NCBI GenBank assembly: GCA_030704615.1
Contig: CM060733.1
Coordinates: forward strand, 23,436,001 to 23,500,000
Direction of reading: 5' to 3'
DNA from: Takakia lepidozioides
Lineage: Eukaryota > Plantae > Bryophyta
DNA length: 64,000 bases
Below the pieces are notes generated by a model. That model searched no databases. It worked only from the letters and a program-made list of their open reading frames with translations, and was not told where the DNA came from. Both the position numbers and the translations under genes were made by a program. Each line of letters starts with the position of its first letter. Within the stretch, counting starts at the first letter, position 1. Shown here one piece after another: positions 1 to 64,000 of the stretch.

Positions 1-1944
1 AGTCAAGACTCCACCTGTAGCCAATCCCATGATAGGTAAAGGATGCAACTGTGGTGTAGGGGCGTTGAATGAAGCACACAACCCTGTCACACACCATGCA
101 CCTAGCAACAAACTGTTGCACCTCTGTATGCATACCACGCCACCAATACTGCCCTGCAGTAAACTGTGAGTGCGTCGCACTCCAAAATGCCCCAACTCCT
201 CATGGGCATGCCGCACTAACCGTGCACGCTGTGTGGGGTGAGGCACAATCCTCACCCGACCATCCTCCCACACTCAAAGTAGGTGTATCCCCTCCCACTT
301 GAACTCTTGGCTCGTTGCAGGATCGATCCCTCTCCTGGCAGTCACAATGGCTGCCGTGTCTCCCGTGCGGAGGTAGTCCCACACAGCCAAATCCTCATGT
401 ATATCTCTGGCACCACCTAGCTCATCACTAGCCTCAGGGTCCTCAGACACTCCGTCTACAGTCATCCCTGTTGTAGGTCCAATCTGACCTCCCGATGCCA
501 AGATACACAAAAATGCAGATGCGTGCCATCCTGGCACCATCTCCTCGTCCGTCACCATGCCACCGAGCTCCAGTGTCATCCTGCTGGCTCATGCATGGAT
601 TGCGACTCAATCCATCCGCATCCCGATTGACCAAACCGGTCGATGCACAACTGAAAGTCATACTCCTGGAGTATAAGTGCCCATCGTGCAAGCTTCCCCG
701 TAAGCTTGTCTGACTCCATCAACCACTTGAGTGGCTGGTGATCCGTGACAAGGGTGAAAGAGATTGCCGTATAGATAGCCCCTGAAGTGTGCCACGGCCC
801 ACACACTGCAGCTAAGCACCTCCCTCATATGAGCTGACTTAGCCTCTGCAGCGTTGTTCGAGCGGCTAGCGTAAGCCACTACGAACTCTCTTCCCTCATC
901 ATCCACCTGTGTGAGCACCGCTCCAAGCCCCAGCATGCTCCAATCCGTATGCAGCTGAAAGGGACGCCCCCTGATAGGTCGTCTCAAGATAGGCGCCGAG
1001 GTCAACCTCGCCTTGAGCTCTTGAAAAGCTCGTTCCTGCTCATCTTCCCACTGCCACTCCTGGTCCACCTTGGTCAGCTTGGTTAGAGCCTTTGCAATGG
1101 TACTAAATCCTTTGACAAACCGTCTATAATAGTTTGCCAACCCCATGAAAGCTCGAACTGGCTCACATCCGTGGGGCGTGGAATTTGTGCAATGGCCTCT
1201 ACCTTAGTCTGCTGTACCCCCAATCCTCCAGGATATATCATGTGACCCAGATACTCAATCTGGTTGTGGAAAAACTTGCACTTCCCGGATGCAACTTCAA
1301 TCCGTGCCCTCTCAAGCGCTCCAATACCACCTGAAGGTGTCTCTCATGCTCCTCCATCGTAACACTAAGATGATGATGTCATCTATGTAGCACCGAGCAA
1401 AGTCCACCCCTGCTAGAATCCTATCCATGACTCTCTGAAACTCTGCAGGAGCATTCTTAAGCCCAAATGGTAAGAACCGCCACTGATATAGGCAATCCTT
1501 GCCGTGCTCATTGATCCCCCAGAATGCCGTCTTCTGCTTGTCCGCCTCCTTGATTGGCAACTGGTGATATCCGGATCGTAAATCCAAAGTGCTAAAGGCC
1601 TTAGCATGCCCGATGGCATCAAAGATCTCCTCTGGTGTTGGCATGGCATACTTATCGGACTTGGTCTGACGATTTACAGGCCGGTAATCACCGCACATAC
1701 GTCTCTCCGTCCAATTGCCATAGACATCCTTCTTGGCTGGCATCACTGTGGCTGAAGCATACTCTCCACCAGAGAGCTCCACCAAACCTGCCTCCCAGAG
1801 ATCTTGAGTCCTCATCTGAATCAAAGACCTCTCCATGTCACTGTATCTATAGGGTCTCCGAAAGATTGGCGTGTCAGTGGCCAACTCAATACGGATCTCT
1901 TGACCCTCAGTGCTCCCAGTCCCTTCAAACTGAAGGCAAAGCAA
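1..1944 (-). pseudogene. Gypsy pol: reverse transcriptase, RNase H and start of integrase (frameshifted)
   Basis: RT: [33 protein letters not shown] (ORF 1312-1944). RNase H: LHTDWS..GLGAVL, VAYASR, TDHQPL. Integrase zinc finger HFGVRRT...CMVC read from about 1-190. Confidence 0.9.
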
Positions 1945-2379
1945 TTCCTGTAAGCCCTCAGGAACCGCCGTATACGTCGTCTCTCTCCTCCGGTGACAAT
2001 GGGTCCAATGTCAGGCTCCCAATTGTCCTCCGTAACTACAACCTTAAGTCCAGTGGGCTTAGAGGTAGAGGACGCGTCCCATGGTTGCTATGGCAACCTC
2101 TTGAGCAGTACTCCCTACCTGCTCAGTCAATGACAAGGCATCATCCTGCCCCATCATCTCATCCTTGAGGACCTCCTCAACTCGAGAAGAATCCCCAACC
2201 TCATCCATCACAGCCGCCTTGGCTGCCAACTCCCTCTGAACCTCGAGCACCTCCCCGTGTGCCATGGATGCATGCACCCCGTGGTCCTCAATGCTCGCCC
2301 CCACTCACTGCCTGTACCGTCTCGGTAGGCAGAGACCATTGAGGGAAGTGTATTCCGCACTCTGCGTTGCTCAGCTAGA

Positions 2380-3340
2380 GCCAAGCTGATAATCCAGGTC
2401 AAGCAATTGAGATCCATTGCTTGCCCAACACTTGACGACGTGATGCCTCAGAAAGAGACGACACCGCCGTGGTACCAGTGGTAAAACCCATTGCCTCGCT
2501 CACGCTCGTCAGCATTAGGCTCCACTAACTGCTGCAACTGAGCATCCCACAGGAGGCCAGGTCCACTATCCCGGAAAGCATGCGATCCTGGGAAGCTGAG
2601 CAGTGTAGGTAATGCTGCTCGTGGTTGACCCACCTTGTTGACCACTGCCAAAGGCGAACGGTCATCGTGTCTCACACGTTGAGACTGCCTCCCTGTGTCC
2701 AGAATGTATCCACTGTGAGATGTGCTGGCCGCTGCACCCATCAAATGCCACGCTTGAGCAGTGCGGGTGGCATCATGTTAGTCCACCATAGCCGTGGACG
2801 ATGAGCCCGTGACCCCACTGTAGCTGCATCCAGCAACACTGCTGACCCAAGCCACGACCGGACTTGATGCACACTGGCCATCACCCTGGCCCGAGAATTG
2901 CCCATCAGTGGCACATTCTCCAAGATGTATGCTGGAGATACAGCTTGATGAAGCTGCAAGTGGCGCAAAACCCGCACCATCTCCCAAAACAGACCCGACC
3001 TCGAGTCTGCAATCCATTGCCATGCCCGGCTGATGAATGCCCTTGGCAGGGCCAACCTGCCACTACCAGATCAATGGAGCCAACCCGCTCCAAATCCTGC
3101 GCCCCCAGCAACGAAATGTCTGCTGGCAAGGCCTGCTGATATCCACGAATTGCAGACACCGACAACAACTCAGGGTACCGCTGCACCAACTGAGCAACAT
3201 GGCGAAGTGAAACGCGTCGTGCAGTCTCATCCCTCTCCACATACAGGTAACGCCGAACTCGTACACCTGCCTGTAACACAGCAGCCAATCCGGTGCTGAT
3301 CCCGCCAAACAAGTCCAGAAGACAAATGCCTTCATCCGGA
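2380..3340 (-). pseudogene. DNMT3-like C5-cytosine methyltransferase domain within Gypsy pol (frameshifted)
   Basis: Motif I LLDLFGGIS; IV VVAGWPCQ; DSRSGLFWEMVRVL; VI YILENV; VIII DAATVGSRAHRPRLWWTN; IX-like EPNADERER; X-like RRQVLG. All in canonical order across ORFs 2905-3405, 2741-3055, 2448-2744 and the sequence near 2420. Confidence 0.9.
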
Positions 3341-3604
3341 GACTGCCACACAATAGGTGTGGTGTCCAATGGAGACAATTGAGGTGGTCCTGGTGCAATC
3401 CCCACACTCTCCTCCTCTCCTGACGGTACAAAGCCTCCACCCAGGCTTGTTGCACCCGTCGATCAGCATCCCGCTGCAAATCCTTGCTCGTGCCCCACAA
3501 TGGAGTCTGAGCAACCATGGTAGCAACTCCGCCATACCATACATGTCATCCTGCTCTCCCGGAGGTGGTACATCCCTGAATGAGCATTGCCCTCAAGCAA
3601 CTCT

Positions 3605-4224
3605 CTAGGCCAACTCACTGCCGCTGTGAATGCTGCTAGTGTCGGCATCTTGCCTCGCTGGGCAACCGCAACTCCTCCTATGAACGTCACAGGGAGCTGC
3701 ACACGCCGGCCCTCCCTGACTGCCATGCAGGCCTATAGGAAGCTGACTCCTCCCAAAATCCAGGGTGAAGCCCATGGGGTACAACACTGCCCCACCAACC
3801 AGGACATCGTATGAGACTGCGTCTGTCACAATGGCCTTGGCTCGCATCACTGAGCCATCTGTAGGGTGATCCGGCCGTAGTCTGATAGCCAACTCATGCC
3901 GTGTCATGCCCCGAGCCTGCTCCGATCCTCCAGAGACGTCTGTATCTGGAAAGGACAAGGCTCCATATCCGCCTCCGTGAGGCCCAAGCCTGCAATAGCA
4001 GCTCTGCCCAGCATCAGTGGCTGAGCTCCCGAGTCCAACAAGACTCGCAGTGGCCGGTACCTCTTGCCTGCCGGTCCACTCAAACAGAAAATGCCATCCT
4101 GGTTGTCTAACATGACAACTCCAGGTGTCACCATGGCGCGCTCAATGGCTGGCCTAGCTGGCAGCTCCATCAACCTGGCAGCTGCAGCTTGCCATGGCGC
4201 CGCCGTGGCAGTCTTGACCCTCAA
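3605..4224 (-). pseudogene. Retroviral-type aspartic protease of copy A
   Basis: VLLDSGA catalytic motif followed by YDVLVG. Confidence 0.8.
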
Positions 4225-4443
4225 ATCCGGATCCCTCCGGCACTACACCTCCCACTATCTCCGCAGAAGATGAAGTAACCTCCCCACTCTCACAGAGTGT
4301 AGCTGCCAGCCTGAACACCTCAGCTGGTCTTACCCCCGGCGTCGCAATCATGGTAGCCGAGAACAATGGAGCCTGGCACACAGATGTGGCCGCTCCTAGC
4401 AGCACACTAGCTGCCGTAGCCTTGGCAACACTAGGTAGTGGTG

Positions 4444-6243
4444 CTACCCGTGTAGCTCTCCCCAATGGCATAGTAACCTCCGCCTCGGTAACAGTCGGCG
4501 AGAACTAGGTGCCATGGATGGCGTCGACACTGTCTCCGCCAATGTGAATGACTGAGGAAGCCTAGCCTGACGGCTTGCCTCCCCACGCTGTGGATCCAAC
4601 TCCACCTCTGCACCTCGTGGCTCAGGAACTCGTGCTGCTCCTCGAGTCACGGCTGCAGCAGACTCCACCTGCACTAGTGGTAGTGCTGCTCCACACATGA
4701 ATCCCATGCCTCCCATATCTCCTCCCTCAGGAGCAGGAGGTGGACCATCCGGCCTTAGAGCCGGTACCACCTGAGCTGTAGCCATGGCAGCGAGCCTCTG
4801 CTCTAGCTGCTGAAGCCGGTTGGCCATGCCTTGGTCAACACCCTGACCTCCGCGTCCTTGGCCACGTTGAGCTTGCCCTTGGCCTGCACCTTGTGGCTGG
4901 CCACCTCGTCCCTCTGGGGCTGCTCCACCTCGCCCCCGGCCACCATTGTTCCCTTGGAACTGGCCTGGGCGCAACTCAGGATGCAAACCATAACACTGAG
5001 CCTCTCCATGCCCGTGTTTGCCACAATGCCCACACTGTAACTGTGCAGGCTGTGCATGTGCCGGCCCTTTGCCTCCCTCTGGACAATCCTTCTTGACATG
5101 GGGTCCTCCACATGTCCAGCACACCACATCCGCCCGTTGTTGGCCAGCAAATGAAGGTAGAGACCCCTGCATCTGAGGTCCTCTCTGCCCTTCCCTGAGC
5201 TTCACCTGAGCCCCCTTGTTGCCTTGAGCACGTTGAGGTGGTGGTTGGCTAGGAGCACCACTACCCCGTGGTGTCTCCTTAGCAAATCCCACCATGACCA
5301 CTCGTTCCTCCACCATGTTGAGCTCTATCCGCTCTGCCAGCAAAAACACATTTGCTAAGGTGGGTTGGGCGCTTGTAGGAGAGTTGCATCCCGCACCCTT
5401 CTCCTCAGCTCCTTGTCCAATATCCCATACCAGAATTGGACTGCCTGAGCTTCCGTAACCCCTTGGGTTACATTTATCAAGCGCCTCATGCGAGTGAAAG
5501 CCTCCCTCAAGCTCTCGGTCGGCTTCCGTTGGAACTCTTTAAGCTCCGCAACTTCTCTGTCCTCACCCCTTGGTAGTTCCCTCTCAACTCTTCGAAGAAC
5601 TCCACGACAGGGTTGAAAGGCAGGCACGGGTGCTAGTGCTGGTGCGGTAGTGGCTTGGGTGGACGTCGTAGCTACTGTACCCACCAGTCCCACTGCTGCT
5701 TGCTGAAGCTGCCGGTGCAGCGGCAGGTGTAGCCACTGCCCTCGTGGCTCTAGTGCCCCTAGTGATGGAGACATAGTCGGGTGACCAGTACATCCTCCAC
5801 TCCTCGATCTCAACCTCATGCCCCCGCCTGAACTCATGGTAATCATCCATAGGCGGCCCCTCAAGGTGCTGAAACAGCCCTTTCCATGCCATGAACGGCG
5901 TAAATAGTTGTGGATTGCGCATTTGCTGCAAATCACACCAACTATCAAACTCTTGGATAAAATCATCCAACTCAATGGTGCCCACCGCCCCAGAGTACCT
6001 TCGTGGCCCCTTGGTAGCTCCATACATCTCCTCCATTGTGTCCCACAACAATGGCAAAGAAACAACTTGCACCGCCGGTATGAGCCCTCCTGATTCACAA
6101 TCCGAATCAGAACCTTCCGTGGAAGACACAGGAGGTGAAGGTGGCCTAAACCGCACACCTCGTCTCGTGTACCCACTAGTATCACTAGTGCTCAAACCGG
6201 CACTGTCCCCAGCAACTAGTGGCACCTCCGTGTTGACACTCAA
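4444..6243 (-). pseudogene. Gag of copy A with two zinc knuckles (frameshifted)
   Basis: Capsid-like DDFIQEFDSW and FQRKPTESLREAFTRM; knuckles CWTCGGPHVKKDC and CGHCGKHGHGEAQC. Confidence 0.85.
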
Positions 6244-6949
6244 CCGGTCATGAACATGTCCCTAACCCCCTCTCCACAAGGTAACCGGGTAGAGAACCTG
6301 TTGCGGCTTATGGTTTGGAATACTAAGTTCCTAACATAGCCTACACCTGTACCTGCATCCACCGCAAGCACTCCTATGGTTGGCTGGTCATCACCTCCAA
6401 CCTCACCACAGGAGAAACAATGATGGTCTGGCTGGTCATCACCCCAGCCTCACCATCGACAGCATGCTCTAGGACTGGCCGGTGATCAAATCCGGACCAA
6501 TCACCTATAAAAACAAGCGCCCACACAAAACTAGCATGGCGCACAGTCAAGCATGCAGGTATGGAGGGGGCCCAAACACAAGAAATCCGAACGACAACTC
6601 CCCCACACCAAAAACAACTCCACGGTGTTGCTCCTGCAAGGACACCCAGCCCAAACCCGGACTGACTCTTGCCTCCACCTACGGAAAGGTCTTGGCCTAA
6701 TGAGAGGGTGGAAACTACGAGGAAGAGAAGCTAAAGCAATGCCTAACCCCAGCATGCTCTCATCCCAACACTCTGCCTCTCCTCTCTATCCTCACTTGCA
6801 TGACCATGGGAATATCATGAAGATACTCCTCAAATCGCCCTCCACGAGCTTCAAAATTCGGCCTTCCAGACCACATGCCAGTCCTTAGGCAGTCCACCAG
6901 TGCCTCCACGAGTCAGCACAGGCCGTCCACAGGTCAACACGGGCCACCA

Positions 6950-8830
6950 CAGACCAGCACAGGCCCACACAGCTCACTGGTCAGGCCGTCACAGTCCCAC
7001 AGGCCACTGGGCACAGCCTGTCAAGCCCCTCACAGCCTGTCACAGCCTCAAGGCCTCAGGCACGGCCTGTCACAGCCCATCACAGCCCGTCACAGCCCAA
7101 AGGCCTCAGGCACGGCCTGTCACAGCCCCTCACAGCCCGTCACAGCCCCAAAGGCCATGGGCACGGCCTGTCACAGCCCCTCACAGCCCGTCACAGCCAT
7201 TACAGCCCCAGAGGCCTCAGGCACGGCCTGTCACAGCCCCTCACAGCCCGTCACAGCCCCAGAGGCCATGGGCACGGCCTGTCACAGCCCCTCACAGCCC
7301 GTCACAGCCCCAAAGGCCTCAGGCACGGCCTGTCACAGCCCCTCACAGCCCGTCACAGCCCAAAGGCATGGGCACGGCCTGTCACAGCCCCTCACAGCCG
7401 TCACAGCCCCACAGGCCTCAGGGCACAGCCTGTCACAGCCCCTCACAGCCCGTCACAGCCCCAAAGGCCATGGGCACGGCCTGTCACAGCCCGCACAGCC
7501 CGTCACAGCCCCAAAGGCCACTGGGCACAGCCTGTCACAGCCTGACACAGCCCGTCACAGCCCCACAGGGCACAGGGCACAGCCTGTCACAGCCCCTCAC
7601 AGCCCGTCACAGCCCCAAAGGCCTCAGGCACGGCCTGTCACAGCCCCTCACAGCCCGTCACAGCCCCAAAGGCCTCAGGCACGGCCTGTCACAGCCCCTC
7701 ACAGCCCCTCACAGCCCCAAAGGCCTCAGGCACGGCCTGTCACAGCCCCTCACAGCCCGTCACAGCCCCACAGGCCTCAGGCACAGCCTGTCACAGCCCA
7801 TCACAGCCCATCACAGCCTCAAAGGCCATGGGCACGGCCTGTCACAGCCCGTCACGGCCTCAAAGGCCTCAGGCACGGCCTGTCACAGCCCCTCACAGCC
7901 CGTCACAGCCCCAAAGGCCATGGGCACAGCCTGTCACAGCCTGACACAGCCCGTCACAGCCCCACAGGGCACAGGGCACAGCCTGTCACAGCCCATCACA
8001 GCCTGTCACAGCTGCCACAGCCTGTCACAGCCCGTCACAGCCCGTCACAGCCCCAAAGGCCACTGGGCACAGCCTGTCACAGCCTGACACAGCCCGTCAC
8101 AGCCCGTCACAGCCCCAAAGGCCTCAAACGCGGCTGTCACAGCCCCTCACAGCCCGTCACAGCCCAAAGGCCATGGGCACGGCCTGTCACAGCCCCTCAC
8201 AGCCCGTCACAGCCCCAAAGGCCATGGGCACGGCCTGTCACAGCCCCTCACAGCCCGTCACAGCCTCAAAGGCCTCAGGCACGGCCTGTCACAGCCCATC
8301 ACAGCCCATCACAGCCTCAAAGGCCATGGGCACGGCCTGTCACAGCCCCTCACAGCCCGTCACGGCCTCAAAGGCCTCAGGCACGGCCTGTCACAGCCCC
8401 TCACAAGCCCGTCACAGCCCCAAAGGCCATGGGCACGGCCTGTCACAGCCCCTCACAGCCCAAAGGCCATGGGCACGGCCTGTCACAGCCCCACAGGGCA
8501 CAGGGCACAGCCTGTCACAGCCCATCACAGCCCATCACAGCCTCAAAGGCCTCAGGCACGGCCTGTCACAGCCCCTCACAGCCCATCACAACCCCAAAGG
8601 CCATGGGCACAGTCTGTCACAGCCCCTCACAGCCCCACAGGCCTCAGGGCACAGCCTGTCACAGCCTGACACAGCCCGTCACAGCCCCACAGGGCACAGG
8701 GCACAGCCTGTCACAGCCCATCACAGCCTGTCACAGCTTGCCACAGCCTGTCACAGCCCGTCACAGCCCCACAGGGCACAGGGCACAGCCTGTCACAGCC
8801 ATCACAGCCTGTCACAGCTTGCCACACATG
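6950..8830. repeat. Tandem minisatellite of ~10-bp TCACAGCCC units in ~59-bp higher-order blocks, upstream of copy A gag
   Basis: Continuous cacagccc/cacggcc reiteration. It explains the spurious 657-aa and 395-aa repetitive ORFs. Confidence 0.95.
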
Positions 8831-10684
8831 GCCGCTCTGGCAGTTTAGCCATTTCTCCAAGGGGTTTAGCCACGCCAAGCTAGGGTTTGTGTCTCTTGGA
8901 CTCTAGGCTTCTTTCCACCGAGCTATGGTGGCTGTGAGGAAATCAGCAAGGTATCCTTGCTCTTTCGGCTCCCACACACCACCATAGTAGCCCTAAGCCA
9001 TGAGGTGGTTGCCACAAACCAAGCCTTCTTTCTCACTTGGCCTACCCAAACACGCCACTAAACTCAATGGCAAACAACCAAGCCCTGCTGGTTCCCAGCC
9101 CTTGTGAGCACTCATTCAAGCACTCTCCTTGGCCATAGCATCTGTCTTAGAGCCTATTCCAGCCCTCTACACCTGTTGCTTCAAGAGTTGCGCTCCTTCA
9201 AGCTTGAAGTTGAAACCCCAACTCACATAGGCCCTACAAGTGCTGTTCTTTCACTCCAAGTGGAAACCAGCCCTAGACCTTCCGTTCTAGCTCTCTAAGG
9301 CTTGAAAACAAGAGCCTCAATGGGCTGAAGGCATGCTCCACACATGCCCCACTCTCACCATAAGAGAATCAGCTCCTTTGCTTCATTTCTTGCACCCACA
9401 AACCTGATAATACAAGCTTCAGCAGGCTGAAAGCATGCTCTACATGCCCTATAGGGAAACCAGCCCCTTCCTTCCTTTCTTGCACTCCCACACCTAAAAG
9501 TGCAAGCCTTCACCAGGCTGATAGCATGCTCCACACATACATTGCCCTCACATAAGGGAAGTCAGCCCTTCCCTCTTCCTTGCTTGCCCTCCAAGCTTGA
9601 AGATGGAAGCTTCAATGAGCTGAATACATGCTCCACACATGCAACCTCTTCACACAAGAGATATCAGCCCCCTATCTTGGCTCCTTGCCTCCTTGATGCT
9701 CTCTAAGACAAGACTAAGCACTCCATAGCCTTTGCCAAGCTCCTGAAACCCTAAGGCTTACATTTCCAGCCACAAGACACTTCTCTTGTGGTGCAAGAAC
9801 TCTTCTTCCAAGCTCTGAAACCCTAGGTGCACATTCCATGGCCTTGCCGCACCTCTTAGCTCCTGTTCCAGCCCTGCTCTTGCCATGACAAGAGCCCTCT
9901 CAATGCTGAAGCTCGAGATTGAAACCCAATCTCACCATACTCCACAAAGTGCACTGATTTGCCCCAAGCAAAATCAGCCTTTTCGCTTGGTCTTGCAATC
10001 CTTCACACAATGAAAGCTCGCATTCCCAAGTCCAGTTCTCAGCTTTGCCACCAAAGCCACTATAACCTGCTCTTGACTAGTCCTCTTCCCAATCGTGTTT
10101 GCTCATGCATGTACACAATCTGGAACCATCAAGGTGCTCTGGAATTACCTGCAGCATGGTGCTTTCATCTCTGAAGCTGAAGATCGAATGCCAAGGTCTA
10201 CCACCTCGTAACCCACATCGCCTCCGCTTCTAACAACTAAGAGCTCCACGGTGCTCCTTGCATAACAACTTGGTTTCTCTCATTCTCAAGCAAAAACCAC
10301 AAGTGCTACAACTAACTCGTATCCGGCACTCACAGATACGAGCTGATCTTTCTCGAGTGATAAAGAAGAGCAATACAAGCACAAGCTCATGCGAGCTCAC
10401 AAAGCTGAAGCATAAACTCATGCATATATAACCTCATCACTCAAATACAAGTCAAGCCAAGTGCACCCCACGCCATGGGGAATCCACACTACGGCGCCAT
10501 AGCTAGGCGCGGTGAGGCTCAACTCGAGAAAGATGAGCCTCCCGCGCTTGCCGTGAAGATAACCACTCCAGGGCCTAAATCTGCCTTGACCCCTGGATTG
10601 ACACTTGGGCCAATCCCAAATGTCAATATGTAAAAGCTAGCTATTTCCTAGCTAGTTTCACACTAGTGGTAAAATAACTTGACA

Positions 10685-11323
10685 CCAACTTATGCTTAGT
10701 GTGCTTGTCCTCAATACAAGACAATAGATCTTGTTGAAGCTGAGTGAAGTTCGGAGTTGCACGGATCTGAATTGTTTCAACAGTATTTGCAAGTGCCTTG
10801 TTGATATCATCGATTTGAAGCCTCTACAGCGTTTCAGGTGCAACTGCAATTGAACCATTGAGACTGCGAGGGTGGGGGATGATATCTACATACCTTCCCC
10901 TGAACGGAAGATGTGGCTTATTTTTCCACAGATTGTATACAGTTGCATTTTTGCAAGTAACAGGCAATGTACCTGCATGTAAGATTGCCTCGCCTAGAGG
11001 TGTGTTACTGAAGTATGTGGCGAGAATGTTGTCAATACCAATGAGGCACTGGATGGAAGCGAGGACGTCTGCCTGGGGAATCATGATGCGGATCTTCTTG
11101 ACAAGAACTGTGAGAGCATCTTGTTCAACATTTCGCTCTTTGGTGGAAACTGTCGCTCCACTGATACTGGGCGTTCGAATTAGCACTTTCAGAATCTCAT
11201 TGTTGTGTCTGACCATGTGTTTCAGGGCTTTGGCACGCAAATCCTCAGATGTTGTATGGAGGAAAGCGAAGTTTGAAGATGGACTGGGCCCCAACGTAGA
11301 GGAGCTCTAGTTCGTCTCCAGCC
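10685..11323 (-). pseudogene. Coding-like fragment of unknown, probably TE, origin between two LTR starts
   Basis: Protein-like ORF 10824-11294 continues past one stop codon; no motif recognised. Confidence 0.3.
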
Positions 11324-12810
11324 TGTCAAGTTATTTTACCACTAGTGTGAAGTTAGCTAGGAAATAACTAGCTTTTATATATTGACATTTGGGATTGACC
11401 CACGTGTCAATCCAGGGGCCAATGCATGTTTGGGCACCTGGCATTGTTATCTTCACGGCAGATCACGGTGGGCTCATCTTTCTCGAGTTGAGCCTCACCG
11501 CGTCTAGCTATGGCGTCGTAGTTTGGATTCCCCATGGCGTGGGGTGTACTTGGCTCGACTTAATATATGAGTGATGTTTTCATGTGCAAGTATGTGAGTT
11601 TGAGAGAGCTTGTGTGCTTGTATCATTCCTTTCGTTAACACTCGAGAAAGATGAGCTTGAGTCTGTGAGTGCCAGGTTCGAGTTGTTTTGTAGCACTTGT
11701 GTTTTCATGAGAAGCAGTTCAGCCTAGAGTGCAAAGGCGAACAAGTTGCAGGTTTGCCATGGATAGAGAGGCAGGTAGCCTATGTTGAAGAGCGGCATTG
11801 CATAGCTCAACGCTATGGCAACCAAGTTTGGGCTTCTAATGTGAAGCGGAGGAGATGCTGGCCACGAGTGGGCGAACTGGTGGTCGTCTTCTTCAGCTGC
11901 AAGCCGAGTTAAGGAGCTGCAGGAATGTGGGCTATGCATGGGAAGCTAGCGTGTTGCAGGTTGGAGATGATATGATCAGCCCGAAACTAGTTGTTGCGGG
12001 TAGATGAGGAGCAGCCGAATGGTGGAGCTGCGAGGGGATTTATCGCAGCTCGTTGGGAGCTTCAGCTCCAAGCTCAGGAAGAGGTATGAGTGAAGAGAGG
12101 GGGCTGGTCTCTCTTATGTGCAAATCAGTGCACTTGTGAAACATGTGCTGAGTTGGAGTTTCAATCTGAAACTCAGCAGTGTAAGGGCTCTTGGAGTGGC
12201 AAGAGCGGGGCTGGAAGGGCAGCAACGAGGCGCCCTAGAGCCAGGGGATATGCATGAGAAGTGCAGGTGCACCAAGTTTGTAAATGTGTGTATTTTCAGA
12301 TTCGTTTTTGTGAGCTTCATGAAGAAATGGAGCTTGTTGGGCAGCATATTGCTTGCTTGTTGAGTTTAGGGTGCCTCTGGTGGGTTGTGAGAGCCCAAGA
12401 GAGCATGGCAGCAGGCTTGGTGGCCTCGCAGAAGCCATAGCTCAGCGGCAGCAGGTGCAAGAGCAAACCCCAGCTCGGGGAGAGCTCGGGAACACGTGGA
12501 AACGCCTCGGGAACGCATGGGAACTCGTTGGGAGTTCCAGGGCACGCAGGGAATAGTGGCCGTGATGGGCCGTTGGGGCGGGATCACAAGATACCCCAGG
12601 TCGTGATGGTTGACCGTGACCGTTGGAAGTCGTGGTGCGGACACAACGGGTGGGCACGGTGACCAGATCGTGGGGATGACGGGCCGTGAAGGCTCGTGGG
12701 CGTGGTACCATGGGGTATCACGAGGCAGCCCGTGGCCAACGAGCGCCTAGGGCAGGCCGTGAGGAGTAGTGGCGGTTAGAGCCACGGAAGGCCGCGAACA
12801 GTCAGAGTGA

Positions 12811-12842
<32 letters not shown>

Positions 12843-15670
12843 TCACTCGTTTCGTGGGACCTTGATGGGGAGGTTGGGCTCTGAAGAACAACGGTTGGTG
12901 TGACTTGCAACAAATGCGCAATCCACAATTGTTTACGCCTTTCATGGCATGGAAGGGGCTGTTTCAGCACCTTGAGGGGCCGCCCATGGATGATTACCAT
13001 GAGTTTAGGCAGGGGCACGATGTTGAGATCGAGGAGTGGATGATGTACTGGTCACCCGACTATGTCTCCATCACTAGAGGCACTAGAGGCACAAGGGCAG
13101 TAGCCACACCGGCAGCTGCACCAGCAACAACAGCTACAACAGCAGCTTCCACAAGCAGTAGTGGGACTAGTGGTACATCAACTACGACGTCCACCCAAGC
13201 TACTGCTGCACTAGCACCAGCACCAATGGCGGTGCCTGCCTTCAACCCTGTTGTGGAGTTCTTCGAAGAGTTGAGAAGGAACTACCAAGGGGTGATGACA
13301 GAGAAGTTGAGGAGCTTGCAAGAGTTCCAACGGAAGCCTACTGAGAGCTTGAGGGAGGCTTTCACTCGCATGAGGTGCTTGATAAATGTAACCCAAGGGG
13401 TTATGGAAGCTCAGGCAGTCTAGTTCTGGTACGGGATATTGGACAAGGAGCTGAGGAGAAGGGTGCGGCATGCAACTCTCCTACAAGCGGCCCAACCCAC
13501 CTTAGCAAATGTGTTTTTGCTGGCAGAGCGGATAGAGCTCAACATGGTGGAGGAACGAGTGGTCATGGTGGGATTTGCTAAGGAGGCACCACGGGGTAGT
13601 GGTGCTCCTAGCCAGCCACTACCTCAACGTGCTCAAGGCAACAAGGGGGCTCAGGTGAAGCCCAGGGAAGGGCAGAGAGGACCTCAGATGCAGGGGTCTC
13701 TCCCTTCATTTGCTGGCCAACAATGGGCGGATGTGGTGTGCTGGACATGTGGAGGACCCCATGTCAAGAAGGATTGCCCAGAGGGAGGCAATGGTGTAGC
13801 ACCGGCACAACCTGCATAGTTGCAGTGTGGGCATTGTGGCAAGTACGGGCATGGAGAGGCCCAGTGCTATGGTTTGCATCCTGAGTTGCGCCCAGGCCAG
13901 TTCCAAGGGAACAATGGTGGCCGGGGGCGAGGTGGAGCAGCCCAAAGAGGATGAGGTGGCCAGGCACGAGGTGCAGGCTAAGGGCAAGCTCAACATGGCC
14001 AGGGACGTGGAGGTCAAGGTGGTGACCAAGGCATGGCCAACCGGCTTCAGCAGCTAGAGCATAGGCTCGTTGCCATGGCCACAGCTCAGGTGGTACCGGC
14101 TCCAAGGCCGGATGGTCCACCTCCTGCTCCTGATGGAGGAGACTGGGGAGACATAGAATTCATGTGCAACACTACCACTAGTGAGGGGTGCCACTACCAC
14201 TACCACTGTGGGAGGGGCACCACTACCACTAGTGCCAGGCAGGACTACCACTACCACTTTGTGCAGGGCAGGACTACCACTAATGGAGTCAGCTGCGGCA
14301 GTGACTCGAGGAGCAGCACGAGTTCCTGAGCCACGGGTGCGGAGGTGGAGTTGGATCCACAACGTGGGGAGGCAAGCCGTCAGGCCAGGCTTCCTCAGTC
14401 ATTCACATTGGCGGAGACAGTGTCGACGCCGTCCATGGCACCTAGTTCTCGCCCGACTATTACCGAGGCAGAGGTTACTATGCCATTGGGGAGAGCTACA
14501 CGGGCTGCACCACTACCTAGTGTTGCCAATGCTACGGCAGCTAGTGTGCTGCTGGGGGCAGCCACATCTGTATAGGCTCCATTGTTCTCGGTTAAGACCA
14601 ACTGAGGTATTCAGGCTGGCAGCTATACTCTGTGAGAGTGGGGAGGTTACTTCATCTTCTGCGGAGATAGTGGGAGATGTAGTGCCGGAGGGATCCTCGG
14701 ATTTGAGAGTCAAGACTGCCACGGTAGCGCCATGGCAAGCTGCAGCTGCTAGGTTGATGGAGCTGCCAGCTAGGCTAGCCATTGAGCGCGCCATGGTGAC
14801 ACCTGGAGTTGTCATGTTGGACAACCAGGATGACATTTTCTATTTGAGTAGACCAGCAGGCAAGAGGTATCGGCCACTGCGAGTCTTGTTGGACTCGGGA
14901 GCTCAGCCATTGATGCTAGGCAGAGTTGCTATTGCAGGCTTGGGCCTCACGGAGGCGGATATGGAGCCGTGCCCTTTCCAGATACAGACATCTCTGGGAG
15001 GATCAGAGTAGGCTCGGGGCATGACACGTCATGAGTTGGCTTTCCGACTACAACCGGATCATCCTACAGATGGCTCAGTGATGAGAGCCAAGGCCATTGT
15101 GATAGACGCGGTCTCGTATGATGTCCTTGTTGGTGGGGCAGTGTTGTACCCCATGGGCTTCACCCTGGATTTTTGGGAGGAGTCAGCTTCCTATAGGCCT
15201 GGATGGCAGTCAAAGGAGGGCCAACGTGTGCAGCTCCCTGTGACGTTCATAGGAGGAGTTGCGGTTGCCCAGCGAGGCAAGATGCCAACATTGGCAGCAT
15301 TCACAGTTGCAGTGACTTGGCCTGGAGAGTTGTAGGATGACAATACTCATTCAGAGGATGTGTCACCTCCGGGAGAGCAAGATAACATGTATGGTATAGC
15401 GGAGTTGCCTGCCATGGTTGCTCACACTCCATTGTGGGGCTCGAGCAAGGATTTGCAGCGGGTTGCTGATCGACGGGTGCAACAGGCCTGGCAAGAGGCG
15501 TTTGTACCATCAGGAGAGGAGGACAGTGCGGGGATTGCACCAGGACCACCTCAGTTGTCACCATTGGACACCACACCGATCGTGTGGTAGTGTCCGGATG
15601 AAGGCATTTGCCTTCTGGACTTGTTTGGCGGGATCAGCACCGGGTTGGCTGTTGTTCTACAGGCAGGTGT
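11324..15670 (+). mobile_element. Truncated copy B of the DNMT-carrying Gypsy (LTR, deleted leader, gag, protease, start of DNMT)
   Basis: LTR is the inverted match of about 9830-10684. Gag resumes abruptly near 12895. LLDSGA present. EGICLLDLFGGISTGLAVVLQAG ends at 15670. Several TAG stops. Confidence 0.9.
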
Positions 15671-16070
15671 CACTATAAGAGATGAACGTTTTTAGGACTA
15701 CGGCTTTGGCGGAGTCATAAAAACTGCACTAGGTAGATGACTACAGAGCGCTGAAATGCATTACAGTTTTAGTTTTATGACTTTGTAGTAATGGATATCA
15801 CTACATGACTCCGAAAAGTTAGGGAGCATTGGTCAAACATTGTTGACCATGATGACAGGGATGGTTTATATGACTAGTGTGATATGTTTGACTGCACGTG
15901 GACGACATTTCATGGAATCTTATGACTCCATGACTGAAGATGGTTTCAGAGCTCTATTTATACGACTACATCACTACACGTGTCATTTTGAAGGCACATA
16001 TAATGCAAATAAGGTTGCCCATTAGGTTTAAAAAAGTTAAAAAAATTGCTAATAAGGTTGCCCATTAGTG
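15671..16070 (+). mobile_element. Left end of a CACTA (EnSpm)-like DNA transposon that truncates copy B
   Basis: CACTATAAGA begins exactly where Gypsy homology stops, followed by reiterated ATGACT/GACT subterminal motifs. Right end not found. Confidence 0.5.
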
Positions 16071-16609
16071 TAATCGTGAACAGAAAGGAGGGCTGGGACT
16101 TGGCGTTTTTTTGTCTCCTGCGCCACACCACATAGCTGATGGATGGAACGCGATGATAGTAGGATATGCAGGGGCGTGGGATGGAGGCGTTGAGCAAATG
16201 ATGCACGAAGGAGAAGACGAGGAGGAGACGAGACGAGGAGGAGACGAGACGAGGAGAAGCGAGCTCGCCGTTCTTGGGAGAGTCAGCTTGGTCTTAGCAA
16301 GCGTGTTTCAATCTCTGACTACTCAACTACGCCGTAGTGGTTCGATCTCACAGACCAATCCGACATTACCTGACTACAGACACAAGCAGCACACACAAGA
16401 GGTCATCGGTCAAATCCTCCATGGGTCAGGACACGTCAAGGACAATGTGGAAGGGCACCTTCTTCTTCAACCTATTTCAGCCTGTGTTGCCCTCTCATCA
16501 GACTCGGCCGCAAGATGCATATTGAATTCTGTAAGTTAGGTCGTTGGGTAGATCTGTGGTGGTTTGGAGTGACTTTGGCAAGTTACTGCCAATGTGGCAG
16601 CAGGGAAGT

Positions 16610-17336
16610 TGTCGCGCACCTCACTTCGGTAAGCTCCCCTTCAAGTCATAGTTACTCGCTTTGATGCGCGCGCCTGACTCCCAACCTGGCCGCCGGGCCA
16701 ACTTGGAGCTTCGGCTGCTCACCGGGGCATAACGGTCCCCCTTTGTTCTCCCAAAGAACCCTCCACCGATTTGGAACCAGCGGGAATTCCCTTTGGTAGT
16801 TGGCAGTCCGGAACAGCTCCCCACTCTTTGGTCGCTTTCCGGCTCGCTCGCTTACTCACTAGTTTTTGGTCACCAACGGGCTTGCACCGTTCTCGGGGTT
16901 ACTACTCCCTATATATACTTCTGTAGCTGTCCGCGGGGGTTTCACAACCAGCCATGCCATTTTATGGCGAACCACCACGAAGACCCTCGATTCCCGGTGG
17001 TGAGTCGCGGTGAGTCTTGGCCCGCTCACCACGGCCCCTATGGACCGTGATGAGTCCCAAGACTCCCCACGACTCCCACCACGAGGTCTCCGCCCCCATG
17101 GTGAGTCCTATGCCACCCCCACTAAGTCCCACTAAGCTACCACCACCCCTTGTGGAGCCACCCCCACCGCAACCCGGTGTGCGGGGCTCCACCTAGTGAG
17201 CGCCTCCGCTTCCCTGAGTGCCTTGGGCACTCAAGGGTGCTTCAGCCCCCCATACCTATCGCTGCCGCTGCCCCCACCATAGGGGCAGCCCCTCATGTGT
17301 CCCGACCCCCTGCCCTCAAGGCAAAGGGCCGCGACA
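16610..17336 (-). repeat. 3' LTR of the chromovirus (727 bp)
   Basis: Bounded by the TSD and the PPT; TG...CA ends; TATATATAG on the minus strand near 16910-16918. Confidence 0.85.
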
Positions 17337-18236
17337 CACACCCCTACCAACAGGGAGTCGATGTCCTCATCGACTTGTCCATTTTGTAGAAACGAACATC
17401 CAAGTTGTGGCGTCCCACATCAAGGAGTTTGTTTCTGTACCATGGCGTCCCATGGCAAAGAACCAAACCCCACACTTGACTCTACTCTCCACTAGCTAGC
17501 TCGGCCGACTTCCTCCAAGTCCCAGCCAAGGGTGGAGCCTCTCCAGCTCCTCCCAGTGCACTCTTCTTGGCCTAAGGCCAAGGAACGATCCTCCTTGAGG
17601 ATCGAATCGCCTTACTGCAACAACATTGCTTGCGATCGCTCATGATGCCGCTTTTGGCATCACCTTGAGCAAAGGTTCCCTGGAACCCTCTTTGACTAGG
17701 AAGATAACCTTGAACCAACCGTGCGCCCCAATCACTACAATTGGGTCCGCCTTGGAATGCTGGCCTGAGGTACGGGAACACGCCGAAGCCGCACTACGAC
17801 TTCGTCCCGAGGCTACACGATTATAGTACGTGAACGGAAGTACGTAGCTTCCGCGTTAGCCCGCACTACAAGGCAACCCCCTCCGTAGCGCAGTTATAGT
17901 ACGCGCACGCGCCAGGTGCGCACTAGCACGTGAACTCCCAAGGAAGGCGCAAGTTTTCTTGCCCCTCGGATGGGGGTCACCCGATTTCGGCACTACACAA
18001 ACACACGATTAACCCAATTTACCTCTCCCACTTTTATAAGCTAGCATGCATTCTACACACTAGCCAACCATACCATGCATCACCATTCCAAACAAAATAG
18101 GACGCACAACATTTGGAATCCATTTCATTTATAGCACGTTTTGGTACAATACAAGTTTTTGCAATCGGATTCCTAAGCTAGCTAAGCTGGACTAAGCATG
18201 CATTTCCTCCCCCACGCTCCAAGGTTGATGTCCCCA

Positions 18237-21200
18237 TCAACTCTTCTTCCGCTTTTGAGGTCGCCCTTCGAAAGCTGCGACCGCCTCAGATGCGTTTCCC
18301 ATTTCTGAGGCACGCACCCAAGATGCCTCCACCTGATGATAGCCCTTCCATTTGACGAGATACTCCGTTCTTTCGGTTCCTGAACCTCCTCGACTTAAGT
18401 ATTGCCTCCACCTCGTACTCAGGTTCATTCTCATGATCCAACAGCATAGGTGGCGGACGCAACACTTGATGCCGATTCGGACGCGCTTCATCTTTGAAGT
18501 AAGGCTTCAAAAGGGAGACATGGAATACTGGGTGCACCTTGCTGTTTGCCGGCAGCTCCAATTCATACACATCCTCATTCATAACCTTCCGAATGCGAAA
18601 GGGTCCCGCATACGGAGGTACGAACTTCGGACTCACTTCCGGAGGTAGTCGGAAATTCTTGATGTTCAACCAGACCTCTGTGCCTGCCTCAAACTTCACT
18701 TCCCTCTGCTTCCGATTCGCCTGCCTTTCATACCGTTTCCTGGCTTTGGCAATGTTGTACTTTGCGAGCTTCAACAAACGCTCGCGTTCTTCCAGTACCG
18801 CCGCTACTGCCGGTTCCGCAACGTCCTGGGCGGCCCAACTTGTCGGCACCAGAGGTGCTTTTCCATAGACCAATACGAAAGGGGAAACTCCCGTTGCGGA
18901 TTGTTCTGTGTTATTATAACAGAACTATGTCGCGTCTAAGTGTTCCATCCAGTCTGATTGGTCTGCCGACACGTAATTCCGCAAGAATTGCTTCACTACG
19001 GAATTCACTCTTTCCGTTTGGCCGTCCGTCGTAGGTCGGAAGGCGGTGCTCATCTTCAGCCTCGTCCCCATCTTCTTCCAAAGTGCTCTCCAGAATTTAC
19101 TCGTAAACTTTGGATCGCGGTCCGAGACAATATCCTTCGGGACTCCATGATGCTTTAAGACGTGGGCGAAGTAAAGTCGCCCTGTCTCCTGCGCCGTTGC
19201 CGTCTCCTTGGTGGGGATGAAATGGCCCATTTTACTGAACCTATCTACCACCACCATGATTGCATCGAATCCTTTTGACAGCGGCATAGCAGTCATGAAA
19301 TCCATCGAGACGCTTTTCCAAGTCCCCTCTGGAATCAGCAAGGGTTGTAACAGCCCCGCTTGCTCGCTCCGGTTTTGTTGGCATGTGGTGCATGTCTTGA
19401 CATACTCCTCTGCCTCCTCCCTCAGTTTGGGCCAGAAATACTCTTTCTTCAAGAGTGCCGCAGTGCGCTTGGCTCCGCCGTGGCCCGCAAGCGGGCTATC
19501 ATGGCATTCTCTCAAGAGGCTATCTCTGATCCCTCCCTTCGGCACATAGAGACGTTTTTTGCTTATACCGGAGCAGTCCATTTTGCAAGTGGAACTGCGA
19601 TTTAACCCCCCATTCTCAAGTCCTGCATCACGGACTTTGCCAGCTCATCCTTCCGGCAAGCCTTCCGGATCTTCCTTTGGAGCGCCGTCTCGCCATTGTA
19701 CACCAACAAGAGCTGCTATTTTCTACTTAAAGCATCGGCCACCACATTGTCCCGTCCCGGTTTGTACTGGATATCCACGTCAAACACTGCCAAAGTATCT
19801 TGCCACCTAAGTTGTTTTGGGACAACTTTGGGCTGCGTGGCAAAATACTTCACCGTGACATTGTCCGTGAACACCTTCACTAGGTTGGAACCAACATAGT
19901 GGCGCTAGAGCTCAAGGCAATGCACCACCGCCTTCATCTCTTTTTCGTGCGTCGGCCACCGTCGCTCCACTTCATTCAGTTTCTTACTTTCGTAAGCCAC
20001 TGGACGTCCATCTTGCATAAGTACACCCCCAATCGCGAAGTCCGATGCATCTGTATGAATCTCAAACGGACGATCGAACTCCGGGATTTTCAAGACTGGA
20101 GCTTCCATCATCCGCTGCTTCAATTTCAGCAAAAGCTTGGCCACAAAATGTGTTCCATACCCAGACTTTGGATTTACACAGAAGTCCGACAGCGGCCCCC
20201 GCGATCTTGGCGAAATTTCTCACATACTTCCGGTAATAGGAGGCGAGTCCTAAGAAGGATCGCACTCCCGGGACCAAAGTCGGAGGCTCCCAGTCCAAGA
20301 TCGCCCTCACCTTTCTGTCATCCATTTTGATCCCATCCTGTGTATCACATGCCCCAGGAACTCCACTTTTGTGACCCCGAATTCGCACTTTGAAGCTTTG
20401 GCATACAGCTTCCCTTCCCGCAATTTTTGGAACACCCTTTTGAGGTGCTCCAGGTGCTCCTCCTTTGTTTTCGAGTACACCAAGATGTCGTCGATGTACA
20501 CGATCACAAAGTCATCCAACCACTCCTGGAAAAGGCTGTTCATCAGCGTGCTAAATGTCGCTGGTGCATTGGTGAGCCCAAAGGCATCACCAAGAACTCA
20601 TATGAACCATACCTTGTCCTGCACGCGGTCTCCTCATCTCCTTCGCCACCCGAATTTGGTGATAGCCGGAGCGCAAGTCGATCCGGCTGAAATACTTTCG
20701 CTCCTGCCAACCGATCGAAGAGGTCGTCGATCCTTGGCAAAGGGTACCGGTTTTTGATAGTCACCTTATTCAGAGCCCTATAATCGACACACATCCGCAG
20801 CGTCCCATCCTTCTTGTCTGCAAATAGCACCGGGCTCCGTAAGGTGACTTACTCGGCCGGATGTACCCCTTTGACATTAGATCCTTGAGCTGAGTCTTCA
20901 GCTCGACCAACTCTCTGTGGCTCAACCGGTAGGGCGCCTTGGCAGGCGGTTCTGATCCCGGTATCACCTCAATCTTGTGGTCAACTCCTCTTCGCGGTGG
21001 CAAGCCGCTTGGTAAATCCTCCGGCATCACATCCTGGTATTTCTCCAGATCCCCTTGATCCAATCTGGGCTCGGCTCCCCATCGCCTTCTCCCTTCACTT
21101 CTCTAATGTAAAGCAAAAACTGGGGCTCGTGTGCCTCCTCCACGGCCCACTCCTTTGCTGACAGAAGGTTTATTCGCCCTCCCACGGATTTGGACGTTTC

Positions 21201-22500
21201 TGACACTCGTAAAACCTCGCCACCATTCCCACATGGCAGCGTGACTATTCTCTTGCGGCCATCTATGACCGCTCCGGATTTGCTCAAAAAGGTCATCCCC
21301 AAAATGAGATCCACTCCATCGATCTCGCAGATGGTGAAGTTCTTACGTCCCTCCCAACTCCCCAGTTGAAGAGGAACATCAATCGCCAACCTTGTCGCCA
21401 ACTGTGGTTCTCCTTTGGCAGAACGCACCTCAATAGAGGCCCCCACGTCACTTGTCGGGAGTCTCAGCTTTTGTGCCGTTGCCGTGTCATGAAGGAGTGC
21501 GACGCTCCTGTGTCCACCAACAACGACACATTAGTTCCGGATATTATCCCATCCACGAACAATAACTGACTCCCTTTTCGTAAGGCGCCAGTTTCCTGAT
21601 ACAACTCACAAGAAAATTTGCCTACCTTGCAAGTCCTGGCGACCACCGCTTCCACCAAGCGACTGATGGTATCTTCCGACAGCTCTGTGGTCGCCCGAGT
21701 CATGTTCAATTGCCGGGGCTTCGTGCACTTCTTGGCCATGTGCCCGGGCTCCCCGCAATTGAAACACACTCCATCAAAGGTCGCCTTCTGTCCGCCATAA
21801 GCCGCTCCACCCGCTTTTCCTTTCGAAGCACCGGGTGCCGCCTTGACATGTGAAGGCCCTCCCTTTGATTTCCACGTGCCATTTTCGCCGCGTGGCCTAT
21901 CCCACTTCTTTTCCGTCGGAAGGAGTCACCTTCCCGCCGAATCTTCTTGTGGTTCAGCTCTGTACGGCCTTGTCTTTCACCCCTAGGGACAACTAAGAAA
22001 CATTCAGCCCTCTCAATAGCCTCGTTCAAAGTCTTGGGTGGCTTCTCCTCAACCTTCCGCCTGGCCCATGGGGCCAGTCCCGCCACAAAGTTGAAGACCA
22101 TTTCTGGTTCTGCCATGTCCGCGACTTCGAGCAACAGCACATTGAAAGCCTGGACATACCCCCGAATGTCATCTGTTTGCTTCAAATTCCTCATCTTGTC
22201 TCAGGCGAGCCAGGACGCGTTGAGGGGCACAAACTGTCTCTTCATCAATTCCTTGAACCCACTCCAGTTCAAGGTTTCCGGGCTTGGACCTCGGTCGTGA
22301 AGGCGTTTCTGCCACCATTGTTGAGCATAGCCCCTCAAATAGGTAGGAGCCACTTCCACCCAATCCTCGTCACTCAACTTGGCCGCCCGGAAGTACTGCT
22401 CTAGCTCCAAGAGCCAGGTGTTGAGTGCCTTCCGATTTCGGACGCCCTCGAAGGTGCCGGGTTCCTTAGGCTTCACCTTAAACTTTGCCTTAGCGGAAGT
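18237..22500 (-). pseudogene. Chromovirus gag-pol: Gag, zinc knuckle, protease, RT, RNase H, integrase, chromodomain (many frameshifts)
   Basis: CFNCGEPGHMAKKC; LVDTGASH; [10 protein letters not shown]; VYIDD; HTDASDFAIG; HDSPLAGH..CTTC; VSDRDPKF; TDGQTER; YEVEAIL...EYLVKWKGY..ASW. Confidence 0.93.
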
Positions 22501-23411
22501 GGCATTAGTCGCCTTCAACACGTCTTTCAACGTCCCGCCAAACTGCGCCGAGCAGGGGGGAGGCGCAAAATTTGCGTCGCCCGACAGTCGTCCGGCAGTC
22601 GCATGGGTGTCGCCAAAATGACGTCGCAAAAATGCGACGTATGGGGGTCGCAAGCCCCCGCCCCAACTCCCGCGACTGCCGGACGTCGCTTTTCATGCCG
22701 TCCGCGCCGATGGCAGGGGCCTCCTTCGAGCGACGTCTCGCCGTCGCGGCCCTCCAGCCGATGGCGTTGGTGAGGGTGCCAGCGCGGCGTCGCATCCCCT
22801 TTTTTTTCGAGTCCCATCCTAAAACCCAAAAACACGTGGCATAAGGGGGTGGTACGCCAAACGACTATTGGGCGAGGCAAAAAAAAACAGCAGGAGCAAG
22901 AGTCGGGCTCCGCCACGCCCGTGCGTGGGTTTTCGCGACGCTCTGGCGTCGTTTTTTTTAATATTTAATCCAAAAAAAAAAAAAAAAAACGTGGCGCAGG
23001 CAGGGTGGCGGGCTCCGCGATGCCAGGGCGTCGCGGCTTGCGACCCCCGAACCAAAAAAACACGTCGTAGGGGGTGTCGGGCGTTGCCGCCCGCAAATGG
23101 GTTTTGCGATGTCCGACCGTCGCAGCTTGCGACCCCCGCCCAAAAAGCACGTCGCCATTGGCGACATCATGCAATCGCGAGGGCAGCCTGGTGGTGGGAG
23201 GGGGGGGTTGGGGGTTGATTTTGGGGGCCACCCCCACCGCAACCCGGTGTGCGGGGCTCCACCTAGTGAGCGCCTCCGCTTCCCTGAGTGCCTTGGGCAC
23301 TCAAGGGTGCTTCAGCCCCCCATACCTATCGCTGCCGCTGCCCCCACCACAGGGGCAGCCCCTCATGTGTCCCGACCCCCTGCCCTCAAGCCAAAGGGCC
23401 GCGACAGAAGT

Positions 23412-25350
23412 ATCCAAAAACATAAAATAGAGGTGAGGAGAAGCTTTGGGGTGAACACTTTCCGTCCCCAATGGTGGGATAATGGAGACAAAAAGGCGAA
23501 TGCCTGTTGGACTACAGAGAGAAGCAGATGCATTTCAGATTGTGATAAGTAGGGTTTGGGTGTTTGGGGGAAGAACTCCACACCAGTATGGTTGGGGTGT
23601 TTGCTGGTAGAATTGTAGGCTGTCAGAGGCATGGATAGCTGAAGGAGCAGTTATAGAGTGTGGGTCGAGATTCATCCAAGAGGGCTGGATTTCAAGCTCC
23701 ACATTACCTATGATTCCCTGTGGAAGGATAGTTACAAGAAACCTACATCGGTAGATGGTCAACTAGAAGCGGCATGCTGTACTATATGTCATTACTGTAC
23801 TATATGTCATTCCAGAGACTGTCATCTCTATAACTTGCATCGGCATGTAATAAATCCTCCACGCTTCTGCTCGTCTCATGCACGAGATTCTGTGGCAAGT
23901 ATGCAAAGAGAAAGCGGCCAACAATGCGGAAATTGGCTGCAGCATGTCTAAGCATGGCATTGCCCTCTTCGGTTCCAACAAGTTGAACCAGCACGGGTTT
24001 GCAGGAGATGAGACTGCCTCAGTACTACTGGGATATGACATCCAGATAGTCCGCAACACCTGCAAAATTACCGGGCAGTTCACAGGTGGCCCTGCCTTGC
24101 GGTACCTTGCAAACACACCCCTTAGGAGGCTGGATTCGTCCTGCGAGTGTTTCATGAAAGTAGGAAGGGAAGCAGGCACAGTACCAGCATGAACAATGTT
24201 GTAAACAGGGGACCAACCCCACTTACGCTCCTCCTGTTCACGATGGAAATTGGCATCCCACACAGCCAGCTGGTCTTCGACGTACTTGTTTTTTATGACC
24301 TGCAACTCTGCCTATCTTGCTATTTCTTTCGTTTCACAGGCTGAAACGGTAGTCATGTACTTATGGTACTCTGTAATGGCTGTGCACTCCTTGTAGACAG
24401 CTGCATAATCACAAGGAACGCCAGGCTTCTTTGCCCACAACGCCATGGTCTTCAAGACAACATCCTTCTCCTCCTATGGTGCTTCATGCTGGTTCACATG
24501 CCAATTTGCACGTTCAGGTCAAGAACATTCATATAGTAAACCTTTTCAGTGATGCACTTGGGTTGCAAAACCATCGTCATGAGCACGTCTCTTCAAAATG
24601 CACCTGCAAAATCAAAATGTGCATGAATAGATGTGGTATTTTGCTCACCTGTCTATTGAGTCACCACCGGCCGTAGGCTGCGCCCAAGAGAAGTGCATCA
24701 AAGTCCTCCTCATCAACAAGCTGCCTGAGGGACTGTTGAAAGTGAGCATCTTCTATGCTTGGAAAGTCTTGAGGAAGCAATCGGTGCTGTAGCAGGGTGA
24801 AAAGTCTAGGGCATCTTACGTGTGGCGGTTTTTGAGGCACTTCAATGGATCCACACAAACTTTTGGACTTGTTGGTAAAGTAAGAAATTGCCTCCTTCCT
24901 GGAGCGAGGAAGTGGAGGATCAGGATGAACTTTGACAGAACTCCCTTTGTTGCCTGCCGTAGAGAGCGATGCATGCACCTTCCCTGCCCTCAAACACCCT
25001 TTCTTGGAGTTGTCAGGAGGAAGAGTACCTGAAGTGAAGGCTTTGTCATGCCCTGGACGATGGGAGGAAGGGCCCTTAGTAGGGAGCTGAACCCTCCTGT
25101 GTTTCGGCCCATCATCGAATGCCTCCATGTCGGAGTCATCCAGTTCAACTGCTGTTGCTTCTGTATGAACGCTGCAGTCCCCCTCAGAATTTGTCAAGAC
25201 CAGCCGAACTTGACCCCTGTTCTTCCTTGATGATTTTCTCGGATAATCACCCATTTCTTGGGACACTGGTTCACCAGAGGATGCAGGCTTTTTCTTCTGT
25301 GTGGTTTTGCGAGGCGGCATCAAGTTGTGGCGCCTAAGCACATCCTCCAT
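23412..25350 (-). pseudogene. Unassigned coding-like region (ORFs 24661-25350 and 23763-24305), probably TE cargo, interrupted by the chromovirus
   Basis: Two protein-like ORFs on the same strand with a basic, NLS-like N-terminus; no domain recognised. Confidence 0.3.
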
Positions 25351-27076
25351 GATACCCCTCTGATAGGGTTAAAAAACAGGATACATTTTAAGGGCACCCT
25401 TATCTTGCCCATGCTTCCTACAACCATCTATCATGTGCAAGTTCAGTTTTTTTTTATCCCCAAAAAGCAGATGACGGTATATGCATCTGTATTGTCGTCT
25501 GTTAGATGCACCAGGTTCATGCACCCTCGCCTTGGAGTAGGCCTCGCATATGAGGTTCTCGTATTCATCACTTTCATATGTCTCGCGGTATTCCCCTTCA
25601 GTTCTCTATAATTTTGCTCTCCTTCATCGTGATTGCTGCGTCTACACTTGCAGCACCGTGCAAACCTACACAGCCAATGCCCACTAGAAATCCTAAGCAA
25701 GGTATAAATCATGCAAAGGCCAATTGCATCCATGGCCCATGAACCCAGCCAATATACCTTAGACAATGATATGCATGTCATTAATAGTAAACCCTAAACC
25801 CCAAAACACCACGAATGGACTGCAGCTCATATGACAGCCATATATGGAGATGGAGAATGAAAATACAGCAAAGTGCGGGAAGAAGCAAAGAATGCGATAG
25901 CTGGTATGTGCGCGTCCGTAGAGGGAGACAGTGAATTATGGAAAGTGATGCCGTCACCTTGAATTCTTTCGGAATACAACATCACAAATTGCAAAATAGG
26001 TAGGTTTATGCCTTACCAGGCTTCCCAGGATCAGCAAAGAATCAGCAAAGGAACGAACTCCTCACCTCAGCTCCATATGAAACAATGTGTTCACCTCACC
26101 TACATATGAATGCTTGCATGAAGTGGTTTGAGGACTAGCAAACAGGCCCACTTGTCCACTTTGCTAACTAGTGTACTGATAAAACGATTGCTGAGTATGT
26201 GTATGGTGCATTTAGGGCAAGAGAGTTGTTGTTCATACGCAATAGTTTCCCTAAACCCATGCCCCGTTCCGTCGTTTTTAGTATCCCTAGTTGTCGACCG
26301 AACAAAACCATGTTTCATTTACGATCCAGCGGGTGAATCTATGCATGCCTGTGAAAGAACCAACAAAGAAATGAACATGGCAGAGATGTAAGGGTTTCAG
26401 ATGTTCATTGCAGAAATCACTCACCCGCAAGGTATAAACTGGACGAAGAGAACAATGAAAATCCAAAGAAGCGCAATGGTACTGTTGATCGTTCTGGAGC
26501 GATAACAAGGACCTGCATGCAAGATACGTTTGTTGCGCAAGCGTTGCAACCTTCGAACACGGCGAATACATCCTGCATCGTAACGATTGCCAAATGCTGT
26601 CCACCCAATTGACGCATGACGGGACGCGGTACGCCAACAATAGAAACGAAAGCGAAGCTGGTACGTGTATTCTCCACCTACCCTGGTCATTTTAGATGCA
26701 TGGGGTCATATGGATGCAATGGCATGCATGGGGAGTGTGAAGGCATGCATGGGGGATGGACGACGATGGCATGCCCAGGATGGGAGGCGGGATGGGGAGG
26801 CGGGTGAGGACACGTCTCATGTCCCCCCAGCGGGCACATGAGGCACGGGGAGGCGTGTGGCAGCGGCCGCGGGGTCTGTGGGTGAGGGAGGCGGGGTGGG
26901 CAGGGGGTGGCGGGGGGTCCACGCTGGCAGAACCGGCTCCCTCGCATTCAACTCCAGGGCCCCATCTAATGCTTGGCTCCCCCTTCCTTCTGATTTCTTT
27001 CTGGCGTCTTTTCTGACTGGACACCGTCCTGGAAAGATGATAAAGATAAAGAGGGGGGACCAAAAATTCTTTCCGT

Positions 27077-27191
27077 AGGGTAAAGCACCTGGACGAGGTG
27101 GTTCCCAGGTTTTCGCCCCTGTAAACTCGAGCTACCGCCCTCGTTTCAAGGGCTCAAACCTGGGAACCACCTCGTCCAGGTGCTTTACCCT
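27077..27191. repeat. Perfect 36-bp inverted repeat with 43-bp spacer (tiny MITE or hairpin)
   Basis: 27077-27112 is the exact reverse complement of 27156-27191. Confidence 0.9.
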
Positions 27192-28368
27192 GTACAAAAT
27201 TTGAGAATAAAAAAGTAGTTTCGCTGGTGAAATTCATTGCCAATTTTTTTCAGATGGATATAGCATGCACAAATTTGCAACAGCTTCCCAAATTTTCTGG
27301 CAGTTCTTTTCGCCACATCATATTCTATGGCTATTTCTATAATATATGGAATATCCTTTTAAGCTAGCATAAATTGAACCCCGCCTCCTCAACTAGTGGC
27401 TCATCTTCTCGTTGACAAGTGCATCACGTTTGTTTGGAGAACACACAGGAATACCCATGGCGGTTTCTCCTCTCAAACAAACAGTCTCGGAAAAGACGAT
27501 ACTTTTTGTGTTTGAAAAATCACTACTCGATCAAAATGAAAGTGTTCCTTTCTTCACGTTGAGATCTCCCTTTTGCCCGTCCAGAACGGCTTAGCTCTCA
27601 ATGGAGGCAATGACTGATGGTGATGATGCTAGGTGATATTATAAATTTCATAGCAGGGAACACTTGTTGCAGCCGCCCAGTACTCAATCTACGGACCTTT
27701 ACTTCTCCATTACAGTGGACTTTGATCAGACGGACTCATCTCTTGTTTGTCCTTATGTAATAAAGAATGGTTCAGAATCATCATACAGAAGTAAGTAGGT
27801 CTGTCATCACGTCCCTGCTGGATACTGATACTTTGACTAAAAGCAACAAGTTACACTGTACAGAAAGTGATCTCTTTCGGTACCTAATAATTTCTCCTGC
27901 AAAAAAGTGGATGTTTGAATGTCGTCTAACTATAGAGTGTGCTCTACCCACATCCACACTGACATGCGATCAGAACCTGAGATCTCTGGTTCTGCAACTG
28001 TGTAATATGGAATGCTCACTGGAGGTACAAGGCTCAGCTACTAGACTAATGTCCGCTCAGACTGGGAAATCGTATGAATACCTGCCTTATGATGTCTGAA
28101 CAGAAGAAAATTTGGGCGCCTCCAAAACTTAGCTGTGATATGTTGGTAAACCCAAGAGCCTGACCGTGTCAGGTGTTTGACGCTTGCCTGCGCGTCAAGA
28201 TGAGTGCTCGCTGGAAGAGCTCATGTAAGGTACGTACATTGAAACCTCTCATATCCTCGAGATCAACTCAAACGTTTGAAACACTTTTCTACATAAAGAG
28301 GTAAGCATTTGGCTGTTGGTGCAGCCGGAACGTTCAAAACTTAATGTCAGTTTCTGACCAATCCTAAG

Positions 28369-31056
28369 TTATGGCCCTTGAGACCAACTTTGGTGTATTC
28401 TTGCAATGGCCTTCGGTACCGGAGGGTCGACAACCGGGATGCTGCCCTCTAGCATTTGGACCACTTTACCCATGGACGGTCTCACTGAAGCCTCGTCCTG
28501 AATACACCAGAATGCTGTGCGTAGCAACCTCTCGACCTGATTGATGTCCACCCCCTGGCCCAGATGAGCCGCCTGTTCCACAATCCCGGCCACAAGACCA
28601 CCCTGCTGCATTTCATGATAAGCCCATGCTGGGAAGTGATGCTTTCTGGATTCTGTTATAGAAATATCAAGGGCCCTTCTCCCAACCACGATCTCGAGTA
28701 GAACCATCCCAAAACTGAAGACATCGGCTTTTGCAGTAAGCGGCAGGTTTGCTACCCACTCAGGGGCAAGGTACCCCCGGGTCCCTCGAATTGCGGTATT
28801 GTTGCGGGCCTGACCTTGGATACCCAGTATCTTGGCCAATCCAAAATCAGAAACCTTTGGACAGAACTTCTCATCCAGCAGTATGTTCTCTGGTTTGATG
28901 TCACAGTGGACTATGCAATCTCTGCACTCCTCATGCAAGTAGGTGATGCCCCGTGCCGTTCCCAGCGCAATCTCGAATCGCGTTTTCCAATCGAGAATCA
29001 CCAGCTGACCACTGGAGGTGCTACCTCCATGACTACTAGTAGAAGTGCCGCTGTCATGCAAGAGAAAATTATCAAGAGAACCGTTGCTCATGTACTCGTA
29101 CACAAGGAGCCTGTGCTGGCCTTCCGAGCAGAATCCATGCAGGTGGACCAAGTTCATGTGATGTGTGCTCCCGATGATAGCGACTTCTGTTCGAAACTCT
29201 CTCTCACCTTCACACCAATCCCCCCCAACAGGTAAAAGTAAGTAAATATCCGGACACAACTCGATTAAACATCTCTCTGCGCCACTGTAACCCAGGCTCA
29301 CAACAGATCATCATCTTTGAATAGGTGTTCTGCCATAGTACCAGAGTACGGCAAGGTGCACCTACATAGACACTTGTTCAAAAAGATTGACACTTTAGAA
29401 TGAATTTCAACCCTGAGTTCCAGACGAGTTTCTCTCACCTTGCTCAACTACATCCTCAAGCCGTTTCACTGCCACCCTCGTCTTGTCTGGCAGCACGCCC
29501 TTGTATACAGTACCAAATCCGCCGGCGCCAAGCTTCTCACCGAAGTTCTTCGTGGCGTTCTGCAACTGTTTGTAAGAAAATTTGATAGGGGCTCCTGGGA
29601 CATATTCTGCCGAGCTCGCACTAATCGGACCAGACGCCTTGAAGACTTGAAATTCCATTTTGTGCCGACGCAAATACGGCCAAGCAAGAATCGCAAGGAG
29701 TAGAGCTGCCAAAACAGAAAGAAATGCAATGACAGCAAGTAGTGTTTTAGAGTTCCTGGTAGTAGATCCAGCCGTACCTGGCAACACTGACAAGTCCACA
29801 AGTTGAGTTGTACAGAGCTTGACATAAGATAAACTCGTAACAAATGGAGACTGGTAACAACTGAGGTATTGGGTGCGTTTCTCTTCGCAAACGCCTTTCC
29901 CATCATTTTGAAAAGTGGAAGCCACACAGCCACTGTCAACCAGGCAGGACTGGTTACAGCTGAGACTATTTACGTTGTTGATAAGATAGTCAGAAACCAT
30001 CGATAAAATAAAGGTATTCTGCAAGGTGACAACCTTCAAGCCATCACTGCAGTTGAGGGGAATTTGAAGAACACACCCTTCTGTGCTGTCTTGCGGATTG
30101 AGAGGTCCATAACCTGGTAGGCATGTGCATACAGGCTTCGTTGGACTGTATGCACAAAGACCATTTTGCCCACACCAACCATATATTTCGCACTCATTAT
30201 CTATGGCTTGCCAGGTTGAGGTCCAATTCGAAAGAGACGCCTCCCAGCTGTAGATCCGCAGGTTTCCATCTGGCTCTACAGTCAGGCGCCTGACAGGACC
30301 CGCACCATAGTCGTCGCTTAACCATGATACAACCAAACCAGATGAGTTCAACAATTGAAATGAGCCTGTTGTGTCGAAGAATGCGCGATTTGGGATCGCT
30401 GTTGAGGGGCCACCGACTGTGCTGGACTGCCAGTATATGTTGGTATTGTTCCAGTACAAAGCCAGGTTTCCATCTGAGCCCAATTTAAGAAGGTAGCTGG
30501 ATATCGATGGATCTGAATGGGCGGTCTGGTTGGCACGGAGCGAGGAGCCTTGAGGCAGTGTCTGCCCAGGTAAAAGCGTGTCGGAAGGGAAGTCCCAACT
30601 TTGCCACACGTATGCGCCACTGCCGTTTAGCAAGACAAAGTTCCCAGAGTCCAAGAGACTGGCCCCAACAACCCCTAGCTGGCTTGTGTTGCTGGACCAA
30701 ATCACAGCTTGCGAGGAATTCTGAATCAGCACTAGGTTACCATCCGATTTAAGCTCCAACGCACCCGTCGTATCCACCGGATATGTTGCGTTCAGGGTCC
30801 ACACGATAGTTTGAAGCGAGAGCTGTGCATACCGGATGCCAAGATTGTAGGCAGTATCTACCGTGCCAGGGGCATAGAACCCCAATGCAAAGGTGCCATT
30901 AGGAGATGAAATCCAGGGGTTCTGACCAGGGACAAGGCTTGCGCCCAATCGGATTGGTGCTTGAGTCTGATTGGTCGCCTGATTACCTGCAAATAGACAG
31001 GCTGCCAAAACGAAGACTATCGCCGCTCGCGAACATAGTGCTGCACAGTAGTTCAT
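28369..31056 (-). CDS. G-type lectin S-receptor-like Ser/Thr kinase (SD2-like); two exons, predicted intron 29208-29438
   Basis: Signal peptide, B-lectin (WQSWDFPSDTLLPGQ), S-locus/EGF (CEIYGWCGQNGLC), PAN-like, TM, and kinase (LGAGGFG, VAVK, HCDIKPEN, DFG, RGTRGYLAPEW). Splicing restores EQGEREFRTEV. Confidence 0.93.
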
Positions 31057-34000
31057 CTCATCTCCTGTTTACAGAATACTCCTTCACTACACAGATTTGA
31101 TCACCTGCGAGCTCATTTCCTCCAGAAACTGCAAAATTCAGTGGACACACTATTTTAGGAGATTTACTTCAAGACCTTGGTGCGACAACATCATCCCCTG
31201 ATATAGGAAAAGTCCATGCCACCATCCTGTAACCTCTCTCCTCGCTGATCCGATTCTCATCGTCGCAACACGTGAGTGGTTTGATGTTCCAATCTGCATG
31301 ATCATAAAGTTCCCCCACACATCCCCTCGCTAAAATGAACTCTGTAGAGCATATCCGTGACAAACTTGACTTGCATGAATCAGTGGGCAGATCTCCAAAG
31401 GCTCTCTCACTATCAGAATCCAGCTGACCTCGCACTCTGTTCTCTGGAAACAGTTGAAGAAGCTCTCTTCGCCTTCCATGCATCCCTAATGTTCTGTCTT
31501 ACACGAGTTCATACTCCCCGTGTGATTCACAATGCCTTGTTTGTTTGATCTCTGTGCAAGTCCTCCATCTCTCAGATTTCGATGGCGGTTAAACGAACAG
31601 ACAGTCTACCGCCCCGCGTCATTAAATGCTTGGTGGGCCCAGGCCCCACAAGCACTAAAAGCACTGCTCTCACAGACAAGCCTGCCACCAGGAATGTCAC
31701 TGTGGCTTACTTTATAGCAGCTTCACCCCTATCTGCCCATTGTGAGATCCGGTTAACTTCTAAACATCCTGTGGTTAACGCTGATCAATTTTGTTTAGAA
31801 CACTCTGACAGACGGTCAGCTAAAACTCCTATTCTTTAGACTGCCCTAATAAAAATATGTCCACTCATTTTGGGTCCGGGCTGCACAGTCACTAACCCTG
31901 GTTAGTGCACACTGCACTCAAAGGTGAGCAGGCCGGGAGTAACACAGGGCTGATGGCTGATGGCCCGTGGCGGATGACTGATATTTTAGCAACCGCCCTT
32001 TGCTATTATATGGTAGAGGGCGGAAGGCAGTAGCTCTTCGGGATCAAGAGACACCATAATTTACACTTCCTTCCGGAGGCGTCATATATGTACATATATA
32101 TATATATGTTAGAGAGGGAACCATCAAAACCCAGCTGTTTTGATCTAAAAAGAATCAAAACTTCCTCTTGTGCATCATAGTCACCGTTGCTGTGGTAAGA
32201 CTGCAAGTGAAAATTTAGGCTGCCCAACTTACGGCCCTAGTTCGTAGCCCTAAATGTCACTGCAAAGGAGCTACATGAAATTTCTTTGATCAAATCCATC
32301 CAAACCTGCTTGGATGGGGGTTGCCCTTGGGGCTTATCCAACGGGCCACCCCTCTGAAGACCGGGTCACCCGCCCTAACGGCCTGCATTCAATGCTGGAT
32401 GTCCCCTGCCAGCTGCCCAAGATGAGGGCAGCGGGCAGAGGGAAACGGGCAACGGGCAGGACATATTTTCAGGGATTCTGAGGCTATGTTGTGTGCAGTC
32501 GGCCATAAATCTCGGTCACCTGGCCCAATGGTCCTAGGGCAGGTGTCGTTGACAAGCCCTAATTGAGGTTTACAGCAGGTAAAATCGAAGGGTGGTTCAT
32601 GGCGATCCTGGATTCAATTCTTCGAACTCTTTCTGCAATCGCAGAATTGCTGTCTGCATTGACTAAATCCACACAGAGCTATATACTAAGAAAAACTAGA
32701 GTAGTTTCTGCCTCTGAGTTGGTTGGTTGGCTTGCGAAAGTTCCGAGAGCAGCAGTATGTCATGCTTGTCTTTGAAGTAGGTAGATGATGAGGTCGATTG
32801 GATGTTGAGGGGCTTTTTTGCTCTTGCAACAATTCGAAAAACAAAGAACAACTAGCTAAGAGTGGAATGTGTAGGACCCTTCTGCCCATGTTGGGTTGCA
32901 TCAAGACTGGTCACCGGTTGATGGTGGTGATCGAAACTTATTGGATGACTGTAGCGATCTTAAATGCATACATGTGCAGAAGGCAGGGTCCGCCACCCCT
33001 CCCACGGGCCACCTGCTTGTCCTTTGCTTGAAGCTCTAGAAGAGTATCGCAGCTTTTGCGGAAGAAAGTGGTCGTTTTGGAGAGTGGACATTGGCTGCTA
33101 ATAAGTTACTCGGAAGTTCCAAGAGAACTATAGATGTTGTTGGTAGTAAATGTTATTTTATTAGCAGTGAACATTTGAAAGCCTCCGCCTTCGTTGTGAA
33201 TCGACATAAGGGAGCACAGATCTTGTCAAGTTTAGTGAAGAGCAGGGAAGAAAGTTTTCCTTGTCCGGTTTCTGAGTGTTGGGGTCTTCTATTCACCATG
33301 GATCTAGAATGGTAGAAGTCAAGGTCTGGTCGTTTCCCAGATAGTCCTTGAAATCTCTGTAAATACATTTGTGATACAAACAATCTTAGTGACTACACGT
33401 CTACAAGTGAAGTTCCTGTCCCAAAAGAGAAAAACTTGGGTTTCTCCCATAAGCTGCCAATTGCCCTCTTGTATGTATCTATCTTTTCTTTGTCCCTTTG
33501 AACTGGCAACGGTCTGTAAACTGATCATGTGTAGAACGCGGCGTCCTCTCTAGGGAGTTGAATGCTCTGACATGGCCCCTGAGGCAAACGGTCCCAACTC
33601 ATTGCAAACTTCACACAAACAAATTCACTGGGGGTAGAAGCACCCAGCATGGCATGTCCCAATTGTCCTGCACCAATGTACCCCTTTGGAAGGTGTCAGA
33701 GCATTTTTCGGTGGGGTGCACCACAATTGGCCAGTAAACTTACCCAAAGAGGAATGAACCATGTAGCCCTTGTTGTCACTCAACTGATCCTAGGTAGATG
33801 AACTCTACTGAAAAATGTTATACTACAAAATGATGGGGCCCATAGAGGGCTTTCCAATGATATCTTTATTTTCTAGACTGGGTACAACCCAAGGTAGGGT
33901 CAAAGGCCTATGACCATCATAGTGCCTATGACTGATCTGCTTCGGTCAGATCCTATGAAAGGCCATTTCCAAAGACTGCTCAATTTTGCCACTTGGCAAA

Positions 34001-35713
34001 CAGTGATTTGATTGACCCCAAAAAGTGTGATTGGTCATAGGGCTCCAGGTTCACACAAGCAGTCTGATAGGTTCAACTTTGAGACCAGACAACTTTTTGT
34101 GAACTTCATGAAATCGAGTAAGTTAGTTCCAAGTGTGTTGGGCAGTTCTCCCCGAATTAAGAACGACAAAACATTCACCATGAGATTTTCAACATAGCTA
34201 GATGAACGGTCATAGGGCTGTCTACCATACCAAGATTGCAATTTAGTAGGTGCATCAAAATGTAACTTATTATGTAACTTATTACAAACTCAAATTACAT
34301 CAAGTAAATGAAGTCTATTGAAAATTGTCAAACTACAAAAAGGAGGGGGCAGATGAAGAGCTTGTAAAACTTTGAAGCCAAACAACATTTTTTATTATTA
34401 GGGTCCTTTGTAGTTATGGGGGGTTCAAAATGATCTCCATAGCTTAGCAATTCAAGGTGAGCCAATTTCAAAATTAACTCCTTTGTAATTAGAAGTTTCA
34501 CTCAATTCCCCCTGTGAGGGTGTGGAATACGTGAGTGTGGTAAGAAAATATTATGATTCCAATGGTAGAATTTAAAAAAGAGGGCTCCCAAGTGGGCCCA
34601 ACTGTGGGCCAATTATGACTCGCCACGTAGACAGCCAATTCTACATAGCCCTTGTATTTCATGACCCATGGGTTTTCTAGAAATCTGCAGGTCGGATAAT
34701 TCATTAGAATTTGTTGCTTTCAATGTCAGTGGCCCTGCTGTCAGAAAATTAATTGCAGTTTGGATCATTAAAAAATATTAACATCTGCCAAAAAGACATA
34801 GGAAAATCTACTTCCTAAAACCCTAAACGGGTCTCGTGGGCCCTTAAGGGTCAAAACCTGTCAAGCAATAACCCCTACTTCTACCCTATACTAGGTAGAT
34901 CCGCAAAAGTGCAACATAAAATCCGTATATATATACCCGCAATCAAGTGTAATGTAATCAGTTTGAATGCACAAATCAACCCTGACAGAAGGAAGGAGCA
35001 GCGGAACTTTCATGAGTCTGTCTTTTCCCCTAAGATTTGAAAAGAAAGAATGAATTCATTGTATGGTACAGCCAAACCAGTAGGCTGTGTGAGCCACCCT
35101 GAACTTTCCCGAGGCAGCTGCTAGGCGCAGAGAGCGGGAGATAGAGCTGCACACAGAAGTACTTACTTGCACTCTACTTAACTTAGTGTTCCAGGGACTC
35201 CGCACAACATGAAGTTTCCTGAGCTCCTGTCGATGACGAGGGTAATGATTGGAACGGATTTTTGTGGATGCAACGGACAAGCCGTGTCTTTCAAACACAC
35301 TGGAGACGTGAGCCTAACAACGGCTCTTTAATTCAGTGTGACAGGTGTTGTGAAAGCACTTTCCAGGGAGGTCTTAAATTTAGATGGGTCATACGGGGTC
35401 CACCTTAGATCTGGTAGGTTTTGTCATATGTGTGGAGGGGACGAGCAGCAATAGGCCACTGCAGCAGCCCCCACCACGCCCACCACGTTGTAGCCCAGTG
35501 GTAATGGTAAAGAATTGATATTGAAAAAAGAAAATGGAACTCAAACTTCTATTTTAATTCTTGTGTTAAATGAGCAATACATATTCATGGTATATTTTGA
35601 AGGAATGTCTCTTAAAATAAAATTCATTATTAGGATTTAAAGTTTTTTCCAGCCAAAAATAAATTTATCTCTAATTAATCTTATTTTTCTAATTTATTTA
35701 ATCAATAAAATAG

Positions 35714-35925
35714 GACCCGGATCCGAACCCGTGAACCCGCTAATATTTCCCAACAACTACCCGGACCCTAACCCGAGTCCGTGTTGACAAACCCGGACCC
35801 AAACCCGGACCCGGACTTTTCAAATTTCAAAAACCCGGATCCGGACCCGGACTTGGCTCCGGAAAAAAAACCCGCACCCGGACCCGGCGGGTTCCTTAAA
35901 AAGGCAGAACCCGCACAACACTGGT
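35714..35925. repeat. ACCCGG(A/T)CC reiterations ending in CACAACACTG; probable subterminal region of an hAT-like non-autonomous element
   Basis: About ten acccgg motifs next to AT-rich sequence; the opposite terminus was not found. Confidence 0.4.
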
Positions 35926-36303
35926 TTTTTCCGCCTTCACCTTGTTGAGCTAAGCAGGCCCCTTAAAAAATGAAAATTTGGAAACTAAACCATCTTCAAA
36001 TAAATAGAAATAAGCCCCCAAGTTTGTATGGGCCCTGTCCATTAGAGGATGTTCCAGGAATTTAAAACGGGGCATTACACAAGGATTTGAAGAAAAAACC
36101 GTCTGTAAGGGAATTATATAAAGATGGTAGGAAGGCGACAACTATTAAATGGAGGGATGACTGAAATGGAGGATTTTTCAGCAGTCAAATTGGGATAAAT
36201 AGAGGAAAGGTGTCAGGAGGTCATGGTTTCTAGGGATGACATGGGTGGGGCAGCCTTGTAGAAAGGTCCAAGGTAGTTGCAGGATTGGGTGGATAAAAAG
36301 CGG

Positions 36304-36403
36304 CACGTGTTGAGTCCACTGGAAGTCCATGGGATTTCTTTTTTGTTAAGTCTCACGTGTTGAGTCCACTGGAAGTCCATGGGATTTCTTTTTTGTTAAG
36401 TCT
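36304..36403. repeat. Exact 50-bp tandem duplication
   Basis: cacgtgttgagtccactggaagtccatgggatttcttttttgttaagtct occurs twice in tandem. Confidence 0.9.
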
Positions 36404-37846
36404 ATTGCTTTCAGTTTATTTTTTAAAGATAGATAGTAGTATACGTAACATTTTTAGTAAAGAGTCCTTCCTCAAATATTGAGAGAATTTTTTTTAATAT
36501 ATTTTAATCTTTAATTTGAAAAAATATTTAAACGTCAAAATCTAGAGTTTACAACCACTTGTCCATATACCACCTGGCACCTCTAGATTATAGGTTTGTA
36601 TGCTTTTTTAGTACAAAACGACACCTCAAAACTCAAAATATAAAATGTTATGGACTAGAGCAAATCAACGTGTTTTTATGAAGATAACTAGTCCATACAA
36701 AAGTGGATTTGGGTTGGATTTAAAAATGGCACCCCTAAGTGTGTTTTCTTTTGTGCCAGTATATGAGTGTATATGATGTTTTTTCAGTCCATAAGATTTT
36801 ATGTGTAACATCTGCACTCCACAGTAATCAACTTTAAAAGTCCATGGCTCTCTGGTACATGATTGTTTTTGCAATCTAACAATTGGTACATATACCTATT
36901 GTAATTAGAAACCCTATACCATATAAATTTAGATGAAATTTTGAGTTGTTGGACAAATATGGGTAAAACCATGGAGGGAGGTCACTGTAGAAACTGCAAT
37001 GTTATGCAAAAACTGAGACACCCAATCCTGCAAATACCCTCCACAACTACTTCACGGGGGGATGCTAAACTGTGAGCGACCCACGTGAGCGGAATGATTC
37101 GTGAGCGAGAAGATGTCAATCTGTGAGCGGAAAGGTTCTCATGGCACAACTATCAATAATCACCATAGCCCCGCTATGCACACGTCATTTCCTACCACAA
37201 ACCAGATGAGGGGGAGATGCTTCGAGAGCAAATGATCTTGCTGCAGCCTCAGCATAACATGACAATTCAAGCATGGGGTGGACTTGGAAAAAAGTCCGGG
37301 TTCACAAAAAAATGGAGGAACCTTGGCGTTGTTGGGCTCCTGCAAAAATATTGCAAACATTCATGAGCTGCCCAAACTCCGACGCCACAAAGGAGTCCCA
37401 TGTAACGAAGAAAAAACAGACGACTTACTCACAATCAAAATCGTTGTCAATTTCCGAGCGTAGCTACGGCGTGAGCCCAGCCCCGTGAGCCTGGGAGCTG
37501 AGCTCACGTTCAAGCCACAAAGCGTGAGCGGCACGAATCTGTTGGAGAAGAAGATCATATAGGCGAGGATTGCAGGAAGAGGGCCTATTACCATGGACAA
37601 AACAAAGGGGGCCAACACACACCATGTCTGCAATGCCCGCTCAAAAACAGAAATATGAAAACATGGCAGATTTGAGCTCAGAATGATTGTCACAGTTTAT
37701 TTCAATTCACAGATAGACGCTTACAATGAATTGCATGTACATTTGCCTTGGTTCCGTAAACGAAATCCATATGTTTGTCAGAAATGCAAAGTCTTCACAC
37801 GGCAACCTGCAAACCAGCATGGGAAGCGGGCATGGCTCGTATGTGT

Positions 37847-40755
37847 TCAAGGAGAAGTTGGCGGAGCTCCACGCGAGGTGTCCCGCTGTAGAAGGGTGTT
37901 CACTTCTCCATAGCCTAGTGTGGCTTGGTGGATGAATTGGTCTCTCTTACCGTCGCAACACATAATCACAAGGTATATGTAATATTGATGCTTGCAGGGG
38001 ACCCACTTCCCTCTCATGCCGAGAGCGCCCTCACGCATCGTTACAAAGTCCGGACAAGTGCACGAAGGGAAATTCCCGACGGTAACCTGATATTCTTTGC
38101 CATGAAGAATTGACCCAATTGACAGCACTGTGTAAATCCGTCCATACCCCGGAGAAGGGACTTCGGTGATACGAGACACCCGAGCCTGCAAAATTCTAGC
38201 AGATTCCATCTTGCATTCGTGATCTGCACCCGAAGCGAAACGGCGCACTGTTTTTCCATCTCTTTTTGTTGGGTGGGAGTCGGCACCGGGTGGCGGCATT
38301 GCCGGAGCATGTAGCACATCTGTGCCGACAGTGCATGAGGGCACCACCCGGGACCGTGCAAGACAGAACCCTCTCTCCTCCAGCATGCTTATCTCGGTTG
38401 ATGACAGTGACGTCCCAATTTGCACAGGCCAAATTGCGGGGGGAGGGGGTTTCATTATCACCGAAAGACGAACTGTTCCCTTCACGCATCGTGCTATATC
38501 GTCTGGGCAGAACCAAAATTTGTGGTCCTTTGACTCCCCACTATGATAAGGTCGGAACAACCCTGTGAATGTTGGAGCTGGAGTCCCCCTGGAGCCTTTG
38601 CATATCTTTGATTTGCATTTCTTGAATGAGGGGGTCCGAATTGCCATGCAAGCCACTCTAGATCCAAGTGGGGTGCGTTCTATATGCCACTCACTATCAA
38701 TGCAATCGGATTCCTGCACCATGGCCACCGCCTCCTCCAATGGGATTCCCGCTGCTGTGCCAGAAAACCAACCAGTCCTCCAACTCCTTTACGTGGGTAC
38801 ATGTTGCAGCACCAGAGGAGAACCACCAAGCCCGGATTGCCTGGTAAGTGCTCTCAGCTTCTCCCATTGAGGTGGCATTCTTGTACTTTGAGACAGAGCC
38901 TTCTGTGCTCCAACTGCAGGTCAGGGCGAATGCAGCGCTTTGTATGACGTGCCAGAGATTGAGTCCAATGGAAGAGGCATGTGCGCTCCCTATTTTCCAT
39001 TGGGACCTTAGGATCCCCCGAACCAAACACGCGTCGCACTGCATTGAAATTTGTCTGTGCACTATCAGCCATGAAGCCCGCAAAATTTGTGTTTTGTATT
39101 CCATTGCACTACATGACGGCCAAGAGTGAATTCCACATGAGCATCTGGGATTCAGTGTCCTCCGACTGCATATCACAAATTGCTATGGAGAGCACACGCT
39201 GGTACGCCGGATCATACACATGGCACGCCATGGTTGTCCAACCCTTCACCCGTTTGCAGTGATCAAACATTAACCAACATTTAGCCAAATCTCCTCCTGG
39301 TTGCATACGGCGGACAATGCTCACACCACTGCCTTCGCCCACAGCGGACATCTTGAACAAATACACCTTGGACGAGCCCTAGCCAGGGAAGATACTGTTT
39401 TGAATGAATTCATAGCGACTCCTCCGTTTCAGGTCCATATTGTTGTCCATGAATCCAGCAGTGCCTGTGCCCATTCTGAGTGCATTCACCTGGTTTCGAA
39501 TATTGGGAGAGCTCAACACGGAGAAATGGTCCATGACTGCATTAAGCAAATCTGCATCCAGCATAAGTTGTGTCGCATCCCCTTCACCCAGTATGTGTTT
39601 CTCCAGGAATGCCTTGCTAGCTGCAAGCGCTATAGCAGAAGGTGTTGCACAAGGGGCATTGTGGAACTCCTGCTTCAGCAGATTTCTAGCGATGTCCACG
39701 CTATCCCTGCAACTTCCTTTGGACACAGGATGCTCGTGTGCACCCATATGAATGCAGGCACGAGTCATTGTCTTGCATCTGTGTGCCACCTGATACATAC
39801 GAGTGTGGCACACAGAAACACAGGACGGGGAAAGTTTGCAGAACCTGCACACGAAAGTATTGGTCCTGGGAGGGGCAAGCCCTGGGGTGAAAGGATTCAG
39901 GGGCACACCTTCCCACTCACTTTCGTTTGGTTGAGCGTTGTTTCTCAGGCGAGGGCAAGAAATATTCTGGCACTTACAATGCCCAACGCAGACCGACCTC
40001 CGAAATTTCAAGCCAATGTCGTTATGGATGTTCGACGTTTTTGTCCTGCACCAAGGATGTCCGTCATGTTTCTTGTCCATGCCCTGTAAAAGCCCAGCCA
40101 GTCCAGTGGAAGAGGTGGGAGGGTTGAGCTCAAACAGGATGTCCCCATCAAACTGTGCTGGCACGTATTGAACCCGTTGCACAGGAAGGGACTCCCAATC
40201 AACAAAACGCAGCTCGCTCTTGCACCCAGGCACACCTGCGAGGGCTTTCAATTTTGGAATGACACTCGTTATCTCTTGCAATTCGTCATCATCCAATGAC
40301 GGAGTCTGCACTGGCGGAGGAATCTCAGAAACATCCTCCGAGGACGAGCCTGAAAGAGTCACGAAGATAGTGGATGTGCTCACCTCTAGTTTCACAGGAA
40401 CTGTGCCCTTCTGTTGCACGACCGATGCTGCAGTGCCAGGGGTAACGACCGATCCTGCTGATTGTCTTCTCTCTTTTCCAAGGACATGGTATGTGCCTGG
40501 AAGGACTCTCCACTTCCTTCCACACTTGCCAACCAATGGTTTCTCCAAGTGCCCAAAATCCAAATTCCCATCCTCGTCATACACCTCTTTTTGAACAAGG
40601 AGAGAACCCAACTCCAGCGGGAACACTGTAACCAGCTCATCCTCATGAACAACTGCAAACCCATCGTCGTCTGCAGTGGCAGTCAGTGGAAGAGTACCTG
40701 CATTGGAATGGAATCGAGCAAGTGTATCTCGCTCCCTCGACATGTTTTCCCTCAC
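37847..40755 (-). pseudogene. MULE-type transposase: GCM/WRKY-like zinc finger, DDE core, C-terminal SWIM finger
   Basis: CVGHCKCQNISC...CRFC...GAHEHP; MFDHCKR; FMADSA; CLFHW (the Mutator CxxH signature); SWIM PSCTCPDF...PCKH. Two in-frame TAG stops and two frameshifts. Confidence 0.8.
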
Positions 40756-41690
40756 TGAACGAAAGTTGCGGAATCCTCGAACTGATAGCCAGCAATTACC
40801 GAAAGGGGAATTAAGACAAGCAAACCGAGGTCAACAAGGGTAGCTCCAACCCAAAGGTTGCAGGTGATGCATGCAAAGGATGTAGGGATGAGATGCACCT
40901 TCACTTCGGAAACAGCAACGCCAAGAGGCACTAACCAAAAAAACTGTTTTCAAATACTACAAGAAGCCGTGCTGTTTATGGATAAAAACAAACACTGAAA
41001 ACGACATGAAACCATCCATTATGAAAAGACGGCAACAACCCTGGAGAGCAGTAAACAGGAAGACCACAAATGTCATGAGGTTGTGCTGTGCCAGAAGAGC
41101 ACAACACAAACACTGACACTGCAGAAGATACCTCGCACGAATGCGTGCCAGACATGGTCGTATCCGACAGAACCCTTTATGCCGAATGACCCCATGGCGA
41201 CGGTTACGGTAAAATGCAAACCACAGGGTAGGCAGTACAACACACGTGGATGCATATGTGAAGCATAACAATTATTGCGGATCTGCAAGAACTGCTCGAA
41301 AATGAACTAACATTAGATTTCTACGGCACATCCGAATTTGAAAGAAAGCAAGAAGGCCGCGGTGTATTGGCAGGCAGCGCAGTACATCTGACATATATCG
41401 CTAGTGCATGCAACGGATGTACTTTTTTTCTAGCGCTTTATTGCTTGGATAATACGGAGACGACGGAATGGATGAATTCCGTTCGCACACAATAACAACA
41501 CCCGCATCCAAATATGGTTGACAACGTCCAATTTCGATTTTGGTTACATGCCATAGCAGCACTTGTTACAAACGTCAAACTGGAGAGCTCTAGAGGCATC
41601 GTGGGGAGCCCTTGTTTCCAGCGGAGGAGGAAGAGAAGGAAGTCACTATACTTCACGAGCTCTAGAAACAGGAATAGAGCCAGAGATAGA

Positions 41691-42001
41691 ATGAGGATGG
41701 AAAGAGTGGACGAAGAGGAAAAGGAGGTAGAAGAGGGAGTAGAGGAAAGTGTGGCGATGGAGGAGCAGGAATCAGCAGAAGAACAGCAGCCCGCCATAGT
41801 TCCAAGAACAGATGAAGAGGACACCGCATCTGAGGGAGAGACAGACGAGATGGAAGATGATGTTGAAGGTGGCCTCACGAGGAGTCTGCCTGCGGGAACG
41901 AGGAAGGGGGAGAGGCTCACGTACACGCTCGGCCAGAGAGCAGCCCGAAGCGCAAAGGGTCCCCGGCAATTGGGGAGTCTTCTAGAGCAGCCAAGAAAAA
42001 G
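41691..42001 (+). CDS. Acidic, putative first exon of the ParB-methyltransferase gene
   Basis: E/D-rich ORF divergent from the transposase, ending at donor AAG|GTGAAA. It needs one 1-bp correction to be in phase with the acceptor at 46660. Confidence 0.4.
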
Positions 42002-42097
42002 GTGAAATCTTTAAGACCCACATTTGTGTTTCGTTGCTGATATGAATATAGCCCACACAGGACATCTGCACCAGGCTGAAAGCACCGCAAACTGGAA

Positions 42098-45000
42098 GCC
42101 CAAACAGTGTGCGGCAACGCACACTGTTTGGGCCTACCAATTTGCTTTATTGTTCAGGTGCGAAACGCCCAAACTTGGGCACTACAGCAGGTTCAATACA
42201 ACCCAAATTGCAAGCTCAATCAGTGTGAGTTGAGCTGAACATTTCACTGCTGTTTCCGTCTGGATATCGGTTTTCCAGGATATGTATGTCAGGACGAGAG
42301 AAACCTTCAATGGCAGCTCAAACAGTGTGCGTTGGCGCACACTGTTTGAGCTCTACATGTCACGGTTTTCTCCGTGTTGAATTCGCCCTTTAGGGCACGT
42401 TTCAGATGATGAAATAACCATTCAGTGGCAGCTCAAACAGTGTGCGCCAACGCACACTGTTTGAGCTGAACATGTAAGTGTTTTTTCCGAGTTAAATTCG
42501 GACTTCCAGGGCAGGTTTATGATGATGAAATAACCATTCAGTGGCAGCTCAAACAGTGTGCGTTGGCGCACACTGTTTGAGCTGAACATGAAAGTGTTTT
42601 TTCCGAGTTAAATTCGGACTTCCAGGGCAGGTTTTTGATGATGAAATAACCATTCAGTGGCAGCTCAAACAGTGTGCGTTGGCGCACACTGTTTGAGCTG
42701 AACATGTCACGGTTTTCTCCGATTGAAATTCGGCATTTAGGGCACGTTTCTGAGGATGAAGATTCCCTCACTCGCAGCTCAAACAGTGTGTGTCAACGCA
42801 CACTGTTTGAGCTGTACATGTCACTGTTTTTTTGGCGTTAAATTCGGACTTCCATGGCAGGTTTTTGATGACGAAACAACCATTCAGTGGCAGCTCAAAC
42901 AATGTGCGTTGGCGCACACTGTTTGAGCTCTACATTTCACGGTTTTCTCCAAGTTAAATTCGGACTTCCAGGGCAGGTTTATGATGATGAAATAACCATT
43001 CAGTGGCAGCTCAAACAGTGTGCGTTGGCGCACACTGTTTGAGTTGAACATGTAAGTGTTTTTTCCGATTGCAATTCGGCATTTAGGGCACGTTTCTGAG
43101 GATGAAAGAATTCCTCACTGGCAACTCAAACAGTGTGCGTCAACGCACACTGTTTGAGCTGTACATACTGTTTTTTTGGTGTTAAATTCGGACTTCCATG
43201 GCAGGTTTTTGATGATGAAATAACCATTTAGTGGCAGCTCAAACAGTGTGCACTGGCGCACACTGTTTGAGCTGAACATGTAAGTGTTTTTTCCGATTGA
43301 AATTCGGCATTTAGGGCACGTTTCTGAGGGTGAAAGAATCCCTCACTGGCAGCTCAAACAGTGTGCGTTGGCGCACACTGTTTGAGTTGTACATGTCATT
43401 GTGTTTTTGGTGTTAAATTCGGACTTCCAGGGCATGTTTTTGATGATGAAATAACCATTCAGTGGCAGCTCAAACAGTGTGCTTTGGCGCACACTGTTTG
43501 AGCTGAACATGTAATTGTTTTATCCGATTGAAATTCCGCATTTAGGGCACGTTTCTGAGGATGAAAGAATCCCTCACAGGCAACTCAAACAGTGTGCGTC
43601 AACGTACACTGTTTGAGCTGTACATGTCACTGTTTTTTTGGTGTTAAATTCGGACTTCCATGGCAGGTTTTTGATGATGAAATAACCATTTAGTGGCAGC
43701 TCAAACAATGTGCACTGGCGCACACTGTTTGAGTTGAACATGTAACTGTTTTTTCCGATTGAAATTCGGCATTTAGGGCACGTTTCTGAGGATGAAAGAA
43801 TCCCTCACTGGCAGCTCAAACAGTGTGCGTCAACGCACACTGTTTGAGTTGTACATGTCATTGTTTTTTTGGTGTTAAATTCGGACTTCCAGGGCAGGTT
43901 TTTGATGATGAAATAACCATTCAGTGGCAGCTCAAACAGTGTGCGTTGGCGCACATTGTTTGAGCTGAACATGTAAGTGTTTTTTCCGATTGAAATTCGG
44001 CATTTAGGGCACGTTTCTGAGGATGAAAGAATCGCTCACTGGCAGCTCAGACAGTGTGCGTTGACGTACACTGTTTGAGCTGTACATGTCACTGTTTTTT
44101 TGGTGTTAAATTCTGACTTCCAGGGCAAGTTTTTGATGATGAAATAACCATTCCGTGGCAGCTCAAACAGTGTGCGTTGGCGCACACTGTTTGAGCTGAA
44201 CATGTAAGTGTTTTTTCCGATTGAAATTCGGCATTTAGGGCACGTTTCTGAGGATGAAAGAATCCCTCACTATAACCATTCAGTGGCAGCTCAAACAGTG
44301 TGCGTCAACGCACACTGTTTGAGCTGTACATGTCACAGTTTTTTTGGTGTTAAATTCGGACTTCCAGGGCTGGTTTTTGATGATGAAATAACCATTCAGT
44401 GGCAGCTCAAACAGTGTGCGTTGGCGCACACTGTTTGAGCTGAACATGTAAGTGTTTTTTCCGATTGAAATTAGGGCACGTTTTTTAGGATGAAAGAATC
44501 CCTCACTATAACCATTCAGTGGCAGCTCAAACAGTGTGCGTCAACGCACACTAATTGAGCTGTACATGTCACTGTTTTTTTGGTGTTAAATTCAGACTTC
44601 CAGGGCTGGTTTTTGATGATGAAATAACCATTCAGTGGCAGCTCAAACAGTGTGCGTTGGCGCACACTGTTTGAGCTGTACATCTAAGTGTTTTTTCCGA
44701 TTGCAATTCGGCATTTAGGGAACGTTTCTGAGGATAAAAGAATCCCTCACTGGCAGCTCAGACAGGGTGCGTCAACGCACACTGTTTGAGCTGTACATGT
44801 AACTGTTTTTTCGGTGATAAATTCTGACTTCCAGGGCAAGTTTTTGATGATGAAATAACCATTCCGTGGCAGCTCAAACAGTGTGCGTTGGCGCACACTG
44901 TTTGAGCTGAACATGTAAGTGTTTTTTCGACTGAAATTCGGCATTTAGGGCACGTTTCTGAGGATGAAAGAATCCCTCACTATAACCATTCAGTGGTAGC

Positions 45001-46595
45001 TTAAACAGTGTGCGTTGGCGCACACTGTTTGAGCTGAACATGTAAGTGTTTTTCCGATTGAAATTCGGCATTTAGGGCACGTTTCTGAGGATGAAAGAAT
45101 CCCTCACTGGCAGCTCAAACAGTGTGCGTCAACGCACACTGTTTGAGCTGTACATGTCAATGTTTTTTTGGTATTAAATTCGGACTTCCTGGGCAGGTTT
45201 TGTATGATGAAATAACCATTCAGTGGCAGCTCAAACAGTGTGCGTTGGCGCACACTGTTTGAGTTGTATATGTCATTGTTTTTTTGGTGTTAAATTCGGA
45301 TTTCCAGGGCAGGTTTTAGATGATGAAATAACCATTCAGTGGCAGCTCAAACAGTGTGCGTTGGCGCACACTGTTTGAGCTGAACATGTAAGTGTTTTTT
45401 CGGATTGAAATTCAGCATTTAGGGCACGTTTCTGAGGATGAAAGAATCCCTCACTGGCAGCTCAGACAGTGTGCGTCAACGTACACTGTTTGAGATGTAC
45501 ATGTCACTGTTTTTTTGGTGTTATATTCTGACTTCCAGGGCAAGTTTTTGATGATGAAATAACCACTCCGTGGCAGCTCAAATAGTGTGCGTTGGCGCAC
45601 ATTGTTTGAGCTGAACATGTTAGTGTTTTTTCGATTGAAATTCGGCATTTAGGGCACGTTTCTGAGGATGAAAGAATCCCTCACTATAACCATTCAGTGG
45701 CAGCTCAAATAGTGTGCGTTGGCGCACACTGTTTGAGCTGAATATGTAAGTGTTTTTCCCGATTGAAATTCGGCATTTTGGGCACGTTTCTGAGGATGAA
45801 AGAATCCTTCACTGGCAGCTCAAACAGTGTGCGTCAACGCACACTGTTTGAGCTGTACATGTCACTGTTTTTTTGGTGTTAAATTCGGACTTCCAGGGCA
45901 GGTTTTTGATGATGAAATAACCATTCAGTGGCAGCTCAAACAGCGTGCGTTGGCGCACACTGTTTGAGCTGAACATGTAAGTGTTTTTTCCGATTGAAAT
46001 TCGGCATTTAGGGCACGTTTCTGAGGATGAAAGAATCCCTCACTGGCAACTCAAACAGTGTACGTCAACGCACACTGTTTGAGCTGTACATGTCACTGTT
46101 TTTTTGGTGTTAAATTCGGACTTCCATGGCAGGTTTTTGATGATGAAATAACCATTTAGTGGCAGCTCAAACAGTGTGCACTGGCGCACACTGTTTGAGC
46201 TGAACATGTAAGTGTTTTTTCCGATTGAAATTCGGCATTTAGGGCACGTTTCTGAGGATGAAAGAATCCCTCACTGGCAGCTCAAACAGTGTGCGTCAAC
46301 GCACAGTGTTTGAGCTGTACATGTCACACTGTTCGAACTCACCTTTTCATTTTTTTCATCCGAAATCGGCCGCATATCTTGGAGTTTACAATGAACACTT
46401 ACGTGGCACAAGTAGATGTTCAATGATCATTTACCTGGCAAGTGAAACAGTGTGCGTCAACGCATACTGTTTGAGCCCACTTTTACATTGTCTTTTTTTG
46501 TGGAATTCGGCAACATAGGACATGTCTGTGAGGGTCAATGTACACTTATCTGGCAGCTTAAAATAGTGTGCGTCAACGCACACTCTTTGAGTCCA
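42098..46595. repeat. Tandem array of ~115-bp units (alternating A/B, ~231-bp dimer), each with a 40-bp palindrome
   Basis: Core CAGCTCAAACAGTGTGCG-(TTGG/TCAA)-CGCACACTGTTTGAGCTG. About 35 good copies counted by eye, plus degenerate edge copies. Confidence 0.97.
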
Positions 46596-46660
46596 TTTTT
46601 TCATGCCTTAGCCGACGTTTCATGCCTCTCTAATATCAAGTTGAATGAACAACCCTGCAG

Positions 46661-49600
46661 GAGAAGATGCAAAGTGTGGCAGATGAGGTCCCTTCGGGTC
46701 AGGAGAAGGAGATAATTGTTGATGTGGACGATGAGTTCTATGAAAGCAAAGCCGCTGAGATGCTGGGGGGTCAGAAGGTAATCTCTCAGCTTGTGGTGCA
46801 AAGTATGCTTGCCCCGGGTGGGAGGTTGAAGATTCCCCTGTGTAGGTTGGTTTCCATGCCCGTCGTTCGTACACCTCTCGTCAAGGACATTCTCAAGCTG
46901 GAGGCCGAGTTTGTGCATGGGTATTTGGATGGATCCGCAGTCTTTTACGTTTCTTCTAGGGATTCCAAAGGTAATGAGCTCCTCGTGGATGAGTCAATCG
47001 TGGACTCCTGGGACCCCATTTGGAGACAGCTGAACGAATCCTTCGAACTTCTTCTCTCCAGGAAACCTTCCACCCAGGCATTCTCAGGAAAGATGTTTCA
47101 CGTTTGGGATGGGAACCACCGCTTGCTTGCATGGATGGCTGTCATTGGGAGGCTGCACTCACAGGAGGAAGAGTGGCATTACTCTATTCGATCGATGGTG
47201 CTGGATTGTGACGGGAACATGATGGGTCTTCTGACGGCAATGAATGATGTGAACAGGTTGGTTTCTCATTCTACATGTTCCACTTGTGGTTCCGTTCTTC
47301 TTTGATTGAAGACCTTGAATTTCATTCTGACTTACAGATATCATTCTGCAGAGGAACGGAGACATCGCATGTCAAAACGAGTTTGGTTCACACACTGTAT
47401 AGGATACAAAGGATAGGGCAGATGCCCTTGACCAACTTCAAGACCATCCTTTCAGCGGAGATGTACAAGAAGTGCGAAAGCTCCAAGACATCGGAAACAT
47501 GGTACTCGTTGACCCGTGAGGCTTTCATGGAGTACATGTACACGGTGAGATACATCTTCCTTCATCTGGTCTTCCATATTCCACATGTTTGTTTCTGTTT
47601 GTTTCCCTTGACCTTGTGCTGATGCAACTCTCTTGCATTCCCTTGCAGCAAGACATTGCAGATGCAGGGGAGCGTGACAAACTGGAATACTACAGCTCTA
47701 CCCCTGAGGAGAGAAGGACAACAAATGGGGTTGAGAGTCGCATCCAGAAAGAGATGACCGCTACAAGAATGACTATAATGAGTGCTTTCGTGAAGCAGTT
47801 GAGAATCGCCGACCCATCATTCGGACCGCAGTTTCTCTTGGAGATAAAAAACCATTATAACAAGCCAGGCAAGCCAGAAATGGCCCAGGAGAAGTTGCAC
47901 AGGTTGTCTACCGCCGTTGTGTCTCCAGAACAAAAGGTGAAGTGGCTGCAGATATGGAACTCCGATCCCACAGTTAGGGATACCCACATGTTCCCAAAGC
48001 CGGAGAAGAGAAGAAGACCCAGCGTGTCATTCCTGTCAGTGACAATGTGCTGGACACCTGGCTTCACAAGGCCACTTACTGGAGCCAGGTGTGATGTCCT
48101 TCCCTGTGTCACTGTCTTTTCTCTTTTCCTGTCCTTATCTTTCTATTGCCTCTTACATTCGTTGTGATTGCTTTTGGGTTCATTCTTGCATTTGTATTGT
48201 TTTGCAGTTGGAAGAAAGGGCCAGATCGGTTCTGCATACTCAACTGGCTGACTATGGCATCAGTATGATAGCACCGAAGGTGTCCTTCGAAGCATACATG
48301 AGGAAATGGAGAGCCACAGTGTGGCACTCTTGTTTCTTTAGAGAGTTCAGCAAGGAGGGTGGCATCAGTCGAACAAATGAGCTAGACCAGCAAGAAAAAG
48401 GAGAGGAAGCCTGGAAACGATGCCTTTACAGGTGCACACTCTTGCACTACTTATTTGTGCTGTGGTTGCAATGTGTTGTGTGGCATACTGTTGAAGGGGG
48501 TCTTCCTGGTGTGATGGAAAAGTTGCCACACAATATTACCATTGTAAAATGAGGCTGTCTCTGTTGCTGCAGGTACATAAAGTTTGTTCTCCTGGAAGAG
48601 AATTGCCTGGACAAACATCCAGATTTCGTGGACCTGTGGCTTGTCCCTGCTGGCAACCACACCATGTTTACTACTGGGATCTTGCATGACTGGGGCCAGA
48701 CCATCTTTCTTCTTGTGGTTGGTATTTGGATTGCCCTCCTTCTGAGACCCCAGCTCCAGAGGTGTCTTTGAGGAGAGAGAATGACCGTATTGCAGCCACT
48801 GCCGCAGCAGCCGACCTCGACATTCATGAACGAAATTTGAGGACTCTTGCAGAGAAGGAGCCTCCCGCTCAGGATACCCCAGGTAGAGGAAGAAAGGCAA
48901 AGGGAAAAGATGTTGCTGGTGTTGTGGGGAAGGGAAGGGGTAGAGGGAAGGTGGCACAAGGGCAGGGAAGTGTTGCAGATATTGGCCCTGTGGAGCATGT
49001 CCAGCAGACTCCACCGCATGGTAGGGGATCCGGGAGAAAAAACAAGGGGTGGTTGATCCCAAGGACCCGTACCATGCAGTGGAACATCCCACGAGGGTCA
49101 TTCGCCCAACCAGGTTGGAGATGGCCAACGTCGGGTTCCTTGCCATGATGGAGTCGAAGAAATCTGATTACAAGGGCGAGCCATCACCAGTGTGGGACAG
49201 GATTGTGGAGTTCCTCAGCACGGCGCGTGTTCTCTTTGGGTTTTGTGGCTTCTGTTGTCTTTGTCTGCTGTGGGCATGGATCGTTTCTAAACTTGTGAGA
49301 ATTCCATTGTATTTTTGTTTGCAGGCTAAAATGACCAAATCCTGGGTGAACGGGAAGGAGAAGCCATATGCAGCCGAACTCATCATCTTGGACATCCCTG
49401 ATGGGTTGGCAGTCCCGGATATCCCTCCATCGGGTGCTTGTCCGGGTTGGAATGCTTTTGATGAGCGCTACTGGCGGTGGGTTTTCTCCTTTTGCAACTT
49501 CTTCCTGTCCGATGCAGGTGTTTTGGTGCTCATCCAGTCCATCGACGTTCGGTGTCGCCGTGCACTTTCCAGCTATTTGAAAGCCTCGGGCATGAGAGTC

Positions 49601-50771
49601 GTGAAGACATGGAATTGTGTGAACAGCATGTACCTTACGAAGGGGGATTGTCCGGGAGAGATGGTGAGTTTGCCTTCTTCTTCCTCTTCTTGGTTGTTCT
49701 CGGATGGGGTTGTATAGGTCGCTCGAACTCATATGTAGGGGCCCGATTTTTTTTTGCTTCTTAGTTCCTTGTGGATGTCATGTTCGCAGACTCGTCTGTT
49801 TGAAGCTGTTTGTCTCGTCCGGGTGCATCCACAAACGACTCCGGCCGGCATTACCGAGTTCGCCATCACTCATGGGGCCAAGTTCATAGATGACAGGACA
49901 GATCCTCCCACGGATGACATGCATCACAACTACGTCGACAGCAACGTGTGCTTGCGAAGGGGGAATGGGGTTCCTTGGAGAGGGGCGAGGGAGAGGAGCC
50001 CGGCTTTCATTCAAACGATTGTGGAGTGCTACACCTACACAGACGCCAGAGTTCTGTGGATTTTTCGATGGGCACAGGTTCGTCTCTTCAACATTCACAT
50101 TTCATGAGGTTTGATTGAGCTTGCACTTTCAGCACTTCCCACCATTCCGAATGTGTCTTCAATGTCTGCTTCATTCATTCTATTCCACTGCAGGTGCTTC
50201 TTACCACGCTTGCAAGGCCAGTGCGCGACATCTCTTTGGGATTGAAGGGGATGCTGAGATTTACAAGAACCTCCTGATGGGTTTGGGTGGACACACTTCT
50301 CAAGTCCTTCCGAAGCCCCGTCCCGCTGATACTGATACAGAGGAGACTTCTGACAAGGAGCTGGACTCCGACTTTGCCTGTGAGTAAGTTCAACCTGTGC
50401 ATGCTTGCATTGTTGTTTCAATATCGAGAATCGCTGTTCTTGAGGCAAAGTGCACATGGGAGACATCCTCTTTGTTGGACTTGTGCATTGCATCATTGTG
50501 TTAAAAATGGGGTTTTGTGGACATGTGCAGGAGTCCGCGTGCTTCCACTTGCCCTCCAGGGCTATCACACCTATTTGGACTTGTTTGCAGTCCTCCTCGG
50601 TCTTGCGTGCTACCTGTCTATGCGGAGGCACTCGCAGCAAGCATGTCCGTTCATGGCACTCCGAGTCCACCTTACGACGGCCTTCGTAGAACACGTGGTG
50701 TTGGGGCCAGAATCTTTGTAGATGACATAGCACAGGAGGTGGACACTGATTGTGATGACTGCGACACTTGA
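46661..50771 (+). CDS. Multi-exon gene: ParB/Srx-like domain plus beta-class amino-methyltransferase (N4-C/N6-A) fold; a few apparent frameshifts
   Basis: VWDGNHRLLAW (47108-47122). Motif IV-like ELIILDIPDG (49391), then YWRWVF..FLSDAGVLVL, PWRGARERSPAFIQTIVECYT, motif I-like DFSMGTG, and ASYHACKASARHLFGIEGDAEIY. GT-AG introns, e.g. 47257-47351 and 47545-47648. Confidence 0.75.
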
Positions 50772-51264
50772 TATGAAGTTTTCTTTTGGTTTAATTCTGG
50801 GCCAAATTTGAAATGGGATGGTTGTGTGTCCTTGTTGTCCTATTTGCAATGTGTGCGTGGAATTCACATTCATGGTTACAAACTATTGTTGGAGATGGGG
50901 GTTGCATGGACTGCCTGGATTGTTCCTTCAATCTATTTGGTGTTTTGTGGACCTCACAGACTTGAGTACATTGCGAAAACAAACAAACCACTTTGGTTCG
51001 TGTAGAGCATTCTCGCATCATTTGCTAGTTGGTCCCCAAACTATTCCTGCTAGAAGAATGGTTGGTGAATCCATCACGGTGAAGTCCACCTCATCAAAAA
51101 CTGTTCAGGCATTCTCAATTCTACCCACATCAACCCGCGGAAATAGGTGACACCACTCGGAAATAGGTGACATCCGCGGAAATAGGCACTATTTGCATGC
51201 TGGCGTGGCGTGAGCCTGTGCTGGGCTCACGCTTTCCTGGGCTCACAGGCTCACGCCTCCGGGC

Positions 51265-52640
51265 TCACGGAATAGCACCCCCCTCAATTTCCATGTCCTC
51301 GTGTTCCAATGGCATTGCTGCGACCGTCGCATCCGTCTGCGTGCCTGAGATTGAGCCCTCATAGAGGGAAGCTATCACATCTTTGTACAGTTGGGCATCC
51401 CCCTCAAAGACGAACAGATGCCTTCCCACTGCCTTGCAGGCATGGAACGATGCCCCTGCATGCATAATCCACATAATGAGCAAAGATAGGCGCACCTGCA
51501 ATCTCAAACAACAACAATGAAGGCATAATATTGCGAGAGTGTGAAGGCCCGAACCTGTTCCAAGAGTGAGGTCAACAACTCGGGACCCTTCAACGCTACA
51601 AGACTCGATGACTGTCTGCATGAAGGCAAGACTCTTCTCCCGTGCACCTCTCCACGGCTCTCCGGAAGTCCGCAGCACAATAAGTGAGGCGTCCACGTAG
51701 TTGTAGATGAAATCATCATCCACCGGATCGCAAGACGAGTCAACATGCGTTCCCCCTTTCAGGACCTCGAACTCATTCACGGATGACGATGTCGATGGGT
51801 GGCGTTCTCTTACGAGACAGTGCGCGTCAAAAGCTCGTGTCTACGAAATCAAAACACATGAGTCAGTGGAGCAAGCACCGAGGCAAGAGCAAGGGAATGA
51901 GCAGAGGACACCCTTGCACCATGCTTGCGTCAACGCAAAGATGGAAGAGGAGATTGACAGCGCAAGAGAAAAACAGAGCAATCCAAACACGGGAAACATC
52001 TCCACAAGATTGATTGTAATGGAGGATAAGACATACTTTCTGGCTTGGGAAGTCCCCCTTTGTAAGTGGGAGACTGTTAACTCCATTCCAACTTTTAATC
52101 ACCTTCATCCCACCAGACTTCAGGAAACTAGCCAGTAGTCGTCTGCACTTTGCATTGGCTGCTTGGAGGATGAACAAACACCCATTGTCAGCCAAGAAGT
52201 TCCCACAAAATTTGACGACCCAAGGCCAGTAGCGCTCGTCCCATTCATTCCAAGACGGAGTGATATTTTCGGAGGAAGATCTGGGACTGGAAGCCCGTCT
52301 GGAATGTCCACAACAATGAGCTCGCAGGCAAAGGGTTTCTTCTCTCTGTTCACCCAGGATGGGCCTTTCCCAGCCTTCACAAAAAAAAAAACAATCCCAC
52401 TTATAGGAACTGTGAACACACTGCATAAACTAAATGACAAGGAGGGTGGAATGGAGAGGGAATTTACCAAAGTGAGGAATGAAGATAGTGTCTCCCAAGT
52501 CGGGGACTTCTCCTTCACTGTACCGCCTTTCCTCCTTGATTCCATCATGTCCAAGAAGCTTTCGTTCACTGTCTTCTGCTAGTTCCATCTTGACGCCCGG
52601 AACCGCAGCTTCGGTGGCTCCTGCCTTCACACCTGTTCCC
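51265..52640 (-). pseudogene. Second, diverged copy of the amino-methyltransferase domain (5'-truncated)
   Basis: ELIVVDIPDGL, WDERYWPWVVKFCGNFLADNG, PWRGAREKSLAFMQTVIE, RVVDLTLGTG, GASFHACKAVGRHLFVFEGD. Intron positions match copy 1. Confidence 0.8.
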
Positions 52641-52677
52641 TTAAAAAAAAAAAAAAACCAGCACTTCCACAGCATTC

Positions 52678-53730
52678 GTGGAATTCTCGGAAAGCTCTGA
52701 TGAGGACATTTCGGAGATTTCTCCACCTCCTAACCCCTGTGCTTATGTGGACCAAGATGTTCATGAGATTGCCAGTGTCATTCCAAAGTTGCAGTCTCTA
52801 AAAGGCTTGCCTAATAGCAGGAGTGATGTGCATGGTATTACGTGGGGGACCATTCGAATTCAAAGAGGAAAATGCCTGCCGGCGGAGTTCGATGGTGATG
52901 TCCTTTTCGAGTTACCCCCTCCAACCTCGTGTGGTGGTTTGGCTGGTTTGATGCAGGGTATGGACAAGAAACACGATGGACACCCTTAGTGCAGGACGAA
53001 AACTACCAACATACACAATCCTTATGGTTTGAAGTTTCGGAGATCAGTTTGCGTGGGGCATCTGAGATGTACAAATGCACATTGCAATGGCCTGAGATTG
53101 AGTGGTTCCGCAAATGAAACAGAGTGGGAGGGCTATGCAGATAATCCATTCGGAGTGGGCTGTGCCCCTCCCAGTAACACTTCATTCATCTGCAGGTTCT
53201 ACAAATTGGTCCCAACATGCATTGCCTTATGCAAGGCTCGCATGTACTACGTGCTTCATCGTTGCCCCACCCTTTCTCAAGCTTGTATACATTTCGGGTA
53301 TCACGATCATCCGGTGTGCAAAGGAGATTGCAGAGACAGTATAGAAACCGTCCAAGGACTCCTGCAGCAGGAAGTCCACAATGCTCCGAATGCTTCGCCT
53401 TCAGCCATCGCCTTTGCAGCAAACAATACGTTCTTGCAAAGATATATTCTTGGGGAACCAGATGTCACCTCATCGAAGCTGGACTCCTCAAACCTAGAGG
53501 CTGTGATGGATCATTTCTCAACTGTAAGCAGTCCCAATGTCCGGAACCACATCAACGCACTGCGAATGGGCCCAGGGAACAGAGGTTCTGTTGATAGCAT
53601 TCTGGACTTGAAGCGTAGAAGCAAATATGACTTCATTCAGGATAGTGTCTTCCCAGGCTAGGGATCCATGACAGTGTACTTGTTCAAAATGTTGACGGTG
53701 GGGGAAGGTAGTGGGGTTAGCTTGGTCCAC
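52678..53730 (+). pseudogene. Second, diverged partial copy of the MULE transposase (zinc-finger region)
   Basis: Aligns by eye with 39320-40360 (GMDKKHDGHP, FRRSVCVGH, HDHPVCKGDC, YLFKM); truncated near 53730. Confidence 0.85.
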
Positions 53731-55531
53731 CCTATCTTTAGGTAATATTGTAAAACCCTTTGTTTCTTAATACCATATTTTTTTTAATAATTTGTTTTTG
53801 CAACAATTAATTAGACCCTATTTTAAATTATATTTTTTAAATAATTGCAAAATCTCAAAGCATGTACACAAACAACATTCCACACATAAGTCAAATGTCG
53901 GATCCAAAGAAAAGTTTAATTTTCATTAGCCACGAACTCATTGGATCTAAAGAGTACAAATTCTGAGATGTCATAGTCACTGTTGAGATTATGGTCTCAA
54001 CATCAATCCACTGTGTATTAGTGGAATCATATTTGAACTTCAGGTGACCTCCACCTTTAGAGAACCAATTCAAAAACACCATAATGGAAGGACCTCCAGA
54101 TTTGGGTAGAGCAGGCTTATTCATTAAATCAAAATGCTGACTTGATATTCCCCGTTTAGAGCCAACTTTCCTTCGAATCTTTTGTACTCTGGATGAAATA
54201 TGAGGGATGGATACATTATATTATAGATAAAACCCTTTATTACATTAACTTTTTAAGTAAAACTCTAGACTTTTTGTGACCCTTTTTAAAAAAAATTGGG
54301 TGAAATGATATTGCCCTACTGTATTTTTGAAGTAAAACTTTTCTAAAATTTACCTCAAAAGAATAAACTGCACCCTATATTTGTTCTCACGTGGTTTTGA
54401 AAATATGGGGAGTGACCCCCCCCCAAGGGGAGGAACGACCATCTAGATCTTTGGAAGGCAAGTGGAACAACATCAAGCATGATAATTTTGTAGGTGTTTA
54501 TGATCAACTTGTCGCGAGCGGCATTGGCCCGGAGGGTGCACAAATGTACTAACTTAGTAAGTGGTAACCCTGAGTGTAAGCCTCCATTGCCTTATTAGTG
54601 GTTATTGTTACCACCTACTGCAGTGAATATGGGGCTCTGACCTCTCTTAGAACATCCCCGCCGTGGAAACAACAAAATACCTTATCGGTGAGAAAAACCA
54701 CAAAAACGGAGCCCCACTAGGGCACACTAAAGCTATTTAGTGGCCTCTGGCCCCAAGAAAAATAACACAAACATGAACCATAGCTATATTAATTAATGGC
54801 TGAGCTGAATGAAACCCCCAATTATTTCTGAAGGTCGAAAAAAAAGGCAAAGCAATGGATCGGCCAATGGGGAGGGAGGCAAGTGGGCGTTGGAATGGCT
54901 GATATGTGAGGGGGTGGGCCTCCATATGGAGCTTTCCATAGAAGTAGGACAAGACAGTGGGGCCACCTTCTAGAAGGCTCCACCACTTTAAGAGTATAAA
55001 AAGGAGGGGGAGGGCAAGCTAGTCCTATACTAAAGTATAAGTTAATATAAAGTATCATTTCAGTTACCATGAAATGATACTTTACTCAGGAAGCTCAAAG
55101 AGGCTATGGGACCAAAGGAGGATACAAGAAAGTGAGTGGAGTAAGAAATTGGGGCCCAACAAAGAAACACCACAATTGCTTGATTGCTCATGGCAGCTGT
55201 TTGCGAGAGATGGACGGAAAAACGATTAACTTCACAGCTTTGAATGGTTGATAGCCTCATAACTTTATAGAAATGTGTTGCATATCCTCGAAGTCTTGCA
55301 CACTGCCATGTTGGTAGGACGGGTAGACCAAGTGACTCCTAAATTTTCTACAACTCTTGCAGACTTACATCTTCTTTCCTATCCATGACAGTCTCTCTGA
55401 TAAGCCTTGAGACATGTATTTCTAGGTTAAATTCTCCGGATAAGACTATCATTTGAGTAACATATGGGAAGTAAGTCAGCTGAAAGTAGTTAGTGTTCAG
55501 CAGATTTCTGTACATATTTATACAAGGGATC

Positions 55532-58500
55532 CTAGATAGTCTGGGGTGGTTGAGCAGGCATATGGTAATTGGCCTCAAGCTTCCTGTTTCTCAGTTCCAT
55601 CTTCTTGTAGCTCTTTTCAAGTTCCATGTACTGTCGTTGCATCTCCTTGCTGCAGTTCTCCAGCTCGTCATTATCTGCCTTGAGTTGCTTCAAATAGATA
55701 ATTGCGTTTCCCAAGATCGAGGCCTTGTCTCCCTGCCAGAGTGACATACCATAAGTTTTAGTATACGAGAATTCATCCACCATTGTCCAACATAGGGTCT
55801 TCAGAGCGTCTGGCAATAGACCCGCTCAGTGGTGATGCTAAAGTTGACCAGTTTTCCGGTTGTCCTTTGGAAAATATGGCCATGGTTTACTTGGGCATTA
55901 TGAACTCAAGAGTGCAAGATAAAAGAATGTCGGTGTCTAGAATTCAGCATGTTGGTTTGCATGACAGACAAGATATGCACTGTACACACTGTATTGAGTT
56001 GTACGACAGTTATGTAGCTGGAGGAAGACCACAAATGCTTGGCAGCTTGCATTCACAAACAATTTCGAAAGTTTCTATCTTTCTTTCTGTTTTCAAAATC
56101 GGGTAATGAGATAAAACGGAAAGCCCAACTTTCATTTTCACACAGGAAATGAGTGGTTCATAGAAATGATGTAGGTACCTTCGATATAACTGGCAGCAGC
56201 TTTTTCAAAGTATTTAAGTTATCCCTTTGCTTGCATCTACGGCGGCGCTCAGCCATCATGTGGTTAACAGCTGCTGCATCATGTCCAGCCATTGCACTAC
56301 CAGGAGCACCAGTGAGGGTGTTGCGGCCTGCTCTAGGTGTACCCGGCGATTTGGTCCGCAACATCGGTGTGGGAACCTGTGAGCCTGGTTCTCGCTGGGG
56401 GTCACTGCCTGTCACCTGCTCGGGATATGCGATTTCAGTCTGTTGTTGGGAAATGATGTCAGCCTGCTTCTGGACTGCACCATTACTCTGAGCTGACATC
56501 TGAGGAATTTGCGCCATCATTTGCAAGCATCGTCTCAGCACCAACTGATTTGCATAGCTTGTTTTCTGCATCGGTGCCACAACACGATGCCTCCATGATT
56601 TAAATGGAGATTGTGAGCTGCTGTTCAAATCAAGACCTTGCTTAGTAGACCCTTCATTGCTGGAGCTCCCACTGACATAAGCCTCAGACTCTGGGACCAC
56701 CCACTGGTGGTGACGAGAAACTGTTGGGTATACTCTGCAATCCTCGTCAATGTCAGTGCGTTCAGGATTGGCGCCCGATAGCATGAGGCTCAAAGCTCTC
56801 TGTATGTCATCGCCGTCGGCATCTGGTGAGTTCCGTAGGTGGTGCAGGGAAGTAAGAGATTTGGAGCTGGATTGTGGGCTTGGCGATCTGAGCACATCAA
56901 GCCTGCGTAAGTGGGTGGGTCACAAGATTACATAGAGTAATCATATTCTCACCTTTTGCTAGGATCTGAAATTCAAGCAGCTCTAGTGAGAAATAACTTG
57001 AATCTTCCCTCAGAACTCGGAAGACGGAATCTTTGCCAGTGAACAAGATGTCCCGAGATTCTAAAGAGCCCTGAGAAAAGCCTTCGATCGTATGTCCTAA
57101 TTTCATATTTCAGAAGGCTAGAAGTGGTTTAAGATTTTTACCTTGGTGATGAGCTTATGTTTGAAGGTGAGGATTGCCGAGGGCTAGCCACCGTAAGAGA
57201 TACAGGATGCTCGGGTGAGGGAGAAAAACTCTTTGGAGAGGCACAGGCATCCTCCTGCTCATGGCCGCCCAGGCTTGAAGAAGGGGTGTCTGAGGTCGAC
57301 CTGTACTGGGAGCTCATTGTTGAGGAATCTTGCAAGCTCTGGGTTTGAAGGTTAGACCGTGGCATTCTCCAATCTCTGGCCAGCATATCAGTGTCCATAG
57401 CTGCTAATCCCTTGGAGATCTCTTGGCTTGGTCGCTCAGATTGTTGCAAGAACATATCACCATGTCTCAAGTTTGGTATGCCACTCGTTGACCTACACCA
57501 GAGAACAATCATATTAGTAATTCTACTGGTGGTATTGGATCTTCTCTATGGTCTGTTAAGAGCAATCAGGCTTTTGATGAGATGTGTGATGGTTGAAATT
57601 TTACCTCAATATGTGCTGGGGGTTGACGAGATAGTTCAATTCAAATGGCTGGTTCACATCCTCTGCAATGCCAGAGCCTTTTGTTCTTAGTGATTGGTGG
57701 AAAGCTGGGGGCAACATGGTGATTTCTGCATTCGAAGATTGCCTGAAAGTTGGAGGCAGCGTAACCTCTGCCCGCAAAGAGAACTGGGGTGCCATCATGC
57801 CCTGCGAAGTTGCTGCTTGAGACCCCGTCAGGGGTGCAGTGTTGGGTGATTCCAGCGGCGTGGTGGTCATGAGCTCATTTGACAGAAAACTATGGATCTG
57901 ATGCACAAGCAGCAAATTTTTCTCTTCCTGCCACCATTAACATTGCAATCACATGGACAACGATCAGACTCCACCAATTAGGGTGCGTGTCCAAAGAGCA
58001 AGTGACACAATGAATCCACCAAGCCTGGTTTAGAGGGAAAAATGTGTTTAAGAGTAGTTTTGTCGTAGTCAATGCAGAATAACATGGGGTGAGCTAAGCG
58101 AGCATCACTCGCAAGACAGGGGGTATGATGATTGTGCAATTTTCCATCCCTCGCAAAGAGCTTAGATAGAGATTATTTTCCTCCTGTTATAACACAGTAA
58201 CACGTTTTCCCTCTGCAAATTCATTCAATATACCAAAACTTCTCTATGTTTTTAAACTCCTGATGTTCCCCTCCACAAGGGAACAAAGGAAGGCAAAGCA
58301 GGGGACTTACGAAGTTGATGGTGCCAAGCTCCAGCACGCTGTCAAACCATGGTATACACAGCAATGTCTGTTCCCACATACCATTAGTTGATTTCCATGT
58401 CAGAAACATTTCGACCCTCAACCCAAAGTGGCAGTTTGCCCCTTCATTATATGCCCACTTCAGCAGCAACCACTTCTGTATTGAAATCATTTCAAACCTG

Positions 58501-59825
58501 AGCCTTTTGTACCCTACATTTGGTGTCTTAATGAAATACACTGGGAGCCATATCACAGCATATGCAACTTTAAAAACAGGGGATAGCACAGTGCTATTTA
58601 GACTTGCGTTCATGTGGCAAGGAAGCAACAAAGATAATCCTGGACACAGAGCTTGTTAAGAGAAGTGATCCTGTAGTCTTGACATGTAGATGCACACCTC
58701 AATGCCTGCAGACTTCACAAACTCTATCTGCTCCCTGGCTATGCCACATTGCAAGGCATTTTTCCCACACAGCCAAATGTGTCTTCCCTCGGAGTGGGCA
58801 AAGCCTACACATCTGCAGCCAGGGACAAAACAAAGCTATCAGTTCTCTCCCCATTGACTCTTTCAAAGAGCCCTGAGTTTAGAAATAAAATTGATGATGT
58901 GGATCACAAACCTGGACATCGTTTTACTACCAAAAGTGGGAATCACAAAACTAGAGATTCTCTTGGTACCAAAAAGTGGGAGTCTTCTTAGAGGACAACT
59001 CCAACGCACCTTTGCGCAATGTGTCACTAGAGAAGCCCCTTAGCGAAAGGGTCATTGGTCAACAGTACATTCTTCTTATCCAATGAGACTGACATCTTCC
59101 AGCTAACGATATCCAGAGAAGGAACTCCCCAAGGAGGGAAATGGCTTGATGTGTAAAGTTGGCAGAAGAGATCTGCTCTCAACTCAAAAAACAGGGGATT
59201 TGGCACATCAACTCGAAGATTATTACCCTTGATCAATGTCGTGAGCATGGTACACGAATTTGTTTCCAGGTGCCAAATTTAGTGAAATCACTTGGCAGGA
59301 GCTTACCCGAGTCCAGGAGTGAAAGAGCATGACTTGTAGGTGGAGTAGAAAATCTCTGCGTTCCTGACCTCCTTGTCACCTCGTGCCATCCCCACACTCC
59401 CCAAGTAATACCCATCCTTCCACAAAAGTGTCCTGTGGACACAACCCACAAAACAGTCACCAGAGTTACACCCAGGGGCTATAATGCTGGATCCAAGTAG
59501 GACTGTGGTAAGCTCGAAACTACTCCAAGTTAAGGAATTGCCTTAAACATTCTCCAGTAGTGAGCCAGTAGCTGGAAAGTTCAACATGTATTGTCACTGA
59601 AAAGGCTCAAGAATGAGGTCTTACATGTGCAACATTCCTGTGCAATGTGTGTAAAAGAATGTAATTGAGAGCAAGGCCACACCTAGAATGAGGGTGGACC
59701 GTCCAGAGGGCGGCATAGGACCAGCCCAAGGTGTGAAGCAGCGTCCGCAGACGCTGCTGCACATGGCTATAGCTTCCCCTTTGTTCCCCTCCCCTTGAAT
59801 ACCACGAGCCGTCCACATTCTCCAT
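55532..59825 (-). CDS. bHLH transcription factor with MYC-type N-terminal domain (group III-like), multi-exon
   Basis: QQRLRTLLHTLGWSYAALW; CIPWFDSVLELGT; bHLH NHMMAERRRR...LKKLLPVISK spliced to GDKASILGNAIIYLKQLK, followed by a coiled coil. Internal exon boundaries only partly resolved. Confidence 0.88.
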
Positions 59826-60315
59826 CTCAGAACCTATGCCTTATGCGCCGTCTCGCAAGTCTACTGCTAATCCGATACAACGGACGAACTCTGCTCCAGG
59901 AGCTGGAATTTGAAGAAAAGGCAGAAAAGCCTGTATGGTTCTCAATCGACAACTGCACAAACGGTGATAAGAGAAGAGAGCTCACGGTTGAGAGAGACAG
60001 AGACTGACATTCGTGAGGAGCTTTGTACTCGTCAAGTCTGAGCTTCCACAGAGTAAAAGCCCCTTATCTCTCTCTGCTGAACAGGAAAGATGAGGCCAAA
60101 GGGCACGAGGCAGTGCATACTTATACGCGCCTGCATCCCAAAACACCCACGTTTTTGTGTCGGACCCGCGCAGTTGACCGCGGCCCAGCCGCGTCTCTAC
60201 TGTACAGGATGGATGCTGAAAACACTCGCCGAACAAATAGATGAATAAAGATTGACTCTGTGGATGAAAGAGAGAATCTCACTAAGGTTACGTCAGCTGC
60301 CAACAGGTGATAAAG

Positions 60316-60434
60316 CACGTGTGTCTCGTAAGCACGTGCCAGAGTTAACCGGAATCTAGGCGCCAAGCACGCGTCGCATACAGACGCGGTTGTACGTGGC
60401 ACGCGGGCTATTGGATCTCAATTCTGCACGTGGC
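60316..60434. promoter_or_regulatory. G-box/ABRE/N-box cluster upstream of the bHLH gene
   Basis: CACGTG at 60316, 60333 and 60427; TACGTGGC at 60393; CACGCG at 60368 and 60400. Confidence 0.55.
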
Positions 60435-61026
60435 TATTAGGGTAGCTATAGGCAAGTAAAAATAGTTTTATGCATTGTAATACACGTCTGTTGAACGCGA
60501 CTCTGGCTGGTAACTCTTTGGGAACCTTTTGAGAACGAAAAAACTTGAAGGGAACATGGTGGGAAGGAGGGGCCCGGCCTTTCCAGCGTGGGGGTTGTTT
60601 GTCCCACATGCCCTTTCACAAGGTCTGCTGATTTTGAAGCCTTTCTTTCATGTGCTTTCTCATCAGATGTGGAATACTTTGAAGAGTTCTATAAGTAATC
60701 CGAGGAAGAGGTCATGTTGGTGTAGGACTAGAGATTGGGTTGGAGAGAGCTCCGTTGAATGGACCCCAGCACAGAAATTTAATCAGGTCAATGGTCAGTG
60801 GGACATTTGGACCACGTTTTCCTTCTGCCTTGAGAGATTGATTCTATGGAACGGATGATCTCCCCCAATCTGCCCAAGGTTCCGAAAACTAGAAATTGTA
60901 GAGAGAAAGACAAAGTTTGGTGGGTATGTGAACACTCGCCTGCGTGGTTGAATGTGCCATGGATTTCATGCAGGCAGAAAGTGGTTCAATTTGGGAGTTG
61001 GGATCATAGATTCATAGATATCATGA

Positions 61027-62004
61027 GGGCCGATTTACACGAGGGCTCGGGCCCAAGACCAAGCTAGAAACAAGAAATCCTATTGGTCAACAGCCTCAAA
61101 TTGGGCCCAAACGGTTTACACGAGGGTCCGGGCCCAAGACCACAAAAATGACATGGCTACCTACATGGCATGATTTATGGCGCCAAACTCTTGGGCCCAA
61201 CCCAAAAAATATATATATAGACGCCTATCGAAGGGAGCGCAAATTCTGGTGTCTCTTCACCACAAGGGTTATTGCCTTCCAGTTGAAAGGTGGACACTTT
61301 CATGACACACGAGACCGTGGTTTGAACCACAACCACATCCAACGTGGTGGTATGTGCCCATTACCACTGGGCTACTTACTGGTTGTCGCCAGCCCAACAA
61401 AGGGAACGCCCTTGGGATAGAGTCCCAACTCTTTCCCAGTTGGGCCCAAGAAACCTACCATTAAGATATAGTTTTTCAAGCCTATCACAACCATAGGATG
61501 GAAACAGGTCATAGATGGGGTTGATCTATGTACGCAGGTAGACTATAGACTAGAGACTCTCGACAGCCACCTCGCGGCAAGCACTCAACGCAGGTTCTAC
61601 CCATAGAATCATCAGCATCTCTATCTCTTGGACCTCCTCCTTCCATGATGAACACAAACATCATCAACAATCCATCAGATTGCTCGTTTATAAGTTGTTG
61701 CAATGCCAAAATGGTTGTAATCACGTGCTTGTAGGCCATGAAGAGGACCAAGGCCACATGCCTACTTGCTTCCATAGTTTAGGGATACACGATTTGATGG
61801 GAGACAACGTGAGGCATAGAAGACAGATAATGAAAAAAGGGGGAGAGTGGCTGATATTGGTGTAGTTGGGCATTAGGCTTTGGGCCCAATAGGTTTACAT
61901 GAAGAGGGCCCAATCCCTTGAAAATTATATTTTAATCAGTTCATTCAGCCTGAGTGCGGGCCCAAAAGCTCTAGTCTTGGGCCAGGCCCTCATATAACCG
62001 GCCC
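61027..62004. mobile_element. PIF/Harbinger-like non-autonomous element
   Basis: Imperfect TIRs GGGCCG(A/G)TT..GAGGGC..GGCCCAAGAC; flanks TGA and TTA, consistent with a degenerate 3-bp TSD. Confidence 0.5.
61311..61381 (-). other. tRNA-derived (SINE-like) head with Pol III A and B boxes
   Basis: TAGCCCAGTGG and GGTTCAAACC at tRNA-like spacing; no acceptor stem. The same A-box 18-mer occurs at about 35490-35507. Confidence 0.35.
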
Positions 62005-62042
62005 TTAGTTCCGACCAAAAACTTTGAGATCCGCACCTACTC

Positions 62043-63184
62043 TAGTGGGATAGCCGGTTAGGCAGAAATTCATTCGAAAAAAAAGTTCCTAATCCAAATA
62101 AATTATTTTTGGCAAGAGTGCCTAATTTAAAAAATTTATCTTCAAGGAGTGCCTAATGGTATAAAACTTTGAATTTAAAATTTAAAAAAACAAATAGAAA
62201 ATAGAAAAAAAAATCTAAAAATAATATCCAGTTTTGATGCTTGTACTAACTCTAGATAACCTCTATAGGTCCTTACGTTGACTCAACTATCTCATCGTAG
62301 GTTGCCTCGTATCCAAGCTTTCCTTCGGACTATGAATGATCATTGAGATTAGGAAGCTCTTCATCTATAATATGAAGATTTGCCAAACATCTACTCGTGC
62401 TATCAACTACACTGAGATCAAGATAAATGTCCGGGACATCTTCCATAACAAGATCCCTTTCCAAGATATCATTGGAGGTGGTAAACAAGTCGCTTGCAAA
62501 ATTAGCTCTCATAGCCTCTCCCTGAAACATGTGTTCGAATGAACGTAGAATGCCACATTGTTCCCAACATGATACAATTATCTCTGTATGACATCCAACA
62601 TGATACCAAGCCTCCCATAACCAAAGAGCTGCCCACTCACGCATCTTGGATACATGTGTGATCACCTTCACCTCCGTGGCTGGAATACCCGCTTGTAATT
62701 GGCTTTGAATTTCCAAAGCAGACCACTTCTTGAATTGCTCTGCAAATGAACACTTCAAAGGTTGTTGTAATATCACATCAGTAGGTTGTAGCTTGGACGT
62801 GCAATTGGCAGGGATGAATAACGCACATATATTTGGGTGGTTTTCTTGCATGTATGTAGTAAACTCTGTCGACCTATGCACGCTCCAACAATCAATCAAC
62901 CATATCATTTTTTGAGGAGAAGACAATCCCAAGGAGAGGCTGAGTTTTCATTTAAAACGTCATCCATGGACTCAGTTTTCAATTTCATCCATGGCAGCGG
63001 CTGTGTTTTGATATTTTTGTATTTTTATTTTGTGATCATTATTTTAGTTGCCTAATTTGAAAAAATAACACATCCAAGATGCCTAATTTTTTTTTATTTT
63101 TTTATTTTCTCAAAAGTGCCTAACTGCCAAGATTGCCCAAAAATAATTATTACGCAAGCAAGTGCCTAACCGGCTATCCCACTA
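62043..63184. mobile_element. TIR element with a pogo/Tc5-like DDE fragment
   Basis: Perfect 22-bp inverted termini TAGTGGGATAGCCGGTTAGGCA (62043-62064 and 63163-63184); the terminal TA may be the TSD. Confidence 0.8.
62330..62932 (-). pseudogene. DDE_1 (pogo-like) transposase C-terminal fragment
   Basis: LIDCWSVH...FIPANCTSKLQPTDV..QPLK. Confidence 0.8.
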
Positions 63185-63764
63185 CGGTATTTGAGGCAGC
63201 TAGCTGTGCTGCGTTTGCAGCGAGAGGATGGAGGCTGGGCATCCCGGTGTCAATTGCACAGTGGGGGCATCATGCCTACGCACGCATTCTTCAACACAAC
63301 GTCTTAAAGGACGTCAACACGGTCAAAAGAGTGGTATATTTTTTGAGATTTTCTTACGCGCGCACAATGTATGTAGTGACTAGTGACCAGTCCCTCATAC
63401 CATTTTTGGTATCCACTTGTGCATCATCGCGGAAAATAGGAATCTGGACTCTAGAGTGTTAGCGTGAAGATCTACATGTGTCCAGTCAACCTCAAGATCA
63501 AGTGCAGTGGTAAAATATGATGCTAGTAGTGACAACTTGTACATAAATGTTATAAAGGATTCGACACATCTGAACTTGAGGGATTCACTGACCGAGCAAC
63601 TCTATATATATGATATGTTTTTAAACTTTGAAACTATGGCATGATAGGCCAATTTTCGTGCTGAACTTCGTCTGTGTCTCTACTCTTTCATCGAGTCTTC
63701 CTATGTTATATCTCTGATCCTGACAATGACTGGCCTAGATAGCTTACAGGTTATGGGCCCACAG

Positions 63765-63932
63765 GTGTTTGGAGTTGAGAAGTTTGACGGACAAGATTTT
63801 GGTTTGTGGAAGTTCAAAACTGAAGACATTGAAGGCACGAGATCTATGGGGTGTTGTGAGTGGGGAGGAAGTCCTAAATGCACAAGGACCTAGTGCAGAA
63901 CGAACTGCATGGACGAAGAAAGACAACAAAGC
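63765..63932 (+). pseudogene. Ty1/Copia gag N-terminal fragment
   Basis: EKFDGQDFGLWKFK, then after a frameshift LKARDLWGVVSGEE...WTKKDNKA. Confidence 0.65.
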
Positions 63933-64000
63933 TGTCAAGTTATTTCACCACTAATGTGAAACTAGCTAGGAAATAGCTAGCTTTTACATATTGACATTTG
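63933..64000 (+). mobile_element. Start of a third LTR of the DNMT-Gypsy family, inserted into the Copia gag
   Basis: TGTCAAGTTATTTCACCACTAATGTGAAACTAGCTAGGAAATAGCTAGC matches 11324 (+) and 10684 (-). Confidence 0.9.

Follow-up and report, generated by a model that had tools for sequence, protein, structure and literature searches.

The closest described system is KnitGypsy-Dnmt3 of the alga Klebsormidium nitens, a Ty3/gypsy retrotransposon that carries a cytosine methyltransferase (DNMT) of the DNMT3 type, a capture regarded as confined to the K. nitens lineage (de Mendoza et al., 2018, PMC5890265). Its Ka/Ks is below 0.2, and the enzyme gave no activity in yeast, a result called inconclusive by the authors (PMC5890265). 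In the available text of that paper, the account of KnitGypsy-Dnmt3 contains no mention of a stop codon or readthrough, a PHD finger (0 occurrences), self-priming, target duplication or an integration model; Marchantia and Sphagnum do not appear in its three text supplements, nor does Marchantia in its main text. Other known systems share single traits. Ngaro/PAT-like elements and SymbioDIRS-Dnmt3 have the A-internal-B-A-B arrangement of split direct repeats that is found here, but use a tyrosine recombinase (PMC6681497, PMC5890265), whereas the relatives described below encode an integrase of the rve type, are bounded by TG...CA and show 4-bp target duplications. The self-priming chromoviruses of the Tf1/Sushi and Tcn1 groups have a PBS complementary to their own 5′ repeat (PMC6317226), and Gypsy-7a_cRei is a green-lineage Gypsy element with a PHD accessory domain (bioRxiv 2022.06.16.496473), both as here; these elements have ordinary LTRs and no DNMT is described for them in the available parts of the two sources, whereas no chromodomain was seen here. 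With regard to plants, an opinion paper stated that land plants such as tracheophytes lack methylase-bearing transposons (PMC6338049), and two other sources mention such elements in "streptophytes", a term that could include bryophytes (PMC12344493; bioRxiv 2026.05.21.726589). The text supplement of PMC12344493, as far as available, gave no match for such elements, and the available text of PMC9516144 and PMC10952607 does not mention DNMT-bearing elements. In the open-licence literature, we found no bryophyte report of the element, and integrase-bearing split-repeat elements only in PMC5890265.

Here, we analyse a stretch of 64,000 nucleotides from Takakia lepidozioides (the window), which contains parts of three copies of a DNMT-bearing retrotransposon. 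The longest, copy A, very probably belongs to the KnitGypsy-Dnmt3 lineage of Ty3/gypsy elements: it resembles KnitGypsy-Dnmt3 in its Gypsy domains, in a non-rearranged, intronless DNMT3 with the key residues kept, in A-B-A-B repeats and in purifying selection (PMC5890265), and the partial K. nitens model GAQ93235.1 has zf-CCHC, protease (PR) and DNMT in the same order as the window family. It differs in its host, which is a bryophyte instead of an alga. The bryophyte host, the position of the DNMT before a conserved stop codon and end features pointing to integration from a circle are new here.

The copies in the window

Copy A is dead: each of its genes is frameshifted, and PR also contains a stop. 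It runs off the window, so its own integrase core, PHD finger and 3′ end lie outside. The features of the three copies are as follows:

10359..10684, minus strand: 5′ terminal repeat A1 of copy A, 326 nt, starting TGTCA, the att-left end (inverted match to the end of copy B; contig depth ends at 10684)
10522..10534, minus strand: 13-nt stretch in A1 complementary to the putative PBS, the predicted self-primer (complementarity)
10346..10358, minus strand: putative PBS for self-priming, adjoining A1 and not of the TGG type used with tRNA (perfect complement: copy A 13 nt, copy B 17 nt)
6982..8818, no strand: array of tandem repeats, with periods of 10 nt and 51 nt, within the long 5′ leader of copy A (repeat analysis)
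5340..6036, minus strand: gag, capsid region, frameshifted (tblastn with P0005)
4990..5125, minus strand: nucleocapsid with two CCHC zinc knuckles (translation of ORF 4444-5538)
3700..4176, minus strand: aspartic protease (LLDSGA at about 4040), with a stop at 3906 and frameshifts (Pfam, alignment, motifs)
2365..3345, minus strand: DNMT3-like C5 cytosine methyltransferase, motifs I-X, four frameshifts (motifs, relatives, tree, fold)
2082..2090, minus strand: TAG stop in the frame of RT, with CAA CCA downstream, a predicted site of readthrough (ORF 1821-2087; CAR-YYA rule, PMC2194720)
1271..2081, minus strand: linker and reverse transcriptase (RT, 2004-1271), frameshifted (PF00078, E 8e-18)
500..1176, minus strand: connection and RNase H (RH) (PF17919, E 1e-27)
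1..273, minus strand: zinc-finger start of the integrase (IN) (PF17921, E 1e-4)
11324..11656, plus strand: A1 repeat (11324-11639) and PBS (11640-11656) of copy B, head-to-head with copy A and 639 nt apart (predicted leader-PBS helix)
12890..15670, plus strand: gag, PR and DNMT motif I of copy B, ending where a CACTA-type end begins (15671)
63933..64000, plus strand: start of a third copy (A repeat, TGTCA), 97% identical to the first 68 nt of copy A

Copies A and B are 90% identical and share the same PR-to-DNMT junction (15600-15670 in copy B), and the related loci bear out the suggestion made in a preliminary description of the window that this junction is a family trait. The tandem array in the leader of copy A was not seen in copy B. 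The 639-nt spacer between them (10685-11323) holds an open frame of 160 codons (ORF 10824-11306) that has no match in Pfam.

A DNMT3-like methyltransferase

On the minus strand of copy A, every C5-methyltransferase motif from I to X lies in canonical order between protease and RT (3318-2409), as the preliminary description had read from the catalytic motifs. Read by motif, they are placed as follows:

3318-3301, minus strand: motif I, LDLFGG
3243-3229, minus strand: motif II, YVERD
3057-3043, minus strand: motif IV, GWPCQ
2920-2912, minus strand: motif VI, ENV
2806-2777, minus strand: motif VIII, AHRPRLWWTN
2507-2496, minus strand: motif IX
2440-2423, minus strand: motif X, RRQVLG

The motifs are spread over three frames, with switches near 3007, 2705, 2485 and 2426. 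A search with PF00145, which had been proposed at the outset, gave a divided answer: the two DNMT pieces of the window match only weakly (E 4e-4 and 3e-3, below the Pfam cut-off), but the intact relative P0001, which is 68-71% identical to them, passes (E 6e-11). The ESM Atlas confirmed PF00145 and nothing beyond. Among PDB sequences, P0001 matches DNMT3A best (E 6e-12) and then DNMT3B, with DRM2 at 2e-4 and HhaI at 4e-3, and its predicted fold also matches DNMT3A (Foldseek E 2e-12; model pLDDT 61, moderate, with residues 250-304 unreliable). Judged by sequence and predicted fold, the domain is thus DNMT3-like, in agreement with the first impression of it. It shares the motif order I-X and the fold with host enzymes such as human DNMT3A/B and Physcomitrium PpDNMT3 (PMC6453930), but structural identity to them is about 21%, and its target-recognition region (residues 250-304) is longer and poorly predicted. 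Unlike for host DNMT3, Pfam reported no PWWP, ADD or DUF3444 domain on P0001 or P0005.

The catalytic PC and the glutamate of ENV are invariant in all 22 aligned relatives. Between copy A and the related locus L008, pN is 0.173 for DNMT, 0.169 for gag and 0.147 for RT but 0.30-0.36 for linkers, with synonymous sites saturated (pS about 0.76 for DNMT, RT and gag). Comparison with L047 gave a dN/dS of 0.11 for DNMT and 0.08 for RT, and comparison with L065 gave 0.15 for DNMT; pS is saturated in the other pairs. Pairs inside the main related family have values of 0.54-1.07 for DNMT and 0.43-0.84 for other domains, which mostly reflect decay after insertion. The DNMT is therefore under purifying selection and, between families, is conserved like RT, contrary to the neutral evolution that the preliminary description had named as fatal to its view.

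CG depletion was considered as a sign of self-methylation and rejected. The observed/expected CG ratio of copy A (0.52) is close to that of a neighbouring element without DNMT (0.55), so self-methylation is not shown by it; the ratio is 0.41 in copy B, 0.89 in the chromovirus and 0.62 in the kinase gene of the window.

Relatives and distribution

Related loci were collected from metagenomes: 160 stretches were confirmed and 80 loci kept, some of which represent one insertion found in several assemblies. Where the flanks are long enough, PR is seen upstream of the DNMT in 47 of 57 loci and RT downstream of it in 52 of 59; as the loci were selected by DNMT, this means that the DNMT is nearly always in an element and not the reverse. 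In two runs (X3 and X5), contigs are present over each of the 30 bins into which the window element was divided, with the DNMT covered like the rest, as measured by depth and not by copy fractions. This suggests a high-copy repeat, since one of the two runs is an assembly of 1.75 Mb.

A search with a DNMT piece of the window found 47 longer proteins, and all 25 with a species name are from bryophytes (19 Marchantia, 4 Calypogeia and 2 Sphagnum). The DNMT of copy A nests with the relatives from Marchantia and Calypogeia (support 99/95). The expectation that the phenomenon extends to land plants thus holds for bryophytes, with this liverwort nesting and the Sphagnum models, but no vascular plant is among the named matches, although annotation masking could hide them; the claim of absence in PMC6338049 so far holds for vascular plants and not for bryophytes. 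Nineteen annotated Marchantia gene models are pieces of such elements, and DNMTs of this kind can be taken for host genes. DNMT-carrying retrotransposons are now in bryophytes, including Marchantia, and no longer confined to a hard-to-study alga, so that the question raised in 2018, what role a transposon's own methyltransferase plays, becomes testable genetically.

A profile search yielded 72 long proteins and 376 representatives at E below 1e-30 (the best 150 of the 376 were considered), in which two architectures occur. The order PR-DNMT-RT was found in bryophytes, Closterium, Klebsormidium (GAQ93235.1) and a model labelled Mesvir1, read as Mesostigma. The order RT-RH-DNMT-IN-PHD was found in a large group of long polyproteins (P0182-P0221) that includes Haematococcus and a model labelled Chrzof1, read as Chromochloris; DNMT-bearing Gypsy elements of this order were not found in the literature searched. 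The two groups fall on opposite sides of one branch (97/89) in a tree of 58 selected rows, which has a weak backbone, and the Klebsormidium protein is on the same side as the window copy. Being without host DNMT3, this tree is unrooted, and it fits either one capture followed by a move or two captures. In an RT tree, the outgroup rows were mostly fragments of the family itself, and the sole true chromovirus row was 47% filled.

Reading frame and the conserved stop codon

In which protein is the enzyme made? The domain order of the relatives is gag-PR-DNMT-stop-RT-RH-IN, with PHD at the end of IN. In L008 and L064, about 1550 codons from gag to RT lie in a single frame that is broken only by stops, which answers the doubt whether the DNMT is ever in frame with pol. 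Between DNMT and RT, one particular codon position holds a stop in 54 of 55 related loci, with no other position exceeding 38%. The stop reads TAG-CAA-CCC in 39 loci, CAA CCC ATG follows it in 51 of the 55, and the context is TAA CAA TCA in the distant subfamily L076. ORF1-type proteins end 70-188 amino acids past motif X (17 with a scorable motif X, of 20); P0237 and P0383 are single ORFs without the stop.

The enzyme therefore ends the gag-protease-DNMT frame (ORF1) and does not belong to the RT-bearing frame. The preliminary description had placed it in pol, which is correct in that it lies between PR and RT, but it is not part of the RT-IN product. Similarly, the idea that it is made as part of a polyprotein holds in so far as gag, PR, DNMT and RT of L008 and L064 share one frame, but needs the qualification that it lies upstream of the stop. 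Because of this position in the gag frame, the DNMT would be made with Gag, in excess over RT and IN. Conversely, the DNMT of the chlorophyte elements, located between RH and IN, would be scarce.

In copy A, TAG CAA CCA at 2090, in frame with RT, agrees with CAR-YYA, the readthrough context of tobacco mosaic virus (PMC2194720). The CAA CCC ATG of most relatives differs from this context by one base and brings with it an ATG in frame, which makes reinitiation or splicing possible as well. In Tca2, which has an in-frame stop, readthrough was undetectable in yeast (PMC2194720).

Terminal repeats, priming and integration

Complete A-internal-B-A-B ends were found in the relatives L019, L060, L062 and L064. 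Two full direct LTRs were not encountered, the 5′ end being A only and the 3′ end B-A-B or B. Standard LTR finders need two full LTRs, so such elements fail them and may be under-counted. In the window family, A1 is seen, and beyond 10684 a B-type end follows in 22 contigs, joined by CA-GC-TG. Among the relatives, TG...CA ends with exact 4-bp target duplications occur in all five independent insertions for which both ends were found (six loci, two of them the same site), and none of the five duplications is NCGN, the preference of the Phygy clade (PMC6317226). A CA-NN-TG palindrome occupies the internal B|A joint in eight of eight B-A-B loci of the main family (two decayed to TA); it recurs in the window family and in L057 and L065, two subfamilies whose repeats are unrelated in sequence. 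The integrase of the relatives is of the rve type and bears a PHD finger at its C-terminus; L064 has the PF00665 core and PHD, with a D-to-E spacing read as 34, canonical minus one. The precomputed Pfam lists of related proteins, which cover translated regions, contain no tyrosine recombinase family. In L057, this 3′ end lies at 16672-17324 and belongs to another element, which has repeats of its own sequence but the same purine tract, the B-A-B layout and a CA-GT-TG palindrome.

A purine tract lies immediately 5′ of B1 and a PBS-like stretch immediately 3′ of A1. In copies A and B, the latter is complementary to the interior of A1 over 13 and 17 nt, respectively. In the main family, a complement of 10-12 nt to A1, different in sequence, is present in 7 of 16 ends and a PBS-like 10-mer after A1 in 11 of 16; a perfect complement of at least 10 nt is found at 31-33 nt past the TATA position in 5 of 16 (two being one insertion) and elsewhere in 2. 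Shuffled sequences reached a complement of 11 nt in 3 of 2000 cases. Self-priming thus fits the main family imperfectly, and the TATA of that family is absent from the window family. The leader-PBS fold of copy B has a z-score of -5.4, for a stretch that was picked after the match was seen.

With the purine tract before B1 and the PBS after A1, the predicted cDNA has B+A at both ends, so that the attachment sites are buried inside. Circularisation of such a cDNA and cutting at one B|A joint would give exactly A-internal-B-A-B. The A2|B2 junction is nearly identical in 5 of 6 independent insertions, which would fit clean ligation but also inheritance, and the sixth, L060, carries a 17-nt filler there, as might arise from end joining. 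We infer from these end features that they point to integration from a cDNA circle. Foamy virus integrase is reported to cut the palindromic att-att junction of 2-LTR circles to make processed ends (PMC1180852). That junction consists of ligated normal LTR ends, whereas the one described here is inherited as part of the repeat, and its cleavage would be the principal route.

Eleven loci have a B-only 3′ end, in addition to L013, which is cut at the contig end, and three of them have target duplications. These ends were considered as proof of 1-LTR circles and rejected: L042 (B-only) and L059 (B-A-B) share about 85 nt of right flank, and the B-only ends can therefore result from post-insertion recombination or from a collapse in the assembly.

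Proposed mechanism and alternatives

Our reading, which we consider by a small degree the probable one, is that copy A is a dead member of the KnitGypsy-Dnmt3 lineage whose DNMT ends the gag-protease frame, would be packed at capsid levels and probably acts on newly made cDNA of the element itself, methylating it ahead of insertion. An outline of the process would be as follows: ribosomes read through the stop at a low rate to make RT-RH-IN-PHD, and PR releases DNMT inside the particle. The minus strand would be self-primed by pairing of the 5′ end of the RNA with the PBS after A1, and the plus strand would start from the purine tract that precedes B1; the product would be a linear cDNA that carries B+A at either end. 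After circularisation, the DDE integrase would cut the CA-NN-TG palindrome inside one B+A repeat, which produces two ordinary CA-3′ ends with 2-nt overhangs and, on insertion, A-internal-B-A-B flanked by a 4-bp target duplication. The cDNA would be methylated by the abundant DNMT, most likely in the CG context; new copies would then carry the mark on arrival, and host MET1 would maintain it. Extended to the whole group, a proposal that we hold tentatively and with some doubt, this would describe an ancient green-plant Ty3 lineage, from chlorophytes to mosses and liverworts, in which the integrase attachment sites have moved inside the LTR, integration by cutting a cDNA circle is obligate, DNMT3 is packed at capsid stoichiometry via a leaky stop and each new copy is inserted already methylated. 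Whether circle junctions can be the main substrate of a DDE integrase is a question for which the end structure provides a natural test; if the proposal is true, this would be an integrase-bearing retroelement with the circle as its normal route and with relatives in the model plant Marchantia.

Is the circle necessary? The A-B-A-B ends could instead be copied from RNA as in Ngaro/PAT-like elements, so that a linear cDNA with A and B ends integrates ordinarily and no circle is cut. The near constancy of the A2|B2 junction suits such a route, as does the fact that A1-B1-A2-B2 repeats are standard in tyrosine-recombinase elements (PMC6681497), but a purine tract before B1 and a PBS-like stretch after A1 predict B+A at both cDNA ends, and the filler in L060 also argues against it; we consider linear integration unlikely. 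The target of the enzyme may likewise be other than particle cDNA. After release, it could act on host chromatin, at the insertion site together with the PHD-bearing integrase, on genomic copies or on competing elements. An integrase with a PHD finger is present in both architectures, plant host DNMT3 methylates heterochromatin de novo (PMC6453930) and DNMT adjoins IN in the chlorophyte elements, all of which speak for such a role; the bryophyte-group DNMT, by contrast, lies in the gag frame before the stop, which implies bulk packaging instead of one copy per integration complex, and we regard action on chromatin as unlikely.

The DNMT might also serve mainly to protect or handle the cDNA circle, by binding or by methylation against self-insertion or nucleases, any host epigenetic effect being incidental. 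The terminal structure implies a longer-lived extrachromosomal intermediate, the att palindrome holds CAG/CTG and an adjacent CG, both methylatable, and SymbioDIRS-Dnmt3, of the same A-B-A-B layout, has DNMT3 too (PMC5890265); but SymbioLINE elements have DNMTs without a circle stage (PMC5890265), and this function seems quite unlikely as the main one. That the DNMT is a neutrally evolving captured passenger, or an algal contaminant, is highly improbable. The frameshifts of the window copy and the raised DNMT dN/dS within the main family could be read in this way, but the within-family pairs mostly show decay after insertion and the DNMT is conserved like RT between families, and the sequence nests with liverwort sequences and shares its contig with an S-domain receptor kinase. 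Methylation of the element's own cDNA before insertion thus remains the reading that we prefer.

Other features of the window

The receptor kinase just mentioned (28369-31068, minus strand) is of the S-domain lectin type, with frame breaks near 29300-29410 at the kinase start that represent an intron or a lesion; among the named sequences in the best 120 of its 354 matches, identity is highest to Ceratodon (49%), with 42% to a lycophyte, at most 38% to flowering plants and 37% to a liverwort. Together with the nesting of the DNMT among liverwort sequences, this would be in keeping with a moss host distant from Ceratodon. A second, younger Ty3 element occupies 17154-23406 (minus strand), with direct repeats of 183 nt at 98%, an SH3_Tf2-1 domain and, by eye, a chromodomain-like tail; it is likely of the Tcn1 type. 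Two related sets of cysteine-rich, transposon-like ORFs (37847-40830 and 52645-53735) are inverted relative to each other, 66% alike and, by eye, contain a SWIM-like motif; two of their ORFs had no Pfam match. The window further contains a tandem array of about 4 kb with a unit near 115 nt (42230-46330), an exon of a bHLH gene (56158-56919, minus strand) and a piece of a DDE_1 transposase (62330-62947, minus strand).
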